Positions 1 through 64,000 of a stretch of DNA of 64,000 nucleotides are shown here, in pieces. Source of the stretch: Pseudomonadota bacterium (GTDB lineage Bacteria; Myxococcota; JACRCW01; JAFGSX01); the NCBI GenBank assembly GCA_043821645.1, contig JBDRCO010000134.1, forward strand, positions 60,170 through 124,169, given 5' to 3'. How positions within the stretch are numbered: position 1 is the stretch's first letter; each line of letters opens with the position of its first letter. Both the position numbers and the translations under genes were made by a program. The notes below the pieces were generated by a model. That model was not told where the DNA came from. It saw only the letters and a list, made by a program, of their open reading frames with translations, and ran no database searches.

Positions 1-1203
1 CACCGAGGCGAGCAGGGGACCACTGTCGGCGTCGCGCAGCGCTTGCGCCACGGCGTCGTCGTCCACGTCGCGCAGCGTGCACTCGTCGAGCACGGCCCCC
101 GCCACCAGGCCGCGACCATCCACTCCGTCGCTGCCTGCGGCGAGCATGCACCAGGGACGCTCGAGGTGGCGAAGCCTGGCGGCCACGGCCAGGGCCAGGT
201 GGCGTGCACGCCCCCCATGCCCCGGATGGGTGGGCAGCTCCACGGTGAATTCACCCGCCTGCACGCGCAGAAGATTCGCGGGCGCGCGCTGCGCCCAGCC
301 CACGAGATCCTCGACCAGGGCCTGGATCGATCCGGTCACCAGCGTGGCCTCGGCCTCGACGTGCAGCGCGTGCTCCCGGGCGCGCCGGGCGGCGCGATCA
401 CGGAGCAACGCGGGAGTTGCCAGGGCCATCCAGTGCACGTGGTCCAGCCGCGAATCCCCGGGCCTCGGGTTCTCTTCGAAGGCACCCCGCAGGCCGTTGT
501 GCAGGTGGGTGATCACCGGGCGGGGGACCTCCGCACCCAGATCCAGGGTCTCGATGGTCTCGACGGCGTCGCGGTAAGAGGTCGGGTCCCCGACCGCTGG
601 CCCGGACCCGACGTCGTGCGGTCCGCCGCCGACCACGTCGACAAGAGCCAGACAGAGCACCGGGCGCGGGCGCGCGGCGAGTGCCAGACGGCCACCCTGT
701 ATCTGCGACAGATGGCGTCGCACGGTGTTGATCTGCGTGATGTCAGCCCCTCGCCTGGCCAGCAGCTGCTGCGTTGCGACCAGGTCCGGCAGGCTGAGGC
801 CATCGACGGGATCACACCAGGCGGCACTGGCGCCCCCGGACAGCGCGATCAGCACGGGGGTATCATCAGGAGTTTGCGCCAGCACCCGGCGGGCATGGCG
901 CGCAGCGGTGACACTGCCGGGGGTGGGCAGGGGATGGCCGACCTCGAGCACGACGCAGCCTGTCGGGGCCGGTGCCGTCGCCGACGGGGTGTACACGGCG
1001 CTTCCGTACACTACCTCGGCAACGAGGTTCACCAGGCCTCGAGCCATGGGCAGGGCGGCCTTGCCCACCGCGAGCAGAAGTGGGGTACGGCCCTGGCAAT
1101 GCGCGTGGACGGCCCCAAAATGGGGCGGCAGCAAGGAAGCGGGTTCGACGTCTGCCACGGCCTCGCGGTAGATGTGGCTGAGGATTCGCGGCATGCTGCC
1201 CAT
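1..1203 (-). CDS. Glycerate 2-kinase (DUF4147/MOFRL family), 3' end runs off window
   Basis: Not in the ORF track (no stop in window). Manual translation from ATG 1203 (alt 1194) gives LAVGKAALPMA, EVGHPLPTPGS, LSGGASA, INTVRRHLSQIQGGRLA, DVGSGP, GHGGRARHLAL, AAGSDGVDG, typical of MOFRL-type glycerate kinases. Confidence 0.88.
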   Translation of the reverse strand, partial: MGSMPRILSHIYREAVADVEPASLLPPHFGAVHAHCQGRTPLLLAVGKAALPMARGLVNLVAEVVYGSAVYTPSATAPAPTGCVVLEVGHPLPTPGSVTAARHARRVLAQTPDDTPVLIALSGGASAAWCDPVDGLSLPDLVATQQLLARRGADITQINTVRRHLSQIQGGRLALAARPRPVLCLALVDVVGGGPHDVGSGPAVGDPTSYRDAVETIETLDLGAEVPRPVITHLHNGLRGAFEENPRPGDSRLDHVHWMALATPALLRDRAARRAREHALHVEAEATLVTGSIQALVEDLVGWAQRAPANLLRVQAGEFTVELPTHPGHGGRARHLALAVAARLRHLERPWCMLAAGSDGVDGRGLVAGAVLDECTLRDVDDDAVAQALRDADSGPLLASV

Positions 1204-1312
1204 GAAGCGACGATACCTTGATATTTCGTCGAGGGAACGGTTAGCATCGCAGACGAAAGCCAGCACCATCCCGGACCACCCACCGGCGGGCCGGCAACGC
1301 GGAGGATGGAAG

Positions 1313-1909
1313 ATGCCGAGCGACAAGCGCCACCGTCGGTCCACCTACGTGATCGACAGGCGGTTCCAGTTCAAGTACACGGCGATCATCGTCCTGATCG
1401 GAGCCGTGATCGCGCTGGTCAGCGCGTACTTCATCTACCAGGCCTGGAGGGAGAACACCGAACTGCTGGCCATCAGCCAGGTCATTGCGGGCGAGATCAA
1501 TCGCCGCGAGAGCACCAAGGTGTTCTGGGCCGTGGGTATCTTCGTGGTGCTCGAGGTGGTGGGGCTCTTCTTGTGGGGCATCCTGGTGACCCACCGCATC
1601 GCCGGGCCGCTGTACATCATCGATCGCTACCTGGGTGCGCTCCGCTCCGGCATCTACCCGGACATGCGGCCGCTGCGCCGCCACGACGAACTGCAACAGT
1701 TCTTCGAGAGCTTCTCCTCGACCGTCGATGCTTTTCGCGAACGCGATCAGAAGGAACTCGAGATCGTCGAGCAGGTCTTGACCCAGCTGCCTGCCGGCGA
1801 GCTCAAGGAGGCGCTGCAGCAGGTGCGAGATCGCAAGAAGGCCTCGCTGCATCAGGCCGACGATCCTGCGCCCGCGGCCACCGCTCCCGCCCCTTCCACC
1901 GCCAGCTGA
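1313..1909 (+). CDS. Two-TM HAMP-domain membrane protein
   Basis: GGAGG at 1301-1305 before ATG 1313; RRSTYVIDRRFQFKY, two hydrophobic helices, then THRIAGPLY...LRRHDELQ HAMP-like motif. Confidence 0.75.
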   Translation: MPSDKRHRRSTYVIDRRFQFKYTAIIVLIGAVIALVSAYFIYQAWRENTELLAISQVIAGEINRRESTKVFWAVGIFVVLEVVGLFLWGILVTHRIAGPLYIIDRYLGALRSGIYPDMRPLRRHDELQQFFESFSSTVDAFRERDQKELEIVEQVLTQLPAGELKEALQQVRDRKKASLHQADDPAPAATAPAPSTAS

Positions 1910-2096
1910 CCCTCCGCATCCGGTCACCGCTTCCTCAACAGCCAGCGCAGACGCTGCTTGCGTCCACTTCTCCCGTCGCCACTGTGGCTCGCTGACACGC
2001 CTCTCGCGGCGGCACGACAGGTATCTTCGCCTGAGGCCGCGCCTCCCATCCCAGCAGGCACAGAGGTTGTCTACCGGCGATAGGTCGTGGGCTGGG

Positions 2097-3128
2097 CTAC
2101 TTGCGCAGGATCTTGAGGACGGCGTCGAGGATGTTTCGCAGTCGCTCGTTGTCGGTGCGGGAGCGCAGACGGACGATCTTGGGAACGGCCTTCGAGGCTC
2201 CTGCGTCGGCTAGGGCAAGTGCCGCGGCTCCCTGGATAAAGGGATCCGGGTCGTCCAGCAGTTCCTCGAGGGTCGCGCTGCCGAGGAGACCGCCGGTCAC
2301 TCCGAGCAGGCGGATTGCGCGCGCCCGGTCAGCGCGCGTTTCCCCCTGGCGCGCCTCGTCGACAAGATCGTCGAGGTCGAGCAGGTTCTTCATGCTGGTG
2401 ATGGAGGTGCGGAGTTCGTGCCGGACCGACTCTTCCTCGCCAGCGCGGTCATAGGCGTCCGCCAGAGCATCCACCACATCCTCGGCCGGGAAGCCCGCGA
2501 GCAAGCGGGCCGCGCTCGCTCGAACCTCGGCGTCCTCGGACTGCAGGGCAGGCAGCAACGCGCTCCGTGCCCGCTCGGCCGGGATCGCCGCCAGGACCTT
2601 CTCCACCTCGGCACGACGGCGGGGATCCGGTAGCACCTCGATCAGGACCTGTATCGCCTCGTCGTCACCACGAGCTGCGAGCTGCTTGATGCGAATGAAG
2701 GCGAGCGTCTGCTCGCGCTCACGACCCTCGATCAGGTGCAGGCGGAAGGCCGCCACCACGCCTTCACCCTGGACCTCGCCCAGCGCCTTTTCGGAGAGCG
2801 ATTGCACCAGGGAATCCGCGTCGCCCAGGGCCTGGAACAGGGGCCCCACCACCTTCTTGCCACCGATGAAACCCAGGGCGCTCGCCGAGGCGCCGCGCAC
2901 AGCATAGGAATCATCGGCGCCCAGAGCTTCGATCAGCGGTTGGGTCGCACGCTCATCGCGCAGCCGCCCGAGCACGGCGGCCGCCTGTGTGCGCACGCGG
3001 AAGCTGTCCGAGTTCTGCAGCTTGTCGATGAGGAGGGGCACAGGATCGCTCTGAGCTCGCGCAGCCGGCACCAGCAGCGCCATCAGGACACAGGAGGTGA
3101 CTGTCCAGGCGCGCCAGCTGCGTTTCAC
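2097..3128 (-). CDS. Exported HEAT/PBS-lyase repeat protein
   Basis: GTG start with AGGAG; signal peptide ending ARA-Q; repeated VRxxAAxxLG helical hairpins. Confidence 0.8.
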   Translation of the reverse strand: MKRSWRAWTVTSCVLMALLVPAARAQSDPVPLLIDKLQNSDSFRVRTQAAAVLGRLRDERATQPLIEALGADDSYAVRGASASALGFIGGKKVVGPLFQALGDADSLVQSLSEKALGEVQGEGVVAAFRLHLIEGREREQTLAFIRIKQLAARGDDEAIQVLIEVLPDPRRRAEVEKVLAAIPAERARSALLPALQSEDAEVRASAARLLAGFPAEDVVDALADAYDRAGEEESVRHELRTSITSMKNLLDLDDLVDEARQGETRADRARAIRLLGVTGGLLGSATLEELLDDPDPFIQGAAALALADAGASKAVPKIVRLRSRTDNERLRNILDAVLKILRK

Positions 3129-3282
3129 GGCGTCGTCTCCTCTTCACTCACCATACATCATGGACAGGGATCCGCGCAAAAATCAGCCATGAGGTTGTTG
3201 GCTGGCACAGCGCGTGTGCTCGTCCAGGAACCCTGGCGAGGACCGAGGTCCCACCCTCTCCCGGGTCCCTGGGGGGCGGAGG

Positions 3283-4683
3283 CTAGCGGAAGAACAGGAA
3301 GGTGATGAGCACGAAGGTGGGGATCAGGATGGCCCCGGACCAGGCCATGTAGCCGAAGAAGCTGGGGGTCTTGAGGCCGACCTCGTCGCTGATGGCCTTG
3401 ACCATGAAGTTGGGACCGTTGCCGATGTAGGTGTTGGCCCCCATGAACACAGCTCCGACCGAGATCGCGGCCAGGATGTCCTCGCCCGAGGGTTTGCCCT
3501 CACTTCCGGGGAAGGCAATGAGGGTATGCAGGTTCATGGCATCGGTACCGAGGTAGCCCGAGGCGACAGAGGTGAAGGTGAGGTAGGTCGGGGCGTTGTC
3601 CAGGAACGACGACAGCATGCCCGTGGCCCAGAAGAAGTGCCACGGTCTGTGCAAGGGGAGATCGGGGCCCTTGGCCTCGAGGATGAGCAGGGCCGGAACC
3701 ATGGCCACGAAGATCCCGACGAAGAGCACGGCCACCTCGGTGATGGCGTGGAACGAGAACTGGTTGTCCGCGCGAGGCTTCTTGGGGCCCGCAAAGTAGG
3801 ACAGGAGTCCCAGCCCGACCATGCCGAGCTCGCGCAGGGGTATCCCGATGTGGTTGTCCGGTGCGCGCAGGATCCCGGGGAGGAAGAGCACGCAGAGGAT
3901 CACGCCGCCAAGAAGCAGAAAATTGACCGCGCCGCTCACGCGCAGTGGTACGACGTGGGTCGCGTCGTAGCGGATGTCCTCGGGGTTCTCCTTCTTGTAC
4001 GCGCGGCTGTCGATGACGAAGAAGATCGTGAGCACGATCAGTAACCCGACAGCCCATTCGAGCCAGAGCTTGAAGGTCCAGGCGAAGGGCACGCCCCGCA
4101 GGAATCCCAGGAACAGCGGAGGGTCACCCAGGGGTGTGAGCATGCCGCCCATGTTGGCCACGGTGAAGATGAAGAAGATCGGGATGTGTCGCGTGTTCTT
4201 GCGCTCAGAGTTGGTGCGCAGCAGGGGGCGGATCAGCAGCATGGCTGCGCCGGTGGTGCCAATGAAGCTGGCCAGCACCGAGCCCAGCGACAGGAAGAGC
4301 AGGTTGTTGCGCGGTGTGGCCTTGATGTCGCCCTTGAGGAAAATCCCGCCCGAGATCACGAACAGGGACCCGAGCAGGATGATGAAGTCCATGTACTCGA
4401 ACAGCGAGTGCACCAGGGCGTGCCAGTTGGTCGTCAGCAGGTAGATGGCCATGGGCACGCCGAACAGTGCCGCCACGATGCCCTTGTTGCGGTTGTGCTC
4501 CCACCAGTGCGGGATCACCAGGGGCAGCACGGCGATGCACAGCAGCAGTCCGGCAAAGGGCAGCACCAGCAGCGGGGACATGTGTGCCCCCGCGTGGCCC
4601 TCGCTGGCCAGGGCAGAACCGGGCCAGAGCGTGACCATGGCGCAGGCAAGCAGGGACAGCGCATGCAGCGGGCGGAACCTCAT
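3283..4683 (-). CDS. Putative sodium:proton antiporter / citrate-transporter-like (IT superfamily) membrane protein
   Basis: GAGGAG before ATG 4683; multiple TM helices; motifs IGTTGAAMLLIRP, ANMGGMLTPLGDPPLFLG, LSSFLDNAPTYL, GANTYIGNGPNFMV. Confidence 0.8.
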   Translation of the reverse strand: MRFRPLHALSLLACAMVTLWPGSALASEGHAGAHMSPLLVLPFAGLLLCIAVLPLVIPHWWEHNRNKGIVAALFGVPMAIYLLTTNWHALVHSLFEYMDFIILLGSLFVISGGIFLKGDIKATPRNNLLFLSLGSVLASFIGTTGAAMLLIRPLLRTNSERKNTRHIPIFFIFTVANMGGMLTPLGDPPLFLGFLRGVPFAWTFKLWLEWAVGLLIVLTIFFVIDSRAYKKENPEDIRYDATHVVPLRVSGAVNFLLLGGVILCVLFLPGILRAPDNHIGIPLRELGMVGLGLLSYFAGPKKPRADNQFSFHAITEVAVLFVGIFVAMVPALLILEAKGPDLPLHRPWHFFWATGMLSSFLDNAPTYLTFTSVASGYLGTDAMNLHTLIAFPGSEGKPSGEDILAAISVGAVFMGANTYIGNGPNFMVKAISDEVGLKTPSFFGYMAWSGAILIPTFVLITFLFFR

Positions 4684-4896
4684 GCTCGTCTCCTCGTGGC
4701 GATGCGGTGGACGCAGGTGACGCATCTGCTGGTTTTCATATCGTGCTACGCGAGACCCGGCAGCGCAGCGAGCCATTCCTATCCCGAGGCGGGTGCTTGA
4801 GCCGACCCGGCCTCCATGTCATCCTGTCGCGCATCCTAGAAGGGAGCGCGCAGCGAGGAAAGCTCTTTGCGACGCGCGTTCTGCTGGAGGCTCGCC

Positions 4897-5349
4897 GTGA
4901 AGGCATTCCATCGTATCCTGGCCTGCACCGACTTCTCGACACCTGGCAACGCGGCCATCGAGGCGGCGATCGGGCTGTGCAAGGACAGCGGGACCACACT
5001 GATCCTGGTGCATGTTCTCGACGCGCCGCCGCCGGTCAATCCCATGTATGCGCACTACTACACGACGGGGGCGCTCGATCCGGCCCAGCGCGCCCAAGCC
5101 GAGGCCGAGGCCACCAAGGCCCTGCTCGACATGGTGCCGCAGGCGCTGCGGAGCCTCGGAGTCCAGGTCGAGGTGCGCATCGGGCACGGTCTCCCCGTCG
5201 ACGAGATCCAGCGCCTCGCCGATGCCGAGAAAGCGGACATGCTGGTGGTCGGCACCCAGGGCCACACGGGGCTGGCCGCGCTGATCCTGGGCAGCGTGGT
5301 GGACCGCATCGTGCGCCTGGCCAAGTGTCCGGTGCTGGTGGTGCGCTGA
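4897..5349 (+). CDS. Universal stress protein (UspA family)
   Basis: GGAGG then GTG 4897; ILACTDFS, ADMLVVGTQG...LGSVVDRIVRLAKCPVLVVR. Confidence 0.92.
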   Translation: MKAFHRILACTDFSTPGNAAIEAAIGLCKDSGTTLILVHVLDAPPPVNPMYAHYYTTGALDPAQRAQAEAEATKALLDMVPQALRSLGVQVEVRIGHGLPVDEIQRLADAEKADMLVVGTQGHTGLAALILGSVVDRIVRLAKCPVLVVR

Positions 5350-5368
5350 AGATCCTGCCGTACGCGAA

Positions 5369-6898
5369 CTAGACGAAGATGTAGGCACCCTCGAGCGCGT
5401 TGTCGGGCTTGTTGACCTCGTTGGTGCCATCGAACTCGTGGCGACTGCCCCAGGCGTCGGTGAAGGTCTCGCCGTCGACGGTGTCCACGTACACGGCGTG
5501 TCCGTTGCCAAAGGCCACGACGCCGCTCTGGCCCTCGATGTCGTCGACGTCAATGCGCTTCACCTGGTCCTGCAAGCCCAGGTAGTGCGGGACCTCGGCG
5601 GTGTTCTCGCCATTGGCCAGGGAGCGAAGCGCCTCGGCGTAGGTCTGCGATCCCTCGTGTCCCAGCTCCTGCGCCCGCTTGGCCATGACCGCGTAGCACA
5701 GGGTGGCGTAGGAGCGCGCCTCGGGGCTATCGCCCTGGTAGTGGGCGCCGGTGGCCGCGGCCTCCAGCTCCTCGCGGCTCACCGCGACCTCCGAGCCGTC
5801 CTGCAGGGTCACCCGGTAGCCGCCGTCGTCGGTGCGCTCGGCGTCCTTGAAAACGTCGCTGCCGTAGCGATCCATCGCGGCCTTGATGACCGCCGTCGAG
5901 GCGCAGTTGCCTCTATCGGTCTGGCGCACGCCCTCGAACAGGTCGGCGTCGTCGAAACCCTGCCCGCTCTCGAGCACGCGCTGCAGGGCCTGGTCATCGC
6001 TCTGGGTCCACTGTCGCCCGGTCTCGGGGGTGGGGCTGTACTGGATGTTGCGGATGTCCTGCATGGCGATGTGGCCGTCCCGGCGATCACCCCGCCCCAC
6101 GTCGAGAGCGTTGAACAGGTTGTCGTTGTCGAGGATGGCCTGGGCGGTATCGCGCAGTTCCTGTGGTGCGCTGTCGTCGGCCGCGACGATCTCGAGATCA
6201 CGGCGGCTGATGATGCCGTCGGTCTTGCCGTCCTTGGCCGCGTCCACGAGATCGAAGTTTGCCTGGCGGCCCAGCACGTCGGCGACCTCATCCAGGGTGG
6301 GGCCACCCGGGCTGGCTGCTTGTTCCGAGATCACGCGGTCGAGGTCCTTTTTGCTGAACACCCGGTCGACGCGCGGCCCGCCCGCGACATCCAGCGCGTT
6401 CAGGGCATTGGGGTCGGCCAGAAACTGCTGCGCAGCGGCGCGCAGGGACCAGGACGCGCTCGGGTCCGCGGCCACGGCCTGCAGGTCGGCCAGACCGAAC
6501 GTGCCGTCGCGGCTGCCACCGGCGGCGGTGTCCAGACGATCCAGGTTGTCCCGCAAGATCTTGGCAGCGCGGCCGAGGTCCATGGTGGGCGTGCCGTCGT
6601 AGCCTGGCGGCGTGCTCGTGGTCGGGCTGGCGCTGGTGTTACTCAGGCCGCGTCGCAGGCTGTTCCGGCGCAGACGCGTGGGCGGCGGAGGTTCGCTCGC
6701 CTGGTCCTGGGCAAAGGAGCGCACGATCTGCGCGCTATGCCCCGGGGCGGGTCTGGTATCGAGCTTGTCGCGGTGCAGGGTACTGGCGAGGGTGCTTTGA
6801 ACTCGGCTCGGCGCTGGCCGGATCGAGGGTGACCCGGGGCTGGTGGCAATGCGCTGGGCCCTCGGCTGACTTTTCGAGCTGACCTTGTGGATGCTCAT
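5369..6898 (-). CDS. Effector-like protein: S/P-rich N-terminus, four EF-hand-like D-x5-DG repeats, C-terminal papain-like Cys/His domain
   Basis: Repeats LDTAAGGSRDGTFGLADL, LDVAGGPRVDRVFSKKDL, VDAAKDGKTDGIISRRDL, LDVGRGDRRDGHIAMQDI; C-terminal QTDRGNCASTAVIKA ... GHAVYV ... DAWG. Confidence 0.55.
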   Translation of the reverse strand: MSIHKVSSKSQPRAQRIATSPGSPSIRPAPSRVQSTLASTLHRDKLDTRPAPGHSAQIVRSFAQDQASEPPPPTRLRRNSLRRGLSNTSASPTTSTPPGYDGTPTMDLGRAAKILRDNLDRLDTAAGGSRDGTFGLADLQAVAADPSASWSLRAAAQQFLADPNALNALDVAGGPRVDRVFSKKDLDRVISEQAASPGGPTLDEVADVLGRQANFDLVDAAKDGKTDGIISRRDLEIVAADDSAPQELRDTAQAILDNDNLFNALDVGRGDRRDGHIAMQDIRNIQYSPTPETGRQWTQSDDQALQRVLESGQGFDDADLFEGVRQTDRGNCASTAVIKAAMDRYGSDVFKDAERTDDGGYRVTLQDGSEVAVSREELEAAATGAHYQGDSPEARSYATLCYAVMAKRAQELGHEGSQTYAEALRSLANGENTAEVPHYLGLQDQVKRIDVDDIEGQSGVVAFGNGHAVYVDTVDGETFTDAWGSRHEFDGTNEVNKPDNALEGAYIFV

Positions 6899-6951
6899 GG
6901 TGTCGTTCCTGCCAGGTGCCCATCTGTGTATGACATCAACCGACAGGTGGG

Positions 6952-6959
6952 ATATCGGC
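6952..6959 (-). promoter_or_regulatory. Possible sigma28 (FliA)-type -10 element GCCGATAT
   Basis: 7/8 match to GCCGATAA about 55 nt upstream of the 6898 start; no canonically spaced -35. Confidence 0.3.
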
Positions 6960-7122
6960 GTCAGAGGGGCTAAGGTCTCGAAAAAAAACGAGGACTCGGT
7001 CGGATGACCGATGCTTCAGAGCCGTCGCGGCAGCCCGGTGACGCGGCCGACCATCAGACAGTTATTCAATGAATACGGGTGGCTGAGAGGTCAATCCGAC
7101 TGGAAAGTGCTGGAGTGGGCGA

Positions 7123-8583
7123 TCAGGTGCTCGCCGGGGCCCGGTGGCCGCGACCTCGGCGGCGGCGCGGGCGGCGAGTCTCGCCGGTGGCAGCGGGTGA
7201 GCTCGAGGCCGAACCTGTCTCGGCCCGGGGCCGCGGGTTGCCGGTGGCCCGCTGTGGGCTGCGAGGATCAAAGCGCGGCTTGGCAGCTGGCCGTGGCCAC
7301 TGGGTTCCCTGTCCCGCCCTGCCGGTGCGCAGCGGCGTGCCCTGGCCCCGGCGATCTGCCTTGGCCGCTGAGCGTGCGCGCTCCTCGGCACGCCGGGCGC
7401 GAATTGCGGCGATGCACTCGCCGATGGGGATCTCGAGGCGCCAGCTCGAGCGTGCGTTGTAGTCAAAGCCGTCGATACGGCGCCGCTGCAGGCTCTTGCC
7501 TACCGCGCGCTCGATGGCTGCCAGCTCGCTGGCCTCGTCGGGCGAGGCGAGGGTCAGGGCATCGCCGGTGGAGCTGGCGCGCGCGGTGCGCCCCACCCGG
7601 TGGATGTAGTCGTCGGCCTGCACGGGCACGTCGAAGTTGACCACGAAGGGCAGCGCCTCGACGTCGATGCCGCGGGCCGCGATATCGGTGGCGACCAGCA
7701 CACGCAGATTGCCGCTCTTGAAGCTGGCCAGCACGGCCTCGCGCTGAGGCTGGCTGCGGTTGCCGTGGATGCGCTCGCAGGGCACTCCGGCACCCACCAG
7801 GAACTCGGCCAGACGGTTGGCGCGGTGCTTGGTCCGGGTGAACACCAGGGCGGTGCCGACCTCGTCCCGGCGCAGCAGCTCGAGCAGCAGCGCGGGCTTG
7901 AGCTGCTCGGGCACGGGGAGCACGGTCTGGCGCACACCGGTCGCCGGCGCGGAGCGGCGCTCGACGTCGATGCGCACGGGATCGTGCAGCAATTCGCGAC
8001 TGAGGCTGACGATGGGCGCGGGCAGGGTGGCGGAGAACAGCAGGTTCTGGCGCTGTGCGGGCAAGGCCCTGAGGATGCGCTTGACGTCGGGCAAGAATCC
8101 CATGTCGAGCATGCGGTCGGCCTCGTCCAGCACCAGCACTTCGACGCCATCGAGGCGGCACCAGGGCTGCTGCATGTGGTCGAGAAGCCGCCCCGGGGTG
8201 GCCACCACAACGTTGACTCCGGCGCGCAGGGCACGCTCCTGGGGGCCAGGCTTGACGCCACCGAACACCGCCGCCGAGGTGACCTGGGTATGGCGGCCCA
8301 GGGCGTTCAGGTGCTCCTCGACCTGGGCTGCGAGCTCGCGGGTGGGGGTCAGGATCAGGGCGCGGGTGCCCTGGCCCGGCTGACGGTGCAGACGCTGCAA
8401 GATGGGCAGCGCGAAGGCTGCGGTCTTGCCGCTTCCGGTCATGGCGCAGGCGAGCACATCGCGACCGGCCAGGCCTGGGGGCAGGGCCTTGTCCTGGATG
8501 GGGGTGGGCTCGGTGAAGCCGAGGTCCTCGATGGCCTGCATCAAGACGGGGTCGAGGGAGAGATCTGAAAAACGTTGAGACAC
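7123..8583 (-). CDS. rhlE: ATP-dependent DEAD-box RNA helicase, RhlE-like
   Basis: Q motif PTPIQ, AMTGSGKT, PTRELA, DEAD, SAT, HGNRSQ, ARGID, YIHRVGRTARA; basic C-tail. Likely start GTG 8583 (VSQRFSDLSL). Confidence 0.9.
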   Translation of the reverse strand: MSQRFSDLSLDPVLMQAIEDLGFTEPTPIQDKALPPGLAGRDVLACAMTGSGKTAAFALPILQRLHRQPGQGTRALILTPTRELAAQVEEHLNALGRHTQVTSAAVFGGVKPGPQERALRAGVNVVVATPGRLLDHMQQPWCRLDGVEVLVLDEADRMLDMGFLPDVKRILRALPAQRQNLLFSATLPAPIVSLSRELLHDPVRIDVERRSAPATGVRQTVLPVPEQLKPALLLELLRRDEVGTALVFTRTKHRANRLAEFLVGAGVPCERIHGNRSQPQREAVLASFKSGNLRVLVATDIAARGIDVEALPFVVNFDVPVQADDYIHRVGRTARASSTGDALTLASPDEASELAAIERAVGKSLQRRRIDGFDYNARSSWRLEIPIGECIAAIRARRAEERARSAAKADRRGQGTPLRTGRAGQGTQWPRPAAKPRFDPRSPQRATGNPRPRAETGSASSSPAATGETRRPRRRRGRGHRAPAST

Positions 8584-8860
8584 TGTACAAATCCTTGGAG
8601 CACGCGCCTTCACGAGGCGAAGTGCCCGAGCTGAGTTCCGGCTGATTGGAGGAACGGGAGACTTGCCGGGGAGGCTGCCGTCCGGGCCCAATGGACCCTG
8701 CATCTGATCCAGACGCGACACCAAGATGAAGGGTGTCTGTCCAGACCGTGGCGCACTTCGTGCACATCGCACCGCGCCTGTCGAGCCATATATCGCCCGG
8801 GCGGCGCCGCGCAGCTCCACGCCAGGGGGTCTCGAGATCTCGTCGGGCGCGCGACGGGGT

Positions 8861-10153
8861 TCAGGGCCTGGCGGTCAGGGCGCGCTCGACCGCATCCTCG
8901 AACACCGCCAGGGGCTTGGCGCCGAAGATCACCTCATCGTTGATGACGAACGAGGGCGTGCCACGGAGTCCGGCAGCCCGCGCCTGCTCCTGGTGGCGCG
9001 CCAGCATGGCGCCGACCTCGGGACCCGCGGCATCGCGGCGCAGCCTCTCGACGTCGAGCCCCAGGCTCGCGGCGCGCCCGAGGACACTGGCGTCGTCGAG
9101 GGCGTCCTGGTGGGCGAACAGATCATCGTGAAGATCGAAGAAGCGCCCCTGAAGGTGCGCAGCCAGGGCCCAGCGCGCCGCGCTCGTGGCATGGGTGTGA
9201 AAGGGTAGGGGGTTCATCATCAGGCACACGCGCAGACGCTTGGGGTAGCGATCCTCGAGGGCGTCAACCGTCTGCTTGGCCATCCCACAGTAGGGGCACT
9301 CGAAGTCGGTGAAGGCGACCAGCGTGACCGGGGCATCCAGCGGGCCACGACAGGGATCCTCGCCGGCGACCGTCACTCCGCCCACCACCCGGGTCCGGCC
9401 GGGATCGGCGCTCTGGCCCTGGTGCATCGCCTGCTGTAGCGCCTGGTACACCAGCGGTCTTGACACACCGGCGGCGAGAGCCAGGTCCGCGTCGCGCAGG
9501 GCCAGGCTGAAGGCCTGCTCGAAATCCTCGAAGGGGCGCATGCCCACCACGCGGTGGCCATTGAAGAAGAAGGTCGGCGTTCCCTTGACCCCGAGCGCCA
9601 CGGCCTGCTCCTCGTCCCTGTCCACCGCCGCCAGCACGTCGTCACTCAGGCGATCGCGATCGAAGCGCTCGACGTCGACTCCCGCGTGCCGGGCATGCTG
9701 CTGCAGGTCCTCCGCGCCGAGGGCATGCTGGTGCGCAAAGGCCTTGTCGTGAAAGGGCCAGAACCGACCCTGGCGCTGCGCCGCCACGGCGGCCTCGGCG
9801 GCATCCCGGGCGAAGAAGTGCAGGGGCAGCGGTCGGTGCTTGAAGCACACGCGGAGCTCGCCGGGGTGCTGCTGCTCGAGGGTGTACAGGGTCTCCTGGG
9901 CGCGGGCGCAGTGGCTGCATTCGAAGTCCGAGAACTCGACCACCGTGACCCTCGCATCGACAGCACCGCGGCAGGGTGCCTCACCGAGTTCCACGGCGCG
10001 TCGTTCAGGATCTGCTGGCAGCTGCAGTGGCCGCGGAGCAGAGAGGGTCGCGGGCGTCGGCGAGGCGGACTCGGGAGTGGTCGCGCAGGCCAGGGCGATC
10101 CAGGGCAGGAGCCCGCTCGCCCAGACCAGCGTTCGTCGGAGGCGGGGCATCAC
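8861..10153 (-). CDS. Lipoprotein with two tandem DsbA/thioredoxin_4 domains
   Basis: AGGAG before GTG/ATG 10153/10150; lipobox-like IALAC; FSDFECSHC...GTPTFF and FTDFECPYC...GTPSFV. Confidence 0.88.
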   Translation of the reverse strand: MMPRLRRTLVWASGLLPWIALACATTPESASPTPATLSAPRPLQLPADPERRAVELGEAPCRGAVDARVTVVEFSDFECSHCARAQETLYTLEQQHPGELRVCFKHRPLPLHFFARDAAEAAVAAQRQGRFWPFHDKAFAHQHALGAEDLQQHARHAGVDVERFDRDRLSDDVLAAVDRDEEQAVALGVKGTPTFFFNGHRVVGMRPFEDFEQAFSLALRDADLALAAGVSRPLVYQALQQAMHQGQSADPGRTRVVGGVTVAGEDPCRGPLDAPVTLVAFTDFECPYCGMAKQTVDALEDRYPKRLRVCLMMNPLPFHTHATSAARWALAAHLQGRFFDLHDDLFAHQDALDDASVLGRAASLGLDVERLRRDAAGPEVGAMLARHQEQARAAGLRGTPSFVINDEVIFGAKPLAVFEDAVERALTARP

Positions 10154-10244
10154 GGGAACTCCTCTTATGAGGTGGTGGACGGGGCACCACAGCCGGGCTG
10201 AGCGCTCTGCTGGGCTCGCCCGACCACGATCGCGCAGCACAGGA

Positions 10245-11966
10245 TCAGGGGCAGGCGTCGAGGCCAAACACGGTGTTGACACGCCCTGCGGTGGGGGCGC
10301 CCCGGGAATGGCACCAGTTGCTGTCGAGATCCGGCGCGTCCGGGTTCAGGCGCTCGGCCGACACGCCCTCGACGAAGTTGTGGCTCTGGTTGTAAAGGCC
10401 CGCGGGTGCGCTGTAGCTGGTGACCAGGGGCGCCGCGGGATCATCGTCGGCACCCTGAAACAGGCCAATGGCCTTGCGCGTACTCTCGCTGTTCTCGATC
10501 CCGGACAGCAGGGTCGTGCGTGAGGTGCTCTCGTCGGTGAGCAGCAACGCCGCCTGGGGCACACCCAGGCTCACGGCGTCAAAACGATCACGTGCTCCCA
10601 CCACCGCGTAGTTGCCGGGAGCCAGGGTGGTGGGGCCTCCGCTCGCCATGGGTGCCAGATTCATGGAGGCCGAGCCGTCGAGCTTGCGTAGGCTGAAGGC
10701 CGCGAGGTCGTAGCTCTCGCTCTCCGAGGCGTTGAAGATCTCGATGAACTCGTAGTAGGGCTCCGACTCGCCCGCCGGGCCTGGCATGGGGTTGGGATAG
10801 ACCTCGTTGAGCACGAGCCGGGGCAGGCGCTGCGTGGTCAGCGGGTAAGGACCATTGATCAGTGGCGGGTTTGCGTAGGCGTCCAGGGACTCCACCGCGT
10901 AGTAGTAGGTGCGGCCGTTGCTCCCTCCGAGATCGAGGCCGTCCACCACCACCACGTGCGCACAGCGCCGGGCGGCGCCCGAACCTTCGCAGCGCGAGGC
11001 CGGGACACCCACCACGCGTCGGGTCATGGCGCTGGCCGAATCACCGATGCGAACCACCGAGGTCGAGGGCTCATCGGTCTCCCAGCGAATGTCCGCGCTG
11101 TCCTCTGAGGCCACGGCGAGTGGTCCGCTGGTCAGCCGCGGAGGCGACAGGTCGGGCTGGGGCAAGGCTTGCAGGCCGCGGGAGTAGGCGACCAGGGGGA
11201 CCCCATCCTCGTCGGTGATCGCACTGGTGGCGCGGAGTGTGTAAAGCGCGGCCGGGCACAAGGTGTAGCAGGCGCCACCGAGGTCCCCCAGGCGCAGGGT
11301 GGCCCGGGTTCGCTCGGCGTTCAGTTCGACGGCCTGTATCTCGGGTGTGGTGCCCGCGCCGTCCGCGACCAGGTTCAAGGACTGGTGGTTCACGCCGTAC
11401 ACGGGCTGGTCGAACTCGACCACGAGGGTGCGCAAGTTGGGCGGCACCTCTGCCGGGTTGCCACCGGGCAGGTCGGTGCTCACGACCTGGGGCGCACCGT
11501 CGTCGGTGACGAAGTCGTAGCGGAAGTGACTGGCCAGTCCGTCGTAGCCGACCAGCGGGTTGTTGTTCTCGTCGCTGACCTTCTCGCTGATGACCAGGGT
11601 CAGCTCGGTCGAGGGGGGCATGGGGTCGACTGGTGTCAGGCGCACGGTGGTGCTCCCGTCGGTGACGGCGAGGGTCAGCTCGAGGTGAGCCCGCGACAGG
11701 GGCGGATTGTTGAGATCGGAGATGAAGCTGTCGGTGACGCTGCTGGTCTCGGCGATGACGAGGTAGTCCGTGGTCAGGCGCAGCTTGGACATCGGCTCGC
11801 TGAAGCGGACCTCGAGGCTGTCGGTGGTGCGCACGGCGCGCGCGCCCGGCGATACCCCCACGACCCGCGGCGGAATGGCGTCTCCCGCGTCGATGTTGGT
11901 GTCGGGCAGACAGGCGCCGACCAGGAGGCCGGGCGTCACGAGCAAGACGGCGAATGCGGATCGCAT
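10245..11966 (-). CDS. Lipoprotein with Big_5 Ig-like domains, FN3/PAP-N-like domain and C-terminal lamin-tail domain
   Basis: Lipobox LVGAC; PPRVVGVSP...VRFSEPM and PQVVSTD...VEFDQPV Ig-like repeats; IRWETDEPSTSVV; LVLNEVYPNP...EFIEIFN...PTAGRVN lamin-tail motifs. Confidence 0.75.
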   Translation of the reverse strand: MRSAFAVLLVTPGLLVGACLPDTNIDAGDAIPPRVVGVSPGARAVRTTDSLEVRFSEPMSKLRLTTDYLVIAETSSVTDSFISDLNNPPLSRAHLELTLAVTDGSTTVRLTPVDPMPPSTELTLVISEKVSDENNNPLVGYDGLASHFRYDFVTDDGAPQVVSTDLPGGNPAEVPPNLRTLVVEFDQPVYGVNHQSLNLVADGAGTTPEIQAVELNAERTRATLRLGDLGGACYTLCPAALYTLRATSAITDEDGVPLVAYSRGLQALPQPDLSPPRLTSGPLAVASEDSADIRWETDEPSTSVVRIGDSASAMTRRVVGVPASRCEGSGAARRCAHVVVVDGLDLGGSNGRTYYYAVESLDAYANPPLINGPYPLTTQRLPRLVLNEVYPNPMPGPAGESEPYYEFIEIFNASESESYDLAAFSLRKLDGSASMNLAPMASGGPTTLAPGNYAVVGARDRFDAVSLGVPQAALLLTDESTSRTTLLSGIENSESTRKAIGLFQGADDDPAAPLVTSYSAPAGLYNQSHNFVEGVSAERLNPDAPDLDSNWCHSRGAPTAGRVNTVFGLDACP

Positions 11967-11985
11967 GGCAGGACCTCTCGAACTC

Positions 11986-12843
11986 TCAGTAGGGGTCGCG
12001 GCCTATCGACTTGAGCCGGCTGGAGAACTCTCCTCCGGTCAGGGCGTCGATGTCCGCGGTCAGCTCCTGCAGCCGGAGCTCCTTGCGCACGCGGTCGGCC
12101 ATCTCGGTCGGCGGGGCGAGGTCGACCTCGATCTGCAGGCGCCGCCGCTCGAAGTAGCGCCGGGTGACCTCGTCCAGCACGTCGTCACGGTAGCGTTGCA
12201 GGCGCAGCGCCTCGCGGTTGACCTTGGGCTCCTCGGGATCGAACACGGCCCGGTCCAGGTCCCAGCGTGCACGCAGGCGCATCTGCCAGTTGTCGTACTT
12301 GTACTTGGCAAAGCGATCGGGTTGGCCCACCTCCTCGAACACGCGCTCGGTGCTGTCCCAGTCCTTGACCAGGGCAGCCTCGAACTGTGGCGCGAAGGCA
12401 CGGTTGGCGGCCCGGGCGCGCCAGCCGTCGATGCGGTCCGGGTGTGCACGCGCATAGGCCACCGCGGAATCCTGCACCTCGCGGATGCTGGGTTCGCCCG
12501 CGTAGGGCTTGAGGGCGGCACGCACCTGGGAGCTGGTGACGGTGCTGCCCGGTCGCACGACCAGGGCCTGATCCTTGCCCAGCGTGATCTGACCCCGGAG
12601 CTTGGCCACCGTGCCCGCCGAGATCCCCTGCACACGTGTCAGCTCCTCGACGCTCTCGAAGGGCCCGTTGCGGTCGCGGTCGCTGACGATCTCCTCGGCC
12701 AGCTTAGGGCCGATGCCGGGGAGGGACTGCAGCTCGGACGCTCCGGCAGTGTTGATGTCGATGGTCTGGCCCCAGGCCAGGGCACTGACCAGCGTCGCGG
12801 CAAGCAGGGCGCATGGTCGAGAGCAGGTTCGGAATCGTGCCAT
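11986..12843 (-). CDS. Exported ComEA-type helix-hairpin-helix DNA-binding domain fused to a single OEP/TolC-like repeat
   Basis: GAGGAG before ATG 12843; signal peptide; IDINTAGASELQSLPGIGPKLAEEIVSDRDRNGPFESVEELTRVQGIS is canonical ComEA; C-terminal EPSIREVQ...RAFAPQF...RARWDLD...VTRRYFERRR...IDALTGG. Confidence 0.8.
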   Translation of the reverse strand: MARFRTCSRPCALLAATLVSALAWGQTIDINTAGASELQSLPGIGPKLAEEIVSDRDRNGPFESVEELTRVQGISAGTVAKLRGQITLGKDQALVVRPGSTVTSSQVRAALKPYAGEPSIREVQDSAVAYARAHPDRIDGWRARAANRAFAPQFEAALVKDWDSTERVFEEVGQPDRFAKYKYDNWQMRLRARWDLDRAVFDPEEPKVNREALRLQRYRDDVLDEVTRRYFERRRLQIEVDLAPPTEMADRVRKELRLQELTADIDALTGGEFSSRLKSIGRDPY

Positions 12844-12881
12844 CTCGTTCTCCTCGAGCGGACACCTGCCGGGCGTCCGGT

Positions 12882-14840
12882 TCAATCCACCTTGATGTTG
12901 CGGCTCCGCGCAGGGTGCGCATCATCGTCGTGCGCGTCGTCGACACGCGTTGTTCCGTCGTAGGAGACCCCGAGCACCGTCTCGGCGCCGCGTGCCCGAG
13001 CCTCCCGGGAGAAGTAGCCACCGGTGCTGGCATCGAGCTGGGCGGTGTACTCGAGCAGCTTGAGCAGACGGCGGGCCTCGATGGCGGTCTCGCGCGATCG
13101 CCGGGCCACGACCTGGGCCAGGGACCGCTGGCGCGCGGTGTAGGCGCGCATCACCCGCGATGTGATCTTGTCCCGGCGGCTGGCCAGCCTGCCCTCCTCG
13201 CGGCTCACGGCGGTCGCCTGTGAAGGAGCCAGGATGGCGTCGAAGTCCCAGCTCAGGGTTGCCCAGGCGGAGGTCACGACGCGCGAGCGCTGGTACATGG
13301 GCTCCTGGTCGTAGATATCGCCGTAAAAGTCCGCGAACTCATCCAGCACCTCGAGGCCCTGGGTCCCGCCGAGGCCCCAGCCTATACCGTCGTCCCGCAC
13401 ACGCAGATGGCGAGCCACGACATCGACGCGGGGCAGGGCGGCGGCCAGCTGTGCCCGCTGCAGCTCCCACTGTGCGCGCCGGGCCTCGACGCGATCGTAG
13501 GTGATGGCAGCCTGGACCACCTCATCGAGGGTTGGCTCGCGCTTGACCACGTCCTCATAGCGACGGCGGATCAGCTTGATGCCGCTCTGACCCGAGCCCT
13601 TGATGCGCCGGAACAGTCCGCGATCGGTGGCAGCCCAGAGCACCTGGGTGGCACGGCCATCCAGCGACACGTCCACCGCACCGTGCACGTCGCCTTCTGC
13701 CAGCAGGTTGGTGACCTCCCCGCGCTTGGGATGAAGCAGGTACAGGCCGCGCCGGGCCGCGATGGCCACCGGACCGCTGGGCTGGGCGCTCACCACCACG
13801 CGTTCGATCTGATCGTGCTCCCCCAGATCGACGGGTGTGAACAGGCTCTCTCCCATGCCAGCGCGCAGCAGGTCTCGGCCGGTGCCAACGTACAGGTCGT
13901 GGTGGTGCGGGTCGTACGCCACGCTGGACACGGGCTGGTCGCGATCACCTCCTGCCAGCAACTGCAGCAGGTAGGTGCGCCCGGCGTCATCGCTCCGGTA
14001 GAGGCCCTGTTCCGTGCCAACCAGGACGGTGCTGGTGGCGTCCGGGAGCATGAGCACGCACAGGGCGGCCTCGTGACCGGGGTGACCTGGAAGCGCTGTC
14101 CAGCTGAAGCCGCCATCGAGGCTCTCGAGGGCGCCTGCGCGGGTCGCCACGATCAGGTGCGTCGGGATGGCGGGGTTGATCGCAACATCGCGCACGTCGA
14201 GAGCGCCGCGGCCATGGGGCAGGGGCACGGCGTCGAAATGATCTCCACGATCGATCGAACGGAACAGGCCCATGGGCGTGGCTGCGTAGACCACATCGGG
14301 GTCGCCCGGGGCGAAGCGCAGGGTGCGCACACCAGGCAAGGTGCGTGCGAAGACCGGCTTCTCCTCTCCGGAGAAGGATCCGTCTGGCAGGTTGTCGTCT
14401 TCCTCGAGGTCGAGTTCGCCCGCGGGCAGACCATCGTCCAGCTCGACCTCTTCTTCCTCCTCTTCTGCCACCTCGTCGCTGTCCAGATCCTCGCGATCCA
14501 CGGTCTCGTCGCCGGTGCGAGAGGCCTCGTCGTCCGCCAGGTCCTGCAGCTGGTCCTCGAGCCTGTCCCGGTCCGCTCCGCTCAGCTGGTCGCCGGGAAG
14601 ACCGAAGCGAAAACTCAACACGATGCGCCAGGTCTCGCCGCCATCATCGGTCTTGAAGACCCGCCCATCGACACCGGCCAGGGCCAGGTCCCCGTCGCGG
14701 GGATGCACGGCCACGGCGGTGATGCGGTCGGTCTCGAGACCGTAGGTGAGGTCTGCCAGGTGATAGGCGTCTGCCGCGCCGAGGGACAGCACCCACAGCC
14801 AGGCTCCCAGTACCGCCCCCATGCGCCACAGCCGTCTCAT
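12882..14840 (-). CDS. Exported BNR/Asp-box beta-propeller protein with acidic insert and C-terminal single OEP/TolC-like repeat
   Basis: Signal peptide; Asp-boxes KTDDGGETW, RSIDRGDHF, ESLDGGFSW, RSDDAGRTY; C-terminal EPTLDEVVQAA...AAALPRV...LSWDFD...VMRAYTARQR...LDASTGG, paralogous to the neighbour's C-terminus. Confidence 0.72.
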   Translation of the reverse strand: MRRLWRMGAVLGAWLWVLSLGAADAYHLADLTYGLETDRITAVAVHPRDGDLALAGVDGRVFKTDDGGETWRIVLSFRFGLPGDQLSGADRDRLEDQLQDLADDEASRTGDETVDREDLDSDEVAEEEEEEVELDDGLPAGELDLEEDDNLPDGSFSGEEKPVFARTLPGVRTLRFAPGDPDVVYAATPMGLFRSIDRGDHFDAVPLPHGRGALDVRDVAINPAIPTHLIVATRAGALESLDGGFSWTALPGHPGHEAALCVLMLPDATSTVLVGTEQGLYRSDDAGRTYLLQLLAGGDRDQPVSSVAYDPHHHDLYVGTGRDLLRAGMGESLFTPVDLGEHDQIERVVVSAQPSGPVAIAARRGLYLLHPKRGEVTNLLAEGDVHGAVDVSLDGRATQVLWAATDRGLFRRIKGSGQSGIKLIRRRYEDVVKREPTLDEVVQAAITYDRVEARRAQWELQRAQLAAALPRVDVVARHLRVRDDGIGWGLGGTQGLEVLDEFADFYGDIYDQEPMYQRSRVVTSAWATLSWDFDAILAPSQATAVSREEGRLASRRDKITSRVMRAYTARQRSLAQVVARRSRETAIEARRLLKLLEYTAQLDASTGGYFSREARARGAETVLGVSYDGTTRVDDAHDDDAHPARSRNIKVD

Positions 14841-14986
14841 CGGTCCTCTGTATTCGCGTCGTCGACGAACTCGCGCTGCTTGAGCGTACGGGAGCCGAGG
14901 TCCCGACGTCAACTGGCGCAAGGGTCTCCCACGATTCTGGCCTTGAGAGAGGTGAATGGACGTCGCGGCCGCGCTACAGTGATTCC

Positions 14987-16198
14987 ATGCGTCTCCCTTT
15001 CACTCTGGTCGCGCTTGTGTCGGCAGCCTGTGCGCCACCGCCACAGCTGGTGGCCGTGGAGCCCACCCAGGGACCCACCGCGCAGGAGGTGGCCCTTGTG
15101 GTGACCGGGCACGACCTGGTGCCTGGCCTGACGCTCGAACTCGTGGGTCAAGCCTTTCGATTCGCGCTCCGCGTCGACGAGGTGGCTGCGGACCAGGTGC
15201 GGGCCGTCATCCCTGCGGGAGTGGACGCTGCCCGCTACGACCTGGTGGTCCGCAATCCAGACGGCGCAGACGACAGGCTGGCCGCGGCCTACCAGGCGGT
15301 GGACGCGGTGCTCACGGTGGTGGTGCTGGATGTGGGGCAGGGCGCGTCTCTGCTCGCGGTGGGCAGCGACGGCAGCAGCCTGCTGGTGGATGGGGGCAAG
15401 GAGGGACGCGCCGCCTCGGTGTTGCGCCCGGCATTGGCGCGCTACAGCCAGGGCCAACTCGATACGGTGGTGGTCACCCATTTTGACGTGGACCACATGG
15501 GTGGCATCGCTGAGTGGATGGAGGGGCCGGATGGCCTGGCCGGGACGGACGACGATCCCGCGCTCCCGGGCGGGCTGTGGGACAACGGCGGAGCAGCGGA
15601 CTGCACCACCGACATCTGCCGGCGCTACCGCGTGGCCGCCGCCGGTCGCGCGCACACCATCGTGCCGGGACAGACCTTCGCCCTTGGCGCGGCCTCGGCG
15701 CGCTGCGTGATCGTGGGTGGCCACATCGAGGGTGGGCCACAGCTCAGCCCGGCCGATGACAATGCGTCCAGCGTCGGGCTGCTGTTCGAGATGGCTGGGA
15801 AAAGAGTGCTGGTGAGTGGCGACCTGCCTGGCGGTGGCCTGGGAAGCCAGGACTTCGAGACGCCCCTGGCGCAGGTCCTCGGGCCCATCGACGTGTGGCA
15901 CCTCAACCACCACGGATCCGCAACAGCCACGGCCCAGAGCGCGCTCGACCTGCATGCCCCACGGCTCGCCCTGATCCCCGTCGACACCGATAACGCGTAC
16001 TGCCACCCCGCCCAGGAGGTGGTGGACAGGCTGCAGGTGCGCGCGCTGCCGGTGTACCTCACGGGGGCTGGCACGGTCACACCCTCGACGGCCTGTCCTC
16101 AGACCACGCAGCTCGGACCGCAGATGAAGGTTGTCGGGGAGATCCGGCTCGAGATCGACGCCGCGGGCGCGCTGACGGTCAACGGCGCGCCGCTCTGA
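14987..16198 (+). CDS. Lipoprotein: IPT/TIG-like domain plus ComEC/Rec2-type metallo-beta-lactamase (putative nuclease)
   Basis: Lipobox SAAC; LDVGQG, LVDGG, THFDVDHMGG, NASSV, SGDL, HHGS, NAYCHPAQEV are the ComEC MBL-domain motifs; no Competence membrane domain. Confidence 0.82.
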   Translation: MRLPFTLVALVSAACAPPPQLVAVEPTQGPTAQEVALVVTGHDLVPGLTLELVGQAFRFALRVDEVAADQVRAVIPAGVDAARYDLVVRNPDGADDRLAAAYQAVDAVLTVVVLDVGQGASLLAVGSDGSSLLVDGGKEGRAASVLRPALARYSQGQLDTVVVTHFDVDHMGGIAEWMEGPDGLAGTDDDPALPGGLWDNGGAADCTTDICRRYRVAAAGRAHTIVPGQTFALGAASARCVIVGGHIEGGPQLSPADDNASSVGLLFEMAGKRVLVSGDLPGGGLGSQDFETPLAQVLGPIDVWHLNHHGSATATAQSALDLHAPRLALIPVDTDNAYCHPAQEVVDRLQVRALPVYLTGAGTVTPSTACPQTTQLGPQMKVVGEIRLEIDAAGALTVNGAPL

Positions 16199-18887
16199 AC
16201 CGTCGGGAGCGGTGCCAGGTACCCACCAGGAGGATCAGGAGCCATAGCCCGGATGCGGGGCGGCTCGCGGTGCAGTCACAACCCTCGGCGGCAGCGGGAT
16301 CCAGGGCGGCCCCGGGTTCTGCGAGCGGACGATTCCCCTTGGCAGTGGGCCAGCGCGGAGGGATGGCGCCCTGGCTCCAGTGTGCGACATTGCCTGCCTC
16401 GTCCAGGACCTCGACCTCGATGTGGTGAGTGCTCGGTGGAGCGCCGTCGAGCCTGATGGGATCGAGTCCAGTCTGGGAATGAACCCTCGTCCCATCCACC
16501 CGGACCTGGAGCCGCAGATCCTCGTCGGGGGTGACCCCGTCGTGGGCGACGACCTGAAGCAGGCGGCCCGCCCTGTCGAGGCTCACCTGCAGCGTCGGGG
16601 CCACGGGATCCACGATCACCTCGAGCACGGCCGGGCTGAGATCCAGGGTCGACGGTGCGCCCACGCGGCGTCCGCGCACCTCGATGCGGTGCCGGCCCAT
16701 CAGCTGCAGCAGGGGGTCGGTCACGTGCAGCACCTGCCCGCGGTGGAAGGGGCGCCAGAAGCCCCCGTCAACGCGGTGGCTGAACTCCAGGTCATCCCCG
16801 TCGTGATCGCGCGCACTCACGTCGAGTTCGAGCAGTGGCCCCTGCACGCCCTGCGGGCTGGAGACGTGAAAGGCCTCGGCCGCGGGTTGTTCGAAGCGGC
16901 GCACGCCGACCACGGTGTCGACGCTGTAGCGCAGGGGTGAGCCCACCTGCGCCGGGTCAAAGCGAAGGTTCGAGAAGATGCCCATGAACTCGAACACCGG
17001 GTTCCCCAGCGCGTCGACGACGGGAGTGCTGCCGTCCAGGCGCTGCTGCACTCCGCGAAGGGTCAGACCCTCGAGGGCGAAGCCCGCCAGGTCGGGCAGC
17101 GCGATGGTCTGGGTAAGGTCGGGGGCGAACTGGCCCAGCATGGCGCCAATGAGCGCGGGCACCGCGGCCTCGATGTCCTCGGGCGGATCGGTGAGCAACT
17201 CGCTGTTGAGCACCTGCACGTCCTGTATCCAGTCCTCGACGCCGCTGACCAGCACCAGCATGTTGCCCTGGCCGTCGTCGTCGAGGCCGATGCCGATGCG
17301 CAGGTTGGCGCGCATGGTCATGAAGCGCAGATAGCGGTCGTCGACCAGACCGTACAGGTCCAGGTCCAGGTCGTGGGCGTGCAAGGTCAACAGCGGCTTG
17401 TCGAGGATGGTGCGGTTGGGGTCCGAGGGATCCACGGCGGTGGTCCCCAGGCCGATGTCCGCGACGATGGGCGCGCGCGGCAAGATCTCGATGAGGGCGG
17501 GCTTGGCACCGCCCCGGGTGATGTTGCCCAGGGAGCTGGCCAGCAGCCCCAGGGCGCCGGTGTTGATGTACGATGACAGGCCCGAATCGATGCGCTGGCA
17601 AAAGGCGCCGGACTGCACCGCGCCGCGCGCCACCTGGTCGAGCATGCGGTCTGCCACCGCGATGCCGACCATGAAGGGCGTGTCTGCGCCGGTCTCGGGG
17701 TGCGGTACGCTGTTGCCGAAGTTCAGGCGCGGGGGCACCGGGAGCGGTGTATCCATGGGGGGGACGCACAGGCTGGCCTGCACATCCGTGCCGCCGCGCA
17801 TGCCCAGTTCGATACCCTCGGCCACGACCTCGGCGTAGCCTCCGGCAGCTATCGACACACCCACGGCTTCGGTGGCCTGGCCTGCGAAGGCGCCGAGCAT
17901 GCCGGCGAGATCCATCCCGCCCTCGACGCCCATGAGCGTGGGCACATAGCGACCGCCGGAGGCAAAGTGGCAGCGCTTGTCTCCGTCACAGGTGGTGGCC
18001 ACGGCGGCTGTGCACTGGGCCGGTGGATCGCAGCTCTCGACCATGGCGTCGGTCATGGCGCCGGTGAGTGAGCTGTTGAGCTGATCGCGCAGGCTGTCCT
18101 CGAACAGGGGGAACAGCAGGGGCATGAGCAGCTCGGCCGCACCGCAGCCCAGCCAGCTCCCGATGCCGCCCGAACTCTTGATCTCGAGGTCGCTTTCCGA
18201 AAAGGGGATATCGGGATCGCCAAACTCCAGCTCCAGGCGCTGCAGCGGGTTGTCCGTTCGCATGTTCAGGTCCATCGCCATAGCGCGCTGCTTGCGCAGG
18301 ATCTGCACGTCGCAGTCCGGAGCCGGGCTGAGGCAGCACCACGGACGACCCCAGCTGCAGTCGTCCTCGAGCACCAGGGGGAGCCAGGTCGAGTAGGCCT
18401 CGGTCTGCACGGTCACATCGATGGTCGCTGGCGCCGTGGGAGCCAGGGCCACCGAAAGCAGGTGCACGTAGGCCCGGCACTGATCGCTCGACGGGTTCTC
18501 GCAGATCGCGACTTTTTTCCAGCAGCCGCTGTCGGTGACACTGGACGGAACCTTGAAGCCGAGCACCGGCTGGACCACGCCGTTCTGCTCGCAGTGGCTG
18601 CCGTCGATGCAGCTCATGCCGCTGGGACAGGGAAGATAATCGGGACTGCTCGAATCGCAGGGGAAGGACGCGAAGCTCTGGATGATGGCCGGCAGGTTGC
18701 TCTCCAGGAAGGCCACGCCCGAGGGGGTGAGCCTGACCTGAGCCGCGCCATTGAACTTGCGCGATTCGGGGAAGGGCTGATCCAGGGGAGCCAGGCAGCC
18801 CCCGCAATCGGTGGCGCCACAGGCGCCGAGGCCAAGCGCGAGGGTCAGCAGACCCAGGCGCCGGACGAGTCCAGCTTTCACCGTCAT
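16179..18887 (-). CDS. MYXO-CTERM surface protein with putative BPI/LBP (TULIP)-like lipid-binding domains
   Basis: N-terminal signal with Cys motif (GACGATDCGGC); AAQVRLTPSGVAFL and MVGIAVADRMLDQV...QSGAF resemble BPI N- and C-domain motifs; C-terminal GCDC...LWLLILLVG...RRFRAARR sorting signal. Confidence 0.62.
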   Translation of the reverse strand: MTVKAGLVRRLGLLTLALGLGACGATDCGGCLAPLDQPFPESRKFNGAAQVRLTPSGVAFLESNLPAIIQSFASFPCDSSSPDYLPCPSGMSCIDGSHCEQNGVVQPVLGFKVPSSVTDSGCWKKVAICENPSSDQCRAYVHLLSVALAPTAPATIDVTVQTEAYSTWLPLVLEDDCSWGRPWCCLSPAPDCDVQILRKQRAMAMDLNMRTDNPLQRLELEFGDPDIPFSESDLEIKSSGGIGSWLGCGAAELLMPLLFPLFEDSLRDQLNSSLTGAMTDAMVESCDPPAQCTAAVATTCDGDKRCHFASGGRYVPTLMGVEGGMDLAGMLGAFAGQATEAVGVSIAAGGYAEVVAEGIELGMRGGTDVQASLCVPPMDTPLPVPPRLNFGNSVPHPETGADTPFMVGIAVADRMLDQVARGAVQSGAFCQRIDSGLSSYINTGALGLLASSLGNITRGGAKPALIEILPRAPIVADIGLGTTAVDPSDPNRTILDKPLLTLHAHDLDLDLYGLVDDRYLRFMTMRANLRIGIGLDDDGQGNMLVLVSGVEDWIQDVQVLNSELLTDPPEDIEAAVPALIGAMLGQFAPDLTQTIALPDLAGFALEGLTLRGVQQRLDGSTPVVDALGNPVFEFMGIFSNLRFDPAQVGSPLRYSVDTVVGVRRFEQPAAEAFHVSSPQGVQGPLLELDVSARDHDGDDLEFSHRVDGGFWRPFHRGQVLHVTDPLLQLMGRHRIEVRGRRVGAPSTLDLSPAVLEVIVDPVAPTLQVSLDRAGRLLQVVAHDGVTPDEDLRLQVRVDGTRVHSQTGLDPIRLDGAPPSTHHIEVEVLDEAGNVAHWSQGAIPPRWPTAKGNRPLAEPGAALDPAAAEGCDCTASRPASGLWLLILLVGTWHRSRRFRAARR

Positions 18888-19017
18888 GCGCCACTCCAAG
18901 GCAGCGGACGTCGACTCCCGAGCACCGGCGGCACACGCAGGTGCCGCGAGCGCCAGAACCCGCCCGTCCTCACATCACCCAGAAGGTACCACAGCCGAGC
19001 GCCGGGCGCTCCATGGC

Positions 19018-21396
19018 TCATGGGAACGCGGGCATGTTGGGGTAGGTGCTGGTCTGAACGAGGTCCAGGCCGCCGGGATAGGCATAGCTGACGTAGTCGT
19101 CATAGCCATAGTTGAAGATGCCGAAGCGCTCGCCCCGGGCCTGCGGGTTGGCGGTGAGCACCGAGCTCATGGTGTGGGCGCCCCGGGCCAGGCGCAGGGT
19201 CATGCGCATGTAGCTGGTGCCCGCAATGGCCACCGGGGCCTCGGCCAGGCAGTTGGTATTGGCTCCGGCCACGCAGGCGATGCCAGGCACCGTGGCGGCA
19301 CCGTCGAGGAGGATGCTGCTGTTGGTGTTGTAGACCACGGTGACGTAGTCCACGTAGTAGGTGTCCGGCGTCAAGAACGAGTAGTCGTAGCGGTACTGCT
19401 CGACGGGGATGAGCTGTGACAGCGCGGGATCTCCGGCGTGGGAGCCGTAGGAGTTGAGACCCGTGGCCTCCTGACCGGCGAAGATCGCGCCGACCAGGAT
19501 GGGCGCCTGGGCCATGATGCGAAAGCTGTCCTTGGAGCCGAACTCGCAGTAGCCACCCTCGTTGAGGATGAAGGACCCGTCGCTGGCCATGGGGCAGGTC
19601 GGGGTGCTGGCGGCGTGCGCTGCGGCCACATCACCGGGCTTGGGGAGCACCTGGATGCGGTTGGTCGCCGCCGAGGAGACGAAGCGATAGTACATGCGCT
19701 CCTGGTTGGTGGCGCCGGTGGCCGTGTTGCGCATCTTGGGCATGGCGCCGATGTACTCGGTGCCCCAGGTCTCGATGGGCAGGAGCATCTCCTCCATGTG
19801 GTCGCAGGCCTCTTTCTTTTCCGGGATGTAGGCACACTCGTGCAGGCCGAACACACCGATGGGCTTGTCCGCGGCGACCAGCACGCCCGTGGGATCCGGT
19901 GCCGAGGTCTTGTACGCGGTCATCAGCTGGAACACCTGGTTGGCGTTGAGGGTCAGGCGCAGCTCCTCGGGGTAGCTGCTGTCGTTGCCGAAGTTGGGCA
20001 GGCCGTTCTCGATCTTGAAGTCGTTGGACGCCTGGCCCGGACGCTTGCGCACGGCGATGCGGGTGCCGTCCTCGGCCGCGACCACGGCGAGACCGGCGGG
20101 AGCGGATGCCGCTTCATTCTGCTGCATGCCGAGGAAACCTGCCGACCAGGTACGGTGGGGGCCCGAGACCACGAAGTAGGCCTGGCGCCACGCCGTGGTG
20201 GGGATCAGCAGTGACGCGTCATTGGTGTAGGCGAAGTTGCAGCAGATGGGATTGAACAGGTAGGCACTCACCGGCAGCGACGCCACCAGGTGATAGCTCT
20301 TGTCGAACACGCCGGAGCCGTGGGCGATGTCGTTGGGCAGCAGCAAGGTGGCGATGCCACCGGCGGGCAAGGTGAGGTCCGCCGCACTCTGGCTGTCGAC
20401 GTTGGTCGCATTGCTTCCCACCGAGATCTTGGAGTGGACGTCCTGCGGTGTTCCGGATCCTCCTGGCGCGCGGTCGGTGACGTGGCGCATGGGGGGGAGC
20501 GTCAGGGCGTTGCCGGAGGGACCGCTAAGGGTCAGGTGCACATCCTGGTCACTGGTGTTGGCCACCACGACGGCTGCGGGGAAGGGGTCCGAGCCGGCCC
20601 CGAGATCGCTGTCGATGTTGTTGTCGGTGATGGCGAAGCGGTAGTCGCAGGCGATGTAGCTCTTGGTCACGGCGGCGAGGTCGCAGGCCGTGGCGCACAG
20701 CGCGCCGTCGGCGTGGGTGCTGTCGGTGACGCAGACCGCGCCCTGAGCTGTGTTGCAGTCCACGGGGTTGCTCGCAGCCGTGCCATAGGTGCCGCAGTCC
20801 GCGATGGTGTCGCTGTCGACGCAGAACTTGCGGCCCTCGGTGCAGACCACCTGCTGGCATGCGTCGCCCACGCAGACCTGGTCGGTGCGGCACTGGTCGT
20901 CGAAGATGGCGGTACCCGCGGGCGAGCAGCGGCGCACCTGGCGCGTGCCCTCGCTGATGCACTCGGTGACCGCGCCGGGCGTGCAGATCTGGGGCACGCA
21001 CTCGCCGACGCCGGTGCAACCCGTGCCTGAGCCGCACGGATCGGAGCTGTAGTCCAGACCGGTCGCTGAGCACAGCTTGCGCTCACCGTCGCCACCACAG
21101 AAGTGGCTCAAAGGTACGCAGATGGTCGGCGCGCAGGTGCCGGACATGCAGGCGGTGCCACCCGGGCAGGGCTCGTCCATCTTGGCCGTGCCGTTGCCGT
21201 TGCAGGTCGACAGGGTGCTGGCGTCGAGGCACGAGGTCGCGAAGGGGGTGCAGATCTGGTCCTTGCACTCACCGCCGAGACAGACCTGGGTGTCGCTGCA
21301 CTTGCCTCCGCAGGCGTCCACCGGTTGTGGTGGCTCTGTCGGCTGGCAGGCCAGCAGCGCTGCACAAACAGTCAGGCAACCCATCCACCTCATCAT
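19018..21396 (-). CDS. Cys-rich lipoprotein with IgGFc-binding N-terminal-type domain
   Basis: GGAGG before ATG 21396; lipobox LLAC; Cys-rich repeats; KSYIACDY, TNDASLLIPTTAW, ADKPIGVF, CDHMEEMLLPIETWG, GDPAL, SYAYPGG. Confidence 0.82.
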   Translation of the reverse strand: MMRWMGCLTVCAALLACQPTEPPQPVDACGGKCSDTQVCLGGECKDQICTPFATSCLDASTLSTCNGNGTAKMDEPCPGGTACMSGTCAPTICVPLSHFCGGDGERKLCSATGLDYSSDPCGSGTGCTGVGECVPQICTPGAVTECISEGTRQVRRCSPAGTAIFDDQCRTDQVCVGDACQQVVCTEGRKFCVDSDTIADCGTYGTAASNPVDCNTAQGAVCVTDSTHADGALCATACDLAAVTKSYIACDYRFAITDNNIDSDLGAGSDPFPAAVVVANTSDQDVHLTLSGPSGNALTLPPMRHVTDRAPGGSGTPQDVHSKISVGSNATNVDSQSAADLTLPAGGIATLLLPNDIAHGSGVFDKSYHLVASLPVSAYLFNPICCNFAYTNDASLLIPTTAWRQAYFVVSGPHRTWSAGFLGMQQNEAASAPAGLAVVAAEDGTRIAVRKRPGQASNDFKIENGLPNFGNDSSYPEELRLTLNANQVFQLMTAYKTSAPDPTGVLVAADKPIGVFGLHECAYIPEKKEACDHMEEMLLPIETWGTEYIGAMPKMRNTATGATNQERMYYRFVSSAATNRIQVLPKPGDVAAAHAASTPTCPMASDGSFILNEGGYCEFGSKDSFRIMAQAPILVGAIFAGQEATGLNSYGSHAGDPALSQLIPVEQYRYDYSFLTPDTYYVDYVTVVYNTNSSILLDGAATVPGIACVAGANTNCLAEAPVAIAGTSYMRMTLRLARGAHTMSSVLTANPQARGERFGIFNYGYDDYVSYAYPGGLDLVQTSTYPNMPAFP

Positions 21397-21484
21397 GATC
21401 GACCTCCACGCATGTCCGGGGCGCGAGCCTAGCACAGGGCTTGCGGGTGCGTCTGCAAGGCTCGGGGGTGGGGTGGGAGCAGGG

Positions 21485-23210
21485 CTAAAAGCGCACACAG
21501 CCTTCCATGGTCGCGCTCGCGCTGGCCCCGTAGCCCAGGTCGCCCTTGCCACTGAGTGCGCCCTTGACCATGTCGACCACGTCCATGCCGGCCTGGTAGG
21601 CGTCCATGGGCGAGTCGGTCTCGAACTCGCCACCTTCCCAGCGCCCGGTGTTGGGGTTGTAGCGGTTCTCGATGTCGTAGCCGATGCCACCAGGAACATC
21701 GATGCCGCCCGACGAGCTGATGCCCGTGCAGCGCGACACGCGGAACTCGCCGTCGACCCCGTAACCCATGATCTCCAGGCCGCCCTCGGCCTTGACCGAG
21801 AAGTCGTTGCTCTCGCGGATGTCGCCAAAGGGGTCGAAGTCGAACCCATTGCCAACCCCCACACCCAGCTCGGCGCAGGCGGACAGGCCGTCCTCGTCCA
21901 CGCATAGCTCGCCACCGCCGCCGACCACGGCAAAGAAGCTCCCGCCGACGCAGAACAAGCCCGTGGGGTCGGCGTGGCCCACGGGGTCGCTGCCTGCGTA
22001 GGCGTAGAGGTGGTACTGGCCGCCGTTGAACAACTTGAGATCGGTGGAGGTGAAGCGGCCGGCCTCGGGGTCGTAGTCGCGCAGGCCCAGGCGCGTGAGG
22101 CCGGTCAGCGTGTCCTCGAGGCCGCCGCCGAAGCCCAGCACCACGTCCAGGGCCGGAGCGCTGTCCGCGAGCAGGCGGCCAAAGCTGTCGCGGTCCACGC
22201 GCTTGACGAGCGCGCCGCTTGCGTCGAACACCGCGCGCACCGTGCCGACCTGGTCCGTGGCCAGGTAGTAGCGGGTGGCGCCGCGATCCATGGCCAGGGC
22301 AGCGCTCATGTCATCGTAGGTGTAGATCTGCAGGGTGTCGTCGGCCAGGCGCACGGCCAGCGGTCGCCACCAGGCGCCCGGCGTACCGTACAGCACCTGG
22401 ACATCACCCGCAGCGTCGTGCCGGGAGACCCGGCGGCCCGCGCCGTCGTAACCGTAGTCCACGCTGTCGCTGCCCACCGTGGCCTCGAGCAGCTCACCGC
22501 GCACCCCGTACACGAAGCTGTCGCTGCCGCGCAGGGCCAGCTGCCCGTCGTCGTCGAGGGTGTAGTCCGCGCCTCCGACCATGGCGATGCGATCGCGCAG
22601 GTCATAGCTGCTGGTCTCGGCGCTGGCGCCGTCGTAGGCGCGCGAGGTGCGATTGCCGCGCGCGTCGTAGGTGTAGGTCTCGACCACGACGCTGTCGCGC
22701 GTCACCTGGACCAGGTGATCGAACTCGTCGTAGGCGTAGCTCCAGGTTGTGGTCACGCCGTCGAGCAGCTCGATCCGCTCGACCACGCGGTCCAGCAGGT
22801 CCAGCGTCAGGTCCAGCTGGTAGCGCACCACGCTGCCCACGCTCAGGCTCTTGTGCACCAGCCGGCCGTACTCGTCGCGCCCCAGCACCAGCTCGGCCGC
22901 GGCGTCGTGCATGGCCGAGGCTGAACCCAGGGGCCCATCCCGCGCGATGGTCCAGTCGCCGTAACCGACGACGTGCAGCGCCGCATCGTAGGCCAGGCCC
23001 CAGTGCGCGCTGTCGCTGCCGCTGGTCAGATCCATGGCGCTGGGAAGCATGAGCGTGTCGTAGCTCAGGTCGAGGCGACCCTGGGCGGCGCCGCGGCTCT
23101 CGATGGCCGTTGGCAGCCCGCCATCGCTGAAGTGCACCAGCGTGTGCGAGACGTCGCTGACCAGCGAGCGGAAGCTGATGGAGGAGGTCCCTCCGCAGCA
23201 CGCTGCATCA
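21485..23210 (-). CDS. C-terminal part of teneurin-like RHS/YD protein (RHS core plus 156-aa C-terminal domain), separated from the upstream part by a +1 frameshift
   Basis: YD repeats (YAYDEFDHL, YTYDARGNR, YGYDGAGRR), TDQVGTVR, RDYDPEAGRFTSTD, LYAYAGSDPVGHADPTGL; the frame is open back to about 23210. Confidence 0.88.
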
Positions 23211-26200
23211 CCCCTCGAGGCGCTGCTCGGTTTCGGGGCTGTCCAGGCCCGTCAGGTTGCCGCTGGCATCGCGCAGATACGAGATCACCCGGCCCGAGGG
23301 CAGGGTAACCGTGTGCAGCCGACCGCTCTGGTACTGCCGCGTCTCGCTGGCCCCCAGCGGCGCGTCGAAGCTGGCACGGCGACCCATGGGGGTGACGCCG
23401 AACTGGTAGCTCGCAGCACCGGGCAGGGTGACGCCGGTGCGGCGGCCCAGGCCGTCGTGGGCAAAGCCAACGCTGTATCCCGACGGGCTGTCGGTGATCT
23501 GGTCGACCTGGCCAGCCTCATTGCGGCCGAGGCTGCGCGTGCGCCCTCCCGGCCCGGAGATGCTGCTGAGCTGCCCGCCAAGGTCGTAGCTGCGCGCGTG
23601 GACCTTGTCGCCCCAGGTGCTGCTCTGGCGCTGGCCGCTCTGCTCGCGCGCGAACAGCAGGGTCGCCAGGCCGTCGATGTCCACGCTCTCGGGCCGGCTG
23701 TCCAGGCCTCGCACGATCTGCGTCGCCCGGCCGTCGGCCGCGGTGAAGGTCAGGGTGCGCGTGGCCGCGACATACTCCGACGTCGAGGTCGAGGTCCCGC
23801 TCTGATAGGTCTCGCTGCGGCTGAGCAGCGCGCCGGTGCCGGGATCCACGACCGCCGTGCGCTGGGTGGTCAGGGTCATGCTGCGGCCGCCCGGCGTGGT
23901 CACGGTGAGCTGGCGCGGGAACAGCGCGTGCGCGCCGAGCAGGGGATCCGCGTCCAGCAGCAGGTCCACGCGGCTGCCGTCGGCCTCGCTGCGCTGCTCT
24001 TCGAGGCCCTGGGTCAGCACACTCAGCACGAGCTGCCCGTCGTCCAGGCGGGTGTAGCGTCGGCCCTCGTCGGCCAGGAACTCGATGCGGTGCTCGGTCT
24101 GACGCGGGCCCGGGCCGCTGATTGTCAGCAGTTTTTCGGCGGCGTCCTCGACCAGCGTGTAGCTGACGGAGCTGCCATCGGGCAGGGTCTGCGCGATGAG
24201 TGCGCCCCTGCCGTCGTAGGCGTAGCCGTGCACACTGCCGTCGGGGTAGATGGCCTGCTGCACCAGCCCGCCGTCGTCATAGCTGAACGCATAGCTGCGA
24301 CTTCCGGGCAGTGTGATCTGCGACAGGTAGCCGTTGGGGTCGAGCGCCAGCTCGGTGCGCTGGCCGCCTGGTGCAACAAAAGCCGTGGCGTTGCCTGCGC
24401 CGTCGCGCTCGATGTCAGTCCTCCCGCCGTCCATGTCGTCGATGTGGACCAGCCGTCCCTCGCTGTCGTAACTGAAACTGAGCAGGGTCTGACCACTGAT
24501 CGCGTCGACGGTGCGCAGGTGGCGACCGCGGGCCTCGTCGAACACGTGATAGCGCGAACCGTCCGCGGATGGAGCGAGTGCCTCGTTGCTGCCAATCGCT
24601 GGCCCGCCGGGAACAGACTTCATGGCCGAGGGATCAGCCTGCAAACGGCGCACGACGCCGAAACCGATGTTGTACACGGCGCCGTCGGGCCCGGTGGTCA
24701 CGTTGTCGGGGCTTTGGAAGGTGACGAAGCGGGCCAGGGTGCCCTCGCTCGATGTCCCCGTGCCGTTGTTTCCCGAGAATACCGAGACCACTCCGCCCTT
24801 GAGCCTGCTGATGGCGTGGCCGGTGCCGTTGCCACCGTTGCCCTGGGTGAAGTAGATGGTCCCGTCGGGAGCGCAGGCGATAGCTTGGCTCAGCAGCAGT
24901 TGCGCCGAGAGCGCCGGAGTGGGGGTGGCCGTGAAACCGCTGCCCTGTCCGCCCGCGATGGTGTCGATGCTCCCGTCGGGCCTCAGACGCAGCATCCGGT
25001 AACCGGTGTCGTGGCCAGTGATGATGCTACCGTCCGGGCATACCGCCATTCCCCAGGCTCCGGTCGTGAGCCCGGTGCCCTTTGACCGAGTCGCTGCGGC
25101 GACGAAGGTCGAGGTGCCGTTTCCGGCGAAGTGGTGCAGGATGCCGTCTTTGTCGATCGAGAACATCTTGCGGTTCCCACCATCTTTGTAGATCAGCGTG
25201 CCTCCCGGGGTGATGGCCCACTTCGCCACGTTGATGTTCGCGCCATCCGCGACCGCGCCGTCGGCGACCGCATGGCCGCCAAACATGTTCTGCTTGAACA
25301 CCCGCCAGACCTTGCCCTGCGGGTCGAGCCGGTAGGCGTCGGATAGAATGCGGTAGAAGACGCTGCCGTCCGGGGCAGCCAGCAGGTGCGCTCCCTGGGT
25401 ACCCCCATTCAGCGTGTGCGCGTCCATTCCTTGCACGAAATTGGCGTACGAGATGTCTCCCTCGCCGCCGAGGATTTGCATCTCACCGTTGGCATCGATC
25501 TCGACGAACACGTACCGGGTCCCTCGGATGCCGAAGCTCTTGGAGACCATGGCAACGACCTTGCCATCCGGCCTCACCACGACGTTGGCCGACTTGAAGC
25601 CGCCGCAATACTCGTTGGGCCATTCACCGCAGGTGAAGTGGCGGACCCGCTGCTTGCCACCGGGCACCACGGGACGGGTCGTACCATGGCCCTCGTACAG
25701 GATGCCGCCCTCGGGCGCGAAGTGGTGCTGAACGTCCAGGTTCCACCCCCCCAGCCCCAGCGGTCGCTCGTCGGAGATGCCGTCGATGGCGACAGGAAAG
25801 GACGTGCGCAGGCCGGGCTGCTTCCACTTCGCGACCATTCCCTGACCTACGGGTGTGACCACCTCCCGGATCACGACGGAGTTGGCACTGAAGCTGTACT
25901 CCGTGTCCGTGGCGGGTTCCGCGAAGCTGGGGCTGTACCAGAAGGTCTTTGTCACGACAGCCGTCACCTGCCCGCTGACTGCGCGACCGTAAGCGTCATG
26001 CCCGTCCCAGGGCACCTCCACGACCAGCCCTGGCTGAGGTGCGTACAGGCCGTGCCATGTCCAGCCCAGGATATCGACGTCGATCTCGGCCTCGATGAGG
26101 TCCGGGTGCAGGTCGGCAGGGAAGACAGGGACGACCAGCGGGGTCCTGCGACCTGGCACACGGTCGGTGACGTAGCTCAGCGCGAACGGCGTGCCGGCGA

Positions 26201-27932
26201 TCGGGACCCGATCCTGCACCTTCTGCTCCAGCACATGCACGATGCAGCCGCCGCCCTTGCAGACATTCCCCGGATGACGACGCAGGTTGTAGGGGTCGTC
26301 GTGCAGATCATTCGGGTCGTCTGCGGGGTTCATGTCTCTGGCCGGTTGCCAGTTGCAGTCAATGGGCGAGAAGTGCGTGACCGAGAAGCGCCACAGGCTC
26401 TGCCCGGGCTCGAACTGTTCGGCGATGCGGGCGCGCTCGGCGTCGGTGATGCCCAGGCCGCTGAGCTCGCCGGCCGTGGCCGGGCTGCCGCTGCCCGTGA
26501 CGTCGAGCACGGCCAGGCCACTGGCCTCGGACAGGACGCCGATCACGCGGCCATTGCGCTCCGGCACCCACATCGCGCGTGCTCGATCGTAGCTGCCCAC
26601 CGGCACGCTGCCACCCACCGGGAAACCGAGGAAGTTGTCGACGTAGGCGATCACGGGCCTGTCGAACTCGACGCGCTGGGCGCCGGCTGCCATGGCTTCG
26701 TCCAGGCTCAGCTCGACGCAGTAGGTATAGGCGACGCCCGCGGGCAGATCGGCCGGCATGGCCTGCTGGCCGCCCAGGCCCACCGTGTACTCGGTGGCGC
26801 GCACTGAGATCGTCGACGGCAACGCCACGTGCGAGCCGTCAGGCATGATCATGTGGCCGCTGGTGCCGGACGCGAACAGCAGGCGCGCGCTGCGTGTCGC
26901 CGTGTCATCGGTCTGCACGCTGCTGGTCGCGACCTGAAAGGCCTGGCTCGAGGTCAGATCCACTGTCGTGACCACCGGATCGGACTCGATCAGGCGCACG
27001 TCGTCGACGCCCAGCTCGCCGTGCCAGGGCACGTCGATGGCTCGCTGCACCTCGAGCAGCCCGGCACCCTCGAACACGAGCGTGACCCGACCACCGCCGT
27101 TGACCACCAGGTCGTAACGGCCGTCGCTGCGGCTCAGGGTGAAGCCCAGCTGGTCGCTCTGGTGCGCGCTGACACGCACGCCGTGCCGGGGTGTGCCCGA
27201 GAGGTCGAGCACGCGGCCGCGCAGGATGGCCATGCGCTGCTCCTCGATGGCGCCGTCGGCCACGCCGAACTGCACCGGGTCGGCTCCCAGCCACAAGAAG
27301 CTGTTGTCACGGAAGATGCTGTAGGGCTGCAGCGGCGGCCGCGGCGGTGCGATCAGGGCCGGGTCCGGTGGCTCGGGTGTGGCCGTGCAGGCGCCGGCCG
27401 AGCACCAGCTGTCCAGGGGGCAGGCCACCGCGTCGCCCCAGCGCAGCGCGCCCTGCACCCAGCCGCACACCTGCTCGGCGTTGCCCTGGCAGCGGGTCTG
27501 GCCATCGAAGTCGCAGGTCTCGGCGACGATCGCGTCCCCGCCCGCGGCGTCGGGAACCAAGGCATCTGCCTGCGCGCCATCGGCAGCCGCGGCATCGGCC
27601 TGTGCCGCATCGGCGGGCGGTGACGCATCGTCGAAGGCGGCATCGGGTGTCAGCGCGGCATCCGCGGTCGCGTGATCCGGGTTGACGACGTCCGTCATGC
27701 TGCCATCGCTCGCGCTATCCGGGGCGGAGGCATCCGTACTGGAGCCATCCGGGCGGGCCGTGTCCGGGCTCGCCGTATCCGGAGTGGTGCTGTCCACCTG
27801 GGCGGCATCGGCACGCGCGGCATCGGCGGTGGGATGCCCCGCGTCGTCCGAGGGGGAGGGGCCGCCGCACTCGCAATGGGTGAGCAGGAACGCCAGGCAT
27901 AGAGGAGCAAGAGCTCGATGCGTACACAGCAT
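23208..27932 (-). CDS. N-terminal part of teneurin-like RHS/YD protein (lipoprotein-like signal, Asp-Ala linker, FN-plug, NHL propeller, YD shell)
   Basis: LRGRVLDLSGTP...GFTLSRSDGRYDLVVNGGGRVTLVFE and LGGWNLDVQHHFAPEGGILYEGHG match teneurin superfold motifs; NHL-like repeats; YD repeats; stops at GAG GGG TGA where one less G gives GAG GGT GAT, continuous with the downstream frame. Confidence 0.85.
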   Translation of the reverse strand: MLCTHRALAPLCLAFLLTHCECGGPSPSDDAGHPTADAARADAAQVDSTTPDTASPDTARPDGSSTDASAPDSASDGSMTDVVNPDHATADAALTPDAAFDDASPPADAAQADAAAADGAQADALVPDAAGGDAIVAETCDFDGQTRCQGNAEQVCGWVQGALRWGDAVACPLDSWCSAGACTATPEPPDPALIAPPRPPLQPYSIFRDNSFLWLGADPVQFGVADGAIEEQRMAILRGRVLDLSGTPRHGVRVSAHQSDQLGFTLSRSDGRYDLVVNGGGRVTLVFEGAGLLEVQRAIDVPWHGELGVDDVRLIESDPVVTTVDLTSSQAFQVATSSVQTDDTATRSARLLFASGTSGHMIMPDGSHVALPSTISVRATEYTVGLGGQQAMPADLPAGVAYTYCVELSLDEAMAAGAQRVEFDRPVIAYVDNFLGFPVGGSVPVGSYDRARAMWVPERNGRVIGVLSEASGLAVLDVTGSGSPATAGELSGLGITDAERARIAEQFEPGQSLWRFSVTHFSPIDCNWQPARDMNPADDPNDLHDDPYNLRRHPGNVCKGGGCIVHVLEQKVQDRVPIAGTPFALSYVTDRVPGRRTPLVVPVFPADLHPDLIEAEIDVDILGWTWHGLYAPQPGLVVEVPWDGHDAYGRAVSGQVTAVVTKTFWYSPSFAEPATDTEYSFSANSVVIREVVTPVGQGMVAKWKQPGLRTSFPVAIDGISDERPLGLGGWNLDVQHHFAPEGGILYEGHGTTRPVVPGGKQRVRHFTCGEWPNEYCGGFKSANVVVRPDGKVVAMVSKSFGIRGTRYVFVEIDANGEMQILGGEGDISYANFVQGMDAHTLNGGTQGAHLLAAPDGSVFYRILSDAYRLDPQGKVWRVFKQNMFGGHAVADGAVADGANINVAKWAITPGGTLIYKDGGNRKMFSIDKDGILHHFAGNGTSTFVAAATRSKGTGLTTGAWGMAVCPDGSIITGHDTGYRMLRLRPDGSIDTIAGGQGSGFTATPTPALSAQLLLSQAIACAPDGTIYFTQGNGGNGTGHAISRLKGGVVSVFSGNNGTGTSSEGTLARFVTFQSPDNVTTGPDGAVYNIGFGVVRRLQADPSAMKSVPGGPAIGSNEALAPSADGSRYHVFDEARGRHLRTVDAISGQTLLSFSYDSEGRLVHIDDMDGGRTDIERDGAGNATAFVAPGGQRTELALDPNGYLSQITLPGSRSYAFSYDDGGLVQQAIYPDGSVHGYAYDGRGALIAQTLPDGSSVSYTLVEDAAEKLLTISGPGPRQTEHRIEFLADEGRRYTRLDDGQLVLSVLTQGLEEQRSEADGSRVDLLLDADPLLGAHALFPRQLTVTTPGGRSMTLTTQRTAVVDPGTGALLSRSETYQSGTSTSTSEYVAATRTLTFTAADGRATQIVRGLDSRPESVDIDGLATLLFAREQSGQRQSSTWGDKVHARSYDLGGQLSSISGPGGRTRSLGRNEAGQVDQITDSPSGYSVGFAHDGLGRRTGVTLPGAASYQFGVTPMGRRASFDAPLGASETRQYQSGRLHTVTLPSGRVISYLRDASGNLTGLDSPETEQRLEG

Positions 27933-28223
27933 GCGGGACCTCTCTCGTTCTGGAATGGCACCGTGCGACGGGGACGGCCGAGCCAGACCGCGCGCCGTTT
28001 CATGAATCCTGGTCCATCTCCTTTGTCAGAGCCCGTGAAGCTCGCCAAGGACAAACACGCGGGTGCGTTGCAGGGTCCGCGAAGCGGCCTCCCTGGTACT
28101 CCAATCGCACAGCTCTAGGCTCGGCGATTTGCGCGCTTGACGACGAGGATGCGTTGACAAACCAGGTGCGGCTTGCCGTCATGCACGCACTGCTTTTTTC
28201 GCCAGGCGACACAGGAGCCGTGA

Positions 28224-28859
28224 ATGCCACGGATCTCGAAGGGCGGGTTCTCGTCGAGGGTGCTGGTGGCACTGGCCCTGTGTGCTGGGTGCGAGCCAGC
28301 AACGGTGGGTCAGGACGCCGCGAGCACCGATCGCGCGTCGGCGCTCGATGCCGGACTTGCAGATGCGCTGACGGTCGACGGCCAGGGCATGGATGCCAAC
28401 GCGAGCGATCACCTCAGCATCCAGGACAGCGCAAGAATCGATGGAGCCTCAAGCCAGGACGCCGTAGCTGGCGACACGGCGATGGCTGGCGATGGCAGTG
28501 CGCTGGATGCCGGGCATCCCGACGCCACCGCGGCCACGGATGCGTCGCTGGGCGTGGACCTGGGGCCCGCGAGCGATGCTGCGAGCGTCGACACGGCGCT
28601 CGAGCCCGACGCTGCGACAGCACTGGATGCCGCCACAACCATCGACGCCGCCACGGCGCAGGACGCAGGTCTTGCCGACACTGGTGGCGATGCCGGCAGC
28701 GGGGTCCACCTGAGCGGCGTGGGACCGGCCGCGAGCCAGGGGCTGGCCAGCTCGACACACTACCGGTTGCGGCTGGTGGTGGGAGGAGTGGGCGCCGGAC
28801 CTGCGATGGGAACCAACGTCAACGCGCGACTCAGCGTGGGCGTGCCTCTGGCGCGTTGA
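28224..28859 (+). CDS. Lipoprotein with Asp-Ala-rich linker and short C-terminal beta domain
   Basis: AGGAG upstream; lipobox CAGC; many DA/DAA/DAG units; C-terminus ASSTHYRLRLVVGG...RLSVGVP. Confidence 0.6.
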   Translation: MPRISKGGFSSRVLVALALCAGCEPATVGQDAASTDRASALDAGLADALTVDGQGMDANASDHLSIQDSARIDGASSQDAVAGDTAMAGDGSALDAGHPDATAATDASLGVDLGPASDAASVDTALEPDAATALDAATTIDAATAQDAGLADTGGDAGSGVHLSGVGPAASQGLASSTHYRLRLVVGGVGAGPAMGTNVNARLSVGVPLAR

Positions 28860-28899
28860 GCCGTCACCCTGCATTCGAACCGCGGACGAGGAAGCATCG

Positions 28900-29985
28900 A
28901 TGCGTACCCAGCAGCCAAGAAAACTCTTCCCGTGTGCGACGACCAACGGACTGGCACTGGCGATGGTCGCGCTGACCACGAGTCCTGCGGCGCTGGCGGC
29001 GGTGCCTGACCTGCTGCCGGTGCAGGGCGTGCTGTCCGACGACGCGGGCGTGCCGCTGGCCGGTCCGGTCGATCTGCTGTTTGCGATCTATGACTCGGAG
29101 AGCGGCAGCAGCGAGCTGTTCAGCGAGGCGCTGAGCCAGGTTCCGCTGGACGGCGGGGCCTTTGCGGTCTCGCTGGGCGCGACGCAGCCTCTGTACCTGG
29201 CGGCGCTGGCCGGCGCGGGCGAGCTGTGGCTCGAGGTGTCGGTGGGTGGCGAGGTGCTGTCGCGGGTGCAGCTGCAGAGCGTGCCCTACGCGGTGAGTTC
29301 CTACAGCTGCGAGTCGCTGGGCGGGCTGGGTGCGTCGGACCTGGCGCTGGCCAGCCACAGCCACGCCGAGTACTCGCTGACGACGCATCTGCACGACGCG
29401 CGGTACATCCGCGCGGGTCAGCGCGACAGCGTCGGCCTGGCCATGATGTACGACGGCTCCGTGGGCACGGACGAGCTGATCGATGAATCCGTGACCACCG
29501 CCAAGCTGGGACTGGGCGCTGTGACCTCGGCCACGCTAGGTCTGGGCGCGGTGACCTCCGCCAACATCGGGGTGGACGAGGTGCAGGGGGCCAACCTGGC
29601 CCCGCGCGCGGTGACCTCGGGCAAGATCGCTACCGACGCGGTCACCCGCAACCACATCCCGGACCACGAGCTACCGGCCAGCAAGCTCGAGGGTGGCGTG
29701 TTCAACCTCAAGACGAGCGTGCAGACGTATTCCGGATCCGTGCAGGTCGCACCCGGTCAGGTTCGCGAGGCCAAAGCCTCCTGCGCCGACGCCAATGACC
29801 TGCCCCTGTTCGGAGAATGTGTCACTGGAAGTGCTGAAAAAGTCGACCTCGTGAAGTTCAACTTCCTGGATGTGTCCAACGAGACAGCTGCGGCCTCGTA
29901 CAACTGCGCGTTCCGCAGCTACGACACGGTTGCCACCATCTCGGTCGCGGCTCGCATCTACTGCCTGCCCGTGGACGGGCCGTGA
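28900..29985 (+). CDS. Exported trimeric fibre/adhesin-like protein (QGxL...VPYA N-terminal domain, 10-aa repeats)
   Basis: Signal peptide ending ALA-A; VQGVLSDDAGVPL...FAIYD...GAFAVSLG...LWLEVSV...LQSVPYA; AVTSAxL/I decamer repeats; Cys-containing C-terminal head. Confidence 0.65.
   Translation: MRTQQPRKLFPCATTNGLALAMVALTTSPAALAAVPDLLPVQGVLSDDAGVPLAGPVDLLFAIYDSESGSSELFSEALSQVPLDGGAFAVSLGATQPLYLAALAGAGELWLEVSVGGEVLSRVQLQSVPYAVSSYSCESLGGLGASDLALASHSHAEYSLTTHLHDARYIRAGQRDSVGLAMMYDGSVGTDELIDESVTTAKLGLGAVTSATLGLGAVTSANIGVDEVQGANLAPRAVTSGKIATDAVTRNHIPDHELPASKLEGGVFNLKTSVQTYSGSVQVAPGQVREAKASCADANDLPLFGECVTGSAEKVDLVKFNFLDVSNETAAASYNCAFRSYDTVATISVAARIYCLPVDGP
29461..29660 (+). repeat. Degenerate 30-bp (10-aa) coding tandem repeat
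   Basis: gtgaccaccgccaagctgggactgggcgct / gtgacctcggccacgctaggtctgggcgcg / gtgacctccgccaacatcggggtggacgag, encoding VTTAKLGLGA, VTSATLGLGA, VTSANIGVDE etc. Confidence 0.7.
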
Positions 29986-30074
29986 GGCGGCTGCCGATGG
30001 CATTGCTCCAGGTTGGCCTCTGACGACCAGGCCCCCACCGGGCAGACATTCCCTTCGCAAGGTTGCTCCGAGCT

Positions 30075-30103
30075 AAAAAAAAGCCGGCCTCGAAAGACCG
30101 GCT
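30075..30103 (-). terminator. Rho-independent terminator of tRNA-Cys
   Basis: Minus strand AGCCGGTCT-TTCG-AGGCCGGCT followed by a T run, 14 nt after the tRNA. Confidence 0.88.
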
Positions 30104-30117
30104 ACAGGAATCTGACA

Positions 30118-30189
30118 AGGCGCCGACCGGATTCGAACCGGTGCATAATGGTTTTGCAGACCACTCCCTTACCACTTGGGTACGGCGCC
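30118..30189 (-). tRNA. tRNA-Cys (GCA), CCA not encoded
   Basis: GGCGCCGTACCCAAGTGGTAAGGGAGTGGTCTGCAAAACCATTATGCACCGGTTCGAATCCGGTCGGCGCCT: acceptor stem GGCGCCG/CGGCGCC, anticodon loop CTGCAAA, TTCGAAT T-loop, U discriminator. Confidence 0.97.
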
Positions 30190-30200
30190 AGAGCCTGCAA

Positions 30201-30230
30201 CTTGTAGCGCACCTGCGGCAACACTGGCAA
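30201..30230 (-). promoter_or_regulatory. Possible sigma70 promoter of tRNA-Cys
   Basis: TTGCCA-N18-TACAAG ending 11 nt before the tRNA 5' end. Confidence 0.4.
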
Positions 30231-30249
30231 GAGCTTCAGCGAGGGCTTT

Positions 30250-33200
30250 TTACTTGGTGTTGAAGCCCGGGGTGTCGTGATCAACGCGGGTCGTTCCCTC
30301 GTCGCCAAAGTCCTCGGCGCGCGCGGTCGGCGGTCCGAAGGGCGAACTGGCCCCGGGAACGGGCGCCGGAGCGGTGGGGCGCTGGGCAAGGGGCACGGTG
30401 GGCGCGGTCTCGGTCCGGTGCGCAGCAGCCGGGCTGGTCGGCTTGATGCCCGGGACCGGAAGCCCATGCTGCGTCAGCACGTGCGCCATCTCGGTGAGGC
30501 GGGCACGGGCCTTCTCCAGCTTGGCCGTGGCGTCGGCCCGGAGCTGATCGCGCTCGGCCTTGAGCCGATCGACAGCCTCGCGCAGGGTCTGTGCCTCGCC
30601 GGCCTGGGTCGGTCCTTGCGCCACCTGGGCCTCGAGTTCGCGCACCCGGGCCTCGAGGGCACTGACCTTCTTCAGGGCGGTCTTCTTGACCTGGTCGCGC
30701 TCGGTCTGGGTGAGTTCCAGCTTGCTCTGGACGTCGCGCTGGGCCTGCTCGGCGCGCTTGATCTCATCGCGCAGCCCCTGCTCGCTGGCCTGGGCCTGAC
30801 CGCGCAGCTGATCGCGCACCTGGGTGCTCTGTTGGCGGGCCTGGGCGAGCTCGGCCTCGAGCTGTTGACCCTTGGTCTCGGCGGCCTGGGCACGCTGCTT
30901 GAGCTGCTGGGCCATGCGCTTGAGTTCTTCGAGCTGACCCGCCTGCTGGGTCGCGAGCTCTCGAGACTGGGTCCCGGAGGAGGCCTGAGCCCGCGCATCT
31001 TCCAGGTCCACCTCGAGGCGATCGACCTGGCCCTGCAGCTCGGCCACGGAGGCGTTGAGTTCCGCCCGCTCGCGCTGCAGGTTTGCCCGCTGCTCCTCGG
31101 CTTCCTCGGCGCGGCGCAGGGTCTCGCTCAAGCTGGTTTCGGCTCGGGTCATCTCGTCACTGGAGCGGTTCACCGCCTCGCGCTCGACGCGAAGGGCGAG
31201 TTCCGTGGACTCGATGCGGGAGGCCGCTTCGCTGAGCTTCTGCTCCAGATCACCGACGCGGACCTTGAGGTCGTCGCGTTCCTGGGACAGGGCACCGAGC
31301 TTGGTGCGGGATTCCTGGGCCAGAGCCTGCCACTTCTGCAGCTCGCCGCTGATCTGGGTGTGCTGCTGGGTCGCGCTCTCGCGCGTGGACTGCAGCTCGC
31401 TCTCGACCTGCGCCAGACGCTGGCTCTGCTCGGCGAGTTCCTGGCCCCGGACCTGACCCTCCTGCTGCAGCTCGGCAATGCGCTTCTCGCGCTGCTCCAG
31501 CCAGCGGTCGCGTTCGGCAACCGCCGCTCGAGCCTCCTCGATACTCTCCCCGGTCTCGACGAGCTTTTGCTCTGCCTCGCGCAGTCGCTGCTCGAGATCC
31601 TGCACCCGGGTCTCGGCACGCTTCTGGGTTTGCTGCAGTGCCGCGACCTGGCCGTCTCGCTCGCCGATGAGCTTCTCGGCGTCGTCACGCATGTTCAGGG
31701 CCTGGTTGAGCTTGCCCTCGAGATCCTTGAGGACCTGGCGCCGATCTTCGAGCTTCTCGTCACGCTCGTCGAGCAGTTCTTGCAAGGACAGGCGCTCGCT
31801 CCGCAGCGTCTCGATGCCCTGATCTCGCTCGGTGACGGCGGCCTCGAGGACCGCGACCCGCGCCTCGCGATCCGATAGTCTCTCCTGCGCCTCGCGCAGT
31901 TCGGTCTCCAGCACACTCCGCCGGGCGTCGAGTTCGGTCCTGGCCTGCTCGGTGCCGTGGAGCTTGTCGCGCAGCACGGCTTCACGCTGGGCCGCCTCGC
32001 TCTGCTGGCTCTCCAGCTCCCGCCGCTGCTCGTCGGCTTCGGCCAGCTGCGCATCCTGGTCCTGGATGCGCTCGCGGGCGTGCTCGAGCTGCCCGTCGAG
32101 GTGTCCCACGCGCTCACCGAGCCTGCCGATCTCGCTGCGGGCTCCCTCCAGCTGGGTGGTGAGCGACTCGCTCTGCTTGCGATTCTCGTCGAGAGCCGCG
32201 CTGGTCCGGGACAGTTCCGTCGAGGTACTGGTGAGGTCCTCGCGGGTTTCCTGTAGCAATTGTTTGCTGCTGGCCAGCTCACCGTCGAGGTGCACGATGC
32301 GCTCGTCGCGGTCGGCCAGATCGCGGGTACGCGCCGAGAGCTGCTGATCGAGGTCGCCGATGGTGCGTTCCCGGGCGTCCAGAGTGGCCTGGGTCTCGCC
32401 CAGGGCGGCCTCGCGCTGCCCCAGAGACTCCTCGAGGTAGGACACCTGGCTGTCGCGAGCGGCCAGGGTGGCCTCGAGATCGGCGATGCTACTGGCGCGT
32501 CGCTCCAGCTCCTCCTCGTGTTCGCGCAGGCGACGCTCGCGGTCCTCCAGGTTCTCGCGCAGCCGCTCGAGATCCGCCTCGTGGGCACGGACCGTCGCGG
32601 TCAGCTGCTCGACCTCCTCGCGCAGGGTGGCGACCTGGGTGGTGCGGTCGGCCAGGCCCCCCTCGAGCTCGGCGATGTGCTGGCCCCGCTCCTTGAGTTC
32701 TCCCTCGAGCTGGGCGTTCTCGATGTCCAGCTCGGTGATCTGCTCGTCCCGCTCGGCCAGGGTGTTGGAGAGCGAACGAATGTTCTCCTCGTGCTCGGCC
32801 AGGCTCTGGTCGCGGCTGCGGACCTCCTCGCTCCGTCTGGCCTCGAGGGTCTGCAAGGCCTGCTGCGACTCCTCAAGGTGAGCGCCAAGCTCCTCGCTGC
32901 GGAATTCTTGTTCGGCGAGGCGCGACGCCAGGTCGTTGTTGCCCTCGGTGAGGCGTGCGATCTCGGCGCGCAGTTCCTGCTCCATTGCCAGGGCGCGCTG
33001 GGTGGTGGCGAGGGCGCGCACCTGGGCGTGGTGCAGGTCGTCTTCGAGCAGCATCACCAGCTGCTCGGCGGCCAGGACCTGGCGATCGTGCTCGACCTGC
33101 AGTTCGGCGTGGCGCGCCTGGGCCTGCATGAGGTGAACGGCGAGCGACAGGATCTCGCGATCGCGCTCGCGCAGCATGGCGACGTCGTCACGGGTGTCGA

Positions 33201-34590
33201 TCCGAACCTTGCGGCCCAGGGCCTCGAGGCTGACCTGGAACCAGCGCAGTTGCTCCTCGAGAGCGGATTCTCGCTCCAGGGCGTCCTGCGCCACGAGGTC
33301 CGCACGTGCTCGCTCGCTCGACAGGTGGTGCTGCAGGTCCTCGATCTGCCCGCGCTGTGCCTGGAGCACGGGCAGGACAGCCTGGCGCTCGTCGACGACG
33401 AGGGTGCGGAGGTCGGCAATCTCCGCGTCCATGTGATCGAGGCGCCGCTCCCGGGCAACGATCCGCTCCTCGTGCTCACGCAGATCGCCACGCACCGTGG
33501 AGATCTCCGCACCCATCTCCTCGCGCACCGTCGCGAGCATGGCGCGCGTGTGCTCCAGCTCCGCCTGCAGGGTGCGGTAGCTGGCCTCCCAGTCGAAGAT
33601 CCGGCCCACCAGCTCGTTCTTCTGGGCTTCGGCCTTTCCCAGCAGCTCCCGGCGCTCGGTCTTGAGCTGGTGGATCTCCTTTTCCTTGCTGGCGACGACC
33701 TCGATCAGATCCTTCTCGAGGATGACCCGCTCCTCGACCAGGCCATCGATCGAGGCACCAAGTTCGCGCTCCTTCTCGGCCAGGGCTTGCTTGGTCTCGT
33801 CCAGCTCCCGCGAGAGCTCGCGAATTCGAAGCAGGTAGCCCTCGACCTCGATGTCCTTGGCCTGGATGCGTGCCTCGACGGCCGCGATCTCCTGCTCCTT
33901 GACCTTCCACAGCTGAGACAGGCGCACCAGGTCGCGTTCGCGCTCCTTGAGCTTGCGGCGCAGGAACAGCATCTTCTCGTCGGGGCCTGAGAAACTGCCC
34001 GAGGATAGGGGCGTCAAGGCCGGGGGACCCGCCTCGCCGCTGCTCTCTCCGCCTTGCAGCGACGAGAAAACATCGTCGATGAACTGCATATCGTCGGCAT
34101 TGAGCACGCCGCCCCGCGATGGAACGGCCGGGGTCGGAAGCGAGCTCAGGGTCGGCCCCGCGTACGCAGGATCCGGGCTCTCGTGGATCTCGGGTTCGTC
34201 GGAAGCTTGCTGTGCCGCCTCGTCGAACAGGCGAGCCACGGACTGCACCAGATCGTCGCGGGACAGCGGCAGAAACAGGTAGGCGTTCGCGGCCTGAGCT
34301 CCGGCGCGGTGCTTGTCGATGGCGTCCGGGGTGGCATCGCTGGTGGTGAGCAGGATGGGTAGATGCTTGCCCGAGGCCTGGCGCCGGAGTCGAGACACGA
34401 CGGCGAAGCCGCTCTGACCCTCGCGCTCGTGGCGCAAGATCAGGAGTTCAGGACGCTGCTTCTCCACCTCTGCCAGAACGTCGTTGGAGCTGGCGAGTTG
34501 AACGGCATACTGCTCATCCTGAAGAATGGCAGCCTGTTGCATCGCCAGCTCAACGTCGGGCTCAGCGATGAGGATGCGTCGTTGTGTCAT
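30250..34590 (-). CDS. aglZ: Adventurous gliding motility protein AglZ-like (pseudo-receiver plus long coiled coil)
   Basis: N-terminal receiver-like domain RRILIAE...RPELLILRHE...QSGF...AANAYL, with Arg where the phospho-Asp would be; EKDLIEVVASKEK segment that I recall from Myxococcus AglZ; more than 1100 aa of heptads. Confidence 0.78.
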   Translation of the reverse strand: MTQRRILIAEPDVELAMQQAAILQDEQYAVQLASSNDVLAEVEKQRPELLILRHEREGQSGFAVVSRLRRQASGKHLPILLTTSDATPDAIDKHRAGAQAANAYLFLPLSRDDLVQSVARLFDEAAQQASDEPEIHESPDPAYAGPTLSSLPTPAVPSRGGVLNADDMQFIDDVFSSLQGGESSGEAGPPALTPLSSGSFSGPDEKMLFLRRKLKERERDLVRLSQLWKVKEQEIAAVEARIQAKDIEVEGYLLRIRELSRELDETKQALAEKERELGASIDGLVEERVILEKDLIEVVASKEKEIHQLKTERRELLGKAEAQKNELVGRIFDWEASYRTLQAELEHTRAMLATVREEMGAEISTVRGDLREHEERIVARERRLDHMDAEIADLRTLVVDERQAVLPVLQAQRGQIEDLQHHLSSERARADLVAQDALERESALEEQLRWFQVSLEALGRKVRIDTRDDVAMLRERDREILSLAVHLMQAQARHAELQVEHDRQVLAAEQLVMLLEDDLHHAQVRALATTQRALAMEQELRAEIARLTEGNNDLASRLAEQEFRSEELGAHLEESQQALQTLEARRSEEVRSRDQSLAEHEENIRSLSNTLAERDEQITELDIENAQLEGELKERGQHIAELEGGLADRTTQVATLREEVEQLTATVRAHEADLERLRENLEDRERRLREHEEELERRASSIADLEATLAARDSQVSYLEESLGQREAALGETQATLDARERTIGDLDQQLSARTRDLADRDERIVHLDGELASSKQLLQETREDLTSTSTELSRTSAALDENRKQSESLTTQLEGARSEIGRLGERVGHLDGQLEHARERIQDQDAQLAEADEQRRELESQQSEAAQREAVLRDKLHGTEQARTELDARRSVLETELREAQERLSDREARVAVLEAAVTERDQGIETLRSERLSLQELLDERDEKLEDRRQVLKDLEGKLNQALNMRDDAEKLIGERDGQVAALQQTQKRAETRVQDLEQRLREAEQKLVETGESIEEARAAVAERDRWLEQREKRIAELQQEGQVRGQELAEQSQRLAQVESELQSTRESATQQHTQISGELQKWQALAQESRTKLGALSQERDDLKVRVGDLEQKLSEAASRIESTELALRVEREAVNRSSDEMTRAETSLSETLRRAEEAEEQRANLQRERAELNASVAELQGQVDRLEVDLEDARAQASSGTQSRELATQQAGQLEELKRMAQQLKQRAQAAETKGQQLEAELAQARQQSTQVRDQLRGQAQASEQGLRDEIKRAEQAQRDVQSKLELTQTERDQVKKTALKKVSALEARVRELEAQVAQGPTQAGEAQTLREAVDRLKAERDQLRADATAKLEKARARLTEMAHVLTQHGLPVPGIKPTSPAAAHRTETAPTVPLAQRPTAPAPVPGASSPFGPPTARAEDFGDEGTTRVDHDTPGFNTK

Positions 34591-34793
34591 CGTCGCCTAC
34601 TGCTCCGTCCGGATCGCCTGCACCATATCATGTGCCTGCGGGCCCGCCCAAGCACCAACCTTCTCGACGGAAGGCAACAGGGGCGCTGAAATGGATCGGA
34701 TCGGACCGCGCATCGTAAATTGCACCGCGGTGAGGCCTTTGGTAGCGTGCGCCGAGAGGCAGCGGCCGTCACAGAAGACCGCTCGATCCCAGC

Positions 34794-37766
34794 ATGGAAG
34801 CAGCGCTTGCAAAACTGCTCGTCGACGAGGGCGGCATCGCAGCCGAGCGGCTCGATGAGGCCGTGCGGCGCAATGCCCAGCACGGTGGGCGAATCGACAC
34901 CTACCTGCTCGAGCTGGGCCTGATCGACGAGGCGAGGCTGACCGAGCTGCTGGCGCGAGCCTACAATCTGCCTCCGGCCGACTTCCGAGCCCTGGTCAAG
35001 GTGGACCTGCAGGCCCTGCGCGTGCTTCCGTCCAGGGTCGCGGAGCGCTGCCAGATCTTTCCCTTCCTGCTTCAGGGTACGGATCTGCATGTCCTGGCAC
35101 CTGGACCGCCCGACATGATGCTGCTCGAAGAGATCGGCGAGATGGTCGGACGTACGGTGGTGCCCCACGTGGCCACCGAGTACCGCATCGCGCGTGCCCT
35201 CTCGCACTTCTACGGGCTGCCCATCCCGGTGCGCTTCGCCACCCTGGAGCGCGTCGCCGAGGGCCGTCCCGTCTCCGCCACGGCAGACGCCGACGTGGGT
35301 GGTCGTGCCACCGGATCCGCGGACACGCCTGTCGAAGCCGCGCGCTGGCCCCTGGACAGGGCGCTCGCCCACCTGGCTGCCGCGCGCGATCGCGATGCTG
35401 TCATCGACGTCATCCTGACCTATGGCAAGAGCTTCGTGGAATGTGCGGCCCTGCTCGGCGTGCACGCGGGGCGCGCCGTGGGCTGGCAGGCCGTGGGGGC
35501 CGCCGCCACACCGGAGTCCCTGCGCGCCATGGCGCTCGCCCTCGACGAGCCCTCGGCCCTGCGCACGGTCATCGACACCACAGCCCCGTACCTGGGCAAG
35601 TTTGGAGCCGGACCCGTCCACGATACCTTGCTCGAGGTTCTCGGCCGACCGCGTCCGCGCACCGTCGTGCTCTACCCTGTGCTGGTGGCCGGTCGCGTGA
35701 TCGCCATCTTTTACGGCGACAACGGCAAGCGAGCTTTGCGCACCGGCGATCTCGCGGACCTGCTGGCTTTCTGTGCCCGCATCGGGGCGGCCTTCGAGAA
35801 TGTCATCCTCGCTCGCAAACGGCAGCCGCCACAGCCCTTGCGGCCAGTTCCAGGTGCCGATCCCGTCGAGGTGGACGAGGTCCGCCCGGGCGCGGCCACC
35901 CACGAATCAGATCTCGAGGCCGCCGAAGACGTCGAGGCGTCCGTGGCGGCACCCCAGGTCTTCACGGTGCTGGTCGATGTCGAGTCCGCGACGCCAGCCA
36001 TGTCGATGGTTGAGGAGGAGACCGCCGACCAGCCCCAGGCGCATCGCGAAGTCGAAGCGCAGGTCGTGGTGCGCGCCGATGAGGTCTCCGCCGACGAGCT
36101 GGCGAGCTGGGACGATGAGGTGCTGCTGACTCTCGGCGCAAGTGGTCAGCGGCCGGCGGCAGTGGTGCCTCCGGCCGAGGTCGACCTGGCTGCCGACCTG
36201 CTCAGGGATGGTCACCCGGAGGAGGAGAGCGTGGTCCTGGACGAGGGCCTGGACGACGCTCTGGGTTTCGGCGACGGGACCGGATTCGAGAGCGGGGAGG
36301 AGTCCCTGCCAATCCGTCAGCTGCAGATCTCCGATGCCCTCGACCAGGCCATGGCCGAGGCCGCGGGACTCCCGCCGGAGAGCGTCCTCGACCGGGTCGC
36401 ACAGCCTGACCCGATGTCAGAGTCCGATACGCCGTCGGGATCATCAGGGACTGCCGAGGACGTGGCGGATGCACCTGCGGTGCGGGTGGAGCCTGAGCCG
36501 GAGTCCTCCCCGGTGGCGCAGCGTGTAGATGCTTTGCAGGGACTCATGGATCTCGACACCAACCAGGACGCCGAGGGCGACGAGGACCATCCCGACGAAG
36601 AATCCGTGGTGTTCGAAGACCTCGAGTCCGAGAAGGGCACCGCGTCGTGGCGCGAGGCTCTCCAGGACACGGTCGAGAGCGGCCACCAGGGTGGTGAGGT
36701 GGTGCCCCCACCCACAAGCGTGTTGCACGCCGAGGCCGAAGGTGTGGACTTCTCGGAGATCGTGTCCGAGGTCGTGGCGCGCACTCCCGGGACACCGGTG
36801 CAGCCCCAGCAGCCTCAGGCCGTCACTCCACGAGAAAGCGGTGCCGACCTCGAGGTTGGAACACCCCGGATCAGCGCCCCGGCCACGCCGGCGAGTTTCT
36901 CGCTGGCCGATCTCAACCGCCTGTGTGAGAAGATCGCCGGGACGGAGAGTGCGGCGGCTCGGCAGGCTCTGCGGGAGCTGGTTCAGGCGGATCTGCGCCT
37001 GGTGCCCATGCTCACGTCGCGCTTTCCCGGCCGCGTCAGCTTCGACCCTTTCGCCCAGGACTGGGCCATCCCCGAGCCCGATGATCTATCACCACTGATC
37101 GCGCTCCTGGTGCAACGGCCTGACATCGGCGCCGAGGTTGCGCTGGCACACCTGGATTCCAGCTTCCCGGCCCTGCGCTGGTTCGCGGTCTACCTGTTCC
37201 GCCATGTCCACGACGCGCGCGCCATCAAGGCCATCATGCCGCGCTTGCATGACGAGGAGCCGCGCATCCGGCACCTGACGGCCGAGGTGCTCAAGAGCTA
37301 CACCTCTGACGCCGGCTTCGACGTCGTCATCAAGCACCTGCGAAGCCGTCTGCAGTCTCCGGTGGCTGAAGTGCGTCGCCGTGCCATCTACTTCCTGGGT
37401 TTCTTCAAGGACGTGAGCAGCGTGCCCCACCTGGTAGGATGCCTGAGCGCCCGCGAGCCCGAGCTGGTGGCCGAGGCCGTGCAAGCCCTGGCCGCGATCA
37501 CGATGCAGACCCTGGGGTCGTCGCAGCGCAAGTGGCTCAAGTGGTGGGAGAAGAACCAGATCCGCAGCCGCGTCGAGTGGCTCATCGACGGACTCAGGCA
37601 CCGGGACCGCAACATCCGCTATGCGGCCAGCGTCGAGCTCACCGGCATTGCCCGCGAGACCTTTGGCTACGACTACGACGGCAAGAAGCGCGATCGCGAG
37701 AAGGCTGCCAAGGCCTGGGATCGCTGGTGGAAGGGTGAGAAGAAGCGGATGCACATCGAGGCGTGA
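34794..37766 (+). CDS. GspE-N/MshEN-like + GAF-like + acidic linker + HEAT-repeat protein (FrgA-like architecture)
   Basis: LAKLLVDEG...GGRIDTYLLELGLIDEARL; GAF-like YPVLVAGRVIAIFYGDNG; long D/E-rich linker; HEAT repeats and WxxWW motifs at the C-terminus. Confidence 0.7.
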   Translation: MEAALAKLLVDEGGIAAERLDEAVRRNAQHGGRIDTYLLELGLIDEARLTELLARAYNLPPADFRALVKVDLQALRVLPSRVAERCQIFPFLLQGTDLHVLAPGPPDMMLLEEIGEMVGRTVVPHVATEYRIARALSHFYGLPIPVRFATLERVAEGRPVSATADADVGGRATGSADTPVEAARWPLDRALAHLAAARDRDAVIDVILTYGKSFVECAALLGVHAGRAVGWQAVGAAATPESLRAMALALDEPSALRTVIDTTAPYLGKFGAGPVHDTLLEVLGRPRPRTVVLYPVLVAGRVIAIFYGDNGKRALRTGDLADLLAFCARIGAAFENVILARKRQPPQPLRPVPGADPVEVDEVRPGAATHESDLEAAEDVEASVAAPQVFTVLVDVESATPAMSMVEEETADQPQAHREVEAQVVVRADEVSADELASWDDEVLLTLGASGQRPAAVVPPAEVDLAADLLRDGHPEEESVVLDEGLDDALGFGDGTGFESGEESLPIRQLQISDALDQAMAEAAGLPPESVLDRVAQPDPMSESDTPSGSSGTAEDVADAPAVRVEPEPESSPVAQRVDALQGLMDLDTNQDAEGDEDHPDEESVVFEDLESEKGTASWREALQDTVESGHQGGEVVPPPTSVLHAEAEGVDFSEIVSEVVARTPGTPVQPQQPQAVTPRESGADLEVGTPRISAPATPASFSLADLNRLCEKIAGTESAAARQALRELVQADLRLVPMLTSRFPGRVSFDPFAQDWAIPEPDDLSPLIALLVQRPDIGAEVALAHLDSSFPALRWFAVYLFRHVHDARAIKAIMPRLHDEEPRIRHLTAEVLKSYTSDAGFDVVIKHLRSRLQSPVAEVRRRAIYFLGFFKDVSSVPHLVGCLSAREPELVAEAVQALAAITMQTLGSSQRKWLKWWEKNQIRSRVEWLIDGLRHRDRNIRYAASVELTGIARETFGYDYDGKKRDREKAAKAWDRWWKGEKKRMHIEA

Positions 37767-37832
37767 ACGTCCTCCCCTGGGGCCCGAGGCAGGCCTGAAC
37801 ATTATCGAGCACGTGTCAGGCCCTGGCGGGGG

Positions 37833-40352
37833 CTAGTACAGAGTTGCCGTGATCGTGAATTCGCCCGCGGTGGCTGCGGTGGTGCCGTCGACGATGATGT
37901 AGATTGGCGTGTTGGCGGTGACCGAGGCGTCGAGCCCGTACCATGGCCCCTGACTCTCGCACGCATTTTCGTCACCGCAGCTCGAGGTCGCCCACAGCGT
38001 TGGCAGGTAACCCGCGGTGTTCGGGGTGAGCGCCACGAATAGCATGCCATCGCTCGCTGGCGTGATGACGTAGACCACGTCGCGGCCCGGCAAGGTCACT
38101 GCGTCGCAGAGGGCGGACAGCGCTGTGTTGCCGTAGTCACTGGTGGCGTCGATGGTGGATCCGTCCTTGCTGACATCGGACTCCAGTGGGATGGCACCGG
38201 CGCAAGTGTTGTTGGCCGGAGGCTGGGGCGGATCGGCCAGGGTCAGGCTCAGGTTGAACTGGCCGTGCGGCCAGCCCGAGTCGTCGACGACCAGGAAATA
38301 AGTCCCCGCGGGGAGCGTCGTGGTCAGGTTGGCGGGCGAGCCTCCCTTGCACCCGAGTTGGTCCTCAACGGTGTCGCTGGCGCAGGTTGACCGCAGATAG
38401 ACGTTCGCCACGAAGTTCGTGGAGATGGCGGTCACCGTGGCTGTCACCTGTTTTCGCTCCTGGAGCTCGAACTGGTAGACCAGGTCGCGCCCGAAGCTGC
38501 CGCCACAGCTCCCGGTGTAGTCGCCCGCGGCCCCGCTGGTATCACCAATCGCAGTGGCCATGTTGCTGTTGAAGGTCAGGACCTCGGGCTGGTCGCAGGC
38601 GTCGTTGGTAGGCGGGGTCAGCGCCGTGACCTGGAGCCCGTAAGTCCCGCTGCCTCCGTCCTGGGTGTCGACCCACACCCAGTAGTCGCCGGCGGCGATG
38701 CGGGTCAGGTCGATCTGCGCGAGATCGCCGACCTGGCAGCAGCCGAGCTCGTGCGCGGCCTCGGTCGAGTCGCACACATCGCGTACGTAGAGCACGCCAC
38801 CGCTGTAGATGCCCGAAAGCGTGACCTCGACGTTGGAGGTGGCATCCAGGTGAAAGCCGTACACGGCGTCCGCGCCGGCCCCTGAGCTGGAGCCGCCGCA
38901 CCCGACGGGCACGGTGTCGTTGCCGACCAGCGACAGGTCGCCCTGCACCTGGGCTTTGCCGCTGCCATCGAAGGTCAGCGGCAGGGCCTCGCTACATTCG
39001 TCGGGGACGAACAGGGGGGTGTCCGTCGTCAAGTCGAGCACGAAGTCGTCGGGGGTCTGGTAGGGCTCGACGATGAGGTAGTAGGTCCCGGCGTCCAAAC
39101 GGTTGAAGACCATGAGGGCGGACTGGTACGAGCCCTGCGCGTAGGTGCAGCCCAGCTGGTCCCCGGCGTCGTCGCTGGCGCACGCCGAGCGCACGTAGAA
39201 CACCGACCGCAGCGAGCTGGATTGATTCTGGGCAGACATCTCGATGGTCAGCTTGTGTGCCTGGGTAAGCGTGAACTGGTAGACCAGGTCCACGGACGGC
39301 GGGTAGCCGCAGGTGCCTGCGTAGTCGTTACCCGCATGCGCGAAGCTACCCTGCACGCTCGCGCTGCCGCTGCCCAGGTCGATGACGGTCGGCGTGCCGT
39401 CGCAGCTGTCGTTGGCCGGGGGGGAGAGGCGCTGGATCTGGAGCAGGTAGGGGCCACCGGCCGTGGCGGTGATGCTATCGACCCACACGTAGTAGGTGCC
39501 GGCTGTCGCTCTTGCCACGTTGAACCGCGGCGGAATCCCCATGAAGTCCTCGCCGCAGCCCAGCTCGTCGGTCTGCGTGGTCGAGCCGCAGACCTTTTGC
39601 AGGTAGACGCGGGTGTTGGCGCCTGCAGCGGGGAGCAAGCGAACGGTCAGGTCATAGGTCGCGTCGAGCGCGAAGCTGTAGACGACGTCTTTGCCCCCGC
39701 TGCCAGAGGTGTAACAGGCGAGGGAGGAGCTGTCGTCGGTGGCTCCCGTGGTGTCGCCCATCGCGCTGGCCAGGCCTGCGCTGTCGAAGCTCAGCTCGAT
39801 GGCACCGCCGCAGGCGTCGTTGGTGGGCGTGGTGGCCGTCTCGCACTGGCCGGCTGCCGAGCACTGCTGCCCGTTCTGGCAGTTGCCGCAGGAGCCGCTG
39901 CAACCGTTGCTGCCGCACACTCGCCCCGTGCAGTCCGCGTGGCAGCAAGCGCCGAGGTGAGCGTCGCAGGTCTGGTCCGCCTCGCAGCAGGTTCCGTAGC
40001 AGAGCTGGGTCGGGCAGCTCCCCGCGTCGATGGGCGGCTGCGCCTGGTCGTGCCCGGCTGCGTCCGTCGGCGCTTGCATGGTGTCGTGGCCGGCAGCGTC
40101 GGTTGGTGGCAGCGTGCCGTCGTGGCCGGCTGCATCGGTCGGTGGCAGCGTGGTGTCGTGAACCGCCGCATCGGTTGGCGGCTGCGACTGGTCGTGACCT
40201 GCCGAGTCCGTCGAACTTGCGGTATCGCCGTGGGCCGCGTCGGCAGCCGACGCTGCATCGTCGCCGGTGGGTCCTCCGCAGTCCCCGCACGCCACCAGTG
40301 AAAGAGCCAGACTCGCGAGACCTATACCTCCGAGAACCCGCCCCCGACGCAT
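37833..40352 (-). CDS. Cys-rich surface lipoprotein with about five PPC-like beta-sandwich repeats
   Basis: GAGGGAGG before ATG 40352; lipobox LVAC; CxGRVCGSNGCSGSCGxC motif; repeats P(T/A)ND(A/S)C...DxVYxF...AGTYYxxVD...GxY/FxL. Confidence 0.72.
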   Translation of the reverse strand: MRRGRVLGGIGLASLALSLVACGDCGGPTGDDAASAADAAHGDTASSTDSAGHDQSQPPTDAAVHDTTLPPTDAAGHDGTLPPTDAAGHDTMQAPTDAAGHDQAQPPIDAGSCPTQLCYGTCCEADQTCDAHLGACCHADCTGRVCGSNGCSGSCGNCQNGQQCSAAGQCETATTPTNDACGGAIELSFDSAGLASAMGDTTGATDDSSSLACYTSGSGGKDVVYSFALDATYDLTVRLLPAAGANTRVYLQKVCGSTTQTDELGCGEDFMGIPPRFNVARATAGTYYVWVDSITATAGGPYLLQIQRLSPPANDSCDGTPTVIDLGSGSASVQGSFAHAGNDYAGTCGYPPSVDLVYQFTLTQAHKLTIEMSAQNQSSSLRSVFYVRSACASDDAGDQLGCTYAQGSYQSALMVFNRLDAGTYYLIVEPYQTPDDFVLDLTTDTPLFVPDECSEALPLTFDGSGKAQVQGDLSLVGNDTVPVGCGGSSSGAGADAVYGFHLDATSNVEVTLSGIYSGGVLYVRDVCDSTEAAHELGCCQVGDLAQIDLTRIAAGDYWVWVDTQDGGSGTYGLQVTALTPPTNDACDQPEVLTFNSNMATAIGDTSGAAGDYTGSCGGSFGRDLVYQFELQERKQVTATVTAISTNFVANVYLRSTCASDTVEDQLGCKGGSPANLTTTLPAGTYFLVVDDSGWPHGQFNLSLTLADPPQPPANNTCAGAIPLESDVSKDGSTIDATSDYGNTALSALCDAVTLPGRDVVYVITPASDGMLFVALTPNTAGYLPTLWATSSCGDENACESQGPWYGLDASVTANTPIYIIVDGTTAATAGEFTITATLY
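40029..40210 (-). repeat. 36-bp (12-aa) coding tandem repeat PPTDAAGHDxxx, about 5 copies
   Basis: DSAGHDQSQ-PPTDAAVHDTTL-PPTDAAGHDGTL-PPTDAAGHDTMQ-APTDAAGHDQAQ-PPIDAG. Confidence 0.8.
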
Positions 40353-40558
40353 GTGGAACCTCCCTCGTTGCGCCACAGACCGGGCCGTGACGAGGTCGCA
40401 CTCTGCGTGTAAGTTTTTGGCGAAGTCAAGCTGCTATAAGTGCTTTGTTTAATGATTACAGTGAGATTGAAATTTGGCAGGAACGGGGCGAAGCCAGCTG
40501 GGGGCGCCGACTGAAGAACAGATGTGAGCTGGGTGCGACCAGGGGGTGCACAGCGCAA

Positions 40559-42293
40559 TCAGGCCTGGGCCGCGGCTCCGCCGACCTTCTTGTCTGCCGA
40601 CTTGGCGGCCCCGCCCTTGCGCTTGGCCAGCTCCATCTCGCGCAGGTCCTTGCGCAGGATCTTCATCATGGTGCTCTTGGGCAGCTCGGGGATGAACTCG
40701 ATCTCGGTGGGAACCTTGTAGGCCGCGAGCTCCTTCTTGCAGTGCTCGCGGATCTGCTCGGCGGTGGCGGTCTGGCCGGGCTTGAGCACCACGAAGCTCT
40801 TGACCGTCTCGCCACGCTTCTCGTCAGGTACGCCGATGGTGGCAGCCTCGAGTACCGCCGGGTGCTCGAACAACACGCCGTCGATCTCGTCAGGGTAGAT
40901 GTTGTAGCCGCCGGCCACGATCATGTCCTTCTTGCGGCCCACGATGGAGCAGTACCCATCGTCGTCGATCTTGGCCAGGTCGCCGGTGTACAGCCATTCG
41001 CCCCGGATCATCTTGGCGGTCTCGTCGTCGCGGTTGAGGTAGCCATCCATGATCTGCGGGCCCTTGAGGCAGAGCTCGCCCTCGGTGTTGAGACCCAGCT
41101 CGTTCTCGCCGGTCTCGATGTCCACGATCTTCTGGTCGGTGCCTGGCACCGGGATGCCGATGGAGCCGACCTTGCGCAGACCGAACAGGGGATTGACATG
41201 GGTGACCGGCGAGGTCTCGGTGAGGCCGAAGCCCCTCGGTGATCTTGCCCCCGGTGAGCTTCTCGAACTTCTCGAGCACCTCGACAGGCAGCGGTGCCGA
41301 ACCCGAGAAGCAGCCCTTGATGCTCGAGATGTCGATGTTGTCGATACCAGGGAAGTTGTTGATGGCGACATAGAGCGCGGGCAACGCCGGGAACAGGCTG
41401 ACCCGGTAGGTGCTGATGCTCTTGACCAGGTCCGCGATGTCGCGCGGGTTGGGCGCCAGCACGATGTGGGCGCCGGCGGCGACGGGCCAGTTCATGGACA
41501 CGGTCATGCCGAAGCTGTGGAAATAAGGCAGGCAGGCCAGAAGCACCTCCTTGCCGACCTCCACGCCCGGGAACCACGACATCACCTGCTGGGTGTTGAA
41601 CGACAGGTTGCGGTGACTGAGCTTGGCGCCCTTGCTCACGCCGGTGGTGCCGCCGGTGTATTGCAGCACGGCCAGGTCATCCAGGGTGACGTCGGCCTTG
41701 GCCGAGTTGGGGCTGCTCTGGGCGATGAGCTCCTTGAAGAAGTGGACCTTGTCCTCGCGCGGAACCTTGACGTACTGCTGGGTCTTCTTGAGCTTGAACG
41801 GCGCCAGCAGGCTGACGGGGAAGGGCAGGTAATCCGGGATCGAGGTCACGACGACGTGCTTGACCGTCGGCACCTTGCTCATGGCCTGGCGCAGCTTGTA
41901 CCAGTAGATGAAATCGCAGGTGACCACCACCTCGACCTGGGCGTCGTTGAACTGGTGGACAAACTCGCGCTCCATGTACAGCGGATTGGTGTTGACGATG
42001 GTGCCGCCGAGCTTGAGCGTCGCGTAGTATGTGATGATCATCTGCGGCAGGTTGGGCATCCAGGCGGCCACGCGGGTGCCCTTCTTGACCCCGAGTTTGC
42101 TCAGCGCGGTCGCGAAGCGATCCACGTGATCCTTGAACTCGCGATAGCTCAGGGTCTTGCCCTTGAGCGTGATGGCCGGCTGGTTGGGGAAGCGTCGCGC
42201 CGACTCCTCGAGGAAATCGACCAGGGTCTTGTTCTGGAACTGGAGCTCCTGCGGGACGCCCTTCTCGTAGTGCTTGAGCCAGATTTTTTCCAT
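40559..42293 (-). pseudogene. fadD: Long-chain-fatty-acid--CoA ligase with apparent +1 frameshift (probably a sequencing error)
   Basis: QYTGGTTGVSKG AMP-binding motif in ORF 40890..42293; GFGLTETSPV, YTGDL, GRKKDMI, LPKS in ORF 40559..41371; the frames join at ITEG-FGLTE if one G is removed from GAGGGGC (41232-41235). Confidence 0.88.
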
Positions 42294-42375
42294 GACTGAA
42301 CCCCCGGCGCCTACAGTGGCGCGCTGTGGTGGTGACCAGTGGGACGAAGCCCCCGTCCCCGATCAGGCAGATACG

Positions 42376-42391
42376 GCGGCTACTGTGCCAA
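42376..42391 (-). promoter_or_regulatory. Possible sigma54 -24/-12 promoter for the acyl-CoA ligase
   Basis: TTGGCACAGTAGCCGC (GG-N10-GC, perfect TGGCAC; -12 box degenerate) about 83 nt upstream of ATG 42293. Confidence 0.3.
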
Positions 42392-42465
42392 GCGCCGGCG
42401 GTCGGCGTCAACCGACAGCAGCACCCGGCACGGCCGTGTCCATGTACGCGGAGCCAGGAGCGCGG

Positions 42466-42579
42466 CTACTTGCCCTGCTTGGACTTGCGCTTGAGCTCTT
42501 TCTTGGCCTTCTTCTCGGCGGTGGACAGCTTGGGTTTGTTGGCTTTTCCCTTGTTGGATTCTTGACCCTTGTTCGCCAT
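42466..42579 (-). CDS. 37-aa lysine-rich small protein
   Basis: AGGAGGG Shine-Dalgarno; ATG...TAG encoding MANKGQESNKGKANKPKLSTAEKKAKKELKRKSKQGK with host-like G/C third positions; below the ORF-track cutoff. Confidence 0.75.
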   Translation of the reverse strand: MANKGQESNKGKANKPKLSTAEKKAKKELKRKSKQGK

Positions 42580-42865
42580 GGCGGGCCCTCCTGGGCGGTG
42601 TTTTCACCGGCCACCGCAGCGCCGTGCACACTCCCCACCATACCACCCGCCGGGCTGCGACGGGAGGCGCTTGTGTGGCGCGCCAGCTGGCACCCGGGGC
42701 CAGGGTGGCGAGGTGGCCCGGTTGCCGGGGCCGAATCTCGATCCGGACCCCAGAATCCCCAGCGGGCGACGATCTCTGTTGAGAACCGCTGCAGGCCGGG
42801 CCTATCCTCGCCGCCATCGGCGTCGACGCATGCAGATGTGTGAGGCGACGTCGACGGGAGCCGTC

Positions 42866-44083
42866 ATGAGTCTGAGCCTGATCGCGCGCGATATCCCCAC
42901 GCCCTCCACCCTGGCCCTGACCGAGCAGGCGCGCCTGCTGCGCCTCAAGGGCGAGCCGGTGATCCACCTCGGCGCGGGGGAGCCGCTCAACCGGGCGCCG
43001 GTGACTGCCATCCTGGGGGCCGCGGCGGCGCTCAAGGATGGCGATATCAAGTACACGCCCACCGAGGGCATCCCGGCGCTGCGGCAGGCTGTGGTGCGCT
43101 ACACCGAGGAGAACTACGGCCGCCGTCCCGAGGTCGACAACGTCATCGTGTCCAACGGTGCCAAGCAGGCCATCTGGAATCTGCTGTTCTCGATCCTCAA
43201 CCCGCAGGATGAGGTGATCGTGCTGGCCCCGTACTGGGTCAGCTACCCCGAGATGATCCGCATGATGCACGGCGTGCCCGTCATCGTGAAGCCCGAGGAC
43301 GGGGGCTTTCACCCACGCATGGAGGAGATCGAGCGGGTGGTGGGTTCCTACACCCGCGCCATCATCGTCAACAGCCCGAACAACCCGACCGGCGCGGTGT
43401 ACTCGAAGGAGTTCATCGCCGAGCTGGTGGCCTTCTGCGAGAAGAAGGGTATCTGGTTCATCTCCGACGACATCTACCACAAGCTGATCTTCGATGATGT
43501 CGAGTGGCCCTCGCCCTACGCCTTCACTGACCGCTCCATCGAGGACAGCAAGGTGGTGTGTGTCAACGGAGTCAGCAAGCTGTACGGCATGACCGGCTTC
43601 CGCATCGGCTGGGTGGTGGCGCCGCGCAAGCTGGTCGGGATCATGAGCAACGTGCAGGCCCAGGTCACCTCGACGGCTTCGCTGGTGCTGCAGGCAGCGG
43701 CGGCCAGCGCCCTGATGGGCGTGCAGTCGCACATCGCGCAGCTCAGGCAGATGCTCGAGAACAACCGCAACGTGATGCTCGCCGAGCTCAAGACCCTGAA
43801 CGGGGTGACCTGCACCCCGCCCCTGGGTACCTTCTATTGCCTGCCCGACTTCAGGGCCTACAGCAAGGACTCCCACGCCCTGAGCAAGCTGATCCTGGAC
43901 AAGGCGCGGGTGGTCACGGTGCCAGGCAAGGACTTCGGCATGGAGGGCCACCTGCGGCTGTCCATCTGTGGATCGATCAAGGACATCAAGCAGGGCGTCG
44001 AGCGCATCAAGTGGGCCATCGACCCCGAATCGCCCAATGAGCTGTTCATCGGCGACCGCAAGCTCGTGAGGGACTGGCTGTGA
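42866..44083 (+). CDS. PLP-dependent aminotransferase class I (aspartate aminotransferase-like)
   Basis: GGGAG before ATG 42866; IHLGAGEP, KYTPTEGIPALR, NGAKQA, NSPNNPTG, SDDIY, GVSKLYGMTGFRIGW. Confidence 0.92.
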   Translation: MSLSLIARDIPTPSTLALTEQARLLRLKGEPVIHLGAGEPLNRAPVTAILGAAAALKDGDIKYTPTEGIPALRQAVVRYTEENYGRRPEVDNVIVSNGAKQAIWNLLFSILNPQDEVIVLAPYWVSYPEMIRMMHGVPVIVKPEDGGFHPRMEEIERVVGSYTRAIIVNSPNNPTGAVYSKEFIAELVAFCEKKGIWFISDDIYHKLIFDDVEWPSPYAFTDRSIEDSKVVCVNGVSKLYGMTGFRIGWVVAPRKLVGIMSNVQAQVTSTASLVLQAAAASALMGVQSHIAQLRQMLENNRNVMLAELKTLNGVTCTPPLGTFYCLPDFRAYSKDSHALSKLILDKARVVTVPGKDFGMEGHLRLSICGSIKDIKQGVERIKWAIDPESPNELFIGDRKLVRDWL

Positions 44084-45720
44084 ACAACCTTCTCAATATC
44101 AAGACTCCGGCCGACGCCATCGCCAGCGCCCTGGCCAGCGACTACGACCTCAAGCTGGCGGGCCTGTACAACCCGCGCCAGGTGTACTGGAACCTCGGCG
44201 ACGAGGCCCTGTATGAGGAGATCGTGTTTCGCGGTGAGGCGCGCATTGCCCGTGGCGGACCCATCGTCGCCTTCACCGGCGGTCACACCTCCCGCGCTGC
44301 CAACGACAAGTTCGTGGTGCGCGAGCCCTCGAGCCAGGACCAGGTGTGGTGGGGCGAGTACAACAGGCCCTTCGACACCAGCAAGTTCCACGACCTGTGG
44401 AACCGGGTGTCGGGCTACCTGCAGGGTCGCGACCTGTTCGTGCAGGACTGCTATGCCGGCGCCGACCCCGAGCACCGTCTGCCCGTACGCATCATCACCG
44501 AGCTAGCCTGGCAGAGCCTGTTTGCACGCAACATGCTCATCACGCCGCGCTCGGCCGACGAGTACAAGCAGTTCGTCCCCGAGTTCACCATCGTGGCCAC
44601 GCCAGGCTTCAAGGGCATTCGCCAGATCGACGCCACAGCCAGCAACACCTTCATCGTCCTCGACTTCGCCCAGCGCCTGGGGCTCATCGGCGTCAGCCAG
44701 TACGCCGGTGAGATCAAGAAGTCGGTGTTCACGGTCATGAACTACCTGCTTCCGAACAAGGGCGTGCTGAGCATGCACTGTTCGGCCAACGTCGGCCCCC
44801 GGAGCGACAGCGCGCTGTTCTTCGGCCTCAGCGGCACGGGCAAGACCACCCTGTCGGCGGACCCCGCGCGCCAGCTCATCGGTGACGACGAGCATGGCTG
44901 GACCGATGACGGCATCTTCAACATCGAGAACGGCTGCTACGCCAAGGTGATTCGCCTGAGCGAGAGCGCTGAGCCCCAGATCTATCGCGCGGTTCACCGC
45001 TACGGTGCGATCCTCGAGAACGTGACCGTGGATCCGATCACCCGCCGCGTCGACCTCGACGACGAGAGTCTCACCGAGAACACCCGGGCCAGCTACCCCC
45101 TGAGCTTCATCGACAATGCCGTACCCGAGAAGATGGCGAGTCACCCCCGACACATCATCTTCTTGACCTGCGACGCCTCGGGCGTGCTGCCGCCCATCGC
45201 CCGGCTCAGCCCCGAGCAGGCCATGTACCACTTCATCTCGGGCTACACGTCCAAGATCGCCGGCACCGAGGTGGGCCTGGGAATCGAGCCCGAGATCACG
45301 TTCTCGGCCTGCTTTGGCGCGCCCTTCATGGTGCACAGACCGGGTGTCTACGCCGAGCTGCTGAAGCACAAGATGCTGCGCCACGACGTCAAGGCCTGGC
45401 TGCTCAACACCGGCTGGGTCGGTGGCAAGTACGGCGTGGGCAAGCGCATCAGCATCAAGTACACGCGCCGGCTGCTCAATGCGGCCCTCGACGGCGAGCT
45501 GGACAGCGTGCCCTACCACAGGGATCCCGTGTTCGGCTTCGAGGTGCCGTCGCAATGCCCGGACCTTCCGGCCAGCGTGCTGGATCCGGCAGCGTCCTGG
45601 CCCTCCCGGGAGGACCACCTGCGCGCGTACAAGCAGCTCGCCGCGCGCTTCGTCGAGAACTTCAAGAAATTTGCCGACGGCGTGTCGCCCGAAGTGCGGG
45701 CGGCGGGGCCGGAACGGTGA
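44080..45720 (+). CDS. pckA: Phosphoenolpyruvate carboxykinase (ATP)
   Basis: YAGEIKKSVF, SMHCSAN, FFGLSGTGKTTLSADP, IGDDEHGW, ENGCYAK, TENTRASYP, FSACFGAPF; GTGA overlap with the upstream gene. Confidence 0.96.
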   Translation: MNNLLNIKTPADAIASALASDYDLKLAGLYNPRQVYWNLGDEALYEEIVFRGEARIARGGPIVAFTGGHTSRAANDKFVVREPSSQDQVWWGEYNRPFDTSKFHDLWNRVSGYLQGRDLFVQDCYAGADPEHRLPVRIITELAWQSLFARNMLITPRSADEYKQFVPEFTIVATPGFKGIRQIDATASNTFIVLDFAQRLGLIGVSQYAGEIKKSVFTVMNYLLPNKGVLSMHCSANVGPRSDSALFFGLSGTGKTTLSADPARQLIGDDEHGWTDDGIFNIENGCYAKVIRLSESAEPQIYRAVHRYGAILENVTVDPITRRVDLDDESLTENTRASYPLSFIDNAVPEKMASHPRHIIFLTCDASGVLPPIARLSPEQAMYHFISGYTSKIAGTEVGLGIEPEITFSACFGAPFMVHRPGVYAELLKHKMLRHDVKAWLLNTGWVGGKYGVGKRISIKYTRRLLNAALDGELDSVPYHRDPVFGFEVPSQCPDLPASVLDPAASWPSREDHLRAYKQLAARFVENFKKFADGVSPEVRAAGPER

Positions 45721-45773
45721 ACGATCTTTGGTCCACGCCCGGGGGTGTCCCGGGACGGATTTGATGTCCCGGG

Positions 45774-47609
45774 ATGGTTGCCGTCCTCGGTATCTCGGCT
45801 TTCTACCACGACGCTGCTGCCGCGTTGATCGTGGATGGCAAGATCGTTGCGGCGGCGCAAGAGGAACGCTTCTCGCGGACCAAGCATGATCCGCGCTTTC
45901 CCCTGCGTGCGGTGCAATACTGCCTCGACAGAGCCGGCATGAGCGCCGCCGGACTCGACGTCGTGGCCTTCTACGACAAGCCGCTCAGAACCTTCGACCG
46001 CTTGCTCGAGACCTACCTGCGTCATGCTCCCAGGGGTTTTCTCTCGTTCTTCCATGCCATGCCTCCATGGCTGAACGAGAAGTTGATGCTTCCGAGACAC
46101 ATCCGCCGCGGGCTCGGGGGGCGATACAAAAAGGGCGTGGTGTTCGCCCCGCACCACGAATCTCATGCGGCCAGTGCGTTCTTGCCGTCGCCATTCGAGC
46201 GTTCCGCCATCCTCACGCTCGATGGGGTCGGAGAGTGGGCTACCGGAACGATCGGCCTCGGCGAAGGATCGCGCATCCAAATCCTCAAGGAACTCAGGTT
46301 TCCGCACTCGCTGGGTCTGCTGTACTCCGCGGTCACTGGTTATTGCGGTTTCAAGGTGAACTCGGGCGAGTACAAGCTGATGGGGCTCGCGCCCTTCGGC
46401 GCGCCGCGGCACGTGGCGACCATGCGGCAGCACCTCGTGGACGTGCGGGAGGACGGATCGCTGCGCCTTGACATGCGCTACTTCGATTTCGCGCACGGGT
46501 TGCGCATGACATCGCGTTCATTCCATGAACTCTTCGGGGCGCCGCCCCGCGCCGCGGAGTCGGAGCTGCGGGAACTGGACATGGACCTGGCCGCATCCAT
46601 ACAGGTGATCGCCGAAGAGGTCGTGATCCAGGCTGCTCGCCACGCGCAGGCCCTCACACGTGAACGCCATCTCTGCATGGCAGGAGGAGTGGCCCTCAAT
46701 TGTGTCGCCAACGGCCGGCTTCTACGCGAGGGCATTTTTGACCGTATTTGGGTGCAGCCCGCCGCCGGTGACGCCGGGGGCGCCCTGGGTGTAGCCCTCC
46801 TCGCCAGCCACCAGCTCCTTGGTGATCCAAGAGAACGCCGCGATCTCGACTCTCAGCAAGGGTCCTTTCTCGGTCCCGACTTCGACGACGATGCGATCCG
46901 AAGCATGCTCGAGTCCAGGTCGGCCGTGTTTTACACGGCGCCCGACGATCAGAGCCTGGTCGAGTCCGTGGCGCAGGAACTCGCCAGCGGACGCGTGGTG
47001 GGGTGGTTTCAGGGACGCATGGAGTTTGGCCCGCGGGCCCTGGGGGCACGCAGCATCCTGGCCGATGCCATGAATCCGCGCATGCAGTCCACACTGAATC
47101 TCAAGATCAAATTCCGCGAGTCCTTCAGGCCCTTCGCGCCCATCGTGCTGCGAGAAAGGGTGCACGAGTGGTTCGATGTACCCAGCGAGTTTGACAGCCC
47201 CTACATGTTGTTCACGGCACCCGTCCGCGGTGCGACCCTGACAGCGCAAAGCGGCGACGAGGATGTGCGCCGTCTCGACCGGATCAAGGAGACCCGATCA
47301 CGCATCCCGGCGGTCACCCACATCGATGGTTCTGCCCGTCTGCAGACGGTCGATGCCCAGCGCCATCCGCTGCTGCACGCCCTGCTCGCCGAATTCGACC
47401 GCGTCACCGGTTGCCCGGTGCTGGTCAATACCAGCTTCAACGTCCGGGGTGAGCCCATCGTCTGCACACCCGAAGATGCCCATCGCTGTTTCGCTGCCAC
47501 TCACATGGACACGCTGGTTCTGGGCCACCACGTCGTGCACAAGTCCGAACAACCCGACCAGGATCCCACCGCGGTGGCACGCTACCTGGCCTCCATTCCC
47601 GCAGATTGA
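45774..47609 (+). CDS. Carbamoyltransferase (NodU/CmcH/SxtI family)
   Basis: GISAFYHDAAAA, AAAQEERFSRTKHD, HHESHAASAF, GEYKLMGLAPFG, AGGVALNCVAN, EFGPRALGARS, RESFRPFAP, NTSFNVRGEP. Confidence 0.95.
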   Translation: MVAVLGISAFYHDAAAALIVDGKIVAAAQEERFSRTKHDPRFPLRAVQYCLDRAGMSAAGLDVVAFYDKPLRTFDRLLETYLRHAPRGFLSFFHAMPPWLNEKLMLPRHIRRGLGGRYKKGVVFAPHHESHAASAFLPSPFERSAILTLDGVGEWATGTIGLGEGSRIQILKELRFPHSLGLLYSAVTGYCGFKVNSGEYKLMGLAPFGAPRHVATMRQHLVDVREDGSLRLDMRYFDFAHGLRMTSRSFHELFGAPPRAAESELRELDMDLAASIQVIAEEVVIQAARHAQALTRERHLCMAGGVALNCVANGRLLREGIFDRIWVQPAAGDAGGALGVALLASHQLLGDPRERRDLDSQQGSFLGPDFDDDAIRSMLESRSAVFYTAPDDQSLVESVAQELASGRVVGWFQGRMEFGPRALGARSILADAMNPRMQSTLNLKIKFRESFRPFAPIVLRERVHEWFDVPSEFDSPYMLFTAPVRGATLTAQSGDEDVRRLDRIKETRSRIPAVTHIDGSARLQTVDAQRHPLLHALLAEFDRVTGCPVLVNTSFNVRGEPIVCTPEDAHRCFAATHMDTLVLGHHVVHKSEQPDQDPTAVARYLASIPAD

Positions 47610-48157
47610 GCGAGGTGCCCGTGCTGGTGTCGCGCATGCTCGCTGCCTCCAGTCCCCTCATCGTCGCTGCGGTGCTGGTCTGGTGGATCCACGAGGCCCC
47701 CGTGCTGCTGCCGATCCTGTTCGTCGCGACGGCGATTTCTTTTCCCGTCATGACCTGGATCGCGGGGTGGGCAGGTCAAGCGCCCAGAGCGATACCGCTG
47801 CTTCCCCCGGTCATCTTCGCCACGTGCTGGGGGCTTGCATCCCTGCACCCCGTTTCCTTCCTGTCCTGGGCCGCACCTGTCGCAGTGGGAGGAGTGGCTG
47901 CGCTGGTGTTTTTCTGCAGGCCCCGCCTGGCTGAACGATGGCGCCTGGGCCTCGAGACTGCGCTGGCGCCGACCCTGCGCATGGCACTCCTGCTCTTGCT
48001 CGGGATCGTGTACTTCGGCGTCTTGCTGCCCATCGCCCTGGTCCTGCGCAAGTCTCGCCTGGCCACCATGCCACTCGCGCCAGATGCTACTCTGGCAAGC
48101 TACTGGGAGGACTTGCCGACCCGAGATACCCCGGACCGCTATTTGCGGCAGTATTGA
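47606..48157 (+). CDS. SxtJ-like membrane protein
   Basis: Hydrophobic; LLGIVYFGVLLPIALVLR...SYW...YLRQY C-terminus; overlaps the carbamoyltransferase stop. Confidence 0.7.
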   Translation: MSEVPVLVSRMLAASSPLIVAAVLVWWIHEAPVLLPILFVATAISFPVMTWIAGWAGQAPRAIPLLPPVIFATCWGLASLHPVSFLSWAAPVAVGGVAALVFFCRPRLAERWRLGLETALAPTLRMALLLLLGIVYFGVLLPIALVLRKSRLATMPLAPDATLASYWEDLPTRDTPDRYLRQY

Positions 48158-48190
48158 GCGTGGTTTCGTGGTGAACAGCAGCGAGGCCTG

Positions 48191-49366
48191 ATGCCCTCCC
48201 GGCTTCCATTATGGAAAAAGATTCTCTTCTCGACCCTGCTGGGCTTGGTCGTGCTGGTTCCCTCTTTCCTAGTGCTCGAGACCTGGTACTCGTCACGCGG
48301 TACCTGGGTGTACCTCGACGTGCTGACCTCGAAGAAGGTTCAGGCGAACCCCAATGCCTTGTGGGCGGTGGAAGACGCGTTCAGCGCGTACCGGGGCAAG
48401 CCAGGCGCGAACCTACAGGCTGATGAGGGCCACAAATCCATCAATGAGCATGGCTTTATGTCGACGCCAAGCATCTCCGTCCACAAACTGCCGGGGGTGG
48501 TCCGTGTCGTCTTCCTGGGAGGATCGTCGACGGCGGGACCCGGGCTTGCCGACGATCAAACCTGGCCCTGGCAGACGATCGAGGCTCTGCGCCGGAACCC
48601 CGAGATCCCGGCCATCGACTTCATCAACGCAGCGCTTGGAGGGTACACATCCTTCGAGTCCATCGGGCGGCTGTGGAGCCGGCTGCGCTTCTTCTCTCCC
48701 GACGTCATCGTCGTGTATCATGGCTGGAACGAATTCTATTATTTCGAGACCGCAGCACTCGACAACATTCACAAGTGGCGGATGGACAGCGAGGGGGGCT
48801 GGTCCATCACCTCGGACGTGGAGATTCCACCTGTCTATGAACCTCTCTTCATCGACCGCTTCCTCGCCTGGTCCAACATCCTTTCGTCTATCCGGATCCG
48901 GTTCAGTACGCCGATTGCATCCGAGACAGGGCGAGCCGGGTCGGCGAGCGCGCCAAACGTGCTCTCGCCAACCTGGGATCGCAGGGGACTCGACGTCTGG
49001 CGTGGCAACCTGCAGGTGATGCGTCATCTCGCTGACCAGATGGGTGCGAGGCTCATCGTGGTCAAGCAAGCGACACTCATCCACCCCGATCTGCCCGCGA
49101 CCGACCGAACGCGATGCCGAGTGCAGCTCCATGGCTTTGACTACGCAGCTCACATCGATGCTTTCACTGCGCTGTGGAAGGTTGTGGATGAGGAGATTCC
49201 CGTCGAGGATGTTGCCGATGCACGCGCCCTGTCGGGAAAGCCCGCATTATTTCTCGATCACATTCACCAGACGCCGCAGGGATCCGCTGCGTTGTCGGAG
49301 ATCATGAGTGAGGTGCTTGCTCCTGTGATCCTTCACAGCGCGAACCGCCGAGGAGTGGAGCCATGA
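48191..49366 (+). CDS. SGNH/GDSL hydrolase-family protein (membrane anchored)
   Basis: N-terminal TM; INEHGF, FLGGSSTAG, INAALGGYTS, YHGWNE, DHIH. Confidence 0.82.
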   Translation: MPSRLPLWKKILFSTLLGLVVLVPSFLVLETWYSSRGTWVYLDVLTSKKVQANPNALWAVEDAFSAYRGKPGANLQADEGHKSINEHGFMSTPSISVHKLPGVVRVVFLGGSSTAGPGLADDQTWPWQTIEALRRNPEIPAIDFINAALGGYTSFESIGRLWSRLRFFSPDVIVVYHGWNEFYYFETAALDNIHKWRMDSEGGWSITSDVEIPPVYEPLFIDRFLAWSNILSSIRIRFSTPIASETGRAGSASAPNVLSPTWDRRGLDVWRGNLQVMRHLADQMGARLIVVKQATLIHPDLPATDRTRCRVQLHGFDYAAHIDAFTALWKVVDEEIPVEDVADARALSGKPALFLDHIHQTPQGSAALSEIMSEVLAPVILHSANRRGVEP

Positions 49367-49614
49367 ACGATATCGTCCAGGAACCTGGACCGCGTGACGA
49401 GGGGACCCGAGAATCTCCTGAACCGTCGCACGTCGAGGCGTTTCGTGCAGCTGTGCAAAAGGATCCTTCTGGTGTCGTCGGTGAGTTGTGGAGCTTCATT
49501 CGCCACGAAAAGAAGTGGTGGATGATTCCACTGGTCGCGATCCTGCTGCTGCTGGTAGCCCTCGCGATCCTTGGGGGATCTCCCGCCGCACCGCTCATCT
49601 ACACACTGTTCTGA
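49363..49614 (+). CDS. SxtK-like / DUF5989 small membrane protein
   Basis: ELWSFIRHEKKWWMIP...SPAAPLIYTLF signature; ATGA coupling. Confidence 0.85.
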   Translation: MNDIVQEPGPRDEGTRESPEPSHVEAFRAAVQKDPSGVVGELWSFIRHEKKWWMIPLVAILLLLVALAILGGSPAAPLIYTLF

Positions 49615-49635
49615 ATCAGGGCGGCGGTCGCGGGA

Positions 49636-51036
49636 TTACTCTCCGCGCAGCGTTTTGGCCTTGGCCTTGAACAAACTCTCATACGATTGCGCGATCTTGA
49701 GCGCCAGGATCAGCAGTTCTCCGACGTCACTGGGGCAGTGTTCCTTGTGGCCGTTGTCACCATAGAAGATGTTGACGACCCGGCCTCGCACCAGCACGGG
49801 CATGACGAAGGCCGAGCGCGGCACCTGCTTCCCGGCCGCACCGAGAAACTGGATGTTGGTGGGCGTCTTCTGTAGTGAGCCCAGCACATGGGCACGGCTG
49901 TGGACAGCGAGCTGGAACACCGAGGGTTGTTCAAGCGGTATGACCAGCCGCGAGAAGTGGGGGATGTCCACACCCACCTCTTCCCAGCCCACAGCCATGC
50001 GTCCATGCACCGTGAACAGCATGGCGCGCTTGAATTGCGAGCGGGCGAAGCGCAGCACCAGCTGTGCCACCTCGTTGCGGTCGCGCGCGCTGGCTAGATG
50101 AGTGGTGGCCTCGGTAAAAGACAGGGGTGTCTCGTCGACGACGGGAACGGGCAGAGGTTCCGGCAGGGGCGGGGCGCTGACTGGTCGGGAAGGTACGGGT
50201 GGCGCTGCGACGGGTGCCAAAGGAGCCAGGGCTTCGGCCTCTTCGATGATGTCGTCGAGCAGAAACTCCTCGCTGACCTCCTCGACGACGATGCCCGTGA
50301 GCACCGGAAGCTGCGCCGTTGGAGTGCGTCCTGAGGGCAAAGGGGCCTGCGCAGGAAGGGGCTGGGCCAGGGGAGGTAGGTTGTGGACGGACGCCTGTGC
50401 CGTGGAGGCAGGCGTCCCAAGCTCGGCGGGCACTGGTGTCGCAGGATCCGGGATCTCGCCCCCGGCACTTTCGTCGTGGGCGGCCTGGTACAGTGCGTCG
50501 AAGGCGGCCTCGCTCATGAGGTCGCCGGTGAAGCTGGGCCTCGATACGGCAGCGTCCACCTGGGTCACCGACGTGGCCGGCAGATCGGCGAGGGCCAGGC
50601 CGCGAAGCCCTCGATCGATACCGTAGTGCTGGCGCAGCAGGTGCCACAGTCTGACCTCAGCGACGACGATGGGCTGGATCTTTTTACCAGTGTGAAATCC
50701 AACATGGTCGAGGGTCGTGAAGTCGCTGGGATCGAGACACAGGACTTCGACCTGCCTGCTGCTGGTGCGGTAGGGCACGACGCTGAGCCGGTCTGCCAGG
50801 TTGGCGGGCATCAGTCGCAGCGCGGCTACTTCGGGCTCGATGGCATCTCCGAACAGCGCTCGCACCTTGTGAATACGGGACAGGCATTCGGCCAGCGTTC
50901 GCTCGTCGAGGTAGCCCATCTCGATGAGATTGGTGCCCAGCCGACCGCCGAGGATGACCTGGTTCTGCACCGCGTCCTCGATCTGATCGCGGGTGCACAG
51001 CCGGTTCTGCAGCAGGAAGTCGGCGAGAGCATTCAC
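49636..51036 (-). CDS. GspE-N/MshEN-like + Pro-rich linker + GAF-like protein
   Basis: GGRLGTNLIEMGYLDERTLAECLS MshEN-type motif; C-terminal MPVLVRGRVVNIFYGDNG, paralogous to 34794..37766. Confidence 0.75.
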   Translation of the reverse strand: MNALADFLLQNRLCTRDQIEDAVQNQVILGGRLGTNLIEMGYLDERTLAECLSRIHKVRALFGDAIEPEVAALRLMPANLADRLSVVPYRTSSRQVEVLCLDPSDFTTLDHVGFHTGKKIQPIVVAEVRLWHLLRQHYGIDRGLRGLALADLPATSVTQVDAAVSRPSFTGDLMSEAAFDALYQAAHDESAGGEIPDPATPVPAELGTPASTAQASVHNLPPLAQPLPAQAPLPSGRTPTAQLPVLTGIVVEEVSEEFLLDDIIEEAEALAPLAPVAAPPVPSRPVSAPPLPEPLPVPVVDETPLSFTEATTHLASARDRNEVAQLVLRFARSQFKRAMLFTVHGRMAVGWEEVGVDIPHFSRLVIPLEQPSVFQLAVHSRAHVLGSLQKTPTNIQFLGAAGKQVPRSAFVMPVLVRGRVVNIFYGDNGHKEHCPSDVGELLILALKIAQSYESLFKAKAKTLRGE

Positions 51037-51215
51037 GGTTCCACGCTATTCAGAACCCCGAGCCTTGTCAAAAAAGACCGGCGAAGCCGATGTGGAGCTG
51101 CGCGTGTCCTGCGGCCGAAGCTCTGTGGCATCATGAAGACCGATGCGGCTGCTGCGCCCCGAAGGAGGGGGGCGGTGCGCCGGGAGGGCCCTTGCGCAGC
51201 GGAACTCATGCAGAG

Positions 51216-52133
51216 ATGAACGGCCTGGTCAGCGTCGTCATCCCGACCAGGGACAGGCCGGGCCCTCTTGCGTGTTGCCTGAGGGCTCTCGTTGAACAGG
51301 TGACGTCCTCGCCGACCTTCGAGGTGATCATTGTCGACGATGGAGGTCACGTCGATCTCGCTGCGGTGGCGGCACCCTATCGATCCCGGATGCGAGTCCA
51401 GGTTCTGCGGCAGCAGCCTGGTGGCCCGGCCCGGGCACGGAACCTGGGTGCAGCGAAGGCTTCCGGCCAGTTTCTGGCCTTCACCGACGACGATTGTGCA
51501 CCGCACCCGGACTGGCTCCTCCAGCTGCAACGTGCGCTTGAGAACGCGCCGCGGGCCATGGTGGGGGGCGTGGTGATCAATGCTCTCGTCGACAACTCCT
51601 GGTCCGAGGCCAGCCAGGTGCTCGTCGACCATCTGGTGCAGTACTACAACCAGGTCCCGGGACAGGCTCGATTCCTCACCAGCAACAACATCGCCCTGTC
51701 TCGCCAACAGTGGCTGGAGCTGGGTGGTTTTGACGAGACCTTCCCACACGCGGCCGCCGAGGACCGGGACCTGTGCGCTCGGTGGGTCGAGAAGGGTCGC
51801 CCCCTGTTGTTCGTGCCCGAGGCGCGCGTCGATCACTTTCATCATCTCGATGCCACGGGCTATCTGCGCCAGCACTTCAACTACGGTCGCGGCGCCGCCA
51901 GGTTCCATCGCTTGAGGCGCCATCGCGGAGGGCCAGTCCTGCAGCTGGAGCCTTTGACGTTCTACCTCGACTTGTTGCGTGGGCCTGTCCGGGACGTCTC
52001 CTTCGGAGTCACGGCTCGCCGGGTTGTTGTTCTGGCGATGTCGCAGCTCGCCAATGCCGCCGGCTTCGCGACCGAATCTCTGGTGCAGAGAGGATCCTCG
52101 AGTTCACCGGGCGCGGACGCTGGCCATGCATGA
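51216..52133 (+). CDS. Glycosyltransferase family 2
   Basis: VSVVIPTRDR, IIVDDGG, GPARARNLG, AFTDDDC, GGFDETF...AEDRDL. Confidence 0.92.
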   Translation: MNGLVSVVIPTRDRPGPLACCLRALVEQVTSSPTFEVIIVDDGGHVDLAAVAAPYRSRMRVQVLRQQPGGPARARNLGAAKASGQFLAFTDDDCAPHPDWLLQLQRALENAPRAMVGGVVINALVDNSWSEASQVLVDHLVQYYNQVPGQARFLTSNNIALSRQQWLELGGFDETFPHAAAEDRDLCARWVEKGRPLLFVPEARVDHFHHLDATGYLRQHFNYGRGAARFHRLRRHRGGPVLQLEPLTFYLDLLRGPVRDVSFGVTARRVVVLAMSQLANAAGFATESLVQRGSSSSPGADAGHA

Positions 52134-52154
52134 CACTGGCGCAGATGACGGGGC

Positions 52155-53468
52155 ATGGCGGTGAAGGACAGGAGCGGAACCGACCGGGCACGGCGCGCGG
52201 CCAGCGATCCATCGCCGCAGCTCCGGCTGGCCCAGATCGCGACTGCAGACCTGGGTGGCGGAGCAGCCAAGGTTGGCCAGCGCCTGCAGGCACAGCTCGT
52301 CGCTGCTGGCCATGGCTGTGTTCGCATCGTCGGCCACAAGCGAGGGAACGAGCGCACGGTGTTGCGCGTTCCCAATCCGGTTCGTCACGCCGGGTCCCGG
52401 GAGTGGTTTCTGTACTACTTGGAGCGCGCCACGGGACTGCAGTACCTGTCGCGGCCAGGAACGCGGGATCTTCTGCGCTGGGTGATGGGTCTGGATCTGG
52501 TGCACGTCCACAACGTGCATGGTGACTACTTCGAACTTCGCCGCCTGGCCGAGCTGTGCGCCAGGGTGCCCACCGTGCTCACCCTGCATGATGCCTTTCT
52601 GGCCACGGGACATTGCGCCCACCCCATGGACTGCCCGCGGTGGATGAAGGGTTGTGGACACTGTCCCGACCTTGACCGCTATCCAGGCGTGCGGCGCGAC
52701 GCCACGGCGTTCAATCGTCAGTGGTATCGCGACCTCGTTGCGCGTGCGGCCCCGTCGCTGATCGCGCCCTCACACTGGATCCGCAACCTGTGGCAGCAGG
52801 CTGGCATGGCAGGAGATCCCGCCGTTATTCCCCCGGGTGTCGATCTGAATCGGTATGTCCCGGGGGATCGCACTGCCGCACGCCGCGAGCTCGGAATTCC
52901 AGCTGGCGGCCCGGTGGTCCTGTTCTCGGCCTTCCGGGGCACCCGCAATGCCTACAGGGACACTTCCATGCTGTGGGCGAGCTTGCACCGTATCGCGGCT
53001 CGCGTTCCGGATGTGACCTTCGTGCTGGTCGGTGGTGACGACGAGGCGGTCCCAGGGTCCCTGGTGCGGCACACGCTCTGCTTCCCATTCATCGAAGACG
53101 AGGCCCGCGTGATCCGGCTGTACCAGGCGGCCGACGTCTTGTTCCATCCCAGTCGCGCAGACACGGCTCCCCTCGTCGTAGTCGAGGCCCAGGCCTGTGG
53201 TCTGCCCGTCGTCGCGACGGCGGTGGGGGGCATCCCCGAACTGGTCGATGACGGGGACACCGGCCACCTCGTGGCGGCCGGGGATGACGAGGGCGCAGCG
53301 CGCCAGCTGGAGCTTGTGCTGCAAGCCCGAGGTGGTCCGGGGCGCATGGGGGATGCTGCACGCACGCGCGCTTGTGCCCGGCACGACGAGCGGCGTGCCC
53401 TGGCAGCCACGCTGGAGGTTTATCAGGTGGCTGTACAGCGTGAGGGCTGGACGCGATCGAAGGGCTAG
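52155..53468 (+). CDS. Glycosyltransferase family 4 (WcaC-like)
   Basis: GGGAA, VHVHNVHGDYF, TLHD...TGHCAH...C...W..GCGHCP, EAQACGLPVVATAVGGIPE. Confidence 0.9.
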   Translation: MAVKDRSGTDRARRAASDPSPQLRLAQIATADLGGGAAKVGQRLQAQLVAAGHGCVRIVGHKRGNERTVLRVPNPVRHAGSREWFLYYLERATGLQYLSRPGTRDLLRWVMGLDLVHVHNVHGDYFELRRLAELCARVPTVLTLHDAFLATGHCAHPMDCPRWMKGCGHCPDLDRYPGVRRDATAFNRQWYRDLVARAAPSLIAPSHWIRNLWQQAGMAGDPAVIPPGVDLNRYVPGDRTAARRELGIPAGGPVVLFSAFRGTRNAYRDTSMLWASLHRIAARVPDVTFVLVGGDDEAVPGSLVRHTLCFPFIEDEARVIRLYQAADVLFHPSRADTAPLVVVEAQACGLPVVATAVGGIPELVDDGDTGHLVAAGDDEGAARQLELVLQARGGPGRMGDAARTRACARHDERRALAATLEVYQVAVQREGWTRSKG

Positions 53469-53526
53469 GCAAGCAGATCCGGGTCGTCGACGAGTGCCGG
53501 TCCCGAAGACGCGGACGGACCTGGCT

Positions 53527-54513
53527 TCAGCTCGCCTTGAACAGCACGTCCAGCCAGTGCTCGAACTCCGCAGCCCCGAGATCCGGCGCAAGGATGCGTG
53601 GCAGCGCCCAGCGCCGGACCGGCGCGCGAACGGCGCCCCCCACGCCCAGGCACGCCAGTTCGTAGCCCGCGGCGCGGGCCAGCCATGCCGTCATGCGCGA
53701 GATGTCCCTGGGGGCCCCGTAGGGGTAGGCCATGGACCGCGGGGGCCGATCCAGGATCGCGTGCAGGACGCTTCGACTGCTCGTCATCTCCTTGTGCTGG
53801 GCGCGTGCGGACAGTGCGGAGAGACGGACGTGGCCCTGGGTATGCGCGCCGATCTCGATACCTGGCGACCGGGCGAGGCTCTGCAGCTGCTCCGTCGTCA
53901 GAGGGCCCTGACCAGGTGGCGGCGCGGTAGGGACACCCGCCCAGTGGCAGATGGCATCGAGCAGGTCGCGGCGCTGCGCTGCCGGGGCCGCACCGAGGAT
54001 GGCGTGCAGGCGCCTGTAGGCCCGATGGCGCGGTGTGGGGTCACGCGCATCGTCGACGTTCCAGGCCCGGGCAGCCACCGGGATTTCTTGTTCCTGATCG
54101 CCACCGAACTCGAACGACTCGACCCGCTCTCCCTGGCGAAGCTCGAGCACCGCGGGCAGACGCCTGGGTTCGAACAAGCTGCGCTCGAGGACGTCCCACC
54201 AGAACAGCGCGGGATCTCCTATGGCTCCCGTCGTCACGAAGATCGTGGCGGGAATCGCGGCGGCCTGCAGCAGCGGCGCCCCGGCCAGCCAGGCGTCCGC
54301 ATAGCCATCATCCAGGGTCACCGCGACCCGGGGCGGGGTGCCGGGCGCGCTCGACGACAGCGCCAGGTCCTGGAGTGAGCACGGTGTCGCCCTCGAGCGC
54401 AGGACCTGAAGTTGCTGCGAAAAATGTTCGGGTGTCACGCGCAGGCGCTGGGGATCAAAGCCCGGGGCTGCGATGCGATGATATGCCAGGATAAACCCCA
54501 GGGCCCGCGACAT
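53527..54513 (-). CDS. Polysaccharide deacetylase (CE4/NodB)
   Basis: ILAYHRI, VTLDDGYAD, ATIFVTTG, IGAHTQGH, AYPYG. Confidence 0.9.
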   Translation of the reverse strand: MSRALGFILAYHRIAAPGFDPQRLRVTPEHFSQQLQVLRSRATPCSLQDLALSSSAPGTPPRVAVTLDDGYADAWLAGAPLLQAAAIPATIFVTTGAIGDPALFWWDVLERSLFEPRRLPAVLELRQGERVESFEFGGDQEQEIPVAARAWNVDDARDPTPRHRAYRRLHAILGAAPAAQRRDLLDAICHWAGVPTAPPPGQGPLTTEQLQSLARSPGIEIGAHTQGHVRLSALSARAQHKEMTSSRSVLHAILDRPPRSMAYPYGAPRDISRMTAWLARAAGYELACLGVGGAVRAPVRRWALPRILAPDLGAAEFEHWLDVLFKAS

Positions 54514-54523
54514 CGAGACTCCG

Positions 54524-55759
54524 TCAGCTCACGTCCCAGCGGTGATCGAGCACACCCACGACCCAGCTGCGCTCGGGGAGTCTGCCAGACCCGTCGACGT
54601 CCGTGGCCACGACGTCGAACTCGATGGCGTGCGCGACGTAGTCCAGGGTGGCCTCGCGCTGCCGCAGGCGCAAGTTGATGTAGCAGCGCCCCGGGGTCAG
54701 CCGCAGAGCTGCCGTGGTGCAGGTGAGTTGACCTCGCTGCGCCAGGCGGGCTGGGACCTGTTCGGAGGTTCCGCTGTCGAGGAGGAACAGCCCTGTCCCC
54801 GCGATGTCATACACCGAGGCCACGAAGACCAGGTCCTCCGCTGGTCCGTCGGTCTGCCAGTCCAGACGGAGCCGGATCCCGCTGGTCGGCCGGATCAAAC
54901 CATCCTCGTCCAGACTCTCGACGCTCACTGCGGTGAGCCTGGCACCTCCCTCACCCTGGCGATCGCGACGCAGCGCCAGGGATCCGGAGTCCGGGCGATC
55001 GATACCCTGAAGGTAGCGCGTGATCACCTCGGCGCTGCCTCCGCTGTCGACGAGCCTGCCCTGCTCGAGGCGAATGGCCCGGCTGCACAGGGCCTGCACG
55101 GCGGCCATGTTGTGACTGACGAACAGCACGGTGCGGCCCTGGCCTGCGATCTCACCCATGCGGCCGACGCAGCGGCGCTGGAAAGCCGCGTCTCCGACCG
55201 CAAGCACCTCGTCGACGAGCAGGATCTCGCACGCCAGATGTGCAGCCACCGAGAAGGCCAGGCGCATGTGCATGCCCGACGAGTAATGCTTGATGGGGGT
55301 GTCGAGAAAGCTCTCGACCCCGGCGAAGGCTACGATCTCGTCGAAGCTGCGCAGGATCTCGGCACGGCGCATCCCCAGGATGGCTCCGCTCAGGAAGACG
55401 TTTTCGCGCCCGGACAGCTCCATGTGAAAGCCGGTGCCAACCTCGAGCAGGCTGCCCACGCGGCCCTCGAGATCCGCGTGACCGGTGGTCGGCTCGGTGA
55501 TGCCTGCCAGAAGCTTGAGCAGGGTCGATTTACCGGCGCCATTGCTGCCGATGATGCCCAGGATCTCGCCCTGCTCCACCTGCAGATCCAGACCCTGCAA
55601 GGCCCACAGCCAGGGATCCGGGGTGCTCGGCTCGGCCCCGCGTCCGACCAGCGCCTGCACACCCTTGACCAGATCGTCCCGCAGCGTGCGGTACAGCACC
55701 CGGTGGCCGCGGCGGTAGCGCTTGCCAAGCTGGACGGTCTCGATGGCCGCGGTAGGCAT
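54524..55759 (-). CDS. wzt: Polysaccharide ABC transporter ATP-binding subunit with C-terminal carbohydrate-binding domain
   Basis: GSNGAGKST, GTGFHMELSGREN, YSSGMHMRLAFS, LLVDEVLAVGDAAF, VSHN; Wzt_C-like tail. Confidence 0.93.
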   Translation of the reverse strand: MPTAAIETVQLGKRYRRGHRVLYRTLRDDLVKGVQALVGRGAEPSTPDPWLWALQGLDLQVEQGEILGIIGSNGAGKSTLLKLLAGITEPTTGHADLEGRVGSLLEVGTGFHMELSGRENVFLSGAILGMRRAEILRSFDEIVAFAGVESFLDTPIKHYSSGMHMRLAFSVAAHLACEILLVDEVLAVGDAAFQRRCVGRMGEIAGQGRTVLFVSHNMAAVQALCSRAIRLEQGRLVDSGGSAEVITRYLQGIDRPDSGSLALRRDRQGEGGARLTAVSVESLDEDGLIRPTSGIRLRLDWQTDGPAEDLVFVASVYDIAGTGLFLLDSGTSEQVPARLAQRGQLTCTTAALRLTPGRCYINLRLRQREATLDYVAHAIEFDVVATDVDGSGRLPERSWVVGVLDHRWDVS

Positions 55760-55762
55760 GAC

Positions 55763-56608
55763 TCAGACCACGTCGGCCAGGGTCCGATCGACCCGCCGGA
55801 AGAAGATCACGCCCCCGGTCAGGAGCAGAGCAGAGACCAGGACCGAGAGTGCCAGCATCTGGCCGGGAGCCGTCGAGTGGCCGAGCAGGGCCCAGCGAAA
55901 GCCCTCGACCACGCCGGCCATCGGGTTGAGACCATACAGCGGTCTCCAGGCCTCGGGGACCAGCGAGCTGGGATAGGCCACCGGGGTTGCCAGCAACCAG
56001 AATTGCGCCAGGAAGGGGATGGTGTAGCGGACGTCGCGGTACAGGGCATTGAGCGCGGTGAGCCACAGCCCCGCACCCAGCGCCGACAACAGGGTCAGCG
56101 CGGTCAATGGGATCAGGGCCAGGGCGCGCAGTCCCGGAAGCACGCCGTAGAACGTGAGCAGCAGGCCAAGCAGGGCGAGGGCGACCAGGAAATCGACCAG
56201 GCCAGCACCCACCGAGGCCAGCGGAACAAGGATGCGCGGAAAGGCAACCTTGGTGATCATGTGCGCGCTGTCGACGAGGCTATTGCTCGACTGTGTCAGC
56301 GCGAAGGAGAACAGCTGCCAGGGCACGAGGGCACACAGCACGAAGAGCGGATAGGGCATCCCATCCGACGGCACGCGGGCCAGGCGGCCGAAGAAGATGG
56401 CGAACACCGCCAGGGTCAGGGCGGGTTGCAGCACCGCCCAGGTCACTCCGAGCAGTGTCTGCTGGTAGCGCACCTTGACGTCCCGGGCGGCCAGGATGAG
56501 CAGGAGGTCGCGACGCTGCCACAGCTCGCGGAGATCGAGCGCAGCGAGTCCCCTGCGTGCCTGCCGTCGAATGCGCATCTCGTCTTCCCGGGCCTCGACC
56601 GTGGCCAT
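55763..56608 (-). CDS. wzm: Polysaccharide ABC transporter permease
   Basis: RDVKVRYQQTLLGVTWAVLQP, TKVAFPR, YRDVRY, LNPMAGVVEGFR. Confidence 0.93.
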   Translation of the reverse strand: MATVEAREDEMRIRRQARRGLAALDLRELWQRRDLLLILAARDVKVRYQQTLLGVTWAVLQPALTLAVFAIFFGRLARVPSDGMPYPLFVLCALVPWQLFSFALTQSSNSLVDSAHMITKVAFPRILVPLASVGAGLVDFLVALALLGLLLTFYGVLPGLRALALIPLTALTLLSALGAGLWLTALNALYRDVRYTIPFLAQFWLLATPVAYPSSLVPEAWRPLYGLNPMAGVVEGFRWALLGHSTAPGQMLALSVLVSALLLTGGVIFFRRVDRTLADVV

Positions 56609-56676
56609 CGGGTGCTATCATAGCAGCACCGCAAACACGACGAGCCCTGTCGTCGCTTCCACAGGCCAGGTGGCTG

Positions 56677-57642
56677 GTGATCTCCTCAGGTCGTAACCCC
56701 GGATCGAACACCCAGGACGAGCGTGAGCGGATCTCGGTGATCGTTCCGTCGCTGGATGGCGGGAGTTTCCTCGATGCCTGTCTGCGCTCGATTCTCGACC
56801 AGGGCGTGCGGAACGTCGAGATCATCGTGATCGACGGCGGGTCGCAGGACTCCAGCCTGGCGATCCTCGACAAATACCGCGACCGGCTGGCCTGGTGCAG
56901 CAGTGAGCCTGACGAGGGGCCTGCCCACGCGGTCCGCAAGGGCCTGGCACGCGCCACGGGCGAGATCGTGTCGGTGCTCAACACCGACGATCTGTACCTA
57001 CCAGGCGCCCTGGAGGCTGCCCGGCAGGCGTTCTCCCGGGGAGCGGAGTGGCTGGTGGGTCAGGTCGACTTTGTCGACGACAGGGGCGCTCGCTGGCCAG
57101 TGCCCCAGGATCCCGCAGCGCGCTGGACTGAGTGGTTGCTCACCATTCCTGTGTGCCAGCCCGGAAGCCTGTGGCGGCGCTCGCTGCTCGAGCGCCTGCA
57201 GCCTCCGGATGCGCGCATCCGCCACCTCTGGGACTATGACCTGGCCTTGCAGCTGTTCCTGGATCAGGGCATCCGCCCCTTCGTGCTGGATCGGGTTCTG
57301 GCGTGCTACCGATTGCACCCTGGTAGCCTCACGGTGGGTGCGCGCCAGCAGTTGCAGAGGAAGCCAGGTTACTGCGGAGGCTGCGCCGTGACCGACTCGA
57401 CCTGCACCGGCGTGCACGGCTGCACCTGGCTTGGTGGCAACGCTGGCAGCGCATTCAGACGGGCCGAGCGCTGCGCTCCGGGCCCCTGCTGCCGAGACTG
57501 GGGTACGGCCTGCGGGCCTTGCCTGGTCTCGCCGGGGATGCTGCTCGACAGCGAGGCCTGGCGCGCTGCGCAGAATTTCCAGACCCGGCGCACGTCGTGG
57601 CCCGAGGCGGACAGTGTGTTTGATGTGATCGACCCGTGGTGA
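56677..57642 (+). CDS. Glycosyltransferase family 2 (WcaE-like); contains an apparent pair of compensating frameshifts
   Basis: ISVIVPSLD, IDGGSQD, SEPDEG, LNTDDLY, DYDL; start uncertain (GTG 56677). Confidence 0.85.
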   Translation: MISSGRNPGSNTQDERERISVIVPSLDGGSFLDACLRSILDQGVRNVEIIVIDGGSQDSSLAILDKYRDRLAWCSSEPDEGPAHAVRKGLARATGEIVSVLNTDDLYLPGALEAARQAFSRGAEWLVGQVDFVDDRGARWPVPQDPAARWTEWLLTIPVCQPGSLWRRSLLERLQPPDARIRHLWDYDLALQLFLDQGIRPFVLDRVLACYRLHPGSLTVGARQQLQRKPGYCGGCAVTDSTCTGVHGCTWLGGNAGSAFRRAERCAPGPCCRDWGTACGPCLVSPGMLLDSEAWRAAQNFQTRRTSWPEADSVFDVIDPW

Positions 57643-57704
57643 GGCGCGGCTGACGTCGGCGCGGCGGTGGACCGTCTGGTCACCCTCGAATACACTGGGA
57701 GACC

Positions 57705-58757
57705 GTGACGCATCCATTTTGCGAGCCAGCGACATCGTCTGCAGCCGGGGACCTGCCACATCTGTCCGTCATCGTGCCGGTGCACGCTGGTGGTCAAAAT
57801 CTGGACCTGTGCCTGCGGCACCTGAACCGTTGCGACCCGGCCCCCGACGAGGTGATCGTGGTGCTCGACGGAGGTCGGGACGACGATCGTCGCATCGCCG
57901 AGGCCCACGGGGCGGTGGTGGTCGAGCAGCGTCCTCGACGAGGCCCCGCGGCGGCACGCAATCTCGGGGCGGGGCATGCGCATGGCCGAGTGCTGTTTTT
58001 TGTCGACGCGGACGTGGCCTTGCACCCGGACGCCATCGGTCGGGTCCTGGCTCGTTTCAAAAGCCCAGGGGAGGTGGCGGCGGTCTTCGGCTCCTACGAT
58101 GACCAGCCCACGGCTCGCAACTTCCTGTCCCAGTACCGCAACCTGCTGCACCACTACGTGCACCAGCACTCGCAGCCCGTGTCCGCGAGCTTCTGGGCGG
58201 CCTGTGGTGCGATCCAACGTGAGGTCTTTCTTGACCTCGGTGGCTTTGACGAGCGCTACACACGACCGTCGATCGAGGACATCGAGCTGGGAGACAGACT
58301 TCATGGGGCAGAGCTTTCCGTGCTGCTGGATCCCGTGTTGCTGTGCACGCACCTCAAGCGCTGGACCGTGCGGAGCCTTTTGCACACGGATCTCTTCGAT
58401 CGGGCCGTGCCTTGGACGCGGCTGATGCTCGAACGTGGCTGGGCAGCTGAGGACCTGGCTCTGGCGCGGCGGCAGAAGCTGGCCTTGATCACGACCTGCT
58501 TGGGTACCCTGGGCCTGGTGCTGACGCCGCTGGCTCCAGGTCTTGCGGGGACAGGGCCGCTGTTCCTGGGCTGCAACTTGTGGGTGCAGCGAGACCTGCT
58601 GCGCTTTTTCTCACGTCAACGAGGTGCCGCCTTCGCGGTGGCCTGTGTCCCCTGGCTGTGGCTGTATGATCTCTACAGTGCGTTGGGTCTCGGGCTCGGA
58701 TTCGGGCTGCATGTCGTACAGCGTGGGTCGCACAGGCCCCTGGAGCAGAGGACGTGA
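57705..58757 (+). CDS. Glycosyltransferase family 2 with C-terminal TM segments
   Basis: LSVIVPVH, GPAAARNLG, FFVDADV, GGFDERY...IEDIELG. Confidence 0.9.
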   Translation: MTHPFCEPATSSAAGDLPHLSVIVPVHAGGQNLDLCLRHLNRCDPAPDEVIVVLDGGRDDDRRIAEAHGAVVVEQRPRRGPAAARNLGAGHAHGRVLFFVDADVALHPDAIGRVLARFKSPGEVAAVFGSYDDQPTARNFLSQYRNLLHHYVHQHSQPVSASFWAACGAIQREVFLDLGGFDERYTRPSIEDIELGDRLHGAELSVLLDPVLLCTHLKRWTVRSLLHTDLFDRAVPWTRLMLERGWAAEDLALARRQKLALITTCLGTLGLVLTPLAPGLAGTGPLFLGCNLWVQRDLLRFFSRQRGAAFAVACVPWLWLYDLYSALGLGLGFGLHVVQRGSHRPLEQRT

Positions 58758-60511
58758 CCACGCCTGCGACGCCCTGTGATCTGCTGGTCGTGGGAGGGGG
58801 ACCGGCGGGTCTAGCCGCCGCCCTGGCCGCAGCACCTGCACATCGTGTGCTGCTTGCCGAGAGCGGTTCTCAGCTTGGAGGCCTCGCCCGCACCCTCGAA
58901 TACGATGGGAATCTGCTCGACGTCGGCGGGCATCGATTCCTGACGGAAGATCCCCAGGTCCAGGCCTTGTGGCGCGATCTTCTGGGTGACGAGCTGAGGG
59001 AAGTACCCAGACAGTCCCGGATCCTCTATCAAGGGCGCACCTTCGAGTACCCGCTGCAGGTTTTCGATGCCCTGAGCAAGCTCGGTCCCATCCAGAGCCT
59101 GCGCGTTGTGGCAAGCTACCTGCGCAGCTTGTTGCGCCCGGTCCGGGGTGGCCACGATCTCGAGAGCTGGCTGGTCGCACGCTTTGGCTGGCAGCTCTAC
59201 CGCATCTTCTTCAAGTCGTACTCGGAGAAGCTGTGGGGGAGGCCCTGCTCAAAGATCCATGCCTCCTGGGCAAGCCAGCGCATCCGCGGCCTCTCCCTGG
59301 CGCGGGCCGCTTACGCGGCGCTCACCCGGCGCAGCGACGAGCGAACCCTGGCCGATCGTTTTCTGTACCCGTCCCGGGGACCCGGTCAGATGTGGCAAGC
59401 CATGGCGGACCGAATCGAGGCGGCTGGCGGCGAGATCTGGCTCGACGCAGAGGTGACAGAGTTCCAGCACAACGGTTCGCGCATCACGGAGGTCGCGGTG
59501 CTGCGACGAGGCGAGCGCCTCCGTCTCCAGCCCCGACAGGTCATCGCCACCGCTCCCCTGACCTCGCTCCTGCACAGGGTGCGACCTGCCCCACCCGACG
59601 AGGTGCAGGCCGCAGCATCCATGCTCGCGCACCGCGCATTTGTCGTCGTGCACCTGATCGTGGCGGTGCGAGATCTGTTCCGGGACCAGTGGCTGTACGT
59701 GCACTCCCCGCAGGTGCAGGTCGGGCGCATCCAGAACATAGGCAACTGGAGCCCTGACATGGTGCGGGAGGCCGGAACCAGCGTCCTGGGCTTCGAGTAC
59801 TTTTGTGACGTCGACGATCCGCTGTGGTCACGCACCGACGCCTCGATGGTCCAGCTTGCTGTCGACGAGGGCGTGCAGCTTGGTCTGCTCCGACCCGAGA
59901 CAGTGCTGTCTGGCCATGTGGTTCGCGAGCCCCATGCCTACCCCGTGTATCCCCTCGACCTGGAGGCCCGGCTCCGCAGGGTGCGCGACTACCTGGGTCA
60001 GCTGAAGAACCTGCGAGTGGCAGGCCGGAGTGCCCAGCACCGCTATGGCAACATGGACGAGGCCATGATCGCCGGTCAGCAGGCTGCGCGCAGCATCGAC
60101 GATCCCACCTTGGCAACCTGGCCTGAGGAAATGCCCGCGAGCCTCGTCGACGCCCTCCCGGCCCAGGCGCGTGCCGTGCTGGTGCGCACCTTTGCCCGGC
60201 TCGACGAGTTCTCCTTTGCCCTGGCCAGCGGCGCGGTGCTCGGGCTCCTGCTGCTGGCGATGACACTGACTCTCGTCGTCAAGGGCGGAGAGCGGGTCGG
60301 CCCGACGCTGTCATTGCTGGTGCACTACCTGCCAGGATACTCGGTGACCTACCAGGGAGCGGTCACAGCCCTGGGGCTGGGCCTGCTGTGGGGTTTCCTG
60401 TTCGGCTGGCTGTTCGCCACCGTGCGCAACCTGCTGCTGGCGGCGCATGTGTTCGGTGCCTTGAGAAAGGCGCGGGGATGGACCCTGCGCCATTTCCTGG
60501 ATCAGCTATGA
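58754..60511 (+). CDS. FAD-dependent oxidoreductase (UDP-galactopyranose mutase/HemY-like, glycan-locus type) with C-terminal membrane domain
   Basis: VVGGGPAGL Rossmann motif, DVGGHRF, YSEKLWG, WASQRI, FLYPSRGPGQMW, AYPVY, GR...RYGNMD; GTGA coupling. Confidence 0.85.
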   Translation: MTTPATPCDLLVVGGGPAGLAAALAAAPAHRVLLAESGSQLGGLARTLEYDGNLLDVGGHRFLTEDPQVQALWRDLLGDELREVPRQSRILYQGRTFEYPLQVFDALSKLGPIQSLRVVASYLRSLLRPVRGGHDLESWLVARFGWQLYRIFFKSYSEKLWGRPCSKIHASWASQRIRGLSLARAAYAALTRRSDERTLADRFLYPSRGPGQMWQAMADRIEAAGGEIWLDAEVTEFQHNGSRITEVAVLRRGERLRLQPRQVIATAPLTSLLHRVRPAPPDEVQAAASMLAHRAFVVVHLIVAVRDLFRDQWLYVHSPQVQVGRIQNIGNWSPDMVREAGTSVLGFEYFCDVDDPLWSRTDASMVQLAVDEGVQLGLLRPETVLSGHVVREPHAYPVYPLDLEARLRRVRDYLGQLKNLRVAGRSAQHRYGNMDEAMIAGQQAARSIDDPTLATWPEEMPASLVDALPAQARAVLVRTFARLDEFSFALASGAVLGLLLLAMTLTLVVKGGERVGPTLSLLVHYLPGYSVTYQGAVTALGLGLLWGFLFGWLFATVRNLLLAAHVFGALRKARGWTLRHFLDQL

Positions 60512-60524
60512 CGGAGCCCGCGCC

Positions 60525-60869
60525 ATGAGCTTGCCCACCCCGCTTCCCGACGAGGATGCGCAGCTTCTGCGCGGGATTGCCGTGCTCAATGCCCGCGCCA
60601 TCGGGGTGGCCCTGGGTACCGTGTGCGGCCTGGGGATGCTGGTGGCGACCCTCTGGCTCGTCGTCAAGGGAGGTGATCCCGTGGGGCCGCACCTGGCCCT
60701 TTTGTCGCAGTTCTTCATCGGCTACCACGTCAGCCTCGGCGGCAGTGTGGTGGGCGCGCTGTACGGCTTCGCTGTGGGCTCCATCGCCGGGACTCTGCTG
60801 GGCTGGGTTTACAATGCTCTCTCGCTCTGGCGTGGAAGACGCAAGCGTGCGGCGAGCCGCAGGCCCTGA
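60525..60869 (+). CDS. Small two-TM membrane protein, paralogue of the C-terminal domain of the upstream oxidoreductase
   Basis: TLWLVVKGGDPVGPHLALLSQFFIGYHVS versus TLTLVVKGGERVGPTLSLLVHYLPGYSVT; GGAG upstream. Confidence 0.8.
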   Translation: MSLPTPLPDEDAQLLRGIAVLNARAIGVALGTVCGLGMLVATLWLVVKGGDPVGPHLALLSQFFIGYHVSLGGSVVGALYGFAVGSIAGTLLGWVYNALSLWRGRRKRAASRRP

Positions 60870-61050
60870 TGCCGGACCTCAAAGCTTCCCGCCCCGGTGG
60901 ATGTGTGCGCCGGGCACCTGATCCGGCATGCGCCCTCGAGTCTCATGAACGTTCTTGCGAGGCGCCAGGGTATCCCTGGGAGGTCGGGAGGGCACGTGCT
61001 GCAGTGCCGGGAGGCACGCGTTGAGCGCAAGGCGCGGTCACTCCTCCACG

Positions 61051-62841
61051 ATGGATAGCGTGGGCCTGCCCATCCCGTTGTGGGCAGTCGCGGCAGTGCT
61101 GGTCGCGCTGGTCTGTCTGGTCTTCGGGCCGGCCATCGGGCACGGCTTCACCGTCTATGACGACAGGGCGTACCTGATAGACAACGCGGTGGTCTCGAAG
61201 GGGCTCACCTGGGAGGGGATTCGCTGGGCCTTCACCACACGCTACCACTCGCACTGGCACCCGCTGACCTGGCTCAGTCACATGCTCGATGTCGAGCTCT
61301 TTGGCCTGTCTCCTGGGCCACACCACGCTGTGAACCTGGCCTTGCATGTGGTGAACAGCGTGCTGGTCCTGCTGTTCTTTCTGCGTACGGGCGCCGGTGG
61401 TGCACGCAGTGCGCTGGTGGCAGCCCTGTTTGCCCTGCATCCCATGCGCGTCGAGGCTGTTGTCTGGGTGGCGGATCGAAAGGACGTTCTCAGCAGTCTG
61501 TTCGCTCTTCTCGCCCTGCTGGCATATGTGTGGCACGCCCGGCAGCCGTCCTGGAAGCGCCTGGCCGTGGTGGCTGTCTGCACCTGGCTCGGTGTGCTCG
61601 CCAAGATCAGCCTCGTGATGCTGCCCATGATCTTTCTCATCGTGGATCTGTGGCCCCTCGGGCGCTTCTCGCGACAGGACGCCGGGGACGGTCACCCTGT
61701 GTGGCGTCGGCTCATCGCCGAGAAGGCGCTGCTGGCGTTCCCCATGCTTCCTGCGGCGGGCCTGGCCTTGTTCGCCAACATCAAGGGTGACCTCGGTACC
61801 CTGGGGCACATCGATTTCGCGCATGCCACGATCGGACTCGCGCTGGACAACCTGTGCTTCTATCTGCGCGGTGCGGTCTGGCCTGTCCACCTCGCCACGC
61901 CCTATCCGCAGCCGCGGGGCGTCTCGGCGGGCACCACGGCGCTGGCGATACTCTGCCTGTTGACGATCTCGAGCCTGGTCCTGTGGTCGCGTCAGCGTGC
62001 CGTGCAAGCGGGCTGGCTCTGGTTCCTGGCCTGGATCGCGCCTGTGCTCACCCTGTTCGACATCGGCTCCCAGCTCCGGGCGGACCGCTATACCTACCTG
62101 GCTCATGTGGGGCTGATCGTCATGGTCGTGTGGGGGCTCCCGGCGCTGCTGCCTCGAACCGTGCTGTGGACCCGCATGCTGAAGGGGACGGCGCTCGCAG
62201 CGGTGGTCATGCTCGCCGTGGCCTGCCGGTACCAGGTGTCGTTCTGGCGCGACGATGTGACCTTGTTCGGCCATGCCGTCGCGGTCACGCAGAACAATTA
62301 CAAGGCTTACCTGAACCTTGCCTTCGTACTTGGAGAACGCGGCGAGCTCCGGGCGGCTGTTGCCGCGTATGATGAGGTCCTTCGTATCAAGGACGGGGAC
62401 GGACTTGCCCTGACCAATAGAGCCAAGCTGTACATCGCTCACGGGATGCTCGAGCACGCGCGCGACGATGTGCTCGTCGCCGTGAAGGGACATCCTCTAG
62501 ATTCCAGCATGCGCAACCTGCTGGCCGGCGTGTTGACCGACCTTGGCGACGTGGAGGGTGCCCGGAAGGCCTACCTGGTGGCGACGGGACTCGCCCCGGA
62601 CAACCCAGACTATCACTACAACTACGCGACGCTGCTGGCAGCGAGTGGCGATCTCCCCGAGGCACAGAGCCAGCTCGAGGCAGCCCTTTTGCTGGATCCA
62701 GACCATGTGCTGGCGCGCAGGAGCCTCGAGGCGGTCAAGGTCCTCCGGGCACGACAACGGGAGTCGACCCCCGGGTCCGCGTCGGATGATCCGCCGGCCG
62801 GGCAAGGTCAGAGAGAGATAGACGTCTCCCCCCCGCGCTGA
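61051..62841 (+). CDS. TMTC-like GT-C membrane glycosyltransferase with C-terminal TPR repeats
   Basis: FTVYDDRAYL, WHPLTWLSHMLD, HHAVNLALH, LFALHPMRVEAVVWVADRKDVL, ADRYTYL, WRDDVTLF, then TPRs. Confidence 0.85.
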   Translation: MDSVGLPIPLWAVAAVLVALVCLVFGPAIGHGFTVYDDRAYLIDNAVVSKGLTWEGIRWAFTTRYHSHWHPLTWLSHMLDVELFGLSPGPHHAVNLALHVVNSVLVLLFFLRTGAGGARSALVAALFALHPMRVEAVVWVADRKDVLSSLFALLALLAYVWHARQPSWKRLAVVAVCTWLGVLAKISLVMLPMIFLIVDLWPLGRFSRQDAGDGHPVWRRLIAEKALLAFPMLPAAGLALFANIKGDLGTLGHIDFAHATIGLALDNLCFYLRGAVWPVHLATPYPQPRGVSAGTTALAILCLLTISSLVLWSRQRAVQAGWLWFLAWIAPVLTLFDIGSQLRADRYTYLAHVGLIVMVVWGLPALLPRTVLWTRMLKGTALAAVVMLAVACRYQVSFWRDDVTLFGHAVAVTQNNYKAYLNLAFVLGERGELRAAVAAYDEVLRIKDGDGLALTNRAKLYIAHGMLEHARDDVLVAVKGHPLDSSMRNLLAGVLTDLGDVEGARKAYLVATGLAPDNPDYHYNYATLLAASGDLPEAQSQLEAALLLDPDHVLARRSLEAVKVLRARQRESTPGSASDDPPAGQGQREIDVSPPR

Positions 62842-62849
62842 CGTCGAGG

Positions 62850-63506
62850 ATGGGGCACGATCTCATGGAGGAACGAGGCGCCATGTCGTTTTCCCTGCGT
62901 GGTGCGCTCAGGACGGTGGAGCGGGTCGCCACAGGTCGTCACGGCAATCTCGTGTTCTCGAGGACAGACCTTGTGTACCACCTGGAGGACTGGCTGGCGT
63001 CCACCCGCGGCAAGCTGCTCATCACTGGCTACACGGGTTCTGGGAAGACCCTTCTCGCTCACCAGCTGGCGGCACGGTGTGGCGTCCGCGTCCTGTGCCT
63101 CGATGTCACGGACTCGGAGGCGGAGGAACTTGCACTGGCACGACGGCACGGACCCCAGGTCTTTCGACAGCTCTACACGCGCCTCGCCAGCCGTCGCCTT
63201 CGATCAGCGCTGCAGCAAGCGGACAAGCTCGTCATCGAGGGAGCTTCGATCGTGCTCCATGATGAGCCCGACACGCTCAGGGCGCACGCCATCCTGATGC
63301 CCGGGCTCTCGGCGCTCAGGTCCTTCGCACGGGCCTACGAACGAAATCGCTTCATCGACGGTTCCTCGGCGAGGGCCTCGCTCATCGAGGTGCTCGACAA
63401 TGCCCTGCTGCCTGAGGTCGGGGCCATGATGGACAGGGTGAGACGCTGGCAACGCCAAGCCGGGGTGGGGGCGACCTTTCGGCGCGATCCGGGGAGAGAG
63501 GCATGA
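62850..63506 (+). CDS. P-loop NTPase / NMP-kinase-like protein
   Basis: LLITGYTGSGKTLLAHQLA Walker A, VLCLD, LVIEG. Confidence 0.65.
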   Translation: MGHDLMEERGAMSFSLRGALRTVERVATGRHGNLVFSRTDLVYHLEDWLASTRGKLLITGYTGSGKTLLAHQLAARCGVRVLCLDVTDSEAEELALARRHGPQVFRQLYTRLASRRLRSALQQADKLVIEGASIVLHDEPDTLRAHAILMPGLSALRSFARAYERNRFIDGSSARASLIEVLDNALLPEVGAMMDRVRRWQRQAGVGATFRRDPGREA

Positions 63507-64000
63507 TGGAGGCCGGAACCCTTCTCGAGTACCTGATGCCCCTGCGCACGGTGCCCTCGACCTTCGCGCGCATGGATACCCAGCGCGCCATGTTGCAGGA
63601 CCGCGCGCGTGTCGAGGCTCTGGCGCGGGCCATCGCGGGCTCGGTGCGGCCAGGGGACGTCGTGGTGGAGGTCGGCACCGGCTGTGGCCTGCTCGCGGTT
63701 CTGGCAGCCCGGGCAGGAGCCCGCCGCGTCTTCGCCATCGAGGCCACCGAGCTGTGGCAGGTCGCGCGCGACGTGATCGCGCACAATGGCGTGGCAGATG
63801 TGGTGCAGGTGATCCCCGGCATGTCCTTCGACGTCGAGCTACCCGAGCGCGGGGACGTTCTGATCACCGAGACCCTCGGCCACCTCGGTGTCGACGAGGG
63901 CATCGTGGCCACGGTGGCGGACGCCCGGGGGCGGCTGCTCAAGCCCGGGGCGAGACTGGTGCCCGAGCGCATCGACATCCTGCTCGCCCTGACCTCGGAC
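63503..64000 (+). CDS. PRMT-like class I SAM-dependent methyltransferase, runs off window
   Basis: Not in the ORF track; ATGA overlap with the upstream stop; manual translation: QRAMLQDRARVEALARAI, VVVEVGTGCGLLAVLAARAGARRVFAIE, ELPERGDVLITETLGHLGVDEG, LLKPGARLVP. Confidence 0.82.
   Translation, partial: MMEAGTLLEYLMPLRTVPSTFARMDTQRAMLQDRARVEALARAIAGSVRPGDVVVEVGTGCGLLAVLAARAGARRVFAIEATELWQVARDVIAHNGVADVVQVIPGMSFDVELPERGDVLITETLGHLGVDEGIVATVADARGRLLKPGARLVPERIDILLALTSD

Follow-up and report, generated by a model that had tools for sequence, protein, structure and literature searches.

In an uncultured myxobacterium, two adjacent genes in the window (the whole stretch of 64,000 nucleotides that was analysed) encode secreted proteins, referred to as A and B, whose C-terminal modules are paralogous and are predicted to correspond, in topology and size, to a single repeat of a TolC-like outer-membrane factor (OMF). 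Structural models suggest that A and B most likely form a short-tunnel, TolC-like hetero-hexameric channel. The genes and their parts are as follows.

11986..12843, minus strand: gene A, ComEA-like secreted protein of 285 aa (ORF and translation)
12574..12768, minus strand: ComEA-like helix-hairpin-helix (HhH) domain, residues 26-90 of A (structural and profile matches)
11989..12495, minus strand: C-terminal module of A, residues 117-285 (AF2 model and family alignments)
12265..12387, minus strand: beta-hairpin of A, protein residues 153-193 (DSSP strands and column hydrophobicity)
12882..14840, minus strand: gene B, BNR-propeller secreted protein of 652 aa (ORF; database protein P0123)
12987..13538, minus strand: C-terminal module of B, P0002 residues 462-645 (BLASTP, hhalign and an alignment of 14 orthologues)
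13248..13430, minus strand: extended hairpin region of B (alignment with A and complex-model interface)

Gene A probably starts at the ATG at 12843, which gives a product identical to the 285-aa database protein P0003. Its product begins with a signal peptide, continues with a DNA-binding HhH domain of ComEA type and, after a linker, ends in the single-repeat module, which consists of a helix, a beta-hairpin, a long helix and a further helix in the AF2 model and alignments and has the conserved end TGG[W/E]F...PY. Column hydrophobicity revealed alternating hydrophobic and polar positions at the strand bases of the hairpin and a variable, acidic tip. Gene B, with a probable start at the ATG at 14840, encodes a signal peptide and a beta-propeller of BNR/sortilin-like type that carries an acidic insert; the single-repeat module follows, and an acidic tail ends the protein. 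B gave weak matches to Sortilin-Vps10/PSII_BNR and NF045728 in Pfam and NCBIfam, all under the cut-offs. The signal-peptide-like N-terminal segments of both proteins were read from the sequence. Current database labels for such proteins, just "ComEA" or "helix-hairpin-helix protein", leave more than half of the length unexplained.

The two C-terminal modules are paralogous. BLASTP of the translated ORFs, P0001 131-295 against P0002 462-645, gave 57 identical positions of 186 (31%) with 23 gap columns and an E value of 6e-11, which applies to a single comparison of two sequences. Aligning profiles of the two domain families with hhalign gave a probability of 99.3% and an E value of 1.5e-20 over 168 columns, indicating homology rather than chance. 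This agrees with the earlier note, which had described paralogous C-termini on adjacent proteins: all five segments that it quoted are present in the BLASTP alignment, and its span, 11986-13545, includes all of gene A together with the part of gene B that encodes the C-terminal domain. Its description of the hairpin loop of B as longer and aromatic/acidic was also borne out by the alignment, in which the B hairpin region exceeds that of A by about 20 residues and carries an aromatic/acidic loop (GIGWGLGG...EFADFYGDIYDQEPMY); the loops may, as the note proposed, have different surface roles. These are the only two copies of the module in the 7.07-Mb assembly (94.7% complete), and they lie adjacent to each other. 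The paralogy is thus established here, as are the conserved pairing of the B and A genes and the family size, both described below.

Full-length A (AF2 model, pLDDT 79.8) gave poor matches in fold searches because the HhH domain dominated, and a domain-only model was therefore made. The AF2 model of the A module (pLDDT 95.3, pTM 0.75) comprises a helix (4-34), two strands (37-53 and 61-77), and two helices (88-126 and 132-153), that is, a hairpin of 17+17 residues followed by a 39-residue helix, the longest of the module, and then a return helix. In Foldseek, the best 11 matches were all OMFs (OprN, OprJ, OprM, VceC), the top one with an E value of 4.7e-3 and a probability of 0.97, and TM-scores on the query of 0.30-0.49. 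Among the 50 VIA matches listed, 27 were OMF chains, including TolC, OprM, OprN, and CusC, with 151-165 of the 169 residues aligned, Z scores of 4.7-6.0 and an rmsd of 5.0-7.0 A, a range that is common for helical models according to the tool. Most of these alignments fell on one repeat, with 19 of the 27 on TolC-type residues 206-416 or OprM-type residues of about 40-250.

Such a likeness could reflect nothing more than a common arrangement of elements, in which case the module would be a three-helix bundle of other descent from which a hairpin protrudes, as might occur in an adhesin stalk or a secreted pore-former. In favour of this are the Z scores, all below 8, and an unbiased search in which helical bundles, led by the PspA lactoferrin-binding domain (Z 6.7) and the TorS sensor (Z 6.4), outranked TolC (best Z 5.5), so that the match is not above the helical-bundle background; there was also no significant HMM match to OMFs. 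However, among the VIA matches listed, only OMFs aligned the hairpin and all helices jointly, at the 151-165 residues given above, while non-OMF alignments spanned at most 133 residues of the A module. Profile comparison also argues against an unrelated bundle. A 61-sequence module profile matched 40 OEP repeats of the phylum with an hhalign score of 29.1 (P 3.4e-4, probability 37.8%), collinear over 28-126 versus 30-122, and all 121 controls scored lower (reversed profile, 17.9; 60 column shuffles, at most 12.9; 60 block shuffles, at most 20.0). Shallow profiles of 38 or 6 sequences gave no hhalign signal against 13 OEP repeats (P 0.11-0.16). Three OEP landmarks occur in the same order in the module: a Pro before strand 1 (P36, invariant in the module; P at column 37 in 34 of 40 OEP repeats), W/L ending strand 2, and the L-x-G(G) end. 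Given these matches, we consider an unrelated bundle very unlikely.

The strand bases follow the patterns P-x-h-x-h-x-aromatic and h-x-h-x-h-x-W-x-L, and the canonical OEP repeats of the phylum alternate in the same way, with 4 plus 5-6 hydrophobic positions. In the module strands, unusually charged residues occupy the positions between the hydrophobic ones, and strand 1 has a hydrophobic run of only 3-4 alternating residues. Family databases gave no name to the domain: scans of A and B with Pfam and NCBIfam placed no model on the C-terminal domain, a Pfam scan of 40 family members left the domain without any match, and the Pfam OEP model (PF02321, 22-bit cut-off) did not match A or B at E <= 0.1. 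A genome-wide six-frame OEP scan found 15 repeats on other contigs and none on the contig of the window. Against PDB sequences, hmmsearch with the domain profile retrieved no OMF and only two chance matches (E 0.61 and 1.2), and the full-length A profile retrieved HhH matches only. An ESM Atlas feature search suggested DUF3881 (score 0.90), which was dropped as near chance level, and otherwise returned only unnamed Myxococcota clusters. Collectively, the predicted topology and size, the one-repeat alignments and the collinear profile match are consistent with the half-TolC domain proposed in the earlier note, with the support coming from prediction.

Since each polypeptide holds one repeat, a ring of this type would need six chains instead of three, as the earlier note had also proposed. 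Folding three copies each of the A and B modules, shortened at the C-terminus by 12 residues in A and by 8 in B, gave an ipSAE of 0.61 (0.60-0.62 in three runs) compared to 0.00 for the best of 3 controls, with at least 89% of contacts common to the runs and a partner pLDDT of at least 64. In the calibration of the tool, 116 of 157 solved complexes but only 2 of 215 mismatched pairs attained this mark; for a multi-copy job the calibration is a rough guide. In the model, strand 1 of A pairs with strand 2 of one B and strand 2 of A with strand 1 of another B, and A and B strictly alternate; in each of the six chains, the two edges of the hairpin make confident contacts with the other kind of chain. 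Residues 35-54 and 80-104 of the B module lie at the interface. The score may in part reflect the model's memory of TolC-like structures. The hexamer thus gains support at the level of prediction, with six copies supplying 12 strands, and both the fold and the alternating ring are predicted here.

The modules could instead be TolC-repeat-like but assemble into separate homo-oligomers, for example A6 and B6, and so be two independent channels or anchors encoded in one operon. The family comprises 3243 clusters at 50% identity. A survey of one phylum found it in 94 of 201 genomes, with one C-terminal copy each in A, B and the 150 representatives listed; 9 of these representatives have two matched stretches, the best covering only part of the profile. 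In 67 of the 94 positive genomes there is a single match only at E <= 1e-5, and a more sensitive profile, too, detected no further copy in the vicinity at 10 of 12 single-match loci. Homo-oligomers must therefore exist in the module family, and hetero-assembly cannot be its general rule. Stand-alone proteins of about 200-225 aa, which also fit homo-oligomers, are common in the family. The neighbourhoods of the 12 single-match members contained no conserved partner; polA, which adjoins the gene in 3 small genomes, and the HscA and chemotaxis genes beside others were judged to be lineage synteny.

For A and B themselves, the evidence points the other way. The predicted 3+3 ring alternates strictly, with confident hetero-contacts on every strand edge, and B lies directly upstream of A in all 14 related loci that hold upstream sequence. 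A word-indexed search with the domain of B retrieved 6 proteins only, and the B orthologues, 14 in the alignment, were taken from the related loci. In a quick tree, A and B form old, separately conserved clades (SH-aLRT 99 and 98, respectively), as expected for obligate partners. Separate homo-oligomers of A and B are, in our assessment, quite unlikely, and we prefer the alternating hetero-hexamer. The earlier note had further suggested that the modules might resemble the pre-duplication ancestor of TolC. This idea found no support. The family was found in genomes and MAGs of the one phylum surveyed, and canonical two-repeat OMFs occur in all 26 sampled genomes of that phylum (paired matches in ORFs of 440-600 aa); either a relic or a derived, shortened form would fit these data.

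Within one repeat, the OMFs TolC, OprM, OprN, CusC, VceC, MtrE, and CmeC have the same order of elements as the module, namely helix, Pro, beta-hairpin, long helix, return helix, and Gly-rich end. Repeat size is also similar (169-184 aa for the module, 187 positions for the Pfam OEP model), and Sec export, the hydrophobic alternation at the strand bases, and a 12-stranded ring, predicted in the case of A and B, are common to both. OMFs have two tandem repeats in each of three chains, whereas A and B would combine one repeat each in six chains of two kinds. The alpha-tunnel of TolC is about 100 A long, with helices of about 67 residues; the helical part of OMF repeats is much longer than the 39-residue helix of the module, which implies a tunnel about half as long. 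Unlike OMFs, A and B have no recognised equatorial domain, carry large periplasmic passengers fused N-terminally, and lack a Pfam OEP match and adaptor or pump genes nearby. Pores of the MspA and alpha-haemolysin type contribute one beta-hairpin per chain to a shared barrel, as A and B would, but have no helical tunnel and other stoichiometries, and none appeared in the fold searches with the A module. In the passages of the review PMC8277102 consulted, the OMFs described are all trimers of internally duplicated protomers, and the literature searched contained no report of a single-repeat OMF form.

The partners of OMFs are a transporter in the inner membrane and a periplasmic adaptor, whose genes often lie close by. 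Neither the window neighbours of A and B nor the 66 ORFs around 12 other family members included genes of the HlyD/MFP, RND, ABC-exporter, or MFS kinds; around those members, the only ABC parts were two import-type permeases (BPD_transp_1) at one locus, L038. Partner genes may lie elsewhere. 'TolC-like' therefore denotes architecture here, not efflux function. The missing pump partners would also suit a module that serves as an oligomerisation or outer-membrane anchor without transport, or as a soluble periplasmic ring. So would the N-terminal passengers, which vary among 40 family members (none, HhH, propeller, or LTD plus propeller, the last as in P0218, a B-type protein with a fused lamin-tail domain) as is typical of scaffold modules, and the strongly charged strand positions that would line the lumen, together with the short hydrophobic run of strand 1. 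On the other hand, the hydrophobic alternation matches that of canonical OEP repeats, a six-hairpin ring necessarily encloses a lumen, and the stand-alone family members carry nothing to anchor. We regard a pure anchor or soluble ring as unlikely and retain the channel as the preferred reading.

The link to DNA comes from A itself, from two neighbouring genes for ComEC-like MBL and LTD lipoproteins, and from the LTD-propeller-module fusion P0218. These two neighbours and a third are as follows.

10245..11966, minus strand: downstream neighbour of A, putative lipoprotein with Big_5 and lamin-tail (LTD) domains
14987..16198, plus strand: divergently transcribed gene for a putative lipoprotein that combines TIG with a metallo-beta-lactamase (MBL) fold like the ComEC C-terminal domain
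16179..18899, minus strand: putative lipoprotein of 906 aa without a family match, which may or may not belong to the system

The HhH domain of A superimposed on Geobacillus ComEA (8dss_B) in VIA with Z 13.9 and an rmsd of 0.9 A over 65 residues at 43% identity, and it matched HHH_3 (E 3.1e-21) and, by hmmsearch against the PDB, ComEA. A scored 62.1 bits against TIGR00426, above the cut-off of 53.1, but 65.2 bits against the full-length ComEA model TIGR01259, below its cut-off of 152.35, so that A has the HhH domain in common with ComEA while falling short of the full-length model. To our knowledge, known ComEA proteins have no C-terminal, putatively barrel-forming module like that of A. The genome holds four other HHH_3 loci. 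The MBL neighbour matched Lactamase_B (E 2.7e-13) and positions 556-656 of the 663 of TIGR00361 (ComEC_Rec2; 61.3 bits, cut-off 190), and its gene was found upstream in 8 related loci. It corresponds to the MBL part only of ComEC, and the channel domain PF03772 had no match in the genome (94.7% complete). Of the 17 related loci, 11 have the LTD neighbour (Big_5, E 2.1e-14; LTD, E 1.4e-6 and 29.1 bits, under the 34.3 cut-off) after gene A. The 906-aa lipoprotein had no match in Pfam or NCBIfam; tblastn found it kept beside the cluster in two related loci, L015 and L027.

We infer an outer-membrane location, channel activity, and a DNA-handling role for A and B, which would fit together as follows. 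Each module, of roughly 170-185 residues, would run as an ascending helix, the conserved Pro, a long beta-hairpin, the descending helix of 39 residues, and a shorter helix that ascends again. Once exported by Sec, the modules, three of each protein, would alternate A-B-A-B-A-B, their six hairpins closing a 12-stranded outer-membrane barrel above a helical tunnel of about half the length of that of TolC, some 50-60 A. Since the two ends of each module would point into the periplasm, the mouth on that side would be surrounded by three DNA-binding domains of ComEA type and three beta-propellers, with the hairpin tips, acidic in A and aromatic/acidic in B, pointing outward. The job of the assembly could be to capture DNA entering the periplasm, which would then be broken down by the neighbouring ComEC-like MBL lipoprotein; as the genome search for the ComEC channel domain found none, nutrient scavenging seems a better fit than transformation. 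Taken as a whole, an alternating A3B3, OMF-like outer-membrane barrel with a DNA-capture job is somewhat probable.

A bolder possibility is that the A3B3 mini-TolC is itself an outer-membrane DNA conduit independent of pili and secretins, and belongs to a large family of single-repeat channels. Its three tethered ComEA domains would ratchet double-stranded DNA through the outer membrane and pass it to the ComEC-like MBL nuclease lipoprotein and the LTD lipoprotein. We hold this to be quite improbable; were it true, OMF architecture could be built from six half-protomers.

The finding corrects the annotation of proteins labelled "ComEA" or "helix-hairpin-helix protein" and draws attention to a module family that has no curated model despite thousands of sequence clusters. 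If six single repeats do build such a barrel, nature would have supplied a test of the assembly and past evolution of the TolC architecture. The proposed channel, if true, would add a new channel class to the outer membrane of Myxococcota, and the ComEA fusion with its conserved nuclease-like neighbours would point to a possible way for DNA to cross that membrane without type IV pili.

A ComEA-like secreted protein (gene A) and a BNR-propeller secreted protein (gene B) are encoded by consecutive ORFs on the minus strand, with a 38-nt spacer between them when counted from their probable starts:

12882-14921, minus strand: ORF B, probable start ATG 14840, 652 aa (database protein P0123)
11986-12885, minus strand: ORF A, probable start ATG 12843, 285 aa (database protein P0003)

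Read from the sequence, both begin with a signal-peptide-like hydrophobic segment with an Ala-rich end site. A carries a ComEA-type helix-hairpin-helix (HhH) domain (HHH_3, E 3.1e-21; TIGR00426 above cut-off), which matches the Geobacillus ComEA structure at Z 13.9 and rmsd 0.9 A. B contains a BNR/sortilin-like propeller, for which every family match fell below its cut-off; an Asp/Glu-rich low-complexity insert of ~90 residues in the first blades (window 14400-14600; residues ~100-190 of P0002, the translated ORF) varies among six close orthologues. The earlier note had proposed that A and B share a paralogous C-terminal module, and this was confirmed: BLASTP of the two proteins aligned residues 131-295 of A to 462-645 of B (57/186 identical, 31%; E 6e-11), including all segments quoted there, and hhalign of the A- and B-domain family profiles gave a probability of 99.3% and E 1.5e-20. 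Searched in six frames, the 7.07 Mb assembly (94.7% complete) yielded only these two copies. The domain had no Pfam or NCBIfam match at E <= 0.1 and, in sequence searches, none among PDB sequences.

We modelled the domain with AlphaFold2 from a 61-sequence alignment of A-type, B-type and stand-alone members (pLDDT 95.3, pTM 0.75). The model starts with a kinked helix (4-34), continues with strands at 37-53 and 61-77 and a long helix of 39 residues (88-126), and ends with a helix at 132-153 and a short one at 156-163. Foldseek found no PDB match at E <= 1e-3, while its first 11 rows were all outer-membrane factors (OMFs; OprN, OprJ, OprM, VceC), the best at E 4.7e-3 and probability 0.97. Foldseek's top 1000 chains were re-aligned with VIA-align, and among the 50 rows listed, 27 were OMF chains (Z 4.7-6.0, rmsd 5-7 A, 151-165 of 169 residues), whereas non-OMF rows covered at most 133 residues. 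Nineteen of the 27 span one repeat, either 206-416 of TolC-type chains or ~40-250 of OprM-type chains (OprM, OprN, OprJ, CusC, MtrE, CmeC, VceC). In an unbiased search of 48,161 representatives, helical bundles ranked first at Z 6.7, with TolC at Z 5.5 over 162 residues. The likeness of the modelled fold to OMFs therefore extends over the full topology, although its scores are weak.

At the sequence level, we compared the domain with the Pfam OEP model (PF02321), whose 187 positions describe one repeat. All 26 genomes sampled from the phylum had OEP matches; the assembly holds 15 repeat matches, mostly as tandem pairs inside one ORF, and a whole-assembly scan gave none on the window's contig. 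Shallow profiles produced no hhalign signal between domain and OEP. The 61-sequence profile against 40 phylum OEP repeats scored 29.1 (P 3.4e-4, probability 37.8%), compared to 17.9 for a reversed OEP profile, at most 12.9 for 60 column shuffles and at most 20.0 for 60 shuffles of 12-column blocks. The 88 collinear columns (28-126 versus 30-122) start at the helix/strand-junction Pro, cross both strands and enter the long helix. Both share hydrophobic alternation at the strand bases: P36, hydrophobic 38, 40, 42 and 72, 74, 76, then W78 and L80 in the domain, and P37, then 39, 41, 43, 45, and 60-70 in canonical OEP repeats, where the intervening positions are far less charged than in the domain. 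On this evidence, the module is probably a distant homologue of OEP repeats, short of proof.

We then predicted an assembly of three A modules (1-157) and three B modules (1-176), each with its own alignment and with ends trimmed to keep the total under 1000 residues. Three runs gave ipSAE 0.60, 0.62 and 0.61, against 0.00 for the best of three controls, a score that resemblance to solved TolC structures may raise and to which the calibrated mark (reached by 116/157 solved complexes and 2/215 mismatched pairs) applies only roughly in a multi-copy job. The runs had at least 89% of contacts in common, with partner pLDDT of at least 64. In the most confident contacts, strand 1 of A (38-42) pairs with strand 2 of one B copy (92-97), and strand 2 of A (72-79) with strand 1 of a different B copy (38-44); both hairpin edges made confident hetero-contacts in 6/6 chains. 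If every chain contacts two chains of the opposite kind, the only sensible arrangement of the predicted contacts would be a closed six-membered ring of 12 strands, closure being inferred from the contacts. The fold and ring predictions thus support the suggestion that each module resembles half a TolC protomer. We consider it quite likely that the module acts as an OMF-repeat-like unit that donates its hairpin to an oligomer of some stoichiometry, and lean only slightly towards A and B forming a TolC-like alternating hexameric outer-membrane barrel.

Although OMF-like in predicted architecture, the A/B system departs from OMFs in four defining features: it lacks the profile match, carries one repeat per chain instead of two, would have a shorter tunnel and has no pump partners nearby. 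We class it as a variant of the OMF type rather than a family member. Passages of one review (PMC8277102) describe OMF repeats as products of gene duplication. The idea that the module represents a pre-duplication ancestor was not supported; the family was seen only in genomes and MAGs of this phylum, the one surveyed. Outside subscription journals, a literature search found no paper on single-repeat or half-TolC forms and nothing relevant on ComEA in Myxococcus.

Searching 1.84 billion representatives with the domain profile recovered 3243 clusters at E <= 1e-3, of which 2148 reached E <= 1e-10 and 240 reached E <= 1e-30. In all 150 matches listed, the domain is a single C-terminal copy, in stand-alone proteins (~200-225 aa), HhH fusions (~290 aa) or propeller fusions (470-750 aa). 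The domain had no Pfam match in any of 40 members scanned. Elsewhere along their length, 20 of these proteins showed propeller-type matches, in P0218 together with a lamin-tail domain (LTD); 3 matched HHH_3, and the remaining 17 matched no family. Members come from Myxococcota or Deltaproteobacteria MAGs and are named only "ComEA", "helix-hairpin-helix" or "hypothetical". A quick maximum-likelihood tree separated B modules (SH-aLRT 98) from A modules (99), with stand-alone forms basal and in no resolved order. Across the phylum, 94 of 201 genomes had a match (0/60 in one large family), 67 of the 94 a single one at E <= 1e-5. Around 12 single-match members there was no adaptor gene, pump gene or conserved partner; four are HhH fusions, and upstream of two lies a divergent propeller partner that only a deeper profile detects. 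In three loci (L038, L039, L044) from family f10 genomes of 1.3-2 Mb and 46-48% GC, the HhH-module fusion adjoins polA.

Of 17 related MAG loci, 14 include the sequence upstream of A, and in every one of these B is the gene directly upstream. A Big_5-LTD gene follows A in 11 loci, and 8 carry a divergent TIG-MBL gene. The tandem DsbA-like gene is conserved only in the closest related locus, L015. Other features of the window are:

8861-10282, minus strand: protein with a tandem pair of DsbA-like thioredoxin domains, encoded immediately after the Big_5-LTD gene
19018-21933, minus strand: protein of 971 aa whose IgGFc_binding domain (E 3.9e-53) is an unusual find in a bacterium; its gene lies between that of a putative lipoprotein of 906 aa and the RHS genes
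21485-27932, minus strand: large ORFs of 1574 aa and 550 aa, one after the other in overlapping frames, with RHS repeats, teneurin-type YD shell and TTR-like domain; these may be one Rhs/YD-repeat toxin-like gene broken by a frameshift or assembly error
30250-34590, minus strand: 1446-aa ORF in which only an N-terminal response-regulator receiver domain was recognised

AT skew is strong over 30001-34000 (-0.25 to -0.26) and 60001-62000 (-0.24).

By analogy with OMF repeats, both module ends would lie at one pole, the periplasmic, which would place the HhH and propeller domains beneath the outer membrane. Lipobox-like motifs (LVGAC, SAAC and LGAC) read from the sequence mark the conserved neighbours as putative lipoproteins; the MBL fold of one most resembles ComEC in its C-terminal part, and the other has an LTD. 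Bacterial LTDs are often found alongside secreted nucleases. The ComEC 'Competence' channel domain (PF03772) had no matches in the source assembly (94.7% complete), which has five HHH_3 loci, A and four others. Given the lack of a channel-domain match and the four other loci, we favour, at low confidence, a role of the A/B system in capturing and degrading DNA rather than in transformation. The HhH-module fusion is the sole module copy found in the small, low-GC f10 genomes, and its retention in these reduced genomes suggests that it plays an important role there.
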